A stretch of 64,000 bases of DNA from contig NC_082709.1 of the NCBI RefSeq assembly GCF_030144855.1, forward strand, positions 149,172,001 through 149,236,000, written 5' to 3'. A model generated the notes under the pieces. It saw nothing but the letters and a program-made list of their open reading frames with translations. It was not told the origin of the DNA and ran no database searches. How positions within the stretch are numbered: position 1 is the stretch's first letter; every line of letters starts with the position of its first letter. This document shows, one piece after another, positions 1-64,000 of the stretch. The translations under genes were made by a program, and so were the position numbers. The DNA is from Hypanus sabinus. Lineage: Eukaryota.

Positions 1-1220
1 CTTAATTAGCTTGTTAGGGCTATGGCTTGTTCACAGTCATCATTAGGAAAGGCCAGGTGATGCAGATTTCAAAGCTTTATAAATACCCTGACTCCTCAAA
101 CATTGTCCCAACAATCAGCAGCCAAGGGCTCCTCTAAGCAGCTGCCTAGCACTCTGAAAATTAAAATAAATGGTGCCCACAAAGCAGGAGAAGGCTATAA
201 GAAGATAGCAAAGCATTTTCAGGTAGCTGTTTCCACAGTTTGTAATGTAATTAAGAAATGGCAGTTAACAGGAACAGTGGAGGTCAAGTTGAGTTCTGGA
301 AGACCAAGAAAACTTTTTGAGAGAACTGCTCATAGGATTGCTAGAAAGGCAAATTAAAACCCCTGTTTGATTGCAGAAGACCTTCAGGAAGATTTAGCAG
401 ACTCTGGAGTGGTGGTGCACTGTTCTACTGTGCAGCGACACCTGCACAAATATGACTGTCATGGAAGAGTCGTCAGAAGAAAAACTTCCCTGCAACCTCA
501 CCACAAAATTCAGCATCAGAAGTTTACAAAGGAACATCTAAACAAGCCTGATGCATTTTGGAAACAAGTCCTGTGGACTGGTGAAGTTAAAATATAACTT
601 TTTGGCTGTAACGAGCAAAGGTATGTTTGGAGAAAAAAGGGTGCAGAATTTCATGAAAAGAACACCTCTCCAACTGTTAAGCACAGGGGTGAATCGATCA
701 CACGTTGGGCTTGTTTTGCAGCCAGTGGCACAGGGAACATTTCGCTGGTAGAGGGAAAAATGAATTCAATTAAATACCAGCAAATTCTGGAAGCAAACAT
801 CATACTGTCTGTTAAAAAGCTGAAGATGAAAAGAGGATGACTTCTACAACAGGATAATGATCCTCAACACACCTCAAAATCCACAATGGACTACCTCAAG
901 AGGCACAAGCTGAAGGTTTTGCCATGGCCCTCACAGTCCCCCGACCTAAACATCTGTGGATGGACCTCAAAAGAGCAGTTCATGCAAGATGACCCAAGAA
1001 TCTCACAGAACTAGAGGCCTTTGCAAGGAAGAATGGGTGAAACTCCCTCAAACAAGAATTGGAAGACTCTTAGCTGGCTTCAGAAAGCGTTTACAAGCTG
1101 TGATACTTGCAAAGGGGGTATTACTAAGTGCTCATCGTGCATAATGCCCAAACTTCTGCTTCAGGCCTTTTTTCATTTTTGTTATTTTGAAACTGTAAAA
1201 GATGGAAATAAAAAAGTAAT
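1..1220 (+). mobile_element. Tc1-family DNA transposon, degenerate transposase, right TIR missing
   Basis: ORF pieces 103-357 and 367-597 give the paired/HTH region (KKIAKHFQVAVSTV...GRPRK) and VLWT(G)EVKI with the first catalytic D mutated. Later frames give [12 protein letters not shown] and WPSQSPDLN. Several stops and frameshifts. The sequence breaks at about 1220 before a terminal repeat. Confidence 0.9.
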
Positions 1221-1525
1221 GGAAGTTAACAGGGTGAATGTGTGAATTAGACAGGAGAAGACAGAACATCTATTCTAATCTGCATAGAGGTTTATTCCAT
1301 TGAGAATAAAGAACAATTCACTTAATATAGTATTTCAAAAAATATATAAAATTAATACCAGCAAATTTGACATAAATATTGATTACACATAGTTGTCATG
1401 TTTTATTTTACTTAGAAACTGGTTTCATAAAGAATTTAGCTTTATCACATCTGGCTCAGAATGATTTCATTTCCCCAATGCTGGAGCCAAGTGGACAATG
1501 AAACAGCAACGTAAGTGTTCAGTTC
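1221..1525 (-). pseudogene. Truncated paralogous copy of the promoter/leader region of the left V-like gene
   Basis: Aligns by eye with 6530-6785 plus 7305-7375. Example 1: tttattccattgagaataaagaacaattcacttaat vs tttattccattggcaataaagaacagttcgcttaat. Example 2: gccaagtggacaatgaaacagc vs accaagtggagcacgaaacaac. Confidence 0.55.
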
Positions 1526-1539
1526 AGGATGCCTCTACA

Positions 1540-2520
1540 CCCTCTCCAGCTTGACAATATATCCATATAACAGGGTGATGCAAACTATACACAATTCTCC
1601 AAGTGCGGCTTCACCAATGACTTGTATAAGAGCAATGTAGTGTATCCACTCCCAAATTGACTGCCCCGAATGATGAAGTCCAGCATGCTGAACACCCTCT
1701 TTGCTACAGTTGTGCAGCCACTTCCTGCAAGCTCTATTCATGTGCTTTCAGGCCCCTCTGTTCCACAACACTCGTCCGTGCCCTGCCATTCACTGTATAA
1801 ATCCTACTCTGCTTTGACTGTTCGAAATGCATCAGGTCCATACTAAATTGAAATCTATTTGCCATTCCTCAGCCTATCTCCCTAACTAATCAAGATCTCT
1901 TGGCTATTCATTGCAATGAGCTTCACTGTCAACAAGACCCCCAAGTTAATATATCAGCAAACTTGTTGATCATGCATGTACACTTATATCCAATCATTTA
2001 CATAAATAATGAATAATGAATAACAAAAGTCCTTCAACTAACACCATCTGCTTTCTAACATCAAACCAATTCTGAATCTACCTCACTACCTCTCCATAAA
2101 TATTATGCAATCTAACCTTCGACACCATCCTGCCATGCAGGACCTTGTCATGTGAAGTCCATATAGACAACATCCACTTTCCCACCTTCATCTATTCCAT
2201 TAGTTATGTCTTTGGGGAAAACTCCAAAGCTTTCTCAGTTATTTCCTCCCATGCACAAATCTATGCTGACCATTCCTGGTCAGGTCATGACTATCTACAT
2301 CAGTGATGGTGAACCTGACCTTCAGAAGATACTCAGATTACTTCCCTACAGTTTAATCAAGCTCACCAGTGTGTAGTTCCCTGGCCAATCCTCGTTACCA
2401 ATCTTGAACCCTCTACCCTCCAGTCTTCTGGAACTTTGACAATAGCTAACAACAAAGCAATTAGGGGTTTTGTGATATCTTCACTGGGCTCCCATTAGGT
2501 CTGGGGATGCACTGTTCTGG
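1540..2520 (-). mobile_element. Old CR1 LINE ORF2 fragments
   Basis: Minus-strand CR1 RT-like phrases (IALIQVIGEAALGELC) and similarity to the fragment at 14020-14270; heavily degraded. Confidence 0.55.
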
Positions 2521-2704
2521 CCCACCTTAATGCACTTCAAAACTACAAAAACCTCCTTCATAATAAGCAAGGATTCAAAATTCACTACTTTTTAAATTCA
2601 TTTCCCTGGAATCCATGATATTCTTCTTAGCAAACAGAGAGGAGAAATGGACATGAAAGTTCTACAGGACCCAAAGTGCTCCTCAGGTGCCATTTCAGTA
2701 ATTA

Positions 2705-4050
2705 GGTCCACAGGTCCATAGGAGCAGAATTAGGCCTTTTAGCTCATCGAATCTGCTCCACCATTCCATCATAGCTGATCCCAGATCCCACTCAACCCCA
2801 CACCCCTGCCTTCTTGCCACATCCTTTGATGCCCTGGCCGATCAGAAAGTATCAACTTCTGCTTTGATTATACAGATGGACTTGACCTCCACCACAGTCT
2901 GTGGCAGAGCATTCCATCAATTTACTACTCTCTGGCCAAAAGAATTCTTCCTAACCTCTGTTCCAAAGGGTTGCTCCTCAATTTTGAGGCTGTGCTGTCT
3001 AGTTATGGTTACCCTAACCATAGGAAACATGCTCTCCCCATCGACCCTATCTTGTCCTTTCAACATTTGGTAGGTTTCAGGGAGATCCCCATGCATTCTT
3101 CTAAATTCCAGTGAGTACAGGACCAAAGCAGCAAAATACACCTTATATGTTAACCCCTTCGTTCCCAGAATCATCCTTGGAACCTCCTCTGGAATCTCTC
3201 CAATGACAACATACCCTTTCTGAGATATGAGGCCCAAAACTGTTGACAATACTCTGTGCAGCCTGGCTAGTGTCTTATAAAGCTTCAGCATCATCTCCTT
3301 GCTCTTATCCTCTATTCCCCTTGAAATAAATGCCAACATTGCATTTGCCTTCTTTACCACAGACTCAACCTGTAAATTAACCTTCTGGGAGTGTTGCATG
3401 AGGACTCCTAAGCCCTTCTACATCTCCGATGTTTGAACCTTCTCTCCATTTAGATAAAAGTCCGCACTATTGTTCCTTTTATCATACATTTCCCAACACT
3501 GTATTCCATCAGCCACTTCTTTGACCATTCTTCCAAGTCCTACTGCAATCACATTGCCTCCTCAGCACAACCTACCCTTCCAGCTATCTTTGTATCACCT
3601 GCAAACTTTGCCATAAAGCCATCAATTTCACTATCTAAATCACTGACAAAATGTGAAAATTAGTGGTCCCAATACTGGTCCCCTGAGGAACACCACTAGT
3701 CACTGTCAGCCAAACAAAAAGGCCTCTTTTATTGCCACTCACTGCCTCCTGTCTGTCAACCATTCCCCTATCCATGCCAGTAACCTTCTTGTAACGCCAT
3801 AGGATTTTATCTTGTTAAGCAGCCTCATGTGTGGCACTTTATCAAAAGCCTTCTGAAAATTCAAGTAAATGACATCCTCTGCCTCTCCTTTGTCCACCCT
3901 GCTTGTCACTTCCTCAAAGAACTCGAACAGATTTGTCAGGCAAGATTTCCCTTTACAGAAACCATGCTGACTTCGACTTATTTTATCATTAGTCTCCAAG
4001 TACCTTGAAACCTCAACCTTAATAATAGACTCCAACACTTTCCCTTCCAG
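2705..4050 (-). mobile_element. CR1 LINE, 5'-truncated (RT and 3' tail)
   Basis: ORF 3739-4086: SQHGFCKGKSCLTNLFEFFEEVT...DVIYLNFQKAFDKVPH. ORF 2917-3399: KANAMLAFISRGIE...LYSLEFRRM. CR1 3' tail near 2710-2800. Confidence 0.9.
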
Positions 4051-4149
4051 TTTTGGAACATTTCTGCACATCTTTTTTTCCTGCATTTTCTATTAAAATG
4101 AGTTAATCTTTTTCAGACAATCGACACAACTGGACTCTTGCGCTCTTCT

Positions 4150-4387
4150 AACTATCCATTTTAACCTAAAAAGGCGGAGCTGATAATTGGCCCCGATAAT
4201 CCCGAATGAAGCCACGCTAACATTTTACAGAGGTTTCGTATAACATCCGACTTGTTCAATCGGTGTATATTTCTAAATCCTTGAAGCTACTCGCTATCGG
4301 TAGCATTGCTCATTTCTATGTCGCCATTAATTGTTTCTACAAAAACGCTCCAATTTGCCTACCACCATATCCGGTCCATAGCCGTAT
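4150..4387 (-). pseudogene. Possible connecting-peptide/TM exon remnant of the left VJ-C1 gene
   Basis: Acceptor tttatttaaccag ends at 4388. The phase-1 frame reads ...E*LQGFRNIHRLNKSDVIRNLCKMLAWLHSGLSGPIISSAFLG* with two internal stops. E*LQG resembles NWLQG at about 56115. Confidence 0.3.
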
Positions 4388-4594
4388 CTGGTTAAATAAA
4401 TCAGGTTACCTTTACGTCTTGTGGGTATTTTAGTTAGAATTCTAAAAGTTATGATAAAAAGTCATTCAGTTGAAACACTGTGTCGTCAGGGACCCTCTGA
4501 ATGGGAACTCTGGACCTAACTGATATCGTCACCAACTGTCGATTACAGTTGTACTCGCTGACTTTGAGATTTTCTTTTACCCGTGTAAACCCAC

Positions 4595-4881
4595 CTTGCT
4601 GAATCTGAAACTTTTCCTTATTCCTTATAGACTCATTCCGGTTCCGTGCCGAACTAAGCAGGTCGCTCCCGCCGAGAGTTGCCCGCAGCTGGAATCATAG
4701 GCTCTCGAGACGGTCCCCATTTACCCTCAAGGGGCCCACCTCTGTTTAACCGAGACATCTCCCGTAACAGTCCAAGAAATGTTCAGATCTCTCGGGGAAA
4801 ATCCTGCAGCCACACGAATAAGTGTGTAAATACCAGCAGCTTCATTCTTCGGATTCAGTGAGAGAGAGACGTTAGGCTTCA
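4595..4881 (-). pseudogene. Ig C1-set domain exon (pseudogene)
   Basis: Translates VKPNVSLSLNPKNEAAGIYTLIRVAAGFSPRDLNISW, where the B-strand Cys codon reads cgt; the GFxP motif and C-strand W are present. After frameshifts it gives ATCLVRHG (the F-strand CxVxH). The exon is 287 nt with donor caag|gtgggt; the acceptor reads cgg instead of cag. Confidence 0.8.
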
Positions 4882-5379
4882 CCGCACAAACCCCGCCGAC
4901 AACACGTTGTGAATTTTGTTTTTACACAGATGGATACATGTGTGGACACAACTGAAGACGGTGCACGGATACAAAGGAAACAATGTAAACTGAACTGATT
5001 AGTTTGTGTCTCAAAATGCAGGAAGAGAAATAAAATACCGCCCGGGAAAGGAATGAATTCGAAGTAACACAGCGAGTGATTTTTTTTTAAAAAAAGCGGT
5101 TGCCTGTGATCTGGAATTAAAAATTGAAATAGCAGAGAAACAGACTTAAAGTTTCAGGTCAGTGTTCTGCCAAAGGGTTTCAATACCAAACATTAACTGT
5201 TTCTCTCTGCGCATTTGCGACCTGACCAGTTTCCAGCACTTTCTAGTTTTATTTTTCAGTTTCTTTCGTCCAGGCACACTTTAGTCCCAGGATGCAAATT
5301 ACACTGGCAGTGAGTCCCAAACAGGATGTTTAACGGTTCCGATTCCCCATTACCAGTCTCTCTGGCGTTTAAACGATTT

Positions 5380-6060
5380 CAGAATCAGAATCAGAATCAG
5401 GTTTATTATCACTGGCATGTGACGTGAAATTTATTAATTTGGCAGCAGCAGTTCAATGCAATACATAATCTAGCAGAGAGTAAAAAAATAAATAAAATAA
5501 AAATAATATATAAACAAGTAAATCAATTACAGTGTACGTATATTAAATAGATTTTTTAAAACACATCCAAAAACAGAAATAATATCTATTAAAAAGTGAG
5601 GTAGTGTCCAAAGCTTCAAAGTCCATTCAGGAATCGGATGGCAAAGGGGAAGAAGCTGTTCCTGTGTCTCTGAGTGTTGCCTCCAGACTTCTGCATCTGC
5701 TGGTACCTGATGGTAACAGTGAGAAAAGGGCATGCCCTGGGTGCTGGAGGTCCTTAATAATGGATGTTGCCTTTCTGAGACACTGCTCCCTGAAGATGTC
5801 ATGGGTACTTTGTAGGCTAGTACCCAAGATGGAGCTGAGCAGAATTACAACCTTCTGCAGCTTCTTTCGGTCCGGCGCAGTAGCCCCTCAATACCAGATG
5901 GTTTGCAGCCTGTCAGAATGGTACAACTAAATAAAGTTTTTGAGTGTATTTGTTGACATGCCAAATCTCTTCAAACCCCTAATAAAGTATAGCCGCTGTC
6001 CTCCCTTGGTAATAACTACATCGATACGTTGGACCAGGTTAGAAATTCAGAGATCTTGTT
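5380..6060 (-). mobile_element. Rex1/Babar-type LINE 3' fragment
   Basis: Translation STHDIFREQCLRKATSIIKDLQHPGHALFSLLPSG; (cagaat)n tail at 5380-5400. Confidence 0.75.
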
Positions 6061-6164
6061 GGCGTTGCTAAAGCGGTCGGAGTGTTGCATTTCACCGCCT
6101 CTCTTTCAGTGAACTTTTGGAAATCTGCACCAACGACCCTGCTGCCCACCCAAGTTGTGGAGCT

Positions 6165-6576
6165 GTTGTATCAGCAGCATTTTCTGTATCTTCCCCGTAC
6201 ATGGGATTGTTTGGGTGAAGGTTAATCCAATTACCTCGGGCCACAAAAGGAAAAGCCAAACTAAACGTGGCGAAGCCATACCACCCTCTGTGAAAAATCC
6301 CGAGCGACCAGCGAGCGCTCAGGCTGCCGAGTGCCTGTCTTCAACAAGTTCCAGCTGACAATCCCGGCACTGTCCGGCGTCCGAGACCATTCTCGCCGGA
6401 TCCTTCGGCTCCTCCTCGATTCGCAGCTGTTTGCCCTCGACGAGGGGTCAAAACCGTAGGGGACTGGATAATTTTTAGACTGACAACGATCCCTGCGATT
6501 ACCACCATCAGCAAATTGTGGAAGGAAAACGGGAATACTGTAGAAGACAGCAGCGGTGAAGGCGTGAATTGCCCAT
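6165..6576 (-). pseudogene. Leader plus germline-joined VJ-type Ig V exon (frameshifted pseudogene)
   Basis: Leader-like WAIHAFTAAVFY near 6576-6540, acceptor gcag ending 6493. Then IVVSLKIIQSPTVLTPRRGQTA; shifted frame AGIVSWNLLKTG...RDFSQRV; GFSFC; shifted ARGNWINLHPNNPMYGEDT (J-like YGxGT with G>D) at about 6199-6185. Confidence 0.6.
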
Positions 6577-6784
6577 GAGAAAGAACCAGAACTATTTATT
6601 CCATTGGCAATAAAGAACAGTTCGCTTAATGTAGTGTTTCAAAACATACAGTAAGTAAAATCAATATCAGCAAAATTAATATTGAATACACACACGTCAT
6701 CACTCATAGTTGTACCTACGCTGTGAGTTTCCTTTGTTTTACTTGGAAAGCGGCTTCGTAATGATCTTGCCTAAATCATATTTG

Positions 6785-7310
6785 ACAATAGACAATAGGT
6801 GCAGGAATAGGCCATTCGGCCCTTCTAGCCAGCACCGCCATTCACTGTGATCATGGCTGATCATACACAATCAGTACCCCATTCCTGCCCTCTCCCCATA
6901 TCCCTTGACCCCGCTATCTATAAGAGCTCTATCTAACTCTCTCTTGAATGCATCCAGAGACTTGGCCTCCACTGCCTTCTGGGACAGAGCATTCCACATA
7001 TCCACCACTCTGGGTGAAAAAGTTTTTCCGCATCTCTGTTCTAAATGGCCTACCCCTTATTCTTAAACTGTGGCCTCTAGTTCTGGACTCACCCATCAGC
7101 GGGAACATGATTCCTGCCTCCAGCGTGTCCAATTTCTTAATAATCTTATATGTTTCAATCAGATCCCCTTTCATCCTTCTAAATTCCAGTGTATACAAGC
7201 CCAGTCGCTCCAATCTTTCAACATATGACAGTCCCGCCATTCCGGGAATTAACCTTGTGAACCTATGCTGCACTCCCTCAATAGCAAGAATGTCCTTCCT
7301 CAAATTTGGA
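6785..7310 (-). mobile_element. CR1 LINE 3' end, relatively young
   Basis: ORF 6929-7303: DILAIEGVQHRFTRLIPGMAGLSYVERLERLGLYTLEFRRMKGDL; gacaatagacaatag tail. Confidence 0.95.
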
Positions 7311-8499
7311 TCGGAAAGTTTTTATTTCCCCTGTTCTGGGACCAAGTGGAGCACGAAACAACAGCGAAAGTGTACAAAATTGCACTGCCTTAGCACCTAA
7401 TAGACATTGAATGCCGCCGGCAATGCAACTTGTTACTTTGGGTATACTGTTGCCATGTGTACTGAAATAGATTGAGAAGCTTTTGTACTGTGTGCCAGCC
7501 AGCCGGAATATTCCCTGAGATAGCTAAGAGGAAAACGGATTGCAGAACAGTGCTACAGTTACAGAGAAAGTGCAAAGAAAGCAGAGAAGTGCGAGGAAAG
7601 TAACACGAAGAAAAAAGATAAATATCTGGGTCATCAAGTATGTTTGTCCACCCAGAGACTCCGAGCCAGGTGATTCGAGATCGTTTCCTGACCCGAATTG
7701 CCTCTCACATCTCAGTAACCTTTTTCTACAATCAACACATGCAGCTCAGTTCCATTTTATGTTCAATGTTCTGGATAAGGCTTGATCTTTAATTTACTAT
7801 GAACTTCGCCATGCCACATTAATGAAATGGCCGCATCCAAAACGGTTGGACGGTTCTCTTTCTGTGAGCCAAAGGCACAGAGCTCCCCACCTGGACTTCC
7901 CGTTATCTTGCTCACTAATCAGACTGAAGGATAAGTGACCAGTGAAATCTGAACTTGTAATTCAGCAAATTCAGGGTGACTTAACTATAAATGGGAAATA
8001 CAAGTTGGTTTATGAGAAAGGGTAAATGAGCCAAAATATATAAAAAATTTATATATCGCCTTTAAAAATGTCCTTGATTTAAACATCTGAATTTTGGTAA
8101 AATTGTTTGCAAGATTTTTTTTACTAAATTGGGAAACGAAGCTGGCTATGCCATAAAAGGTGACAGGTGCGAGAAGGCAAGCCCTAACATTGTAAACATA
8201 AAAGCGGTTAAATACAAGCGTCAGCTGTGGTGCACAAGCTAACTTAGCCATTTCAAATATGAGGTCTGAGGCAGTTAACTGAGATGCTATTTTGGAAGCA
8301 AACAGAAACTTGTGGTGAGTGGAGTACGCAATCAAATCGACAACATTGTGAGCATGCTATTTTACACCGGAATATGTGGCAACGATTGTGGACTGCTTCA
8401 AGCACGCTCTAGGGTATGATGGCTGTTAACCGAAATTGTGCATTTCACCGTATATTTCAATGTACACATGATAAATAAAATTCACTCTTGGAATTCCAG

Positions 8500-10718
8500 A
8501 GGCGAAGCGAGAGGTTGTTCGTTGGCGAGGCTGCGCAAGGTTTAAAAGGAGCTTGAGATGTTTTGGCATTTTCTGCAGGCTGCAATCATTGTTAAGGTTT
8601 AAAAGGGGCCTGGGAACATTTGGAACTTTTTGAAGAGATGCTATAATCGCAATCCTTTAGACACTCGGCAGTGGCCAATAAAAAGAAGTGTGTGTGGGGG
8701 GTGGGGGTTGGTAAACTGAGTGACCATTGTTTGACTGGACAGTGTTAGACTTTGGCACAACAGCGTTAGGTGAGAACACGCACAGGCTAGAGCTTAAGCA
8801 CGAGAAGTCAGAGGTATAACAAGTGCAGTCAGGATAGTAGATCTAGCAGTGGAATGCTGCTGCTGTGGGATGTATACTCTGGCTGACGACTACATCTGTA
8901 GGAAGTGCATCCAACTTCAGCTCCTGACTGACAAGGTCAAGGAAATGGAACTAGAGCTGGATGTACTCAGGTGTACAGGCTTCAGATGGTAGATGGGTGA
9001 CCACCAGAAGTAAAGGGAGAAATTAGTCAGTGCAGGGTTTCCCCTGTGGCCATTCCCCCAACAAGTAAACCCCTTTGGATACCGCTGGGACTGGGAGTGA
9101 CCTTTCAGGGTACAGCAGCAACAGCCAGGCCAGTGGCTCCGTGGCCGGCTCTGAGGCTCAGCAGGGAAGGGTAAAGTCAGGCAGAGCAGTAGAGATAGGA
9201 GACTCGATAGTAGGGGAAAGGAAAAGTGATTCTGTGGCTACAGGTTGGTGCCAGATCCCAAGAAAGGGAATTTGTAGAATGCCTATGAGATTGCTCTTAG
9301 TGCAGCTTGAGATCGAGCCCATATGTATGTGAAAGGCAATTCACAATTAGGTGTTGTGTAATAAACCAGATTTGATGAGGGAGCTTAAGGTAAAGAAATC
9401 CTTAGGAAGCAGTGATCATAAATGATAGAATTCAATCTGCAGAAGAAGATAAAATCAAATGTATCATTATTACAGTGGAGTAAAGGGAATTACAGAGGCA
9501 TGAGAAAGGAGCAGGCCATAGTTGATTGGAAGGGGACACTAGCAGGATGTCAGCAGAACAACAATGAATAGAGTTTCTGGGAACAATGTGGAAAGCACAG
9601 GACAGATACATCCCAAAGATGAAATAGTATTGTAAAGAGAGGATGATCCGAGCATGGCTGACAAGCAAAGTGAAAGACAGCATAAAGGCAAAAGAGAGGG
9701 CATATAATAGAGCAAAAATTAGTGGGAAGTTAGTGGATTGTGAAGTAAGCTTTTAAAAAACCAAAAGGAGAGAAAAGATGAAATATGAAGGTAAGCTAGC
9801 CAATCATATAAAAGCGGATGTTAAAGTTTTTCAGATATGTAAAGAGTAAAAGGGACAAGAGTGAATATTGGATCACTAGAAAATGACACTAGAGAGGCAA
9901 TACTGGGGGACAAGGAAATGGCAGATGAACTAATTAAGTATTTTACACCAGTCTTCACTGTGGAAGACAGCAGCAGTTGCCAGATGTTCGAGAATATCGG
10001 GGACCAAGTGAGTTTAACTTCTGTTACTAAGGAGAAGGTGCTTGGGAAGCTGAAAGGTCAGAAGGTGAATAAGTCAACTGGGCCAGAAGGAATACGCCCC
10101 AGGTTCCTGAGAGAGGCAGCTGAAGAGTTTGTGGAAACATTAGTAATGATCTTCCATGAATCACTAGATTCTGGAATGGTTCTAGAGGACTGGAAATTTA
10201 TATACTGTATGCCTCTCCACTCTTTGAGAAGGGAGGGAAGCATGAGAAAGGAAATTATAGGCTATTTAGCCTGACTTCATTGGATGGGAAAACATTGGAG
10301 TCCGTTATTAAGGATGAGGTTTCAGGGTACTTGGAGACACATAGCAAAGCAGGCCAAGTCAGTATGGATTCCTGAAGGTGAAATCCTACCTAGCAAATCT
10401 GTTGAGGTCTTTGAGGAAACAACAGGCAGGATAGACAAAGGAAGGTCTGTAGATATCTTTTACTTGGATTTTTAAAAGGCCTTCGGCAAGGTGCCACATA
10501 TGAGACTACTAAACAAGATGAGAGCCATGGTATTAAAGGGAAAACATCAGCATGGAAAGAGGATTAGCTGACTGGCAGGAGGGGAAGAATAGAAATAAAA
10601 GGGCTTTTTCTGTTTGGCTGCCAGTGATTCATGGTGTTCCTCAGGGGTCAGTGTTGGAAATGCCTCATTTCACTTTATATGTCAATGACTTGGATAACAG
10701 AATTAATTGCTTTGTGGC
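8500..10718 (+). mobile_element. CR1 LINE 5' part (ORF1 zinc-finger/esterase remnants, ORF2 with deletions)
   Basis: ORF1-like C..C / YICRKC near 8850-8910 and AVEIGDSIV; ORF2 pieces NKSTGPEGIRPRFLRE and GVPQGSVL; interrupted at 10719. Confidence 0.85.
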
Positions 10719-11292
10719 AGCACGAGTGAATCTGCAGATGCTGGAAATAAATAAAAAACACAAAATGCTGGCAGAACTCAGCAGGCCATACAGCATCTAT
10801 GGGAGGAGGTAATAATGACGTTTGGAACATAGATTGCTCCACATGGCCGACAAAAAGGCAGGCATAGCTAGGACCCATGCAGGTGCCCAGGGCTACACCT
10901 TTAGTTTGGAGGAAGTGGGAGGAGCCAAAGGAGAACTAAAGGTGTAGCCATGGGCACCCGCATGGGTCCTAGCTATGCCTGCCTTTTTGTCGGCCATGTG
11001 GAGTAATCTATGTTCCAAGCCTACACCGGTATCTGTCCTCCACTTTTCTTGCATTATTTCGACGACTGCATCGGCGCTGCTTCCTGCACGCATGCTGAGC
11101 TCATTGACTTCATTAACTTCGCCTCCAACTTTCACCCCACCCTCAAATTCACCTGGTCTATTTCCGACACCTCCCTCCCCTTTCTAGTTCTTTCTGTTTC
11201 TATCTCTGGAGTCGGCCTATCCACTGACGTCTACTACAAACCTACTAACTCCCACAGCTACCTAGACTATTCCTCTCCCACCCTGTCTCCTG

Positions 11293-12059
11293 TGTTACGA
11301 ACCCCATAACTGGGTCACTTACCAGCAAAGATAGAGAGTCCCATTGAAGTCTGATGGTACTATTTTTAAAAGTCTTTATTTATAAAGGGGCACAAAAATA
11401 AGATTAATACAGACATTCAGATAAAATACGTCATCAATATTCAATCGAAAAACGCGGGTATAATAATAATCATCAATTAAGCAATAGCTCTATCATTTGT
11501 CTCGGGGATATTGTATTGTCCGATGGAAAGGTAAAAGTCACTGTCCTTTCAAGCTGCAGCTTTTGGGTTTAAGAGAGACGGTTTTAAACTTGCCCGAGAC
11601 TTTTATGAGGCCAATCCATTGCGTCGGGGGAGTTGGTTCCCCGTTGTTAGTTCCAAGTCATTTTCCGTGGTACCAGCCACCAGCTCCCAGGCAAGGGAAC
11701 TGAACGCACGTGGCTTCCTTCAAATGGCTTCCCGCTATTACAGGATCACTAGCGTTTCTTCTGGTGCGTCTGAAAGTGGTTGTCCCCCCAGACCCTCTTT
11801 TATACTTCCTCACGGGTTCTCAGATGTCAATCAGGTTGGGATGATGCAATCCCTCTCTCAACCAGCCCACTTTGCCCGAGGGCTTGCACGTAGCATAGTC
11901 CCCAATCCACAAACGTGGTCTCCAGGAGACGATGGCCAGGTCTCTCTCTCTCATTTCCTGGGTCCTCTGACACAACCGAATAATGCTCTTGCGATTCTCA
12001 CAAAGGAGTGGGCTCCCCCGCACCCTTCGGCCCCTCAGAGCTTTGGTGCATTCATAACA
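11293..12059 (-). mobile_element. Solo LTR (767 bp) inserted in the Penelope RT
   Basis: Termini tgttacgaa...ttcataaca (TG...CA, short inverted repeat); 4-bp TSD cctg at 11289-11292 and 12060-12063; AATAAA on the minus strand near 11380; partial second copy at 18098-18519. Confidence 0.9.
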
Positions 12060-12430
12060 CCTGCAAAAATGCTATCCCTTTCTCTCAATTCCTCCGCCTC
12101 CGCCGCATCTGCTCTCAGGATGAGGCCTTTCATTCTAGGACAAAGGAGATGTCTTCCTTTTTTAAAGAAAGGGGCTTCCTTTCGTCCACTATCAACTCTG
12201 CCCTCCATCGCGTCTCCCGTATTTCACGCACCTCTGCCCTCACCCCATCCCCCAGCCAGCCCACCAGGGATAGGGTCCCCCTGGTCCTCACCTATCACCC
12301 TACCAGCCTACAGATCCAACGTATAATCCTCCATAACTTCCGCCACCTCCTATCCACCAGCCACATCTTCCCCTCCCCAACCCTCGGCTTTCCGCAGGGA
12401 TCGCTCCCTACGTGACTCCCTTGTGCATTC

Positions 12431-12880
12431 ATGCCCCCATCCCTCCCCACGGACCTCCCTCCGGGCACTCATCCCTGCAAATGGAAGAAGTGCTACACCT
12501 GCCCCCACACTTCTTCCCTCACCACCATCCCAGGACCCAGACAGTCTTTTCAGGTGAGGCACCACTTCACCTGCGAGTCAACTGGGGTGATATACTGTAT
12601 CCGGTGCTCCCGATGTGGCCATTTATACATTGGGGAGACCCGCCGCAGACTGGGAGACCGTTTCGCCGAACACCGGCACTCAGTCCTCCAGCAGTGGCAG
12701 GATCTCCCTGTGGCCACACACTTCAATTCCACAGACCACTCCCTCTCCGACATGTCTGTCCTTGGCCTCCTCTACCATCAAGATGAGGCCACACACAGGT
12801 CGATGGAGCAATACCTTATCTCCCACCTAGGTAGCCTCCTACCTGCCGGCATGAACATCCAACTCACAGACCTCCGTTGA
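12431..12880 (+). CDS. Penelope GIY-YIG endonuclease domain (part of a broken element ORF)
   Basis: CKWKKCYTC...FTCESTGVIYCIRCSRCGHLYIGETRRRLGDRFAEH...VATHFN. Confidence 0.9.
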   Translation: MPPSLPTDLPPGTHPCKWKKCYTCPHTSSLTTIPGPRQSFQVRHHFTCESTGVIYCIRCSRCGHLYIGETRRRLGDRFAEHRHSVLQQWQDLPVATHFNSTDHSLSDMSVLGLLYHQDEATHRSMEQYLISHLGSLLPAGMNIQLTDLR

Positions 12881-13209
12881 TACCCCTGCCCCCCCCTTAC
12901 CCCCATCCTTATCTATTATTTTAGTCTGGTTCTCCTTCTCTCTCTTTATCCCTCCTCACTGTAATCTCTCCCTCCAGCCCTACTTTTTTTCTCTTCTATT
13001 TCCAATAATTCTCCACCTTCCCCCTAGCCCATTTACCTTCAGCCTATCACTTTCCAGCTCTCTACTTTATCCCTCCCCCCACTTCTTATCCCCCCTCGAC
13101 CATCCCATGTTACTTCACTCCTGATGAAGGGTTTCGGCCCAAAACGTCGTTATTACCTTCTCCCATAGAGCTGTCTGACCTGCTGAGTTCTGCCAACATT
13201 TTATGTTTT

Positions 13210-13990
13210 TTAATTGCTTTGTGGCCAAGGTTGTGAATGATACATAGGTAGGTGGAGGAATAGGTTGTGTTGAGGAAGCAGGGAGCCTGCAGAAAGACTT
13301 TAACAGATTTGGAGAATGGGCAAAGAAGTGACAGATGGTATATAATGGAGGGGACTGTATGGCCATGCACTTTGGTGGAAGTAATAAAGGCACAGACTAC
13401 TTTCTAAACTGGGAGAAAATTGGGAAGTCAGAGATGTAAAGTGACTTGGGAGTTCTCATGCAGGATTCCCTAAAGGTTAACTTGCAGATTGAGTCAGTGG
13501 AAAGGAAAGCAAACACAATGTTAGCATTCATTTCAAGAGGCCTAGAATGTAAGATCAAGGATGTAATGCTGAGGCTTTATAAGGCATCGGTCAGACCTTA
13601 CTTGGAGTAATGAGGGGGGATCTCATTGAATATCAAATGGCCCAGGTAGACTGGATGCAGAGAGGATGTTTCCTGTTGTGGGAGAGTCTAGGGCTAGAGG
13701 GAATAGCCTCAGAATTGAGGGACATCCCTTTAGATGAGAGGGGATTTTGTTATTGAGAGGGTAGTGAGTCTCTGGAAGTCATTGCTACATATGGCTGTGG
13801 AGGCCAAGTTATTGAGTATAGTTAAATTGGAGGCTGCTAGGTTCTTGATTAGTAAGGATATCAAAGATTATGGGGAGAAGACAGGAAAACGGTGCTGAGA
13901 GGGATTGTAAATCAGGCATTATGGAAATAAATTGGCAAAGTTAATGGGCTGAATGGTCTAAATCTGCTGCTTTGTCTTATGGTTTTAAGG
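13210..13990 (+). mobile_element. Continuation of the CR1 LINE (RT C-terminus and 3' tail)
   Basis: Resumes after the TSD; KANTMLAFISRGLE-like text and CR1 tail gggctgaatggtctaaatctgct. Confidence 0.85.
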
Positions 13991-14779
13991 TATCTCTAAG
14001 TAAATATATAAATAAACACCCTCTTTGCTACTCTACATGTGCAGCCACCTTCAGTAAACTGGACTCTTTTACTTCCAGTTCCCTCTGTTCCACAACACTT
14101 TTCCATGGCCTGCCATTCACTGTATAAGTCTTACTCAGCTTTTGACTGTCCAAAGTGTGTGGCCTCATATTTACTTCATTTGAAATCTATTTGCCTTTCC
14201 TTAGCCTATTTTCCTAACTGATAAAGACCTTTTATCTACTTATTGCAGCTTCTTCAGTCTCAACAATAATGCTAATGTAGTAGAAACACAAGAGATTCTG
14301 CAGATGCTAGAAATCAAAAGTAACACCTACAAAATGCTGAAAGAACTCAGCAGGTCAGACAGCAGCTATGGAAATGAAAATGGTTGATGTTTTGGGCCGA
14401 GAGCTTTAATTAGAACTGGAAAGGAAAGGGAAAGAATTCAGAATAAGGTGGTGGAAAGAGGGAAAGGATTAAAAGCAATAATGTAGCGGTGTGCTACACG
14501 CAGCGCTAAAATTACGACACGGAGTCGGTAACTGCAGTCGAAGGAAAAACTTTATTCGAAATCTTCAGCCTCACTTTTAAGCCCCCCTCAACCTGCCCCC
14601 CCGTGGCGCAGAGGCTCCAAAGCTCTGTGCTCGCAAACCCCCGTAGGCTATCTAATTGTGAGTCGGTTCGGATGTGCCAGGAAATGGGTCGCCACATAAC
14701 CCCCCCCACAACCGGCGATACACCCCCCAATGTCCACAGTCTGGGCCAGAACCTGCTTGGGAGGTCGGCCTCTGCGCCA

Positions 14780-16209
14780 GGCGCCGGAAACTCGGCCGGT
14801 TGCGCCAGGTCCACATGGGCCGGTTTGAGGCGGTCCACCGTGAAAACCTCCTCTTTCCCCCCAACGTCCAGCACGAACGTGGACCCGTTGTTCCGGAGCA
14901 CCATAAACGGCCCCTCGTATGGCCGCTGCAGCGGTGGCCGATGCCCGCCCCTTCGTACAAACTCAAACTTACAGTTCTGTAGGTCTTTGGGTACGCAGGT
15001 CGGGTGCCGCCCGTACTGTGAAGTGGGTATGGGGGCCAGGTTACCGAGCTTCTCGCGTAGTCTGCCCAGGACTGCTGCGGGTTCTTCCTCTTGCCCCCTT
15101 GGGGCTGGTAGGAACTCCCCGGGGACGACCAGGGGCGCGCCGTATACCAACTCAGCCAACGAGGCGTGCAGGTCGTCCTTGGGCGCTGTGCGGATGCCAA
15201 GTAGGACCCAGGGAAGCTCGTCCGCCCAGCTGGCTCCTCGCAGGCGGTCCATGAGGGCCGACTTCAGGTGACGGTGGAAACGCTCCACTAGCCCGTCCGA
15301 CTGTGGGTGGTAGGCAGTTGTGTGGTGCAGCTGAGTCCCCAAAAGGCTGGCCATAGCTGACCACAGGCTGGAGGTGAACTGGGCGCCTCTGTCGGAGGTA
15401 ATGTGGGCTGGTACACCAAAGCGAGATATCCAGGTGGCGATCAGGGCTCGGGCGCAAGATTCGGAGGTGGTGTCGGTGAGCGGGACCGCCTCCGGCCATC
15501 TTGTGAACCGGTCCACGATAGTCAGGAGGTGCCGTGCTCCGCGCGACACTGGCAGGGGGCCCACAATATCCACATGAATGTGGTCGAAACGCCGGTGGGT
15601 GGGATGGAACTGCTGCGGTGGGGCTTTGGTGTGCCGCTGCACCTTGGCCGTCTGGCAGTGTATGCACGTTTTGGCCCATTCACTGACCTGTTTGCGGAGT
15701 CCGTGCCAAACGAACCTGCTGGAAACCATCCGGACAGTTGTCCGGATGGAGGGATGCGCCAAGTTATGAATGGAGTCGAAAACGCGGCGCCGCCAGGCTG
15801 CGGGGACGACCGGACGGGGCTGGCCGGTGGCGACGTCACAGAGTAGGGTCCTCTCACCCGGGCCCACGGGGAGGTCCTGGAGCTGCAAACCGGAGACTGC
15901 GGTTCTGTAACTCGGAATCTCCTCATCCGCCTGCTGCGCCTCTGCCAGTGCCTCAAAGTCTACCCCTTGGGAAAGGGCATGAACGGTAGGGCGAGAGAGC
16001 GCATCCGCCACGACATTGTCCTTACCCGAGACGTGTCGGACATCCGTCGTGTATTCAGAGATGTAGGACAGATGGCGCTGCTGGCGGGACGACCAGGGGT
16101 CGGACGCTTTCGTAAACGCAAAGGTAAGCGGTTTGTGGTCCGTGAACGCGGTGAAGGGCCGACCTTCTAGGAAGTACCTGAAATGCCGGATTGCCAGGTA
16201 GAGCGCCAA
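14780..16209 (-). CDS. Gypsy RNase H C-terminus and integrase
   Basis: HHCC (HNLAH...CIHC); VDIVG, TSDRG, GLVER (DD35E); GPY/F-like YEGPF. Confidence 0.9.
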
Positions 16210-17291
16210 CAGTTCCCGGTCGAAAGCACTGTATTTGAGCTCGGGTGGTCGCAGGTGTTTGCTGAAAACGCCAGGGGTTGCCAGCGACCTGCGATGAGTT
16301 GCTCCAGCACCCCACCGACTGCCGTGTTTGATGCGTCCACTGTGAGGGCGGTAGGGGCGTCCATTCTGGGATGTACTAGCATTGCGGCATTCTTCAGGCC
16401 GAACGGCATGCGGAGGAACTCGAAAAGGCCAAACGGGGTGATGAGAGCCGTTTTGGGGACGTCGTCAGGATGCATCGGGATTTGATGGTACCCTCGGACG
16501 AGGTCCATCTTGGAGAAGCTCCGTGCGCCGTGCAGGTTTGCTGCAAAGTCCTGAATGTGCGGCACAGGGTAGCGGTCCGGTGTGGTAGCCTCGTTCAGCC
16601 TGCGGTAGTCGCCGCACGGTCTCCAGACCCCCGTCGCTTTGGGCACCATGTGCAGGGGGGAGGCCCATGGGCTGTCGGACCGCCGGATGATCCCCAATTC
16701 CTCCATCCTCTGGAACTCCTCCTTCGCAAGTCGGAGCTTGTCCGGGGGAAGCCGCCGAGCGCGGGCGTGGAGGGGTGGTCCCTGGGTAGGGATGTGGTGC
16801 TGTACGCCGTGCCTGGGCATGGCCGCTGTGAACTGCGGTGCCAGAACCGATGGGAAATCCGCCAGGACCCTGGTGAAGTCGTTGTCAGACAGCGTGATGG
16901 AGCCGAGGTGAGGGGCTGGCAACTGGGCTGCACCCAGGGAGAACGTCTGAAAGGTCTCGGCGTGGACCAGTCTCTTCCTGGGCAGGTCGACCAGTAGGCT
17001 GTGAGCCCGCAAAAAATCCGCACCCAGAAGCGGTTGGGCTACGGCGGCCAGTGTGAAGTCCCACGTGAACTGGCTGGAGGCGAACTGTAGCTGCACCTGA
17101 CGGGTGCCATAGGTCCTTACTGTGCTGCCATTCACGGCCCTCAGGGGGGGACCCGGTGCCCTGCTGCGGGTGTCGTAACTCGTCGGAGGTAAAACGCTGA
17201 TCTCAGCCCCAGTATCGACCAAAAACCGGCGTCCCGACCTTCTGTCCCACACATACCGGAGGCTATCCCGATGGCCAGCCGCCGTAGCCAT
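16167..17291 (-). CDS. Gypsy Pol N-terminal part: protease, truncated RT, start of RNase H
   Basis: [13 protein letters not shown]; [10 protein letters not shown]...PCGDYRRLN...MPFGLKNAA fused directly to [26 protein letters not shown]; no YxDD; 1-nt frameshift near 16265. Confidence 0.9.
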
Positions 17292-17977
17292 CAGCAGCGG
17301 CTGGCCCTGGCGTTTCCCGGGAACTTGCAGGGCGGGCGACAACGGCGGGCTTCTGCGCCCCACCGCTGGTGGTAGAAGCACCAGTGTTCATTGGGCCGGG
17401 GGTTGGCGGGCTCTGCGGCCGGGCCTGGACTGGTTTGCTGCCGGGAGCGTGGCTGGGTGATCTGTGCGATGGACGCCCCGCTCACCTTTTTGGCGTTCCA
17501 CAGCAAGTCCACCCGGGCTGCCACCTTCCGGGGGTCACTGAAATCCGCGTCGGACAGCAGCAGGTGTATGTCCTCGGGCAGCTGCTCCAGGAATGCCTGC
17601 TCAAACATGAGGCCTGTGTGTCCGTCGGCCAGAGACAACATCTCATTCATTAAAGCCGATGGAGGTCTGTCTCCCAAGCCATCCAGGTGCAGTAAACGGG
17701 CAGCCCGCTCGCGCCGTGAGAGTCCGAAAGTCCTGAGGAGCAGGGCTTTGAATTCCGTGTACTTGCCGTCCGCCGGGGGCGACTGTACGAACTCCGCGAC
17801 CTGGGCCGCTGTGTCCTTGTCGAGGGAGCTCACCACGTAGTAGTAGCGGGTGTCTTCTGAGGTGATCTGGCGAACGTGGAATTGGGCTTCGGCTTGCTGG
17901 AACCATAGGTTCGGTCGCTGTGTCCAGAAACCCGGCAGTTTCAACGAAACCGCATGAACAGAGGCGGCGTCGGTCAT
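17291..17977 (-). CDS. Gypsy Gag
   Basis: Open frame from ATG 17977: [18 protein letters not shown]...WFQQAEAQF...[18 protein letters not shown]. Confidence 0.9.
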
Positions 17978-18097
17978 TTCTGGTCCAAAAATCGTTTGGA
18001 CTGTCGGGGTGACCAATTGTAGCGGTGTGCTACAAGCAGCGCTAAAATTACGACGCGGAGTCGGTAACTGCAGTCGAAGGAAAAACTTTATTCGAAA

Positions 18098-18519
18098 CGA
18101 CACACACGAGCCCTCCACCGGCTGTTGCTATTAAATGCTGTCACAGGATTTCTAGCGTTTCTCCTGGTGCGTCTAAAGGGGTGTTCCCCAGACCCTCTTT
18201 TATCCTTACTCACGGGGTCTCAGATGTCAATCAGGTTGGGATGATGCAATCCCTCCACCAGCTCAGTCTGGTCATCTCCTGAGGGCTTCAATGAATAGGA
18301 CAGTACTCAATACACAATTCCGTCTCCAAGAGACAATGGCCGTTGTCAGTGGCTTTGTCTTGCGGAGGCCAGGACACGTTCCAAACCCTGTGTATTCTGG
18401 ATGTCTCTCTCTCATTTCCTGGGTCCCAGACCCAAATTAATAGTGATCTTGCGATTCTCAAAAAGGAGGGGGCTACTTTGTACCCTTCGGCCCCTCAGAG
18501 TTGTGGCACATTCGTAACA
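18098..18519 (-). mobile_element. Partial LTR of the same family as 11293-12059
   Basis: Shared blocks cagaccctctttta, ctcagatgtcaatcaggttgggatgatgcaatccct and cggcccctcagag; ends ttcgtaaca. Confidence 0.85.
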
Positions 18520-18825
18520 AGGGGGAGTTTAGGAGAAAGGGGCACAGCCTCGGGATAGAGGGTGTCCAATTAAAACAGAGATGCGGAGAAATTTCTTAAG
18601 CCAGAGGGTGGTGAATTTGTGGAATTTGTTACCAGTGGCAGCTGTGGAGGCCAGATCAATGGGTATATTTAAGGCAGAGATTGATAGGTGCTTGAATGGA
18701 TTTTACATCAAAGGTTATGGGGAGTGGGGCTGAGGAAGGGAAGAAAGGATCAGCATGGTGAATGGCAGAGCTGACTTGATGGGTCAAATGGCCTAATCCT
18801 GCTCCTATGTCTTATGGTCTTATGA
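18520..18825 (+). mobile_element. CR1 3' end
   Basis: gggcacagcctc...atttcttaagccagagggtggtg...tcctgctcctatgtcttatggtctt tail. Confidence 0.8.
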
Positions 18826-18829
18826 GGGG

Positions 18830-19665
18830 CACCAGGGGGAGATGATTGACAAGTGAGGAGAAAGGAAGTGGTAAAAGGGGAGGCAGAGTGGTGAATAAAA
18901 GAAGAGGCAAGTTGGTGGGGAATAAATTAAGTTATAAAAATTAATGTTTATGCCTTCAAGATGGAGCTAACCAGATGGAATATGATCTGCTGCTCATCCA
19001 ACCTGAGACTGGCCTTATTGTGGCAGTAGAGGAGCTGTTGGCCGACATATTGGAATGGGAATGGGGACTGGAATTAAAATGATTAGTTGCGGAGAAGTCT
19101 TGCTTGTTATGGATGGAGTGACAGTGCTCAAGAAAGTGGATCAATGTTGGGTCTCAGTGTAGAGGAGGCCATATTGGGAGTAATGGATACAGTTGACCAT
19201 TTCAGCAGATTCACAGCTGAAGTGCTGCCTCACCTAGGGAGACCACTTGTGGCCCTGAATGGAGAGAGGGAGGAGGTGAATGGGGAGGTATAGCACTTCT
19301 TTTGCTTGCAGGGAATAGTGCCAGACGGGAGGTTAGTGGAGAGGAATAAATGGTCAAAGGAATCACAGGGGGAGCAATCCCTGCAGAAGATAAAGTTCAG
19401 TGGGAGGTAAAGTTGTGTGTTGGTAGTAGGATCCCATTGAAAATGGTGGAAGTTGTGGAGAATGATGAGTTGGATGCAGAGGCTCATGGGGTGTTAGGTA
19501 AAGGCAAGAGGAACTCTATCTTTGTTAAAGCAGCAGAAGGTGGGGCGAGGGCAAATGTCCTGGAAGTAGAGGAGATGTTTGTGAGGTCAGCATTAATGGT
19601 GGAGGAACGGAAACCACATTCTTTGAAGAAGGAGGACATCTCTGATGTTCTGGAAAGCAGGGACT
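18830..19665 (-). mobile_element. Penelope-like 3' fragment (degenerate GIY-YIG)
   Basis: Minus-strand ATNHFNSSPHSHS and PCKQKKCYTSPFTSS; similar to 12060-13100. Confidence 0.8.
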
Positions 19666-20620
19666 GCCCAGAGTCCATGTAGACAACATCCACGGTCATA
19701 TCTTCCCCTTTCTCTTTGGTTACCTCTTCAAAAAACTTCATAGTTCCTCAGATATGACTACCAACTCCCAAAACTGCTCAAATTATGCTGACCACTCCTG
19801 GTCAGGTCTTGACTATCCAAGTTATGGTAGATCTTGTCCCTCAGATTTTCCTCCAGTAATTTCCCCATGACTTAATCAGGCTCACCAGCCTTTATTGCCC
19901 TGAGCTGGCCTTTAATGCCCTGTGCTGTCCTTGCCATTATTTTTGAACCCTCTCCCCACGCTCTACTCTTCTGGAGATTTGCCAATGGTTTACAAAGCAA
20001 ATATCTCCACAAAGGCCTTCATGATTTCTTCCCTGGCCTTCTGTAAGGTTTGTGAGTGCAATTACTCAGGGTCTGAGGATTTCTCCACATTAATGCTCTT
20101 CAAGGCTGCAAATACCGCCTTCCTTAAAATATGCAAATAACCCAAATACTATTTAGTACCTTAATTTCTTTGGCATCAATAATATCCTCCTTAGTAAACA
20201 CTAAGGGGAAACTAATTTTAAAGTCTTCGGCCATCTCCTATGGCTCCACACATAGGTGGCCATAATGGTCTTTAATAAGACAGAGTCTCACACTAGTCAC
20301 CCTTTCACTGTTAATTTAAGTAAAAGACTTATTCAGATTATCTTTAACCCTGCCTGCCAAATCCAACTCATACCCTCTTTTTGTCTTAATAATTCCTTGC
20401 TTAAATCTGGATCTTACACCTTTATATTCATCAAGGGATATATTCATGCCCAGCTGCCTAAAAGTGATGTCTACTTCATTATTCTTCCTTGACAGAGTCT
20501 CAATATCTTTTGTCAGCCAGGGTTTCTTGAAATTGGTATGTGCACCTCTCACCCTAACAGGAACAAGCTGCCCCTACGAGCTTTTCAAAATACCTCCCAA
20601 TGACCACCTGTTCCTCAGCC
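19666..20620 (-). mobile_element. Old CR1 ORF2 fragments
   Basis: KFFEEVTK...VDVVYMD at 19670-19740; KPWLTKDIE...KTKRGYELDLAGRVKDN at 20316-20552. Confidence 0.65.
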
Positions 20621-20799
20621 TTTAAGGAAAATCACCCTGTTAGCCACAGACAGAATGGTTTCCCAATCTACTCTACAGCATTTATCGAGGAAACGACCAT
20701 ATCTCTGCCACCTGAGACTTTTGTGCCGCCTTGAAGACAAAAATAGCCTTGTCATAATATAGACGGGGGGGGGGCGGGGGGGGCATAGCTCTGATGGAC

Positions 20800-21470
20800 C
20801 CAGACGGCTTCCGCTATCTGACATTTAACTTTACTGTTTGTAGAATTCTACGGAATCTACAAACAATCCCGAATCATCATTTTGACCCAAAGTCAGGTAC
20901 CTCGGACAGCACACAATTCCGCCCATGGTAACCGAAGGAGCAGTCGGACATGATGTGTTCGAGTTTTGTTGCCTCTCTGTGCAATTGACTAGATTTGACT
21001 ATACTGGGTGGGAGCTCCCAACTGATATGCGGTTCAATTAGTAGTCTAAATTGCTTTTCCTATTTTTGTTTTCCAGTTTTGATTTTTTTTCTGTATTTCG
21101 TTTTCTGCTAACAACGACGTTTTGTTAACCTGGTTGATTCAGTTCTGATTGCCCATACACCGGTCCTCCAGACCTACGAGGGCAGCACCGACTTGCACCG
21201 TAGATGGGCGGAACCTCTCATTTCAAAGCGAACAAAAAAACCCAGGCGATAATCTTGCTCCCGCTCCCTGTTTCTGATTGGTGTCTTTAACTGCAGATGG
21301 GCGTCGCTAGTTGGTCTGTTGGGCTGTCAATCACCTATGAATGTTACGAGTTTGGAATAGTTTGCGATCTTTTTGTGAGAAAGCTCTTGGATTGAGAAAC
21401 TTCGGTGCAGGCAGGCGGGCGGCTCTCGGTGTTCATTCTGTCAGCCGACTATATCCCGGGCAGGTGAACA
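20800..21470 (+). promoter_or_regulatory. CpG-rich promoter and probable non-coding first exon of TRIM45
   Basis: CpG density is high relative to the flanks. GC box gggcgg, inverted CCAAT (attgg 21277-21281), TGATTGACAG on the minus strand at 21324-21333. Candidate donor gcag|gtgaac near 21464; acceptor tttttatag ends 21996. Confidence 0.55.
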
Positions 21471-22017
21471 ATACACAGCGAGAAAACCCAGTCGGAAAAG
21501 TCACGGGAAGTTACCGGGTTTGAGGGATGTGGTGGAGTGAATGTTGGGAAGGTACTGCAGACAAGGGAATGTGAATTAGTGTTGGGAAGAACGGCGGGTA
21601 CATTTTGATGGAGTAGGTTATACCACAACAGATCTCTGTCTACTATTTTAACATTTAACAATAGTGATTTATAGATGTTGTACTTCCTCGGCTACATTTG
21701 ATTTTTATAATTGCCTACAGCAGAATCTACAAGAAAAAGTGAATTAGCTTTTTTTCTGGACGGAGTAAATTCTAGAACTCTAATTTTCATCATTGGGTAT
21801 TGTAGAGGCAAGCAGATGGTTCGTAAAAAGCCGAAACACTTTCGTGAATCTAGGACAATTAATAACACGGATTCTGGTCTGAAGTAGGCCAAGTGAAGAA
21901 GTAGGATCTAGACGAATAGTTGCAGTGATTATTATAGTTTAACGTAGCCTTTTTGGAGTGCTCAGATTTTAGGAACTTGAATTTTGATTTTTATAGATTT
22001 GAGACAACTCCTTGAAA

Positions 22018-22457
22018 ATGTCGGTGAGACAGAAAGAATTGGAGAGCAAGGCTGTTGCACTGTCCTTGAGTTCAGAGTCTCCAAGGAGTTGCAGGACGAA
22101 GTGTTTGGTTTGTAGAAGCTTTTACTCGAATCCCAAGCTCCTGCCTTGCCTCCACACCTTCTGCTTGGACTGCTTAAGCGGCCTGGAGCAGTTCTCTGTT
22201 CCGCAGACAGGGAGAGAGGGCGGGCCAGGATCTATGGTCTGCATCCTGTGCCCAGCCTGCGATTTCGAGGTGTATGTGCCCACGGCTGGAATTCAAGGGC
22301 TGACCACTAACCACCTGATCCAAAACGAGGTTCTGCTAGAGCGTTTGAAGAGACTCGACCACAAGTTAGTCTGTGACCTTTGTAATGATGGCGATGCTGA
22401 AAGAAGGTGTCAAGTTTGCTCGGCAATCCTGTGTGATTTTTGCTCTAAAGCTCACAG
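22018..22457 (+). CDS. TRIM45: TRIM45 coding exon 1 (RING, B-box 1)
   Basis: CLVCRSFYSNPKLLPCLHTFCLDC...ILCPACD...LVCDLCNDGDAERRCQVCSAILCDFCSKAH; donor ag|gtaagc, phase 2. Confidence 0.95.
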
Positions 22458-23480
22458 GTAAGCCTGTTTGAATTGGTGTTGGCATTTTGTTCACTCACCT
22501 AGCATTCAGCTTCCAATACTTTTGTGTATGGGCAGAATGGACTACAAACTTAGAGGAAAGGTATTGGAATGGATGTCTCTTCATTATAAAATTTAATGTT
22601 TGGGTACCATCCAGTTAAATGATAGGAAGCTACCTATTTGGTAAATTGGTTTGTTATTGGCACATGTGCTGAGGTACAGTGAAAAACCTATTTTGCCTGA
22701 GGTTGTCAGAGGAAACAATAAAAGAAATACAGAATGTAATGTTATGGTTAACAGCAGACAGGACAATAAGATCATAACAAAGTGGGTTGTGAGGTAAGAA
22801 AGATAAGAATCCATCTTATGGTACTTGGGGACCATTCACTAGTCTTACTAACAGCGGATGGAAGCTGTCCTTGAGCCTGCTGGTGCTGCTTTCAGGCTTT
22901 TGTATCTTCTGACTTGGGAGGGGGAGAAGAGAGTATGAGCAGTGTAGTGGTGGGTGGGGGGAGGTCTTTGATTATGTTGACTGCTTTACTGAGGCAGTGA
23001 GAAGTGCAGACAAATCCCTGGACAGGAAGGTGGTTTCTGTGATTTGCTGAGTTGTGTCTGTACAGTTTCTAGCAGTCTAAAGGAGAGCAGCTGTCATGTT
23101 AAACCGTGACGCATGCTGATAGGATGCTTTCTAAAGTGCATCTCTAAAAATTAGAGAGGGTCAAAGTGGTTATGTCAGATTATTTAGCCTGAGGAGGAAA
23201 TAGAGGCACTTGTGTGTTTTCTTGGCCCTGCTGTCCACATGTTTAGACCAGTAGTTTATCAGTGAAATCAGTGCCCAGGTCTTTTGTTGTCATTGAGGGG
23301 AAGGTTGTTATGACTCTATGTAATAGGCTGTTTATCTCCTTCCTGTACTCTGGCTCATTGTTATTTGAGATTTTTCAATTATTTCAATCTGCTGAAGCAT
23401 TGTAATTTTAAAATTAAATCAATCTAATTAAAATGTATTTAGTCGGTCAAGGAGTGTTTTAAAACTAATCCGTTCTGCAG

Positions 23481-24217
23481 GAGGCAGAGAGCGACTGCTA
23501 GTCATAACATGGTGGCACTGAAGGACCTACAAGGTGGAACTGAGCGAATCGTACAATCCATCATGTGCTCTGCTCATCCGTCAGAGGAACTGAGGTTGTT
23601 TTGTGAGACGTGCGATTGTCTGGTCTGCAGAGACTGTTGTATTGTGGGCCATCAAGACCACAACTGTGATTTTATCGCCAATGTCATTAACCAACATGGC
23701 AAGTCAATCAAACAGCTTCTGAAACAAACACAGCCACGTATTGGTGCTCTACAGGAGAACGTACAAAAAATTCAGACCTCTAGACTGATTCTGAAAGAGC
23801 AGCTGAGCAAGATAACAGAAGAAATTAATAGTTTTACAGAGAACTACATCAAGGCACTGGAGAAACATCGGAACAGGCTTTTGAAAGAGCTGGAAGAATT
23901 GAAAATGCAGAAAGAGAACTCGTTCAATCTCCATCAGATTCAGTTGGAACAAATCCTGGCAGATGTCAAGACTGGGGTGGACTTTACAGAGAGCTTGTTG
24001 ACAAATGGCTCTCCTGGGGAAATCTTGTTAACCAAGTGTGTAGTAGTCAACAGGTTGAAGCAACTGAAGAAGATTAGTTACAGCACTCTGCCCAGAGAGG
24101 ATGACTGGATTCAGTTCCATGCACAAGAGAGAGCTGGCCAGTGTGATGGATTTGAGGTGTTTGGGATCATTACCACAAAAACCATTGATCCCACCAAGTG
24201 CTTCCTTCAGGGTGAAG
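23481..24217 (+). CDS. TRIM45: TRIM45 coding exon 2 (B-box 2, coiled coil)
   Basis: Acceptor ttctgcag; RRQRATASHNMVALKDL...CSAHPSEELRLFCETCDCLVCRDC...DPTKCFLQGE; donor g|gtaaga. Confidence 0.95.
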
Positions 24218-24359
24218 GTAAGAGACAAGGACAGAGTGTTTAACAGCTTTGAAATCTGTCAGCTGTTTGTTTTTTGATGATGATGATTGGATGATAGTGG
24301 ATTGATCATATCAGGAGAGATTATACAGACTACATTGTATAATGTTGAGTTAAGAGGAA

Positions 24360-24915
24360 GCGATAAGACACAGAAGCAGAATTAGGCCATCTGGCCCATC
24401 GAGTCTGCTCCACATTTGTCCATGGCTGATTTATTTTCCCTCTCAACCACATTCTCCTGCCTTCTCCCCGTAATCTTTGATGCCCTTACTAATAAAGAAC
24501 CTATCAACCTCCATGTAAAATAAGTCCAATGACTTGACACAGCCATCTGACAATAATTTCCTCTAATTCACCTCCATCTAACTAAATTCCTCATCTGTGT
24601 TCTAAAGGGGTTTTTCTATTCTGAAGCTGTGCCCTGTGATCTTAGACTCTCTCTTTGGAAATGTCCTCTCCACATCCACCCTATTCAGGCTTTTCAATAT
24701 TTGTTAGATTTCAATGAGATTTTCCCCCTCCACCCACCCATTCTTCTAAACTCCAGTGAGTACAGGTCCAGAGCCATCAAATGCTTTTCATATGTTATCT
24801 TTTTCATTCCTAGGATAATTCTTGTAAAAATCTTCTCAATCCTCTCCAATGCCAGCACATTCTTTCATAGATATGGGGCCCCACAACTGCTTAACCATGC
24901 TCCAAATGTGGACTG
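24360..24915 (-). mobile_element. CR1 3' fragment in TRIM45 intron 2
   Basis: CR1 tail agaattaggccatctggcccatcgagtctgctcc and ttctaaactccagtgagtacagg. Confidence 0.8.
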
Positions 24916-26054
24916 ACCAGTGTGGTTCTGAAGGTGATTTGGCAGAGGAGATATTGTTGATATTCTCTGACTGGAGTGTTTAGAGCTTGGGGGGGGGGGG
25001 GGGTCACAGTCTCAAAATAAGTTGAACATTCAAGACAAGGATGAAAAGAAATTTATTCACCAAAATGTGAAATTTTCTGCTTGGGGAGCTGGTGCAGGTT
25101 AGTAACACTTGTGTAAAAGATTAACCACAATCTTATTGAATGGCAGGACAAACATAAAGAGTCTCTTGTTTCCACATTTTATGTTATCATATCTGTATTG
25201 CTGGAGGCAATGTAGACATCAATGCAACATTTCAATCAATTGTAGTTTCAGTAAGTCAACAACATAATCTAGCAGGTTCCATTGGCTGCAGCAGGAGTAC
25301 CCTGTTACAAAGCAGGCTGTTGGTTATGATAAGATCATGGTTCAAGTCTCAATGTTTGCTTGAAAATGTTTCCCCTTTTATTGTGTCTGATTTCACCCAT
25401 GCCCCCACACAGCTAAATCCGGACCTATCAGATCTAAATATTTCCAGCAGTTTGTTATTATTGTTTATTGGTGGTTCTTTATTGTAGTTGTACTGCTCTG
25501 TGAAGAAAAGGTTTCCAGATTTATTCCATAGTGTCAGTATGTACTTCTCAAACACCTCTGATCACTGACTGTCTTTATGTTACCATATTGAAAGCTTGTC
25601 TAAGGACCAATCTTGGAAGTCAAAAGCTTTTTAATATTGCTAGGAAGGGTCTGAAAAGTGGTACAGCACACACAAAATGCTGGAGAATTCAGCAGGAGAG
25701 GCAGCACCTTTGGAAAAAAGTATAGTCAATGTATCAGGCCAAAACCCTTTGGCAGGACTCCAACGAGAGGTGACCTTTTGGAAGATCGAAGGAGGCTAGG
25801 GTGGTTCACAATTGCGTAACCTGAAAGGTGAACTGGTAAAGGTGATTTCGAAGAGCTACCATCCACAAAGAGGGTAAGATCCTGTGTGGGTAATGGGGCG
25901 TCTGAAAGGTCTGGTCGAAGGGTGGTTAAGTAATTGGGTAAAAGGCGATCATGGGGGGTACCGGGAGCTCTTCTGGTGGGCTGCTCAGGAAGGTTGCCGG
26001 ATTCACATTTGACCAGTAGGAGAAGGCCAGAAGGGGGTTATTCTGGAGAGCTAT

Positions 26055-26180
26055 CTCATAAAGGAAAGGAATGGAGGGTTATGGGCTGAGTGTGGGCCAG
26101 TGGGACTAGGTGAGAGTAAGCGTTTGGCACATACTAGAAGGGCCGAGATGGCCTGTTTCCGTGCTGTAATTGTTGTATGG
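26055..26180 (+). mobile_element. Short CR1 3' tail inserted in the ERV
   Basis: gggactaggtgagagtaagcgtt...tagaagggccgagatggcctgtttccgtgctgtaattg interrupts the RT-connection reading frame. Confidence 0.7.
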
Positions 26181-27540
26181 TGACTCAGGTGTGCCTGTGT
26201 AAGATGTTGGGTTTGGTGGGAAGTCAAGAGGGCTACAATAGCATGTGAGGAATAGACAGTCAGGGGTTGTTGGAGAGTAATATTGGAAGTGGCAATTACG
26301 AGGGAGTAGATAGCGGGGAGAATTTGTGAGCAGGGTGGGAGGCCCATGGCTACAGGGTCAAGGCGGGTCAACTAGTAGGCTACTGGTCTCTTGCGATCCC
26401 CATGGGCTTGGGTCAAAACAGCAGTTGCGCAGTCCTCCAGGATACAGCATACAACTGGAAAGGCCTGTCATACAAAGGTCTTCCGAATGCCGGGGCACTG
26501 GCAAGGGCCGGTTTTAATTCAGTGAAATCTGTCCGTTGCTCATCTGATAGGGTGAAGGTCTTTGGGGCCTTGCTTGAGGCCAAAGGGGTTAACTGCTTGC
26601 TGAGTAGTGTTACGTTAGGGAGCCACTGTCGGCAGTAGTTAACTAAGCCTAAGAAGACACGCATTTGCTTGGGGCTTGTGGGCAAAGGGGTCAGCAGAAT
26701 GGCTGCGATACGTTCCAGGGTCAATTGTCTATCAGAAGCAGTGAGTAAAGTTCCCAGGAATTTGACTTGGTGCTGGGTGTGCTTAACCTTGGCGGCTGGT
26801 ATGACATACCCGCAAGAATGGAGAGCGTTCAGGAGACGGTTGGTCTCTGCAATGTTAGCAGGTTCAGAAGGGCTGGCTAGGAGCAAGTCATCAACATATT
26901 GGACGATGGCAGAGCCAAAGCTCCCTGAGCTGCCGGTGCAGTACCTGGGAGAATAAAGTGGGGGAATGGACAAATCCCCAAGGGAGGCATGTCGAAGTGT
27001 ACTGCTGGCTCTTGGAGGTAAAGGCAAACAAATACTGTGATTCTCCTGCCAGAGGGATAGCAAAGAAAGCATGCTGTAAGTCAGCCAGGGTGAAAACACA
27101 GGTGTCGGCGGAGATGCTGCTAAGAATCGTCGCAGGGTTCGGCACAACCGGGTGTACAGGCTGGACTATTTTGTTGATCTGCCTGAGATCCTGCGCTAAT
27201 CTCCATTCCGGGCGTCCTGGTTTGGGGACAGGTAGAATGGGGTGTTGCAGGGTGACTGGCAAGGAACTAGGATGCTTTGTTGGAAGAATGATTTTATCAA
27301 GGTTGATATCCCCTCTATTGCTTCTGGACTTAGGGGGTACTGGGGTATTGAAGGCAGTTTCGTCCCTGGTATAATCTGGATCTTTATAGGCTCTACGGGG
27401 ATGCATCCTACTTCATGCGTAGAGGCTGACCAGAGATCGGGAAAGGGTTCTTCTGAGGGGTCATGTTGGGGTTGATGGTGGCAGAGTGGGCCCGTTATGG
27501 TGAAAGGGTCTGAAAGATAGTTTAAACTCCCATCGGTCAG

Positions 27541-27873
27541 TTATTGGGGTATGCCAGTGACACTGGGGTCTGACTGCTGCTTTGGGCGGTGTGCTAACAA
27601 TCCCAGGGCCTTTGCTTTGTATCCCTTGCTCACAGACAAGGTGATATGGGGAGATACCAAGCCTGGTTGATGCCAGAGGTGGACGGGAACGTCCACCAGG
27701 AGGGCGAGTCCCTCCTTACCCTCAATGCGTCCTACAGTGGTAACAGTGACAGTCGACCTTAGGAAAGGAGCAAAGGTTGCTAACAGCTCAGCGGAGGCTC
27801 CAGTGGAATCATAACAGAGGGTTACATCGGGATCAGGGACCTGCAGGGGAGGAGTAAAATCCTCCGGCCTCAA
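27541..27873 (-). CDS. 2H-phosphoesterase-like domain within ERV pol
   Basis: Lies between PR and RT; two spaced motifs PDVTL (His position reads Asp) and SPHITL. Confidence 0.7.
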   Translation of the reverse strand: MRPEDFTPPLQVPDPDVTLCYDSTGASAELLATFAPFLRSTVTVTTVGRIEGKEGLALLVDVPVHLWHQPGLVSPHITLSVSKGYKAKALGLLAHRPKQQSDPSVTGIPQ

Positions 27874-28919
27874 GTCAACAGCCCACCACTAGGGGAGCAA
27901 TAAATCCAAAATTGTCTCGTATTGTTTTTGGTGGTGATGCCCTTGTTAAGGCAAAGAATTTTGACTCGGAGGGAACACAACAAATCTCTTCCTGCTAGAT
28001 TAATCCCTAAACCAGGGGTTTGGGTGCATTGGACAGTACAGATCCGAGGGCCAGATTGGATAGTGGTTCTGTCAGGGGGTATTGTCTCTCCTGCTCGGTT
28101 AGACCGCTAAGGTTCATGGTGGCAGATGAGAGCCTAAATCCTTGCTGGTGCGCACAGCAGATTACAAGTGTTGAAGCTGTGGCCCCAGCATCAGTCTTAA
28201 AGGGGATTTCCCTGTCCTCAACAGTCAAGCATGCCATCGGCTCATCCTCAGTGTCCTTAGTCAATATGGGGACGTTCGGAAGGGAGGATAGTCAGGACGA
28301 GAAAGGGTTGCTGGTGGAAAAGAGTTGTCTCCTGCCCTGGGGCCTATTTTGCTGCCGTGTCTGGGCAGTTCTGTTGCCAGTGATTCCTGCCACCGCAGTT
28401 AAAATAGCCGTGTTGAACTTGGTGTTGCCGAACGGGGCGGGTGAGGCACTAGGCGGATTTTGCCAATTCTCCTCCTGATCATCGGTGTCATTATTTTGGA
28501 ACAGCAGTTTAGCATTTAATTTCCTGCATGTCAGCAGGACAAATTAATCTTCTAACATCTCGGAAGCTCAGGGAACCTCTCCGTTGTCTCGGGAAGTGTG
28601 GCAGCCGGGCAGGACTGAAATGCAGGCCCCAAAGATCCACTTTCCTCCTTCCTGTCGTCCTCCCGTCTAATGCACTGTCTCTGGAAGATGACATTGAAGA
28701 CCACAGAACAAGATTACGTTAACAGAGGGAGTTAGGAACGATTGTCTACTCTGCTTCACAGAGCCTTGGCTCACTCCCAGCACTCCAGACGCAGAGGGCT
28801 TCACCATCCACTGGATGGACTGGACAGTGGCATGAGGTAAAGCCATCTGCTTCATAATGCAGAAGCGTGGCGCTTCTGATTCAGTCCTGCTCCCCCAACC
28901 TGGAATCAATTGTTGTCCA

Positions 28920-31900
28920 TTCTATCTGCTGAGGCAATTCTCCTCTGTCATCCTGGTAACGGTGTACATTCCTCTCCTGGCTGATGTCAAGTTGGCACTA
29001 GAGGAACTGAGGCTGTGACCAGCAGTCACGAGACAGCACACCCAGATTACTTCAACCAGGCCAGCCTGAAGAATTCTCTGACAAACTACCACCAGCATGC
29101 CACCGATGGGACCAGCGGAGCCAACGCATTCAGTCGCTGTTGCAGCAGTGTTGAGAGCATTTACTGTGCTCACACTTTGTGCTGAGGATGGTCAAGGGAG
29201 GCAGAGGAGCATTTACACGACTGGTTTGAACTGGTGGACTGGACCATATTCAAGGATTCATCTTTAGCTGCAATATTTAAGTTGGGTGACAACACCACTG
29301 TTGTTGGCCGAATCAAAGGTGGTGACAAATTGGTGTATGGGAGGGAAATTGAAAATCTGGTTGAGTGGTGCCATAATAACTTCTCACTCAACGCTAGCAA
29401 AACTAAGAAGCTGATTATTGACTATGGGAGGAACAAGCTGGAGGTCCTCTATGAGCCAATCCTCAACAGGGGAAGAGAGATAGAGGGTCAGTAGGGTTAT
29501 CATGTCAGAGGATCTGTCTTGGGACCAGCACCTAACTGTAATCGCAAAGAAGGCAGGAGGACACCTCTGGATTGTTTTAGAAGTTTGCGTAGATTCGACT
29601 TGTCACCAAAAACTTTGACAAACTTCTATAGTTGCACAGTGGAGAGTTTCCTAACTGGTTGCATCATGACCTGGAGTGAAAACATTAGTGACCAGGAATG
29701 GAAAAATGGTGGATACAGGCAACGCCCTTGCCACCACTGAGTACCTTTACATTATGCACTGTGCACTGAAAGTAGCAGCCATCATCAAAGGACCCTGCCA
29801 TCCAGGGATACCCTCTTCCCACTGCCACCATCAGGCAGGAGGTACAGGTGTCTTGGGTCACACACCATCAGGTTCAGAACAGTTATTACCCTTCAACCAC
29901 CAGGCTCCCGAACTGGTGTGAATAACTTCGCTCATTACTAGTCTGAACTGATTCTACAACCTACAGACTTGCTTACAAAGAGCCTTTACAACTCACGTTC
30001 TCAGTATTATGATATTTGCATAGTTTGGTTTCTGCACATTGGTATGTCATTCTTTGTTCATCTATAGTTTTTCATAAAATTCTGTTGTACTTCTGTTTGT
30101 CCTGTAAAGGCCCGCAAGAATATTAATCTCAAGGTAATATATGGTAACGCATATACACTTCGATAATGCAATTACTTTGAACTTTGGATCTGGATGTGTG
30201 GATGGGTGTATGCCTTCAATAACAGACCGAGCATACCAAAACCTGAAGCTTTGGATGAGCCAGATCTGTGGTGTTCAAGGCCAGTGATCCAGTCCCTACA
30301 GGATGTACAGGCATGGCCTACTGAAGGCCAGTGTGAGAGCAAGAAGGCAACTCTGTGTGAAGTTATAGAAACAAATAGACGTTCAGCATCCACAGCAGGG
30401 TTTGCATGTTATTACTTCCTATAGGGCAAAACCTAACAGCATGAATGGCAGTGATGCTTCACTCCCCTACAACCTTTATGCATGCTTTGTAAATAGAATA
30501 TCACCATCAAAATATGAATCGCCACAGCCACTGCCGATTCTGTGTTCTCTGTCTCAGAGTCTGATGTCAGAACTTCCTTTAAGAGGGCGACATGCAGGGA
30601 ACTGAATATCTGTGCTGACCGCGTGCCTGGAATACTCGAGAACCACTTCAGACATCTTCAGCCGCTCACTGCTGTAGTTGGAGATTCCCAGCTGCTTTAA
30701 AAAAGGGCACCCATCACACCAGAGCCAGGAAGAACAAGGTGAGCTACCCAAATGACCGTTGCCTGGTAGCTCTGACATTGATTTGGTGATGAAGTACTTT
30801 GGGAGCAGCTCATGGTCGGAATTGACTCTTGTCTGACCTGCTGCAATTTGCTTGCAGCCACAAGAAGTTACCTGTATAATGGACACAATCTCACTGGACC
30901 AGAGCAGCTAGACAACAGCAAAACATACATCAGGCAGCTGCTTATTGATTAACATTCAACACCATCATCTCCTCAATACTAATCAATGAGCTTCAAAACC
31001 TGGACCTCAGTACCTCCCTCGACTTACTTATTGGGAGACCACAGTCACTACAGGTTCTCAATGACAATCAGCCCAGGCACACACAAAGCTCTACCCTCCC
31101 TACACTCGTGACTGTGTGGCTAGGCACAGCTCAAACACCATCAATAAATTGATGACACCGCAGTTGTTAGCAGAATCTCAGATGGTGATGAGGAGGTGTA
31201 CAGGAGTGAAATTAATCAGCCCATTGAGTGCTGTTACAACAACAATCTCGCACATGGGATCAACAGGACCAAGGATTTGATTACGTATCTCAGGAAGGAG
31301 AAGTTGGGAGAACACACACCAGTCCTCACTGACGGTCTGTGGTGGAGAGAGTGAGCAAGTTACTGGGCTTCAGCACCTCGGAGGATGTATCTTGGGTCCA
31401 ACCATCGCAAATAAGGCGTTTCAGCAGCTCTCCCTCATTAGGAGATTGAGGAGATTTGGTGACCGAGGCCTCCATCTGTCAGAGTTGATCATGGACATTG
31501 CTTCCTAGCTGTCTGGATACGTAGGCCTGGGCCATACGGTCTGGAGAGCAAACTGTTGCTCACGTTGCAAGCTCCCGTTCTCCACACATCGAATGAATCC
31601 AAAGGAACGGCAGAGACTGATTCAGTTTGGTACCCGCAGCATCACAGGAGTTGCCAGTCAATACTTAACTCATAGGGCTGCCTTAGGAACTCTAGATCAG
31701 GATTTTTCTCTCGGGGTCTACTCCCGAAGTCTTCCCCATGAGTGGGTATAGCCACAAGGCAGCGGAGATTTGAGATCGGAGTTCTTCTTCTAGATGAGCT
31801 GCCAACCATGGCAGACGAGCCACATCAGCCTGAAGCAACTGGTTTTAAGGTGCCAGTAACCTGGCTTTGTCCCTCCTCCTGTCAGTAGAGAGCATGCTGA

Positions 31901-32210
31901 ATGGTTGCACCACAGCCTGGTATGGAGTCTTCAATACAAAGGATTGCGAGAGGCTGCAGAGTATTGTAGACTCGGGAATTTCCAACACAGGCCCAACCTA
32001 CCCTGTCATCAAGGACATCTTCAAGAGGTGATGCCTCAAGAATGTGGCATCCATTATTAAAGACCTTCAGCCATCGGTTTGTGCCCTCTTTCCACCACTA
32101 CTGTCAGGTCTCTGAATGGTCCACGAACGCTACCTTGTAATTTGTCTTTCACACCGTTAATTTATATTGAGTTTTATTCCTTGCATTGTCCTGCTGCTGC
32201 AAAACAACAG
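28920..32210 (+). mobile_element. Two or more degenerate Rex1/Babar-type LINE fragments
   Basis: QFSSVILVTVYIP (endonuclease); DNTTVVGRIKGGDKLVYGREIENLVEWC...SLNASKTKKLIID; TNFYSCTVESFLTGCI; a second copy at about 30380-32210. Confidence 0.75.
31480..31890 (-). mobile_element. Short RTE-derived non-autonomous element
   Basis: Reverse strand reads ctctactgacagg...ggttactggcaccttaaaaccag...ggcagctcatctag...tatacccactcatgggg, which I recognise as an RTE-type 5' UTR; no TSD seen. Confidence 0.5.
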
Positions 32211-32249
32211 ATTTCATTCCATATGTCAGTGTTTTAAAAAAGTCCTGAT

Positions 32250-32390
32250 CAACACACACAAAATGCTGGAGGAACTCAGCAGGCCGGGCAGCATCTAGAA
32301 AAAGAGTAGCATCGACGTTTCAGGCTGAAACCCTTCAGTAGAACCCATCTGTCCTGCTGAAGGGTTTTGGCCTGAAATGTCGACTATACC
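32250..32390. repeat. Inverted pair of Penelope pLTR ends with degenerate hammerhead motifs
   Basis: atcgacgtttcaggctgaaacccttcag and ctgctgaagggttttggcctgaaatgtcgact are near reverse complements. Confidence 0.75.
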
Positions 32391-33461
32391 ATCCTGCATA
32401 CACCCTTCTTGAGGGGCTTACTTGCTCCACATGTTTCCTGTTCACCTCTAGGTCCTGCTAGTCCTTCTCTGTGTCCTTCCCTCTTTACTATTTAAGTCCA
32501 TTATTCTGTAATTTTTGGAAGTTTATTTTCATTTTTATTTTGGAAACTTACTGCTTTTGTTCCACTGAATATACTTATTATGTATACAGAATTAATGTCA
32601 GTCTTATCCTGAATTAATTCTTGTAAAGCCATTAAGTGACTGATATTGTTTCTCATTTGATATCAAAATTGACAGATTTTTACGCCTTTGCTCAAGGTAA
32701 TTAGCACTCCAGCTTTTTGAAGCCATCAACTTCCTTCCTTATTTCATCCATCCTCACATTTGGTGGGACTTCAGAAGATTGTGTGCCCTAGTCAGAGATC
32801 ATAATATCCATCAAAGAGCTGAGATATCGGCTCATTGCTGGGTTACAGTGCACTCATCCCATCCAGTTTGATGACTGCTTTGTGGCCATTGAATGTGAGG
32901 GCTTGGGAAAAGGTTTTAAATGTTGTATTGAACCCTTGCCCGCTGCAGCCCGTCATTTCATTTTGCTACTTACCATGGTGGAGCAGAAGCTGGGTACGTC
33001 CCCGCTGGACAAATGTGGGACAGTCTCCTGCGCTGTCAGTTCATCTCAAGTGTTAAGATGCACTATGAAATGGAGTAAAGTAAGTGGTGTTATTTATGAA
33101 CATGAGTTCCCTGCATGGGAAAAACAGAAATAGAGATTATTTTTGTCACTATCAGAAAAATCGTTAACCGCCTTTTAACTTCCTTTTAATGTCCTTTGAC
33201 TTGCAAGAGGAAGCTTTTGGTTTTCGCTGGGCTGTCTACTGATACTGTATAGTTCACAGCACATCCCAGAGAGAGTGTGGGCTGTGTTCAGTGGCTGGGC
33301 TCAAATTTGCTTCACACTGAGCATTAAATTACATGAATGAAATGCAGATCTCTCATTGTTTATCTTAAGTAGTGAGAATAAGTGGTTTAAGGTTGTGTAT
33401 TGCTTTCCAGTTGCATGATGAATTGCGATGTGTAACTCGTGTCCAATTTGCTGTCATTCAG

Positions 33462-33591
33462 GTCTCAATGTGGCTCAACAAGACCAACCAAGTGCTTTCA
33501 CACTAGTCTGCAATGACCAATCGGGGCAGAAGATGGGAAGGGGAAGTGAATCTATTCGAGTGAGCATCTTCAATAAGAATAAGAAAGAATG
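33462..33591 (+). CDS. TRIM45: TRIM45 coding exon 3 (filamin-type repeat)
   Basis: GLNVAQQDQPSAFTLVCNDQSGQKMGRGSESIRVSIFNKNKKE; phases match neighbours. Confidence 0.9.
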
Positions 33592-34567
33592 GTGGGTAAT
33601 TTGCAAGAAAGTGAGCAGGAAGGTAAATTAATCTCTAATAGACTGTAGGTGTCTTGCTGAGTAAAGCAGTTTAAGCTTGGGTGAGTAATTAATTAGTGTA
33701 ACTTCCATTTCCAAATATAAATTAGGTTAATTTGATTCTGTAGTTTGATTTTTATATTTGCTATAGTTAACTTGCTAGACCTGTACTGCTATGGTAGCGG
33801 TTAGTTAATATTCTGTTAATAATTTGGGATTTGAAAACAAAAAGTTAGCTGTTAATAATGATGGCTACAGAAATGGCAGATTAGTGCAAAACCCATCTGG
33901 TTCTCTACTGTTCTTCAGGAGAGGAATCCTATCATAGAGTAATTCACAAACCCTTTAGCTCAAATTTTCCATCCCAACCAAACTCCCTTTCTACACTAAT
34001 TCCATTTGCCTAGATTTGACCCATATTCCTCAAAACCTCTCCTCTCCATCTAAGAGTCCAAATAGCTTTTAAACATTGTAATCGTCCCTGCCACTGGCAC
34101 CTTGTTCCCACCTAGTTCGGCCAATGCACGACTTCAAACTCACCATTATAGTTAACTCTCAAGTACCTTGCCACTCATTTCCAGTAAGGATTGATGAAAA
34201 ATGAAACATTGCTTCCAATACTGTAAGACAGTTGTTTTGTTCGCTGCCAAAAACAGAAAAAATACTTAATTACAAAATATTTGGACATTTATCTTTATAG
34301 TCGAATAATACTAAATTTTCTATGGAAAATCAGAATTCTTTGAACCTGTGGGCATCTTTCTGTGGGGCCTAATTCCATACTGTATTACTCTATGACTGAG
34401 ATTTGACTGAAAATTTAACAGAATTTGTAGTAATTCTTGTATCTGCTTGCATCAGAATCAGCATTTTCATCTCTGGTTTGGAAAGAGAGACACCTCAACA
34501 GTAATCCATTGCTTTACTGAAAGTATTTACTCTGAATATGCCGGTCATCTATTATTTCAATCCACAG

Positions 34568-34679
34568 TATCAAAACAACACTGCAAGATAATCACGATGG
34601 AACTTACCGAATTATATATACACCTCGGATGTCAGGCTCATATGTGGCGTGGGTCTGTATAAATGGACAGCATGTACAG
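34568..34679 (+). CDS. TRIM45: TRIM45 coding exon 4 (filamin-type repeat)
   Basis: IKTTLQDNHDGTYRIIYTPRMSGSYVAWVCINGQHVQ; cag|gtgggt. Confidence 0.92.
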
Positions 34680-35969
34680 GTGGGTCAAGACTGGTATAAG
34701 TGATATAAAGATTTCAAATTATCTTGATGTTGCATAAAACAGCTTGCATTCTGTTCTAGTGGAATGGATTTGAAAATGAACTAAGTATTAATGTTTCTCT
34801 CTGTCTGAAAATGAGACACCTTCTTGCTCCTGACCATCACATTATGTACACATGCAAAGTTTTTCCACTGACTACAGTGTAATAATGTGAGCTGGATACT
34901 GGAATTTACAGTAGCTTTATTCTGAACTGGATCCTGTCCTCAAAATCACTTCCTTACTCTTTCACAGGAGTGGGTGTTTTAAAAAAAAGAGGAAGCTAGA
35001 CTTCTTCCTTGCTTCAAGAAAAAAGTGCTTCTCTCATTATGAAAATAATCTGGTATTTTTTTTTATTTCTGCATTACCGAATAACATGAAATATCTTGGA
35101 ACCTCTGTCTAAGTGTATTCTGCATTTTTTCCTTCCAGGCATTAATTTTCTGGCCTGTTTCAGATTGATCCAAAAGTTGTTCTTGTGTGAAGCTGCTTAG
35201 AGCAGATTGCACACACTGTGTTAATTTATAGAAATAAACAGCTGAGTAAACAAGTCCCTTTACCCCTCCTGAGTCCACTCACCTACTACCCACATACTTG
35301 ACTCATCAGTGCCCTCTTTCCCTCTTCTGGTTCCATTACCAGATTCTCTCCCACTGATTGCTATCATCTCATTCCTTACCTATCACATAGCAGCACTAGT
35401 TCCCACTTAATATCCCCTAGCAGCATTCTCTGCCTTCACCCTTCCTCCTGCTGGCTCCGTCTCTCAACTCCACCCATCCCTCTCTCTGACCTGGCTCCAA
35501 CCTACCTCTCATCCTTCACTGACCCACAGTTTAGCGGTCATCGTTCGTCCCGTCTCACCATCACCAAACCCCACCCCTTTGTAATGGCAATCATCCGTCT
35601 TCAGTCTCAGCCCCAATGCAGGGTTTTGATCTGAAATGTCAGCATGACTTTTCCTTCCGTGGATGCCGAACTCTGCTGGCAGATTGCGTGTTTCTCCAAA
35701 TTCCAGCATCTGGAATTCCTTGCATCTCCTATTCATTCACTAAAATTCAGAGTGTTACTTCTAAATGTTTCAGATCCACTCAGGTAATCGGCATGCTGAA
35801 AATCAGCTATGCTGTCGTATGGGAAAGGTCGTTAACTGCAGATGCTGGAACCCGGAACCACTGTCCATTTCCCTCTACAGCCGTCTGATCCGCTGAGCTC
35901 CACCAGCAGCTTGACGGTTTTCCCTTTTGTTCACATTGTTCTCTGCACTCTTTTAATAGGAATGTAATT

Positions 35970-37210
35970 TGCACTCAGAGGCCACTCTCGTAGGTACACA
36001 TGCTTGTCAATGCAAATACCTAACCAGCCAATCATGTGGCAGCAACTTGGTGCATATAAGCATGCAGGCATGGTCAAAGAGGTTCAGTTGTTCAATGGGA
36101 AAGAAATGTAATCTAAGCAACTTTGACTGTGGAATGATTGCTGGTGTCAGAAGGGATGGTTTGAGTATCTCAAAAATTCAAAGTTCAAAGTACATTTATT
36201 ATCAAAGAATGTATACTTCATACAACCTTGAGATTTGTCTTCTTACAGGCAGCCACAAAACAAAGAAACACTGTAGAAGCCATTTTTAAAAAAAACCCAC
36301 ACACACACCCAATATATGGAAAAAAGGAATAAATAATGCAAATGATAAAAGTAAACAAGTAACAAAGAATGGGAACTGCAGAGCTCCAAAAACAAGTTCA
36401 CAGCCACAGAACCGGTTCAGTGCTGAGGTGAGTGCAGCCAGCCCAGAAGCCCGATAGCCACATCCACAGAGCCAGATCAACACTGAGGCGAGTGTTGCCG
36501 ATGGTTGCAGGCCATAGCTGCAGAGTCAGCCCGGTGCCGAGGCGGGCAAACCCCACGGACCAGTGAACTGAACAACGGCCTGACCTCTACCGTCAGCCTC
36601 AATCTCACTCGGCACTTATGTCAGCCAAGCATCAGTTTTTATTTTGGTTTTAGACCCAGGCCTCGCTGCTTTGATCCCGCCCCAGTTCCACTGCAGCAAT
36701 GGCTGATGCCATCGTACCTGGACTCTCGAGTGTCCAGCCCACCAAATTCCCCAGGACTCTGCAAAAATCACCAGGTCCTATGAAGAGAAGCCACAGCGTG
36801 TGGAGTGCAGTGATCATAGTCCAGAAAAAGGTGAATGGTAGTATTAATAGAATAATTGATGGTTTTGTTTGCTGTCTGTAAAGTTTCACTCTGATTCACC
36901 GGTGCCTGAGTTATTTCTGGGCTTTTCACACACAATCATCACTAGAGTTTAAAGAGAATGGTTTGGAAAAACAAAAGACATCCAGTTCTGTGGGTGAAAA
37001 TTCCTTATTAATGAAAGCTGTCAGAGGAGAGTGGCCAGACTGGTTCAAGCTGACAGGAAGGCAACAGTAACTCAAGTAACCTCACGTTACAATGATGGTA
37101 TGCAAAAGAGCATTTCTGAATGCACAGCATTCATTGAATGCACAGAACCTTGAAGCGGGTGGGCTACAGCAGCAGAAGACAGGGAACATACACTCAGTGG
37201 CCAGGAAGTG
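35970..37210 (+). mobile_element. Non-autonomous Tc1-like element, interrupted by a LINE-tail insertion at about 36175-36890
   Basis: cactcag(a/t)ggccac termini; internal cagccaatcatgtggcagcaact and ggttcaagctgacaggaaggc; same family at 39230-40110 and 56583-57114. Confidence 0.7.
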
Positions 37211-37535
37211 TATTTTGGGTGGATAATGCCTGCACTGTTACAGCACATACCTGAAATTAAACACACTGATCAGAGTAGTCTTTGTCCTAAAAGTATAGAA
37301 ATTATTTCATCTGATGTCAACAGCTTTCAGATTTGTTAATGGAAAACTTGCCTCAATCTTATCAACCTCATTGATTTCTGATTGTACAGCCTTTACTTTA
37401 TCTGAAGCTGGAGGTTGCCCCACTTGTCCTTCGAAATGTTCGCTGTACAGCAAACGCAAACACAATTTGAATACTTCTGCAAAAGTATACAGTTAGGGTG
37501 TGTGATACTTTTGCACAGTACTGTAGTAATTTGAT

Positions 37536-37750
37536 ATACAGGTGTCTCCCCCACCCTCTTACAAAGGTTGAGCGTTCCTATGAAACCTTTCTTAAGCCAA
37601 AATGGCGTAAAGCGAAGAACCCTTAATTTATATGGGAAAAATTTTCCAAAATGCAAAAACCCTCTTTGTAATGCGAAAACAAGTGACTAATGTAGGTCTT
37701 TTGTAAAAGCGGAGTGGCATAAAGTGAACATTTGTAAAGCGGGGTACACT
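37536..37750. mobile_element. Tigger-like MITE
   Basis: tacaggtgtctcccc...ttacaaa versus tttgtaaagcggggtacactg as imperfect TIRs; about 215 bp. Confidence 0.45.
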
Positions 37751-39229
37751 GCTGCCACAGAAAGAGAAAAACAAATGTCATGACATATGCGAGTGATGAT
37801 AAAGGTGATTCCAATGTGGGTCTCTGTTGTGGACTGGGAGTGCAAAGGGGGCAGGGAGAGGGGAATCATTGTTGGGGATAGGGAAAGAGAGAGTTTAGGA
37901 GCAGGAAACAGCAGTGAGACATTCTGTAATGATCAATAAGCCAATTGTTTGAAATCAAATGACCTTGATTGGTGTCTTGGGGCTGGGAGTGTTTGCACGT
38001 GGGTCACACCCCCCATCCCTGGCATTCCTTTTCTGCCACGCGTCCCACACCCCTCCTGTAGCACTCCACCCTGGACATTTCCAACTTCCTTTGCTTCTGC
38101 AAGATTTATAAACTCTCACTTCACTCCACATTGACAAATAGAGTATTGTGGAAAAGTCTTGAGCACATATGAAGACTTTTGCATAGTCCTACATATGCCA
38201 TTCATAAGACATAGGAGCAGAATTAGACCACTCGCCTGAGCGAGTCTGCTCTGCCATTCTATCATGGCCGATTTATTATCCTGCTTAAGCGCTTTCCTGT
38301 CTTTTGCCTGTAACCTTTGCCCTTACTAATCAAGAACCTATCAACCCATACTTTAAATATCCCCTATGACGTCCTCCACAGCAGTCTCCAGCAATGAATT
38401 CCACAGATTCATCCTCTGGCTGAAGAAAGTCATTCTCATCTCTGTTCTAAACGGAAGTCCCTCTATTCTACTCAGCGCTTGTTGATCTGATGTGACCTCT
38501 GGATAGCTGGCATGCAACCGCAGCGTATTCCAGCCTGGACCCTGACTCTTTACTCTCCTTTATACCTGTCTTTAAAGCCTGTTCTCCCCTTTAGCTGCCT
38601 GCATTGTTCCCAAAACCACTGCTATTATTGATCGGTTCCAGCAGATGATTCTAGTCACTTCAATTTGATAATATATTGTGGGTTATAATTATTTAATTCA
38701 TGGGTATTCAAGGAGTTATTGTTGGTCACTACCTTACTAGAGCAGCTGCACAAATATGCCTTGTTGTGGAGACAATTCTGCACCAAGGGACATGTGCAAG
38801 GCATGCTGGGAGTATTCTGCATGGACCAGGACGAATGTGGCTCCAACAACACTTGAATCTTGACATTATCCATAACAAAGCTGACATCTTCCATTTTCCA
38901 ACATGGTCAGTGCTTGCCATCTAAATTTGCCGTAAAAGCTTGCAGAATTTTGGCAGCTCATTGACAGGAGAGAAGCAGTGCCACTAACTGTTGCTAGGTC
39001 ATTGCAAAGTTCTTTTGCCTGGTCCTAACCTGGGAATTTTCTGCTTTCTTTTCATTGTTGCTGGAGGGAAATTTCCCAGTAATTTTCTAACCAATGCTCT
39101 TCAGCACAGACAACAGTAATTCAAGTAGGTGGCATACCTCTATCTTAACTCGATAAATTTTAATTTTTCCATCATTGCCTACTTCCTGTGGATTAATGAA
39201 AATAAATATATATTTTTCATCTTTTGCTA

Positions 39230-40110
39230 ATGCAAATATCTAATCAGCCAATGACGTGGCTGCAACTCAATTCATAAAAACATGCAGACGTGGTCAAGGG
39301 GTTCAGTTGTGGTTCGGTTGTTCTTCAGAAGGAACTAAAAATGTGATCTAGGTGACTTTGACTGTGGAATAATTGTTGATTCTAGTTAGGGGAGTTTGAC
39401 TATCCCAGAACTACTGATCTGCTGGTTTTCATGTACAACAGTGTCTGGAGTTCACAGAGAATGGTTCAAAACACAAATAATCATCCAGTGAGCAGCAGTT
39501 CTGTGGGCCAAAATGTCATTTTAATGCGAGAAGTCAGAGGAGAATGGCGAGACTGGTTCACATTGAGAGGAAGAGTACACGCTTTAGAACAGTGGTTTCT
39601 GAAAACAGTTTCTTTGGAGAGAAGTTGGATGAGAGGAGACATGATAGGGGTGTACAAGATATTAAGAGGAATAGATAGAGTGGATAGTCAGTGCCTCTCC
39701 CCCAGGGCACCACTGCTCAGTACAAGAGGACATGGCTTTAAGGTAAGGGGAGGGAAGTTCAAGGGGGATATTAGAGGAAGGTTTTCCACTCAGAGAGTGG
39801 TTGGTGCGTGGAATGCACTGCCTGAGTCAGTGGTGGAGGCAGATACACTAGTGAAGTTTAAGAGACTACGAGACAGGTAAATGGAGGAATTTAAGGTGGG
39901 GGGTTATATGGGAGGCAGGGTTGAGGGTCGGCACAACATTGTGGGCCAAAGGGCCTGTAATGTGCTGTACTATTCCATGTTCTATGTGTGCAGAAGATTG
40001 TCTTTGAATGCACAGCGTGTTAAACCTTAAACTGGACGAGCTACAGCTGCAGAAGACGAGCATAAACTCAGTGGCAACTTGATTAGGTATAGGATCTATC
40101 TATTAAAGTG
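39230..40110 (+). mobile_element. Non-autonomous Tc1-like element split by a CR1 3' end (about 39600-39985)
   Basis: Same family as 35970-37210; ends aaagtggccagtgagtgta; CR1 piece GDMIGVYKILRGIDRVD. Confidence 0.7.
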
Positions 40111-40188
40111 GCCAGTGAGTGTATTTGTAGCTTAAAAAAATATTTTTTGTGTTTCATATAACTTCAGTAGAGAGTTGTTGTTTTCTAG

Positions 40189-40315
40189 GGTTCCCCATTC
40201 ACCATAACGGTAGAAGGCAAATTCCGTGAGCACGTTGGCATATTCCACTGCTGCACGTTCTGCTCCAGTGGTGGACAAAAGGATGTCCGTTGTGGCTGCA
40301 AAGGGACAATGCCAG
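40189..40315 (+). CDS. TRIM45: TRIM45 coding exon 5
   Basis: GSPFTITVEGKFREHVGIFHCCTFCSSGGQKDVRCGCKGTMP; g|gtgagc. Confidence 0.93.
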
Positions 40316-40465
40316 GTGAGCTTGATAAAATGTCTGGTCTGTATAGTGCCTCAGCAACACGCTTTTTTGCAATAATAAACAATTAATTGTCAGATTTAAA
40401 GGCTGTGTAATAGTGAGTAATTAAGCCAAGTGATTAAAACTTAACACAGTGATCTGCAAGTATTA

Positions 40466-40760
40466 ACACAAGAAAATCTGCAGATGCTGGAAATCCAAGC
40501 AACACACACAAGATGCAGGAGGAACTCAGCAGGCCAGGCAGCATCTGTGGAAAAGAGTACAGTCGACTTTTCGGGCTGAGACCCTTCAACAGGACTGGGG
40601 AAAAGAAAGATGAGAAGTCAGAGCAAGAAGGTGCTTTAACTTCTCATAATTTTCCAATCCTGATGAAGGGTCTGGGCCCAAAGCGTGACTGTTTAATCTT
40701 TTTCATAGATGCTGCCTGGCCTGCTGAGTTCCTCCAGCATGTTGAGTGTACTGTTCTGCA
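40466..40760. repeat. Inverted pair of Penelope pLTR ends
   Basis: gatgcaggaggaactcagcaggccaggcagcatct...acccttcaacaggac versus ctgatgaagggtctgggccc...gatgctgcctggcctgctgagttcctccagcat. Confidence 0.8.
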
Positions 40761-40949
40761 AATATTGTGGTTTTTTTTCTCTGATATGTAAATTATGGCA
40801 GAATTTGTTCATTGCTTTGGACAGTTTATTAAAATAATTCACACTGAGCTCATCAATTTTGTAAAGCAAAGAAAACTTCAGAGTACACGTCACCACTTAC
40901 AACCCTGAGATTCTTTTTCTGCGAACATACTTAACAAATCTATAGAAAA

Positions 40950-42300
40950 ATAATTCGTGCTGAGCTCATCAATTTCATCAACTTTGCCTCCCACTTCGAC
41001 CCTGTCCTTAAATTCACTTGGCCCATTTCTGACACCTCCTTCCCCTTTCTTGATCTCTCTGTCATCATTTCTAGAGATGAACTGATGACTGACATCTTTT
41101 ATAAAACCTACCAGTTTCCACAACTACCTTGACTATTTCTCTTCCCACCCTGTCTCTTGCAAAAATGCTTTTCCCTTTTCTCAGTTCCTTCATGTCTACC
41201 ACATCTGTTCCCAGCATGAAACTTTCCTTTCCAGAACCTCAGAGATGCCGTCATTTGTAGAGGAATGGGGTTTCCCTTCCTCCACAATTGATGCTACCCT
41301 CACTCACACCTCCTCCATTTCTCGAAAATTCGCGCTCACCCCATCTTCCCACCACCTTAACGGTGATAGAGTTCCTCATCCTGAGCTAGCACCCCATTTG
41401 CCTCTTGAATCCAAATCATCATTCTCCACAACTACAGCCATCTTCAAAGGCATCCTACTGCCAACCATCTTTCCCTCCTCTCCCACCCGCCGCCGCCTTC
41501 CACAGGGATCACTCCCTCCAAGATTCTCTTGTCCATTTGTGCCTCCCCTCCTGGCACTTACCCTTGCATGCAGCTTAAATGTCTCACCTGCCCGTTCACC
41601 TCCTCTCTCGCCTCAATTAAAGTCCCCAAACAGTCCTTCAAGATGAGGTAACACTTCACCTGTGAATCTTTTGTGTCCACTGCTCCTGATGTGGCCTCCT
41701 CTACATTGGTGGGACCCATCATAAATTGGGGGATTGCTTTGTCAAGTACCTCTACTCCATCAGGCAAAAGTGGAACTTGGCAGTGGCCAAACATTTTAAT
41801 TCTGTTTCCCATTCCCATTCCGACATGTCAGTCCATGGCCTCCTCTTGTGCCACAATGAGGCCACACTCATGTTGGAGCGACAACACCTTATGTTCCATC
41901 TGGGTAACCTCCAACCCGATGGCATGAATGTTGATTTCCGCTTTGGTAAAAAAGAATTCTCACCCTTCCCTCTTCTATTTCGCTCTCTGCTCTCTTACCT
42001 CTAATCATGTTCCCTTAACCTTTCTACCCCCACCCCCGCCCTTGGTGCTCCTGCTCTTTCCCTTTCCCTTATCGTCCACTCTTCTCTCCTATCAGAATCC
42101 TACTTCTCCAGCCTTTGACTTTTCCCACCCACTTGGCTTCACCTATCACCTTCTAGCTATTCTCCCGCCACCCTGGTTCTGTTATCTTCCCCCCTTCCTT
42201 TCCAGTCCTGAAGAAGGGTCTCGGCCCAAAATGTCGGCTGTTTGTTCATTTCTATGGATGCTGCCTGACCTGTTGAGTTCCTCCAGCATTTTGTGTGTGT
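40950..42300 (+). mobile_element. Penelope-like element 3' half (degenerate RT, GIY-YIG, pLTR)
   Basis: Parallels 11090-13200 (ELINFINFASHF..., HFTCES..., VAKHFNS); pLTR ctgaagaagggtctcggccc at 42208. Confidence 0.85.
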
Positions 42301-42991
42301 TGCCTTAGAAACTGAATATGCTTTTCTCTTTAATAAATAAAAACAAAGTGCTGGAATCATTCAGCAGGTCACTCACCTGTGGGAAGAGAAACAGGATGAA
42401 TGTGAGGATGACGACTCTGTTCAAACTGATTGACAGGTTGATAAAGGAAGGTTTTTCTTTCTGATTTTATTCAGAAACCAGAATTAAGATTCAGAAATGA
42501 ATTTCATGGCTGTATATGGTGACATATATTGTATTTGATAATAAATTTATATCGAATTTTGAACTTTATAGATTTCAACATAATAAAGAGTCTGACAAGA
42601 TGGGTGGTGAAGGAACTGAGCATTAAAACAAGTGGTTTGACCCAGGATATTTCATTATTTGAAGTGACTTACCTTTGTTAAGTGGTGCCAGAAGGCAAAA
42701 TGTGAGGTGTAAATTTGTTAAATATATATTTCTATGAAATTTTATACATGAAGAAACTTTATGAACCAGATCTTCTTTTGTCCTTGATGGAACATGAAGA
42801 CAGTGAAAATGATTAAATATTTGATTTTTAAAATTTTGAATGTTTATTCCTTTACATAGATGCTGCCTGGCCTGTTGAATTCCTCCAGCATTTTATGTGT
42901 ATTGCTGTAAATGTTTTTCTGACATGGTTTTACATGAGGTTTACAGGCATTATTCTGTTAACACCAGTGTCTCTTTGCCTTTGATTGGTAG

Positions 42992-43140
42992 GTGGGTTTC
43001 AAGGCTGCGGACATGGACATAAAACTCATCCTGGCCATCCGCATTGGTCCTGTTGTGGAAATGCGAGTAAGGATTCGGAATGCTTTGGAGCACTGCATGG
43101 CAGCTCATACCCGAACCTGGTTAGGACTGTTGCTCTGTAG
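42992..43140 (+). CDS. TRIM45: TRIM45 last coding exon
   Basis: GGFQGCGHGHKTHPGHPHWSCCG...NLVRTVAL*; the six exons total 1695 nt, i.e. 564 aa plus stop. Confidence 0.95.
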
Positions 43141-45049
43141 TAATTACTGCGATCCCGCGTCTATCAAATACATGAGAGTGAGGAAATGCCTGTTAAACCA
43201 ACTTCATTAATCATGAACAGAGTACTTTTTTCTCTTAAGATTTTGTCATCTGATTTGGTTTTTCCACTCAGTGTAAAGACAGAAAAAGAAATGTTCTGAT
43301 CAGGTTAGTATTGATTACCCTGTTGCTCATGTTTTGTGGCAGAACTCTAATGATTGTGTGTGAGACTGAATGTATGCTATGTATTCCAACTTTCTATATT
43401 TATCACCTTTATATACACTAATTCTCATTAATAATGCTTAACACTACTAACAACAATTACTGGAACAAGTTCATGGGGATATTCCCTGTAGACTGGGACT
43501 AGTTTGATACACGATTTTGAACTAACTTCGTGCATTCTCCTTGTACCAGATGTAGGAGCTTCCTTTTGACTCTGACAGTTAGTCTCACAATCCTGAATGC
43601 AAAGAACTCTGTTTCTACAATAGATTGGATCCCTTGGAGATATTGCTCCAGTGGGCACTTTCTGTCATTTGCCTTGGAATTGTTTATATACTTGATAAGT
43701 TTTAGCCCTTACTGGGTCATTTTCAGTCTGGATGTCATTGATCAGCTTGTAACTTATTAGCACCAAATGCCTTTGTCTGATCACAATTTGATCAAGCATT
43801 TTTTTTTCCTCCAACTGTCTTGTCAGTCCACTGATAAAATCATATATTGAATCTTAACCTTGTGGGTTTCCCCTCGCAAGCTGTCTTGTACAGTTGCAAC
43901 ATTGCCTTCCCAGTTCCATTGGTATACTTTCTGGGTAAAAACCTTCGGCCCATAAATCCACCTTCTGGAAGTCCCTGGTTACATTCTTGGGAATTTTTCA
44001 AAATTTGCTGAAAGCATAGAAAAAATGTTAAATGTCCTGAGTCATTGTCATGCAAAGAGCTGCAAGGGAGGAATATGTTTCAACATTTTGTTTTGTGGAT
44101 TTCACAAATACATGGTGATAAAAGGGATCGATTGATTGCTCCCTGTCTTGCTGAGTGCTTCCAGCGATTTTTGCTTCATAAGTTCAGCAGATGCAGTTTT
44201 TAAAAATTATTTTTCCAGTGTTTCCCTCACTATGCTAATGTTCCCAAATTGTCAAGATCCTCACTCACCACTGTCCAGAGACCTTATCAGCCCTCCCCAG
44301 TGAGACAGGTGCCTCCTCCAGTCTGATTAGTGCTCACAATGTGACCTCTATATTGGCAAGATCAAACGTAGACTAGGCAACTATTTTCAGAATTCCTGCA
44401 CTCTGTTTGCAACAGTCATCTGCAGCTTCTGACGGTGCGATATTTCAACTTCCATTCCACACCATTCTGGTTGTTCCCTGCCATCTCCACTCCTACAGTG
44501 AGGCCAAATGCAAACCATCTCTAATTCCACTTGGGTAGCCTTCAATCCAATAGCATGAATATTGAACTTTCCAATTTCAGGTAACTGATTTTGCCCTCTT
44601 CCTTTCCCACTCAGGGTGCCTCTCGTCCTTTGTTTACCTTTTACATCCCTGCTGTATCTCGTTCCATCTGCCTATCATCCCTCCTTTAACTGGTTCCATT
44701 GATCACCTACCAACCTCTGTCCCCACCCTCATCCACCCAGCAAATGAGGAAGAGAATTACTAGCTTACCATTGATTATAGATTTTTTAAAAACTCCATTT
44801 GTGTGGACAAGGAGCCAACAGTATTATATTCTAAATGTGGTTTGGAGCAGAGCATGTTGACATGACAACCAGTGGAAGTGCCTCTGGCCACTTTGGTCCA
44901 GTTTCCTCAAATAATTTGGCCATACGGCTTTTCAGGGCCCATTTTGTCCGTCTATTGCCCCCATAGATTCTGTGCGGAACAGGCAGGCAAAGTGATGATT
45001 ACACTGCAAGGCTTTTGCTAACTCCTGTATCGCTCTTACCTGTAAAGTG

Positions 45050-45530
45050 AGGACGGTGTCACTTGAAATGTCCTCAAGGATTCTAAACCTAGGAATAAAC
45101 TTTTATAATAAAATTTAGCAATGCTTACAGCATCCTTTCTACGAGTTGGATAACTGTGTAATACAGATAACTTGGAAATATACATATTACGTCTAGGAAG
45201 TGGGCCATGAAGCAGCAGATACTGATGGTGTTTTCCCTGGATTATGTCCCTCACAAATCTTATAGTTCACCACCATTTTTCCTTCCAAAGCTGGGAATAC
45301 TGGCACATACCACTCATTTTCGATTATACCCATCGTACCCCTTTTGCCTGTATGTATTAATTCATGTACCTTACGGACAAGCCAAGGTAGAAGAGTGGAT
45401 TCCCACTGGTGCATTGTTAACGTGCATTGTTGTGCATTAGAAAACAAAGGTGATATCCCTGATGTGTATTATATGTCAAGAATTATGGTACATCTATATC
45501 TGCCACTTCAGGAAATGCGGACTCAGTTCA
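45050..45530 (-). mobile_element. Isolated retroviral integrase N-terminal fragment
   Basis: LLPWLVRKVHELIHTGKRG...VVNYKICEGHNPGK (HHCC with one Cys lost), then YPTRRKDAVSIAK. Confidence 0.65.
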
Positions 45531-46419
45531 TGCGTATTTTGTAGCTTGCATTTAAATGCAGGCCATTATCAGCTTTGATTGTAGAAGCCATATTGATGAA
45601 TGCTGCAAAGATATTAATATCTGAGATAACATGAGTGTAATATGAAGCGCTCAAATATTGCACTGAACTGAATTCTTACTCCTAGATTTTAACACTTGTG
45701 AACTATTATTGTGGTGGTTGACAAAAAAGCTGAACGATGCAGTAAAATCCTTTAGTGTCCAAGTACTAAGCGGCTACCTTTCACCGGGGTGTGGAACTTG
45801 TAAGCTTTTAATATACCTGTTACTTGATGTTGCTAGTATGCTTCCCTAATACTTGTGTCTTAATTTTTTTTTTGCAAAGTTTCTACTTTAGTTTGTACCA
45901 ATAAGAAATGCACATTTATTGCCTTTTATGTACTTCCTTATTTATTTCTAAACAATTTGTTTTGTGTATTAAATGATAATTGTGGATAAGTAGCTTTAAA
46001 AATATAAATAAACAACTTTTTCTTTGTTTTTACACCAATTTTAAGCAGAAGTTTTGCACTAGGATGTTAAGATTTTCATCTTTGGAAAATAAAATCCAAC
46101 AGGTGCACTGTGTATTTCTGATGGTCACCACCTTTACAATAGAAATGTAATTCTATTAATTAGGAAACCTTTGTAAGGAACATGGTTTGCAATGCTCTCA
46201 GTTGAACTCTGAGTCAAGGCATAACAGACTATATCAAATGTAGGTTATACTAGAATGAACTGCACAGGAAGTATTATGATGAAATAGATTGAGAAAACTG
46301 TGTTGAAATGATGACTTACTGTAATGCTTCCTGATATAGCAGACAGCTAACTTAACCACATGGTTCTTTCCAAAAATTAAATTACAATTTAGATGTTGAG
46401 AACATCACAACAGCAGATG

Positions 46420-47900
46420 ACATAAAGAGAATTAAGCCATTCAGCCCATTGAGTCAGCTCTGCCATTCCATGAAGGCTGATTTATATTTCTTCTCAACCC
46501 CATTCTCCTGCCTTCACTTTTTAACTTTTGACACCATTACTAATTAAGAACCTATCAACCCCTGCTTTAAATATACCCAATGACTTGGTCTCCACAGTTG
46601 TCTACGGCAATAAATTCCACTAATTCAACACTCCTAATTCCTGTTTTAAAGGGACATTCTTCTATTCTGAGGCAGTGCCCTCTGGTCTTAGACTCCCCAC
46701 TCTTGGAACCATCCTCTCCACGTCCACTCTATCTAGGCCCTTCAATATTCAATAGGTTTCAATGAGATTTCGCCCACCCCCATTCTTCTAAGCTCTAGCG
46801 AATTCAGGTCCAATATTAACCGTTTAATTCCCAGGATCATTCTTGTGACCCTGCTCTGGACTCTCTCCAATACCAGCACATTCTTTCATATATTGAGGTC
46901 CAAAATAAGTTTAAGCCATTAATGGACAAAGATACTTTCTATTTTGATTCCTATGGCTTTGCTTTCAAAAATGCTGTTTTTATGAATATAATATAAAGTA
47001 ATGAATGAAGGAGGTTCACAAAAAGGATAATATGAATTTGGGCCTATTGTGCATATGAGTCCACTGGTGTTCAGAGATGGCCTATCATGGGGTTGGAGGA
47101 CTGTGTGTACGTGGATGAGTGGGGAGGTGAATGGGAGGGAGGAATTCCTGGAATCATCCTTGCAAACATCCTCTGTTCACTCTCCAATGACAACACTTCC
47201 TTTCTGAGATATGGGACCTAAAACTGTTAACAATACCCCAAGTGCAGCCTGACTAGTGTCTCATAAAGCCTCAGCATTATCTCCTTGCTTTTATGTGCTA
47301 TTCCTCTTGAAATAAATGCCACCATTGCATTTGCCTCCTTTACCACAGGCCCAAGCTATAAATTCATTTTCTGGGGTGCTTGCAAGAGGACTCCTAAGTC
47401 CATCTACACCTCTGGTGTTTGAACCTTCTCCCCATTTAGATAATAGTCCACACTATTGTACCTTTTACCAAAATGCATTATCGTACATTTCCCAACACTC
47501 TATCCCATCTGCCTTTTTTTTTGCCCATTCTTCCAATTTGTATGTCCTGCTGCAATCGCATTGCTTCCCCAGCACTACCTACTCCTCCACCTATCTTCGT
47601 ATCATCTGAAAACTTTGCCACAAAGCCATCAATTCCATTATAGAAATCATTAACAAACAATATGAAAAGTAGCAGTTCCTATACTGACCCCTGAGGAATG
47701 CCACTGATTACTGGCAGACATCCCGAAAAGGCCCCTTTTATTCCCACTCGCTGCCTCCCGCCTGTCAGCCATTCCTCTATCCATGCCAGTATCCTTTCTG
47801 TAACACCACAGGAATTTGTCTTGTTAAGCACCTTATCAAATGCCTTCTGAAATCCAAGTAAATTACATCCACTGCCTCCCCTTTGTCCACCCTGCTTAGT
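46420..47900 (-). mobile_element. Two CR1 3' fragments
   Basis: Tail at 46430-46560; GFVAKFSDDTKIGGGVGS at 47478-47660. Confidence 0.8.
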
Positions 47901-49237
47901 ACTTACAACATAGAAATGTACAGCACATTACAGGCCCATCATCCCACAATGTTGTGCCGACCGTGTAACCTACTCTAGAAACTGTCAGAATTTCCGTGTG
48001 TGTGTGTAATAGTTGAATTAAAAAAGTAGTGCAAAGACAAAAATAAAAACTGCAGTGAGGAAGTGTTCATGAGTTCAATGTCCATTTAGAAATCCGATGG
48101 CAGGGAAGAAGCTGTTCCTGAATTGGTGTGTTTGTGTGCCTTCAGGCTTCTGTACCTCCTTCCCAATAACAACAATGAGAAGAGGTTATGTCCTGGGTGA
48201 AGGGGTCCTTAATGATGGATGCCACCTTTCTGAGGCACTGCTTCTCGAAGATGTACTGGAGGCTAATACCCATGATGGAGCTGACTGGTTTAACAACCTT
48301 CTGCAGCTAAATTCAATCCTGTGCAGTACCACCGCCCGCCACCCCCCCCCCCATACCAGACGGTGATGCATCCAGTCATAAGGCTCTCCAAGATACATCT
48401 GTAGAAGTTTTCGAGTGCTTTAGGTGACCAAAGGCAATAAACCAAATCTCAAACTCCTGAAGAAATATAGCCGCTGTCTTACCTTTTTTATAGCTTCTTC
48501 AGTATGTTGGGACCACATACAGAGCTCCTGCTTATTTCCCTCCAGAAGCTGTGTCTTTTTTCACTCCTCCATCTTCCTCTTTTGTCATCCCGCTCCTGCA
48601 TTTGTCTCCTAACTCCACCCTATTTTCCCTATACTAGGCTTAATATTCCTCTCATCCTTTATCCTTCCCCCGTCCACCACTCTCATCTGCCTGGCTCACC
48701 ACTCCCTTGTTCTGCTTTCTACTGATTACCTTGGCTCTGAATACTGATACCAGAAGCACCAACAGCTCCCACCCCACAGGTGAAGCTGGACTCCCCAAGG
48801 CTGCCCTGCAAAGTATTTGTTGCTCCATAATGCCCTGTAGGATGTGCAGACTCTGTCGCGGGCACATGGGTCAACCGCTGGGCTGTTGCGTTCCCCTTCT
48901 GTGACTGGTGCGTGGCATCTAAGAACTTACGATTGAGTGACTTGTTCTCGCGTCTTTCTCGGTCACGGAGTAGCCGTGAGCCAGAAGTCGGCGAGCAGGT
49001 ATTAGGGACGGGCGTGGTCTGTCCCGGGAACCGCTTGCTGTGACGGGGAACTAGAAATCAAATGGATTTTAAAACATAATTCAAGCTATCCATTTGCAAG
49101 TCAGATAATGGCTAGTCACATTGCTGAAAATATCTTTAAAAAGGAAATGATGAAACGAGAACTGACCATATCAGTTACTGAAAAGCGAATCGTTTAAAAC
49201 AGTTATTCCTGAGCCCCAGCCTTTACGAAGAAAAATT

Positions 49238-49268
49238 ATGATCACCATTCTGCTCCTGGCAGCAATCT
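49238..49268 (+). CDS. Leader exon (L1) of a VJ-type IgSF gene
   Basis: ATG ATC ACC ATT CTG CTC CTG GCA GCA ATC T|gtaagt = MITILLLAAI, phase 1, 97-nt intron. Confidence 0.85.
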
Positions 49269-49365
49269 GTAAGTATAATATTCAAAAGTGACACACAATT
49301 GTTCACTCTTAATGTATAATTATGATGTTTGCTACTTGCAACTTTAACGAGCTGTATTATGATAG

Positions 49366-49710
49366 GTGTTGCCACAGGACTGGATTTGCAGCAATCTCCT
49401 CGATCGCTCCGGCTGCTGGCGGGGGATTCTGCCTCCTTCAGCTGTAGTTTACAAGGCAATGGAGAGTTAGTAAAAGGCAGCTTTTATTGGCATTTTACTA
49501 AAGAAACGTCTGGTGATTTGCACGCGAGAAACATCAGCGCCAAGAGTGGAGATGGTCGCATCAGTGTGTTTGGAACTAATTCTCCAAGTTTCAGAAGCTC
49601 CTTGACGATTAACAACCTTGAGCTGGCAGACAGCGGGACGTATTATTGCAACGCTATCACTTCGCGCTCCGAGAATATTCAGGGCTTCGGATCTCGGCTG
49701 ATTGTTGAAG
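49366..49710 (+). CDS. Germline-joined VJ Ig V-set exon (non-rearranging antigen-receptor-like gene)
   Basis: (C)VATGLDLQQSPRSLRLLAGDSASFSC...FYWHF...DGRISV...SSLTINNLELADSGTYYCNAITSRSENIQGFGSRLIVE G|gtaggg; open frame, both Cys, Trp, DxGxYYC and a J-like GxG(S)xLxV motif. Confidence 0.92.
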
Positions 49711-49980
49711 GTAGGGTAGAAAGACGGCTAAAAGCTCCATATAATTTTTGTGAATCACGTATCAGACTAGTATTTTATCAACTTCATTCACGAGAGGGCA
49801 CATTGGTATGACTCCTTTGTTGTATTTTTTTCTCTCTCACGGTAACACATCGAAGCTGCACCCTCTCTAACATGCTGGTGGAGAGAGTTTTATTCTGTTT
49901 TTTTTAGTGCTGGAAATATTTTTTACTCAATTTCCCCCGGCATCAATAAAGTATGTCTGCCTGTCTGTCTTTCTTTCCAG

Positions 49981-50165
49981 ATATCACCGCTGCCACAATG
50001 TCCAGGTCTGAATTCTAATTTCTATCGTTCCCGAGTCCCCGACAAGGAGGCTCAATTTTATTCCTGATACATGCTTGTAACCAAGAGTTTATGATCCACA
50101 CACAAATGCCCCATCCTTCGCAGTCCCGATGCAGCGTCTTGGCGCGAAGATAGCATCGTAAAACA
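49981..50165 (+). pseudogene. Possible degenerate C1 exon 5' part of the right VJ gene
   Basis: Strong acceptor tttctttccag ends 49980; a frame mosaic gives ...QV*ILIS, PRQGGSILFLI, TCL, VTK; cut by a CR1 insertion at about 50170. Confidence 0.3.
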
Positions 50166-50169
50166 TAGA

Positions 50170-50575
50170 GGCCATCGAGTCTGTTCCGCCATTACATCGT
50201 GGCTGATTTATTATCTCTCATTTATTTCCAGCATCCTGTCTTTTCCCCGTTACCTTTGACGCCCTGACTAATCAAGAACCTGGCAATCACTGCTTTAAAT
50301 ATAATCTTGACTTGACCTTCACAGATTCACCACCCGCTGGCGAAAGAAATTCAACCTCACCTCTGTTCTAAGTGGACGTCCCTTTATTTTGAGGCTGTGG
50401 CCTTTGGTCCTAAACTCACCCACTATAGGAAACATCCAGTCCACATCCACTCTATCTAAATCCTTCGATATTCATTACGTTTCAATGAAATCCTCACCCC
50501 CCCCCCCCCCCCCCGCTCCTCTTCTAAACTCCAGCAAGTACAGGTCCAGAGCCGGCAAACGCGTATCGTACATTA
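50170..50575 (-). mobile_element. CR1 3' end
   Basis: aaacatagaggccatcgagtctg tail; LRLWPLVLNSPT antisense text. Confidence 0.8.
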
Positions 50576-50939
50576 ACCCACAAACAAGAGAAAATCTGCA
50601 GATGCCGGTGATCCGAGCGACGTATACAAAATGCTGGAGGAACTCAGATGGCCAGGCAGTATCTATGGGAAAAAGTACAGTGGACGTTTTGGGCCAAGAC
50701 CCTTCGGCTGTGTCCCGTATTGATCACACTTTTTGATTTTGCTTCCATGTTATACATCAACTCACCCACTGACTGCAACTTTGCCCTATCATTTGCCCGT
50801 CCTTCCTCACATTCTCATTACACACTGCATCTACTTGTATACCAACTGCCCCATCCTCAGCCCTATCTCTCCGGTTCTCATTACCCCTGCCAAATTAGTT
50901 TAAATCCTCCCCAACTGCTCTAGCAAACCCGAATTTGCC

Positions 50940-53900
50940 AAAATCCTCCCTTAATTTCTGTGATATTGGTCAATATTTCCAGCAGAATCTCTTTTGGCTT
51001 ATAAGCTTATGAAATAGTTTCAAATCGAATAGCTTAACAGAGCGGGTGCCGCCGTAGGAGGGCTTTGGCTCAACGGGGCTTCGGAGATAACGGGTCAAGG
51101 CGAGACAACAACAGGGAGTATGCCCACGAGGCCGGTGTTCCGATCTCCGCGTCAGATGTGGGAAATCCGGGAGACTCCGGACGGCCACGTCTGCCCCAGG
51201 TGTGTTGAGCTGCAGCACCTTATGCAGCTTGATGACCTTTCTCTGGTCAGGGAAAGTGAGGAGGTGATAGAGAGGAGCGATAGGCAATTAGTCACACCGG
51301 GGCCTTGGGAGACAGATAAGTGGGTAACAGGAGAGGAAAGGGCAAGAGGTAGATGCAAGATTGAATCCTACTGGCTGTCCCCCTTAACAATAAGTACTCC
51401 TGTTTGAGTACTGTTGGGGGGGCGGGTACGGCCGACCTGGGGGAAGTGACAGTGGCCGCGCCTCTGGCAGAGTCTGACCCTGTGGCTCAAAAGGGTAGGG
51501 AAAGGAAGAGGATGGCAGCAGTGACGGGGACTTTATAGTCAGGGGGTCAGACAGGCGATTCTGTGGACGCAGGAAAGAAACACAGATGGTAATTTGCCTC
51601 CCAGGTGCCAGGGTCCGGGATGTTTCTGATCAGATACCCAATATCCCGAAGTGGGAAAGTCAACAGCCAAAGGTCATGGTACATATTGGCACCAACAGAG
51701 GTAGGAAAAGAGAGGAAATCCTGAAAACAGACTACAGGGAGTTAGGAAAGAAGCTGAGAAGCAGGACCACAAGGGTAGTAATCGCAGGATTACTGCCTGT
51801 GCCACGCAACAGAGAGTAATAGAGTGAGGTGGAGGATAAAGGTGTGGCTGAGGGATTGGAGCAGGGGGCAGGGATTCAGATTTCTGGATCATTGGGACTT
51901 CTTTTGGGACTGGCGTGACCTGCACAATAAGGATGGGTTACACTTGAATACAAGGGGGACCAATATCCAAGCAGGGAGGTAGGCTAAGGCTATTGGGGAG
52001 AGTTTAAACTTGATTTGCTGGTGGGAACTGAACTGAAGAGACAGAGGAAGGGGTGGTTGGCTCACATATAGAGAAAGCTTGTAGGCAGTGTGAGAGGGAG
52101 GATAGGCAGGTGATCGAGAAGATATGCACTCAGACTGATGGTTTGAGATGTGTATTTTAATGCAAGGAGTATCATGAACAGAGCGGATGAGGTTAGAGTG
52201 TGGATCAGTACTTGGAGCTATGTGGCCATTACAGAGACTTGGATGGCTTGGGGCAGGAATGGCTACTTAGAGTGCCAGGCTTTAGATGTTTCAGAAAGAA
52301 CAGGGAAGGAGGCAAAAGCGGTGGTGCATGGCACTGCTGATCAGTGGTAGTGTCATGGCTACAGAAAAGGAGGAAGTCATAAAGGGATTGTCTACTGAGT
52401 CTCTGTGGGTGGAAGTTAGAAAGAGGGAAGAGTCAATAACTCTACTGGGTGTTTTTTATAGACCACCCAATAGTAACAGAGACATCAAGGAGCAGATAGA
52501 GAGATAGATTATGGAAAGGTGTAATAATAACAGGATTGTTGTGGTGGGAAATTTTAATTTCCCAAATATTGATTGACATCTCCCTAGAGCAAGGGGTTTA
52601 GAAGGGATGGAGTTTGTTAGGTGTGTTCAGAAAGGTTTTCTGATACAATACAGTATGTAGATAAGCCTACAAGAGGAGAGGCTGTGCTTGATTTGTTATT
52701 GGGAAATGAACCTGGTCAGGTGTCAGGTCTCTCAGTGGGAGAGCATTTTGGAGATAATGATCACAATTCTATCTCCTTTATCATAGCACTGGAGAGGGAT
52801 AGGAGGAGACAAGTCAAGAAAACGTTTAATTGGAGTAAGGGGAAATATGAAGCTATCACACAGGAACTTGGAAACATAAATTGAGAGCAGATATTCTCAG
52901 GGAAATGTACCGCAGAAATGTGGCAAATGTTCACTGGATATTTGCATGGTGTTCTGCTTAGTACGTTCCAATGAGACAGGTTAAAAATGGTAGGGTATAG
53001 GGTATAGGGTACAAAGACTGTAGAAAATCTAGTCAAGAAGAAAAGATTAGGAAAGGTTACAAAAACTAGGTAATGAAATAGATCTAGAAGATTAAAAAGC
53101 TAGCAGGAAGGAGCTTAAGAATGAAATTAGGAGAGCCAGAAGGGGCCATGAGAAGTCCTTGGTGAGCAGGATTAAGGAAACCCCCAAGGTATTCTATAAG
53201 TATGTAAAGAGCAAGAGGATAAGATGTGAGAGAATAGGACCAATCAAATGTGACAATGGAAAAGTGTGTATGGAACCAGAGATACTTAATGTATCTCTGA
53301 GATACATAATGAATACTTTGCTTCAGTATTCACTATGGAAAAGGACCTTGGTGATTGTAGGGATGACTTACAGTGGACTGAAAAGCTTGAGCGTGTAGAT
53401 ATTAAGAAAGAGGATGTGTTTGGAGCTCTTGGAAAGCATCAGGCTGGCTAAGTCACTGGGACAGGATGAGGTATCCCCTAGGTTACTGTGGGAGGCAAGG
53501 GAGGAGATTGCCATGATCTTTGCATCATCATGGGGATGGGAGAGGTTCTGGAGGATTGGAGGGTTGCAGATCCTGTTCCCTTATTCAAGAAAGGGAGCAG
53601 AGATAGCTCTGGAAATTATAGACCAGTGAGTATTACTTCAGTGGTTGGTAAATTGATGAAGAAGACCATGAGAGGCAGGAGTTATGAACATTTGGAGAGG
53701 CATAATATAATTATGAATAGTCAGCATAGCTTTGTGAAAGGCAGGTTGTGCCTTACGAGCCTTATTGAATTTTTTGAGGATGTGACTAAACACATTGATG
53801 AAGGTAGAACAGTAGATGTAGTGTATATGGATTTCAGCAAGGCATTTGATAAGGTACCCCATGCAAGGCTTATTGAGAAAGTAAGGAGGCATGGGATCCA

Positions 53901-54975
53901 TGGGGAAATTACTTTGTGGATCTAGAACTGGCTTGCCCACAGAAGGCAAAGAGTGGTTGTAGATGGGTCATATTCTGCATGGAGGTTGGTGACTGTTGGT
54001 GTGCCTCAGGGATCTGTTCTGGGACCCCTTCTCTTTGTGATTTTTATAAATGACCTGGATGAGGAAGTGCAGGAATGGGTTAGTAAATCTGCTGATGACA
54101 CAAAGGTTGGGGGGGGGGGGTTGTGGATAGTGTGGAGGGCTGTCAAGAGTTACAGCGGGACATTGATAGGATGCAAAACTGAGCTGAGAAGTGGCAGATG
54201 TAATTCAACCCAGTTAATTGTGAGGTGGTTCATTTTGGTAGGTCAAATCTGATGGTAGAATATAGTGTTAATGGTAAGACACTTGGCTGTGTGGAGGATT
54301 AGAGGGATGTTGGGTTCCGAGTCCAGAGGAGGTTCAAAGCTGTTGCACAGGTTGTCGGTGTGGTTGAGAAGACATATGGTATATTGGCCTTCATCAACTA
54401 TAGGACTGAGTTCAAGAGCTGAGAGGTAATGTTACAGCTGTATAGGACCCTACTCAGATCCCACTTGGAGTACTGTACTCAATTCTGGTCATCTCATTTA
54501 AAGAAGGATCTTGAAACTATAGAAAGGGTGCAGAGGTGATTTGCAAGGATATTGCCTGTAATGGGGAGCATGCCTTACAAGAATTGGTTGAGTTCTTACA
54601 AGAAAAAGAGAATTCCTTTTCTCCTTGGAATGACAGAGGATGAGAGGTGACCTGATAGATGTGTATAAGATGATGAGAGGCATTGATCGTGTGGATAGTC
54701 AGGCTTTTTCCCAGGGCTAACACAAGAGGGCACTCTTTTAAGGTGCTTGGGAGTAGGAACAGAAGAGATGTCGGTGGTAAGTTTTTTACGCAGACAGTGG
54801 TGAGTGCAGGGAATGGGCTGTCGGCATCTGTGGTGGAGGCAGATACAATAGGGTCTTTTAATTGAGTCCTGGATAGGTACATGCAGCTTATAAAAATAGA
54901 GGGCTATGGGTGTCTTAGGTAATTTCTAAAGTAAATACATATTCGGCACAGCACTGTGGGCTGAAGGACCTGTAT
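50940..54975 (+). mobile_element. Near full-length degenerate CR1 LINE
   Basis: ORF1 QMWEIRE...HVCPRCVELQHL and VICLPGARVRDV...VHIGTN; ORF2 [52 protein letters not shown]; 3' tail at about 54940-54975. Confidence 0.92.
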
Positions 54976-55467
54976 TGTGCTGCTAGTTTTCTATGTTTCT
55001 AATCTTATCTTTCAGCATTGTTTTTTTTTGAAATCGGGTTTCCAGATAGATTGGCAATGGTTACCTGTCCTTTAAGTACTCATGTCGAGGCAGTCTGAAC
55101 CTTCTTGTGAAGGGACTCCCATTGTGCAGTTAATGGAGATTTTCACATAGTGATGATGGAATTTACAAATTCAACTGAGTATGACCTAAAGGGTAGAGAT
55201 ACTTCTGAGCTGCACTATTATCCAGCTGAAACTGTATTTGTTCTTCCTTCAAACCCATAGTTTGTCTTGTGTCCGATATCCATTATCTAGCTTGTAGTTT
55301 TGTTTTTGTTTGAAAGATTAACTTAAGACTGTTAGTATGAACATGCAATATTAAACTCTCCTGCATTTACCACAGTTATGAAATCCACATAGTAACAGAA
55401 AATGCCGGAAATGCTCAGTAGGCCAGGTTGCATTCTGTCGAGAGAACCAGAGAAGTTGGAAAACAAA

Positions 55468-55819
55468 CACAAGGAAATCTGCAGATGCTGGAAATTCAAA
55501 CAACACACACAAAATGCTGGTGGAACGCAGCAGGCCAGGCAGCATCTATAGGGAGAAGCGCTGTCACCTTTTCTGGCTGAGACCATCAGGACTTTGTCAG
55601 AAAGGGAGCAGAGATAGCTCTGGAAATTATAGACCAGTGAGTCTTACTTCAGTGGTTGGTAAATTGATGAGGAAGACCATGAGAGACAGGAGTTATGAAC
55701 ATTTAGAGAGGCGTAATTAGGAATAGTCCTGACGAAGGGTCTCGGCCCGAAATGTCGACAGCGTTTCTCCCTATAGATGCTGCCTGGCCTGCTGCGTTCC
55801 GCTAGCATTTTGTGTGTTT
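55468..55819. mobile_element. Inverted Penelope pLTR pair enclosing a CR1-derived filler
   Basis: 15-bp TSD aagttggaaaacaaa at 55453-55467 and 55820-55834; filler 55598-55716 matches 53588-53706. Confidence 0.85.
55726..55759 (+). ncRNA. Minimal type I hammerhead ribozyme motif in a Penelope pLTR (best-preserved copy)
   Basis: gtc CTGACGA a gggt-ctcg-gccc GAAA T GTC gac: core boxes, stem II hairpin and gtc/gac stem I. Confidence 0.65.
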
Positions 55820-56094
55820 AAGTTGGAAAACAAATATGTTTCAAATCTGAGAGCAGGGGTGGGTAGAGAGAACATCCGTGAAATGCTAGAGACCAAGGGT
55901 ACGCAAGGTCATTCACTGCTTTCTGAGTGGCTTAATAATGGAAAAATGATGGAAAATAAGAAGAGAAAGAGTAGGAAACAAAATACTGCGCTGGGTCTTT
56001 TGGAGGCAGAGGACATCTTGTATGGAAATCTGCATCATTAAAAAAAAGTTGGAAGTACCCAGCAGACCAAGCTGCATCTGCTGAGAGATAAAAG

Positions 56095-56426
56095 TGGAGT
56101 TGAGGCATATCAGAATTGGCTACAAGGAGTAAAAGATGGTGAATTCAGTGCTGAAATGAAAATCCTGGCAATCATCAAAACCGTCAGATCCTTATTACTG
56201 TAAGTTTGTTTTTAAGTAATTAATGATTCCATTTCTTTTTCTTTTAACAGATTTTCATTGGAAGAATCATGTTTCCAGTGGTATATTTTTACATTTTACC
56301 ATTTTGGCTCACTCCACTGCCCACATATCCCCACAAAACACATTAGATGACTGGGAATTTGCAGGAATATTAGTGACATGGAAAGAAGAAATAGAACTCA
56401 CAGACTTTGAAAGGAAGTATCTCTAA
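56095..56426 (+). pseudogene. Candidate downstream exon remnants (TM-like and terminal) of the right VJ gene
   Basis: GVEAYQNWLQGVKDGEFSAEMKILAIIKTVRSLLL* at about 56097-56203. Strong acceptor atttctttttcttttaacag ends 56250 and is followed by an open phase-1 frame to a stop at 56426. Confidence 0.3.
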
Positions 56427-56582
56427 ACTCAAGACAATGAGGGAAATACTCTCAACATAGCCTAAAAATTGTGGTTATAAGATGTTTTCGTATTTACTAT
56501 GTGAGATTTTGGTGCATTAAGCAATAATGACTCATGATATACTTTTGACCCTCTTCCAATTAGGATACAATTAAGGCCGACT

Positions 56583-57114
56583 GTACACCCAGTGGTCACA
56601 TCATCACATACCTCCTGGACCTAATAAAGCAGTCACTGAGTTTATGTTCCTGGTCTTCTTCACCTCAAAGTTCGACATATGTATTCAGGGATGCTCTTCT
56701 GCACCCCACCGTTATAACGCGTGGTTATCTGAATTACTGTCACCATCCTGTCAACTTGAACCAGTCTGGCCACTCTCCTCTGAACTCTCTCATTAGAAGG
56801 CATTTTTACTCACACAACTGCCGCTCGCTGGGTTCTCCTTTCCACCATTCTTTGTAAACTCTAGAGACTTGTGTGTGAAAATCCCAGCAGACCATCAGTT
56901 TCTGAGAAACCCATACTACCCTGTCTGACATCAATAGGGTCAAAGTCACTTAGGTCACATTTCTTTCCCATTCTGATGTTTAGACTGAACAATTGCATCT
57001 CTTGGCCATGTTTGTCTGCTTTAATTCATTGGGTTGCTGCCACATGATTGGCTGATTAGATATTTGCATTAATGTGCAAGTATACGTGCACCTAATGAAG
57101 TGGCTTCTGAGTGT
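56583..57114 (-). mobile_element. Non-autonomous Tc1-like element
   Basis: tacacccagtggtcac ... aatgaagtggcttctgagtgta termini; reverse complement of the 35970 family. Confidence 0.7.
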
Positions 57115-57509
57115 AGGTTGTAACAACATGGAATGTCAAAATATTAAACATGCTGATTGATAATTTATCTATTGTATTCCAGGCATAATAACCAGTTTGC
57201 ATTACTTATTGACAGTCCTCCGCTACAGTTTATTTGCCCTGCTCTTGTGTTATTTCATTTGTGTTGAGAAATTCTCCTAAACCCAAAACAGAGGTATGTC
57301 TTGCAAGGTTTTGAAACGTGTGCTTGTATATTGTGAAGTTTTCATTCCTAAAAGTTATATTTCTTTATATCAAATACAAAGGCTCCCCAAATACAAATGT
57401 ACTTCTGAAAAGCAGACTAACTAACCTTTCAAATTGTACACTAACCAGTTAAGGATTGAGGTTCGACTTTATTCTCCATATAAATTTACCTGTATTAGGA
57501 ATTTATAAA

Positions 57510-58900
57510 TACAAAAGATTCTGCAGTTCCTGGAAATCTGGAGCAACACATACAAAATGCTGGAGAAACTCAGCAGGTCAGGTAGCATCAATGGAAATGA
57601 AAAAACAGCCAACATTTTGGGCCAAGATGTTTTGGGACTGGATAGGGAGGGGCAAGACATCAGAATAAAAAAGTGAGGTAAGTTAAGGAGGATTGGCTAG
57701 AATGTGCTAGGTGAACTTTGGATATTATTGATGTCCCCAACAGATTCATGGGTGAAGTGTTGCCTCACCCAAAGGAACTGGCGGGGGCCCCGAATAGAGG
57801 TAAGGGATGAGGTGAATGGACAGGTGTAACATTTGTCATTTGCAAGGATATGTGCTAAGAGGGAGCTTAGTGGAGAGGGACGAGAGGATGCTCCATGTGG
57901 AGAGCGGAGAATGAAGATAGATAAAGATCGGTTATGGTTTGCTGGTAGGATCTTGTTGAAGATGGTGGAATTTGTGGAGGATGTATTGGATGCGGAGTCT
58001 CATGGAACGAAGACGAGTAACTCTTGAGATGTCCTCTTTTTCAAAGAGCAAGGTTTCCCTTCTTCCACCATTGATGCTACCTTCACCCGCATCTCCATTT
58101 CCTGGATATCCACACTCACTCCATCTTCCCACCACCTTAACAGGGATCAAGTTCCTCTTGTCCTCAACTACCACCTCATGAGCTTCCATATTCAACACAT
58201 TGTTCTCCAAAATTTCCACCATCTTCAATAGGATCCTACCACCTAACATATCATTTTTGCTCCCTTCCCCCTCCCCCCCAATCCATCCCTCTGGGGTCAC
58301 CTATTGTATACAGTGCTCCTGATGCAGCCTCCTCTACATTGCTGAAACCCGAGATAATTTGGGGGAACGCTTTGTCAAGCACCTTCATTCTATCTGCCAA
58401 AATTGGAAGTTCCTGGTGACCAACCATTTTAATTTCTATCGCTATTCCCATTCCGACATGTCAGTGCATGGCTCCCTCATTTTGCCATGATGAGACCACA
58501 CTCAGGGTGGAGGAGCAACACCTCATATTCCATCTAGGATGGCATGACCATCGATTTCTCCTTACAGTAAAATTTCACCTCCCCCTTCCCTCCTCTTCTA
58601 TTCCTCACTCTGGTCTCTTACCTCTTCTCCTCACCTGTATGTCATCTTCCCCCCGCACCGGTGCCCCTCCTTTTTCTTTCTCCAATGGTCCATTGTCCTC
58701 TCCTATCAGATTCCTTCTTCTCCAGCTCTTTACTGTTCCCATTCACTTGGCTTTACCTATCACCTTGTAGCTAATCCTTTTCCCCCTCCCCCCACCATTT
58801 TATTCAGGCATCTCCCCCCTTACTTTCCAGCCCTGAAGAAGAGTCTCAGCCTGGACTATGTACTCTTTATTCATTTCCATAGTTGTTGCTTGACCATCTC
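57510..58900. mobile_element. Penelope-like fragments in inverted arrangement
   Basis: Minus-strand pLTR and RT tail at 57510-58010, then plus-strand RT/GIY-YIG remnant and pLTR at 58020-58900. Confidence 0.75.
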
Positions 58901-60723
58901 TAGTATTTTGTATTAGGAATTTGTTGTGGTGTATTGGCGCAACATGCAACAAACCAGAACATTCAACCTTTATAGAAATAAAGAATTGTAAAAAAATAAA
59001 CATAGTTGAAGTACAGATGTGGAATAAAATGTGCATAGATACACAATACCAGCTTGTATTTACGAAGTAAACAGCCTTATAAAAGGTGGCTTAAAATGTT
59101 TACAGTGCAATAAATAGAGGGAGCATGGGGTGGCTAAATAGAATAGCTTAACAGATTGACTTCCTGGGGGAAAACTTTTAAAATGTTGTGGTTTTTTTTA
59201 AATTGAGCTAAACAGCTTTGTGGAAGGGAGTTTTCAAAACTGCATTTTGCAGGGTGGGTAGTGTCTGCAATAATTTTTTCTTATCTACTTCCTTGTTCTG
59301 GATTCCTACAAGTCCTGCAGTGATCGTAGACAATCACTGACCTTTTCAGCTGACCTGACAGTTCACTGCAGTTTTCATATATTCTGAGAGAATGATGAAC
59401 CAACCAGACAGTTATAGCTGATGTGAGGATATTCTCTATTGTGACAGTGTAGAATTGCACCAGAATGTTCTGGAGAAGGTGGAGTTATATCAACTTTTGC
59501 AAGAAGCACATCCTCTGCTGAGTCTTTTTGTTCATGAAAGCCTCTCATCATTTCTAAGTAAACTGCTTCTTATTTTTCCCATCAAAGTGGATATTTCTTT
59601 AATTCTCCACACTCCGCACATAAAAAGATGAAGGATAATGGCCTGAAATGTTAACTGTGTTGAACTGTTCAGTGATTTTGGCTATAACTACTTCTGGCAC
59701 TTTGATGTTGCCTCCTCACCTAATTAATCAATACCATTTACAGCACCTGCATCCTCAGAGTTAATTTTCCATTTAACTTTCTTTCACCAGTAAACTTGTA
59801 AATATCACCTGCCCTCATTTAATCTGCTGTTTTTTTTCCATGAAGTCAAGGACAAATCCTTGCTGCACCCTATTGGTAATGTAAACCCAAACAGTGATTC
59901 TGTTTTCTGTCAAGCAATTGTTCCACAATTCATGCTTAAGTTATTCTTGCCCATGCCATTCACCACCCCCACCCCACACTACAACCAATGAGTGCTAACT
60001 GCTTAACAAGCAGCTTATCAAATTTCTTATGAAACTTTACATTGCCGGGTAACACACACAAAACGCTGGAGGAATTCAACTGGTCAGGCAGCATCTATGG
60101 GGAGGAATAAAGAACTTTAGTTTTGAGCTGAGAGCCTTCATAAGGCCTGGAAAGGATGGGGGAAGAAGGTGGGATGAGTGGAAGTACAAGATGGAAGGTG
60201 CAAAGAGTTGGAGAGCAGCACAGATAAAGGGGGAGTAGTCAGAGAAGGTCTCACCAAATTCCTGTCGAAGAGAAGATTTAAATTTCTTCGGGGAAGCATA
60301 CCTCGAAGAGACTTCGCAATGAAGCAGCACATCAATAATAAAAGAGATTCTGCAGATGCTGGAAATCCAGAGTAACAGACAAACATACAAAATGCTGGAA
60401 CTCAACAGGTCAGGCTTCCTTGACTTTTGTTTCCAATCCAACAACACGCAAGAAACTCAACAATATCCAGGACAAAGCAGCCCATTTGATAGGCCCCTTT
60501 TTAATCCCATGTATTCATTCCCTCCACATTCTTACACAATGTATACCAGTCCGCATATCTAACTTGCAGCTCTGACAACAGCTCCTAAACCAATGACCTC
60601 TGCTACCAAGAAGAACAGTAGATGCATACTGTGTCCATGATCTGCATACAAAAATGACATAATGTCCAATTTTGAAAATATATCGCTGGTACTATCAATG
60701 CTAGGTATGGGGGCGGGGGGGGT

Positions 60724-61046
60724 GGGGTGATTGATAAGTTCATAGCCTAAGGTAGAAGGAGTCAATTTTGGAAAACCTAGCACATTTATTTTTTAACATA
60801 GTCCCTTCCTACATCTACACATTTAGTCCAGCGGTCGTGGAGCATACGGATCTCTTCTTTGTAGAAGCTGGCGTCTTGGAGCTCAAGAAGTGGTCCACAG
60901 CAGGGGTGATTGATAAGTTCATGGTCTAAGGTAGAAGGAGGTGAGTTATTAACTTCAAATTTTCTGCATAATCACTCCGAACTGCATGTGCATATAACGA
61001 GAGCTGTTTAGCTCCTTAGGCCATGAACTTATCAATCACCCCTCGT
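60724..61046. mobile_element. Mariner-type MITE with an internal third TIR
   Basis: ggggtgattgataagttcatagcctaagg at 60724 versus ccttaggccatgaacttatcaatcacccc at about 61015-61042; additional direct copy at 60903. Confidence 0.85.
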
Positions 61047-61099
61047 CTATATCCCCACCCAATAGCACTCTCAGAAAACGTTTACTAAAACCACTGCAC

Positions 61100-61870
61100 A
61101 AGTTCAGGAAGGTAGGTTACTATAGTTCTCCCTGGAGCAACTGGGCATGACACCAAAAACTGTCTTTGCCTGTGAGATCCCTATCCAGAAAAATATTTTT
61201 AAAAAAATTTTGTGTTTTATTTTCTCAGTCTTGTGCATCATGGTCAACAGACCATATTTATAATCTCACCCAGACTCCTCCTTTCCAGACCTACAATACA
61301 GTAGGCTTTGTCCTCACTTTCCATTTTATCAGTCTTCCATGGATCATCTACTACATTTTGTTAATTCCAAAGTTGTTACCAAAAGTTATACCTTTTTATC
61401 CTCTGTCTTTATCAAGAGTTTTTTTCTATCTAAGAAGCTCTGCTTTACTCTTTCATCTTCAGCAGTTACTAAAACAACAGCAGGTACTACAACACCTACC
61501 CGGTCTCAAGCTTCAACCATACCATACGTACTTTTTCCAGGTTTGAAAGCGACTTGCTTGCACTTTCAATTTAAAAATTCAACACTTGCTCATGACTCAG
61601 CCCTCTCTAATATTGGGACGGCCAACTTCTGATTTTTGTAACTGCTTTAAAAAACACACCATTCACCCTGCATACACAATCCCAAACTCCCAGTCTGTCA
61701 TCCTAATTCTCCATTCCATTCCTGCTTGGACACCTTTGCGTATTGTACAGTTCTAATGAAACTCAAAGCAAGGTCAAGAAAGAGTACTTCATCCTCCAAC
61801 TGCTACATACTGTATTCCTTCCAGTTTTAATCTGACATTAATTTCTGGGACTGAGTGCTTCTAGCACCTT
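61100..61870 (-). mobile_element. Old L1/Tx1-like ORF2 3' remnant
   Basis: Minus strand KQEWNGELG...GLCMQ resembles the L1/Tx1 C-terminal W..E.G region; heavily degraded. Confidence 0.4.
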
Positions 61871-64000
61871 CCATTTTCAGATTTACTTTATTGTCACCAA
61901 ACAATTGATACTAGAGCATACAATTATCACCATCGTCCGCTACTCCTTCTGAAGTCAACAACCAATTCCTTCGTCTTGCTGACGTTGAGGGATGGGTTAC
62001 TGTCTTCACACCATGCTACCAGGTTCTTAATCTCCTCTCTGTACTCAGACTCATCATTACCCAAGATACGGCCTCAACATTTCCAGCATCAACAATTGTG
62101 CCCCCTGGAATATCATACCTGTTACCTTGCACCTCCTCTTGTTTTTCATTTGTTTTATAACGTACTCCTCTCCCACCTAACATATCACAGTATCTTTCCT
62201 CCCTTTCCCCTTTTGCATTCTTCTTTAAAAAACGGAACTAACTTTTCCCAATTTTAAGGACGATGCCTGTTCTGATCGTTTCTAACACTTTTTTATATTT
62301 TGATTTCTTTTTCAGCATCTGCAGTATTTTGCTCTTTAGATTGCTGGGAATATGAACCTAGGGACTTCTATTAAAACAAAATTAATTGTAGAGAAATAGG
62401 GCATATGATGGCATTTACTACACAGGTGAATTTAATTTGGGACAAAGAATGACAGAACATCAGAATATCTGGGCTCTATGTTTCATTATCACTGCATCGG
62501 TGGTATTGGCATAGGGAGCAGAGAGATCCTATAACTGTAAGGATACAAGAAACCATTAACTAAGACAAAAACGTACAAGCCATGGGCAAAGGTCACATAA
62601 TGAAATGTCAAATAATGAGCACTTTCATGAGTGTTCCATTTAAAACTCCAGAATATAGGAACAAGCAATGTGCTGATTGTGATGCCAATATGGATTGTCT
62701 GCATCTTTAAATGACCTCCCTGTTCATGTACCTGGCAAGGCAGCTTTTAACTCTTGCTATTGCTTCTGCTTCCACCAGTTACCCAAATTCCAGGCACCTA
62801 ACTGTATTAAGGACTTGCCTTGTAAATATCCTTTAAAATTTCCCCTCTCCCCTTAGAGCTACTATTAGCTTATAGGGAGGAACTGGGAAATGAAGAGAAG
62901 TGGATTGGTGGGTAAACATCCTGAGTATTTAGAATTGTTTTAAGCAGAATAGGCAACCAATGATATTTCTTTTCACCACTGAGAGACTGGAATAAAACCT
63001 TGCAATTTCCATTGTTTTTTCTTCAAGGATTTAGGAACTGTAAGATTAACCGTAGTTGAAACAAAAATTTAAAAACTTGTAATGTGGTTGTTTTTGTGGA
63101 GAAAATGTTAACTGATATTATAAATAACGATTTTCCTTACATCTTCAGTTTTAGGAGGCAAATTTGCTGGAAACCATGGTACCCGTATCATTTAACTAAC
63201 TTGAAACCACATGAAGCTGATCTTCTGTGACGGTCTTTTCTGGAACATTCTCAGTGACAGAAAGACTGCTTTTGAAGCTGTTGTACATATATCATGCTTA
63301 AAGGAAATTATTCTTGCCTTCAGATTATTAGTAATTAAAGGAAATGCATAGTCTTGTATATTCAATAAACATTTAAATGCTATTCCAAAATTATCAAATT
63401 CCATAGTTAGACACCAGGTTTTAAATGCACTTATGATAGTGTGACAAAAGATATATTAATACATTTGGTTATGTTAATATACATACAAATTTCATTAGTT
63501 CTTCTTTTGGATTGTACTACATTATTGTGCAAAATGTGTGAAGTCTTGAGTTTTTCTCGTATTTATTAAAAATATATCCCAGGAGATTGAAAGACAACTG
63601 GTAAAACATGTTTAACAACTACATTCTGTTTCAAGATTTGATAGCGAACAAGGTCTACGACATGTGTGCCTAACTATTTACACTCTGCAGCTATAGTATG
63701 CATTGCAGCAGTTTGCTAAGCTTTCTTCAGCAGTGTCACATAAGCTTACAGTTTCTATTCGAAACAGAAGGGCAACAAAGGCATACTGTAAGAAGCACAA
63801 CTCTTGCAATTTTTTCTTCAAGTCATGTCATTCTGACTTAGATGTCCATTCCTTTTCATTTGCCTGGTCAACATCCTTGAAATCGTGACTGACACAAGAG
63901 CTAAGTGTAGTGAATGGAGAGGAAAGATGATTGCAGGAAGGACTGAAGAAGGATATGGAAGGAAGAAGAGAGTGAAATAGATTAAAGAAAGTAAAAGAAA

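What the first reader, a model, noticed from the sequence alone, without database searches (positions are those of the whole stretch)
49238..49710. Intact antigen-receptor-like gene with V and J already joined in the germline, next to TRIM45
Seen in sequence: a TCR/Ig-style split leader (phase-1 97-nt intron) splices to one open exon encoding a complete V-set domain (Cys, Trp, DSGTYYC), an 11-residue CDR3-like loop and a J-like GFGSRLIVE, ending in a phase-1 donor. No recombination signal sequence (RSS) follows it. Established: non-rearranging VJ-type IgSF families (NKp30/NCR3, PRARP/VJC1-type genes) are discussed as relatives of the pre-RAG antigen-receptor ancestor. Inference: this may be a chondrichthyan member of such a family, or an unrecognised one. 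It is not a normal rearranging V segment.
Basis: partly seen in the sequence, partly recalled or inferred. Interest (0 to 1): 0.75.

Follow-up and report, generated by a model that had tools for sequence, protein, structure and literature searches.

The report
NKp30-like VJ receptor gene beside TRIM45
This is a real, intact gene in a cartilaginous fish for a small cell-surface immune receptor with one antibody-like domain that needs no gene rearrangement, built like the natural-killer receptor NKp30; a shark has the same gene beside TRIM45, so it is an unnamed member of a known kind.

Summary
There is a split leader (49238-49268), a 97-nt phase-1 intron, and one open V-plus-J exon (49366-49710) ending in a phase-1 donor. 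No RSS follows it, and TRIM45 ends 6.1 kb upstream on the same strand.

I found the missing end of the gene, a transmembrane exon at 57183-57280. It splices in frame to give a 157-aa protein with no C domain. The membrane anchor carries an arginine and the tail is 4 residues long, which is the design of NKp30 (NCR3).

A starry smooth-hound shark protein (XP_078088791.1, uncharacterized) matches the V domain at 48% identity and the TM exon at 59%. Its gene lies 6.7 kb behind a RING/B-box/Filamin gene, the same arrangement as here. A bamboo-shark relative (54%) is mislabelled "CD8 beta-like".

The nearest named protein among 1.8 billion is nurse-shark NCR3 (36-40%). However, shark VNAR and TCR-alpha V domains are about as close, and the tree leaves the three proteins as their own lineage.

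Verdict: a new, unnamed member of the known non-rearranging VJ receptor kind, at a 1p13-type locus rather than an MHC-type one. Other agents of this scan have already reported several NKp30-family genes elsewhere in this genome.

The parts
49238..49268 (+). Leader exon: ATG plus 10 codons plus 1 base (MITILLLAAI/C), phase-1 donor CT|GTAAGT
   Evidence: Aligns with the leader of Mustelus P0007 (MMLATLLLFAAC), split at the same residue.
49269..49365 (+). Intron 1, 97 nt, GT..AG, phase 1 (split-leader intron)
49366..49710 (+). Single VJ exon: V-set domain with Cys26, Trp41, DSGTYYC94, an 11-residue CDR3-like loop, J-like GFGSRLIVE, one conserved N-glycosylation site (NIS), and a phase-1 donor AAG|GTAGGG
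   Evidence: Pfam V-set 9e-13. 54% and 48% identity to shark proteins P0005 and P0007. AlphaFold2 model pLDDT 86.8, pTM 0.80.
49711..57182 (+). Intron 2, 7,472 nt. It holds no C1-type exon and contains LINE reverse-transcriptase debris (53488-54249). A possible alternative donor T|GTGAAT after 49749 would add a 13-residue stalk.
   Evidence: no C1 exon; RVT_1; alternative donor in frame.
57183..57280 (+). Transmembrane and tail exon, phase-1 acceptor TTGTATTCCAG|G. It encodes (G)IITSLHYLLTVLRYSLFALLLCYFICVEKFS and the stop TAA at 57278-57280. There is an Arg inside the hydrophobic span and a 4-residue tail.
   Evidence: tblastn with Mustelus P0007 residues 142-170: 59% identity, E 8e-5. BLASTP E 7e-9. 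The three-exon CDS is 474 nt and in frame. Mean hydropathy of the best 19-residue window is 2.08.
57664..57669 (+). First AATAAA after the stop codon, a candidate poly(A) signal
   Evidence: Pattern match only.
22012..43140 (+). Neighbouring TRIM45 gene. Exons at 22012-22461 (RING, B-box 1), 23509-24243 (B-box 2, coiled coil), about 34536-34700 (Filamin), about 40189-40383, and a last coding exon about 42985-43140.
   Evidence: The upstream neighbour of the Mustelus orthologue has the same domain set.

Best explanation
An intact three-exon gene (leader, VJ, TM) encodes a 157-residue type I membrane receptor. It has a signal peptide, one non-rearranging V domain with a built-in J strand, essentially no stalk, a membrane anchor carrying an arginine, and a 4-residue cytoplasmic tail. 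This is the design of NKp30 (NCR3).

The protein cannot signal by itself. Most likely it pairs through the buried Arg with an Asp-bearing ITAM adaptor (of CD3-zeta, FcR-gamma or DAP12 type) and works as a germline-encoded activating receptor on lymphoid or NK-like cells. Its ligand is a fixed, probably self or stress, surface molecule.

It is the orthologue of Mustelus asterias LOC144506486, which sits in the same place behind TRIM45. The gene therefore predates the shark-ray split.

Shown: the exon structure, reading frame, fold class, Arg-bearing anchor, lack of a C domain, lack of an RSS, and synteny. Inferred: expression, adaptor pairing, activating function, and the nature of the ligand.
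For: - Gene structure: canonical splice sites and a 474-nt in-frame CDS.
- Fold: V-set E 9e-13. The model has pLDDT 86.8 with strands A, A', B, C, C', D, E, F, G and no C'' strand. Best structural matches are shark VNARs (TM 0.79-0.87), then VL, TCR V-alpha, CD79b and human NKp30 at rank 42.
- All three exons are conserved with Mustelus P0007: the leader, the V domain at 48%, and the TM exon at 59% including the Arg and the stop position.
- Synteny: P0007's gene spans 7.4 kb and lies 6.7 kb downstream of, and on the same strand as, a 571-aa RING/B-box/Filamin gene. Here the gene spans 8.0 kb and lies 6.1 kb behind TRIM45.
- Nearest relatives by best single-domain score: P0005 98.8 bits, P0007 87.3, nurse-shark NCR3 (QTT61904.1) 44.1, the next protein 35.9. 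BLASTP to NCR3 gives 36% identity, E 1e-17. The stretch WH...GD...N.SAK..GRI is shared with shark NCR3.
- 41 of 114 V positions are invariant in the three orthologues, including Cys, Trp, DxGxYYC, GxG and the N-x-S site.
- For NKp30 itself, a short stalk and a TM that binds CD3-zeta by charge are described in PMC12272517.
Against:
- The Mustelus protein has 12 more residues between V and TM. I found no matching micro-exon, only a weaker alternative donor.
- The bamboo-shark model P0005 has no hydrophobic C-terminus, so the TM form is not seen in every species' annotation.
- Only two public proteins of this lineage were found in 5.8 billion clusters.
- Membership of the NCR3 clade is not shown. 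The trio is its own branch (71/80), and the AU test rejects neither trio+NCR3 (p 0.235) nor trio+TCR/Ig (p 0.128).
- A profile of the trio ranks TCR-alpha, TCR-mu and VNAR above human NKp30 in the PDB.
Confidence: 0.75

Rival explanations
1. It is simply one of the already published shark/ray NCR3-family subtypes (Kinlein et al. 2021 reported eight divergent nurse-shark subtypes). That would make it an ordinary member of a named family, not a separate lineage.
For: The nearest named protein is nurse-shark NCR3. The architecture is identical. The AU test does not reject a clade of the trio with NCR3 (p 0.235). Other agents' notes report many NKp30-family genes in this genome.
Against: Identity to NCR3 is only 36-40%. 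The free tree keeps the trio outside the NCR3 clade, which takes in a newt protein instead (88/68). The flanking marker is TRIM45, a human 1p13 gene, not an MHC gene. In the bamboo shark the NCR3 orthologue P0154 and the trio member P0005 lie on different contigs (35.0 and 88.2 Mb). No nurse-shark protein close to P0005 turned up. I could not read the Kinlein paper, so its other seven subtypes were not compared.
Confidence: 0.3
2. It is a recently silenced or unexpressed pseudogene whose reading frame happens still to be open.
For: No expression data. No annotated protein of this genome was returned by either protein search. A decayed VJ-C1-TM pseudogene lies 43 kb upstream in the same window. 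The bamboo-shark model lacks a TM.
Against: All three exons are open with good splice sites and a preserved start and stop. The fold-defining residues, the glycosylation site and the TM Arg are kept between a ray and a shark. Neutral sequence would not keep these over that distance.
Confidence: 0.1
3. It is a germline-joined V-J of a true Ig light-chain or TCR-type cluster, a well-known thing in cartilaginous fish, with its C exon further downstream.
For: The V domain scores as well against TCR V-alpha, VL and VNAR as against NKp30. VJ-C1 genes are reported by other first-stage readers on both sides of this window (unchecked).
Against: The next conserved coding exon is a TM exon that splices in frame and matches the C-terminus of the shark orthologue. 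No C1-like open frame lies between them or up to the window end. FR2 lacks the W-Y-x-Q-x-P-G motif of pairing V domains. The shark proteins are 171 aa with a single V-set domain.
Confidence: 0.03
4. It is a CD8-beta homologue, as NCBI's pipeline named the bamboo-shark relative.
For: The name of XP_043556870.1. CD8-beta also has a single V domain with a J-like strand.
Against: No CD8 chain is among the best 60 PDB sequence matches in three searches or the best 50 fold matches. There is no long Cys-bearing stalk, no cytoplasmic tail and a charged TM. Established knowledge: CD8B lies beside CD8A, not beside TRIM45.
Confidence: 0.02

Closest known systems
NKp30 / NCR3, in particular the shark NCR3 family (nurse shark QTT61904.1; Kinlein et al. 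2021, Immunogenetics 73:333, known to me only from its abstract and citations)
   Same: Split leader. One-exon non-rearranging VJ domain with a G-x-G-(T/S)-x-L-x-V strand and no C'' strand. No C domain. A basic residue in the membrane anchor (Arg here and in human NKp30, Lys in nurse-shark NCR3). The protein ends just after the anchor. It is the best named sequence match (44 bits, 36-40% identity).
   Different: It is not inside the NCR3 clade in my tree. It lies beside TRIM45 (human 1p13 type) instead of in an MHC class III setting. The stalk is shorter. Human NKp30 is a weaker match than TCR V-alpha or VNAR.
IgNAR V (VNAR) and NAR-TcR V domains of elasmobranchs
   Same: Best solved-structure matches by sequence (9uvh, 40 bits, 33% identity) and by fold (TM 0.79-0.87, rmsd about 2 A). 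Shared short C'-D region without a C'' strand, and similar FR2/FR3 wording (YW.FTK..., SFSL.I..L...DSGTY.C).
   Different: VNAR is assembled by RAG from V, D and J segments and sits on C domains. Here V and J are one exon, there is no RSS, and the domain sits directly on a TM anchor. W-to-C spacing is about 5 residues longer.
UrIg and UrIg2 (non-rearranging shark 'antibody' genes; Flajnik et al. 2023, 2025, PMC12227049)
   Same: Split leader plus single-exon VJ in an elasmobranch. Discussed as relics of the pre-RAG receptor, on the MHC or an MHC-paralogous region.
   Different: UrIg and UrIg2 carry 3 to 11 C1 domains. This gene has none. UrIg2 (9dmx) is not among the best 60 PDB matches of the V domain.
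PRARP / VJ-C1 type genes and the VJ-C1 receptors reported around this window
   Same: Non-rearranging VJ exon. Neighbours in the same cluster (unchecked notes; a C1 pseudo-exon at about 4520-4921 on the minus strand was seen here).
   Different: They have a C1 domain between VJ and TM. This gene does not.
Teleost NITRs (activating forms)
   Same: Germline VJ-type V domain. Activating members have a charged TM and a short tail and use an ITAM adaptor.
   Different: NITRs are known only from bony fish and usually have a second (I-type) domain. In my tree they group on the Ig/TCR side (98/96), away from this trio.

Membership tests
NKp30 / NCR3 family | Split leader and a single exon encoding V plus a J-like G-x-G strand, with no RSS | tested here: met
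NKp30 / NCR3 family | No C domain; the V domain is followed by a short stalk and a TM | tested here: met
   The TM exon at 57183-57280 splices in frame. No C1-like frame lies in the 7.5-kb intron.
NKp30 / NCR3 family | Basic residue in the TM for an ITAM adaptor, and a short tail without signalling motifs | tested here: met
   LLTVLRYSLFALLLCYFICV followed by EKFS-stop. The Arg is conserved in Mustelus. The NKp30 rule is taken from PMC12272517. Pairing itself was not tested.
NKp30 / NCR3 family | V domain groups with NCR3 V domains in a tree | tested here: inconclusive
   Best named hit, but the trio is a separate branch and deep nodes are unsupported. AU p is 0.235 for trio+NCR3 and 0.128 for trio+TCR/Ig. 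Only three NCR3-type proteins were available, and several tree labels (TRBV-like, NAR-TcR-like) rest on my reading of motifs.
NKp30 / NCR3 family | Linkage to the MHC (class III region) | tested here: inconclusive
   The only flanking marker in the window is TRIM45, a human 1p13.1 gene. An unchecked note puts TTF2 about 25 kb before the window. In the bamboo shark the NCR3 orthologue and the trio member are on different contigs. Whether the stingray chromosome also carries the MHC could not be checked.
NKp30 / NCR3 family | Binds B7H6 | not testable with these tools
   Needs a binding assay.
Rearranging Ig/TCR V gene segment | V exon ends after the second Cys and is followed by a heptamer-spacer-nonamer RSS | tested here: not met
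   The frame runs on through a CDR3-like loop and a J strand to a splice donor. There is no heptamer or nonamer.
Germline-joined Ig/TCR cluster gene of cartilaginous fish | The joined VJ splices to an Ig/TCR C1 exon a few kb downstream | tested here: not met
   No C1 exon up to 64000. The conserved next exon is a TM exon.
PRARP / VJ-C1 receptors | A C1 domain between VJ and TM | tested here: not met
   The shark orthologues are 171 aa with one V-set domain.
CD8 beta | Long Cys-bearing stalk, uncharged TM, cytoplasmic tail, CD8A as neighbour, sequence closest to CD8 | tested here: not met
   (no CD8 among the listed matches). (no stalk or tail, charged TM). The neighbour is TRIM45.

The most novel reading that the evidence does not exclude
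The TRIM45-linked VJ-TM gene is not a stray NCR3 copy. It is a separate, ancient lineage: the counterpart of MHC-linked NKp30 on the chromosome-1-type MHC paralogue, dating to the genome duplications, or a surviving never-split relative of the V lineage that gave NAR/TCR V domains. It would be kept only in elasmobranchs, inside a cluster of VJ-C1 genes. It might also be the receptor partner of a B7-type ligand of this region; in humans the B7 gene VTCN1 lies next to TRIM45, and from my own knowledge its receptor is still unknown.
Probability: 0.2. Interest if true: 0.7.

Novelty: new member of a known kind. Interest (0 to 1): 0.45.

Why it matters
Non-rearranging one-exon VJ genes are the living models for the receptor gene that the RAG transposon split about 500 million years ago. 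So far the discussion rests on NKp30 and UrIg in the MHC and UrIg2 in the antigen-receptor complex (PMC12227049, PMC10751288).

This gene adds a conserved, intact VJ receptor at a different landmark, TRIM45, which in humans marks 1p13, beside the B7 gene VTCN1 and within a chromosome-1 MHC-paralogous neighbourhood. Its V domain is as close to VNAR and TCR-alpha as to NKp30.

If the locus assignment holds at chromosome scale, it gives a third site for testing where antigen-receptor-like V domains sat before and after the genome duplications. In practical terms, it corrects a public misnomer ("CD8 beta chain-like") and supplies a gene model that the searched protein collections lack for this genome.

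Tried and rejected
- The search for homologous proteins with the V domain alone was blank. With a four-sequence profile it gave only 5 proteins. So no close relative of 63-299 aa, and no protein of this genome, is in that collection. Longer or shorter models would have been missed.
- DNA of the shark loci was not available because the files were too large. No exon-by-exon or dN/dS comparison was possible.
- The Kinlein 2021 NCR3 paper and the 2023 UrIg paper are not held. The other seven nurse-shark NCR3 subtypes were therefore not compared.
- C1 exon search: motif scan of all open frames of at least 45 aa and tblastn with the C1 pseudo-exon of the upstream pseudogene. Nothing was found downstream of the VJ exon.
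- Stalk micro-exon search: 395 phase-1/phase-1 candidates were scored against the Mustelus stalk and none was convincing.
- A small 25-nt candidate exon at 49981-50005 was rejected because it would leave phase 2, incompatible with the TM acceptor.
- The tree and AU tests could not place the lineage. Solved-structure sequences (human NKp30, VNAR, UrIg2, CD8) could not be put in the tree, because they are not available as stored proteins and I did not type them in.
- An octamer-like ATTTGCAA at 49092-49099 is a 7/8 match expected by chance about once in four such regions, by my own estimate. It was not used.
- tblastn of all fetched proteins against the window found no second V exon of this type. 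The only other hit (133-417) is a Tc1/mariner-type transposase fragment.

Full report
**1. What is there**

- An ATG at 49238 opens a 31-nt leader exon (MITILLLAAI plus one base) that ends at a perfect donor, CT|GTAAGT.
- A 97-nt intron (49269-49365) follows.
- The next exon (49366-49710) completes a Cys codon and runs open for 114 further codons: VATGLDLQQSP...SFSC...FYWHF...DSGTYYC-NAITSRSENIQ-GFGSRLIVE. It ends with one extra base before AAG|GTAGGG.

Pfam calls a full-length V-set domain, E 9e-13, covering profile positions 1-108 of 109. No heptamer or nonamer follows the exon.

Upstream on the same strand lies a gene with RING, two B-boxes, a coiled coil and a Filamin repeat. Its C-terminus reads ...HCCTFCSSGGQK.../...GCGHGHKTHPGHPHWSCCG...RTVAL and ends near 43140. 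RING, B-box and Filamin without NHL repeats is the make-up of TRIM45 (established knowledge).

**2. The rest of the gene**

An exhaustive HMMER search of 1.8 billion representative proteins gave two single-domain matches far above the rest.
- P0005 (171 aa) is 54% identical.
- P0007 (171 aa) is 48% identical.

Higher-listed proteins are giant multi-Ig proteins whose scores add up over many domains. Ranked by best single domain, the order is P0005 98.8 bits, P0007 87.3, P0112 44.1, and the next protein 35.9.

The names are as follows.
- P0005 is XP_043556870.1, "T-cell surface glycoprotein CD8 beta chain-like", from Chiloscyllium plagiosum.
- P0007 is XP_078088791.1, an uncharacterized protein of Mustelus asterias.
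- P0112 is nurse-shark "natural cytotoxicity triggering receptor 3" (QTT61904.1).

tblastn with P0007 found its C-terminus in the window at 57188-57274, 59% identical, E 8e-5 (BLASTP E 7e-9). The sequence there shows a strong acceptor, TTGTATTCCAG|G, at 57183. It also shows a frame that accepts the phase-1 base of the VJ exon, and a stop at 57278-57280.

Leader plus VJ plus this exon gives a 474-nt in-frame CDS of 157 residues. It ends ...LIVE-G-IITSLHYLLTVLRYSLFALLLCYFICVEKFS. The last part is a membrane anchor (mean hydropathy 2.08 over 19 residues) with an arginine inside it and four residues after it. Mustelus has the same Arg and the same end (VVRYILFVLLMCYFILVETFY).

There is no C1-type exon in the 7.5-kb intron or up to the window end. 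The intron holds LINE reverse-transcriptase debris.

Mustelus has 12 extra residues between V and TM. I found no micro-exon for them, only a weaker in-frame donor after 49749 that would add 13 residues. The junction therefore needs cDNA.

**3. Synteny**

The Mustelus gene spans 7.4 kb and lies 6.7 kb downstream of, and on the same strand as, a 571-residue protein with zf-RING_UBOX, zf-B_box and Filamin domains. Here the gene spans 8.0 kb and starts 6.1 kb after the TRIM45 stop. The two are therefore positional orthologues.

Notes of other agents of this scan say the genome is the Atlantic stingray (I did not check this). If so, the gene predates the shark-ray split.

In the bamboo shark, P0005 lies on an 88.2-Mb contig with no called gene within 10 kb. 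The clear orthologue of nurse-shark NCR3 (P0154, misnamed "cd79b") lies on a different, 35.0-Mb contig.

**4. What the V domain is like**

BLASTP to nurse-shark NCR3 gives 36% identity, E 1e-17. The two share WH..., GD, N.SAK, GRI, PSFR and DSG.YYC.

Against solved structures the picture is mixed.
- The single sequence hits a shark VNAR first (40 bits), then TCR V-alpha and VL.
- A profile of the three orthologues ranks TCR-alpha, TCR-mu and VNAR first. Human NKp30 is not in the best 60.
- Human NKp30 appears (E 2.4e-10) only when shark NCR3 is part of the profile.

The AlphaFold2 model (12-row alignment, pLDDT 86.8, pTM 0.80) has strands A, A', B, C, C', D, E, F, G and no C'' strand. Foldseek ranks shark VNARs first (TM 0.79-0.87), then VL, TCR V-alpha and CD79b. 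Human NKp30 is at rank 42.

I built a maximum-likelihood tree of 40 V domains cut from the fetched proteins.
- The three orthologues stay together (71/80; Mustelus plus Chiloscyllium 98/96).
- They are outside the NCR3 clade, which takes in a newt two-VJ protein (88/68).
- They are also outside the Ig/TCR and NITR-like groups.
- The deep nodes are unsupported.
- AU tests reject neither trio+NCR3 (p 0.235) nor trio+TCR/Ig (p 0.128).

Caveats on the tree. The labels TRAV and IGLV are backed by source names. TRBV-like and NAR-TcR-like are my reading of motifs. Germline V rows lack the J part.

In short, this is a distinct VJ lineage. It is nearest to shark NCR3 by score and identical to NKp30 in architecture, but it cannot be placed by phylogeny.

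**5. How it most likely works**

Shown: a secreted-pathway leader, one V domain with a built-in G strand, an anchor with a buried Arg, and no signalling tail.

Established for NKp30: a short stalk and a transmembrane charge contact with CD3-zeta (PMC12272517).

Inferred here: the Arg pairs with an Asp-bearing ITAM adaptor, so the protein acts as a germline-encoded activating receptor with a fixed ligand. The conserved Cys/Trp/DxGxYYC/GxG core, the conserved N-x-S site and the conserved anchor between ray and shark (41 of 114 V positions invariant) argue for a working gene.

**6. Comparison with what is known**

Flajnik, Ohta and colleagues describe three non-rearranging VJ genes of elasmobranchs: NCR3 and UrIg in the MHC, and UrIg2 in the antigen-receptor complex. 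They use these to place the pre-RAG receptor in the proto-MHC (PMC12227049; PMC10751288).
- Neither of these papers mentions TRIM45.
- Two searches that included the term TRIM45 listed no paper containing it.

The gene here has no C domains, so it is not UrIg-like or PRARP-like. It has no RSS and no C exon, so it is neither a V segment nor a germline-joined Ig/TCR cluster. It has none of the CD8-beta hallmarks.

It is best filed as a new, unnamed member of the NKp30-like class of VJ receptors, at a 1p13-type locus. Unchecked first-stage notes add three things.
- TTF2 is said to lie about 25 kb before the window.
- VJ-C1 genes are reported on both sides of it.
- TRIM45 is said to sit inside a small VJ-type IgSF cluster.

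I saw one of these myself: a decayed C1 exon at about 4520-4921 on the minus strand, with GFSPRDLNISW, two stops, and IgM-type C domains as best matches.

**7. Verdict**

Novelty is modest.
- The kind is known.
- Other agents have already reported several NKp30-family genes elsewhere in this genome.
- Orthologues exist in public annotation, unnamed or misnamed.

What is new is the complete gene model, the conserved TRIM45 linkage from shark to ray, and the separate lineage with a VNAR/TCR-like V domain.

Interest is 0.45. The most novel reading still open is an ancient chromosome-1-paralogue counterpart of NKp30, or a never-split relative of NAR/TCR V. I give that a probability of about 0.2.

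Noticed in passing
window 4520-4921 (minus strand), wider 4150-6576: Decayed C1-set exon (…AAGIYTLIRVAAGFSPRDLNISWTVTGD…ATCLVRHG…) with in-frame stops. Its best PDB matches are IgM heavy-chain C domains (E 3e-4), and UrIg2 is far down the list. Upstream of it are frame-shifted remains of a V with an Ig/TCR-type FR2 (W-x-L-L-K-T-G-T-R-Q-P). It is a different family from the gene studied here.
   Followed up: partly
Mustelus asterias GCA_964213995.1, about 10 kb downstream of the P0007 gene (no DNA held): The next gene on the same strand encodes a product of at least 242 aa with V-set, I-set and C2-set_3 hits. It could be a B7-type V-C gene and a candidate ligand, or another cluster member.
   Followed up: no
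P0005 (XP_043556870.1, Chiloscyllium plagiosum) and P0154 (same species): Public names look wrong. P0005, called 'CD8 beta chain-like', is the relative of this TRIM45-linked gene, and its model ends without a hydrophobic anchor. P0154, called 'cd79b', is clearly the orthologue of nurse-shark NCR3.
   Followed up: partly
P0063 (newt Lissotriton, XP_078502078.1), P0030/P0151 (sturgeons), P0155 (sawshark), P0026 (epaulette shark, four VJ domains): Unnamed proteins with two to four tandem VJ-type domains. The newt one groups with shark NCR3 in the tree (82/70), which suggests multi-VJ NKp30 relatives outside cartilaginous fish.
   Followed up: no
window 49092-49099: ATTTGCAA, a 7/8 match to the Ig-promoter octamer (ATTTGCAT), lies about 140 nt upstream of the ATG. 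This is within chance expectation.
   Followed up: no
window 57289-57299: A strong donor-like site, CAGAG|GTATGT, lies 13 nt after the stop codon. It could be a spliced 3' UTR or an alternative end.
   Followed up: no
window 14512-18118 (minus strand), 133-417 and 53488-54249 (plus strand): A long retroelement with integrase and reverse-transcriptase-like ORFs of 565, 404 and 275 aa in a GC-rich block (GC 0.56-0.62), a Tc1/mariner-type transposase fragment, and LINE RT debris inside intron 2 of the receptor gene.
   Followed up: no
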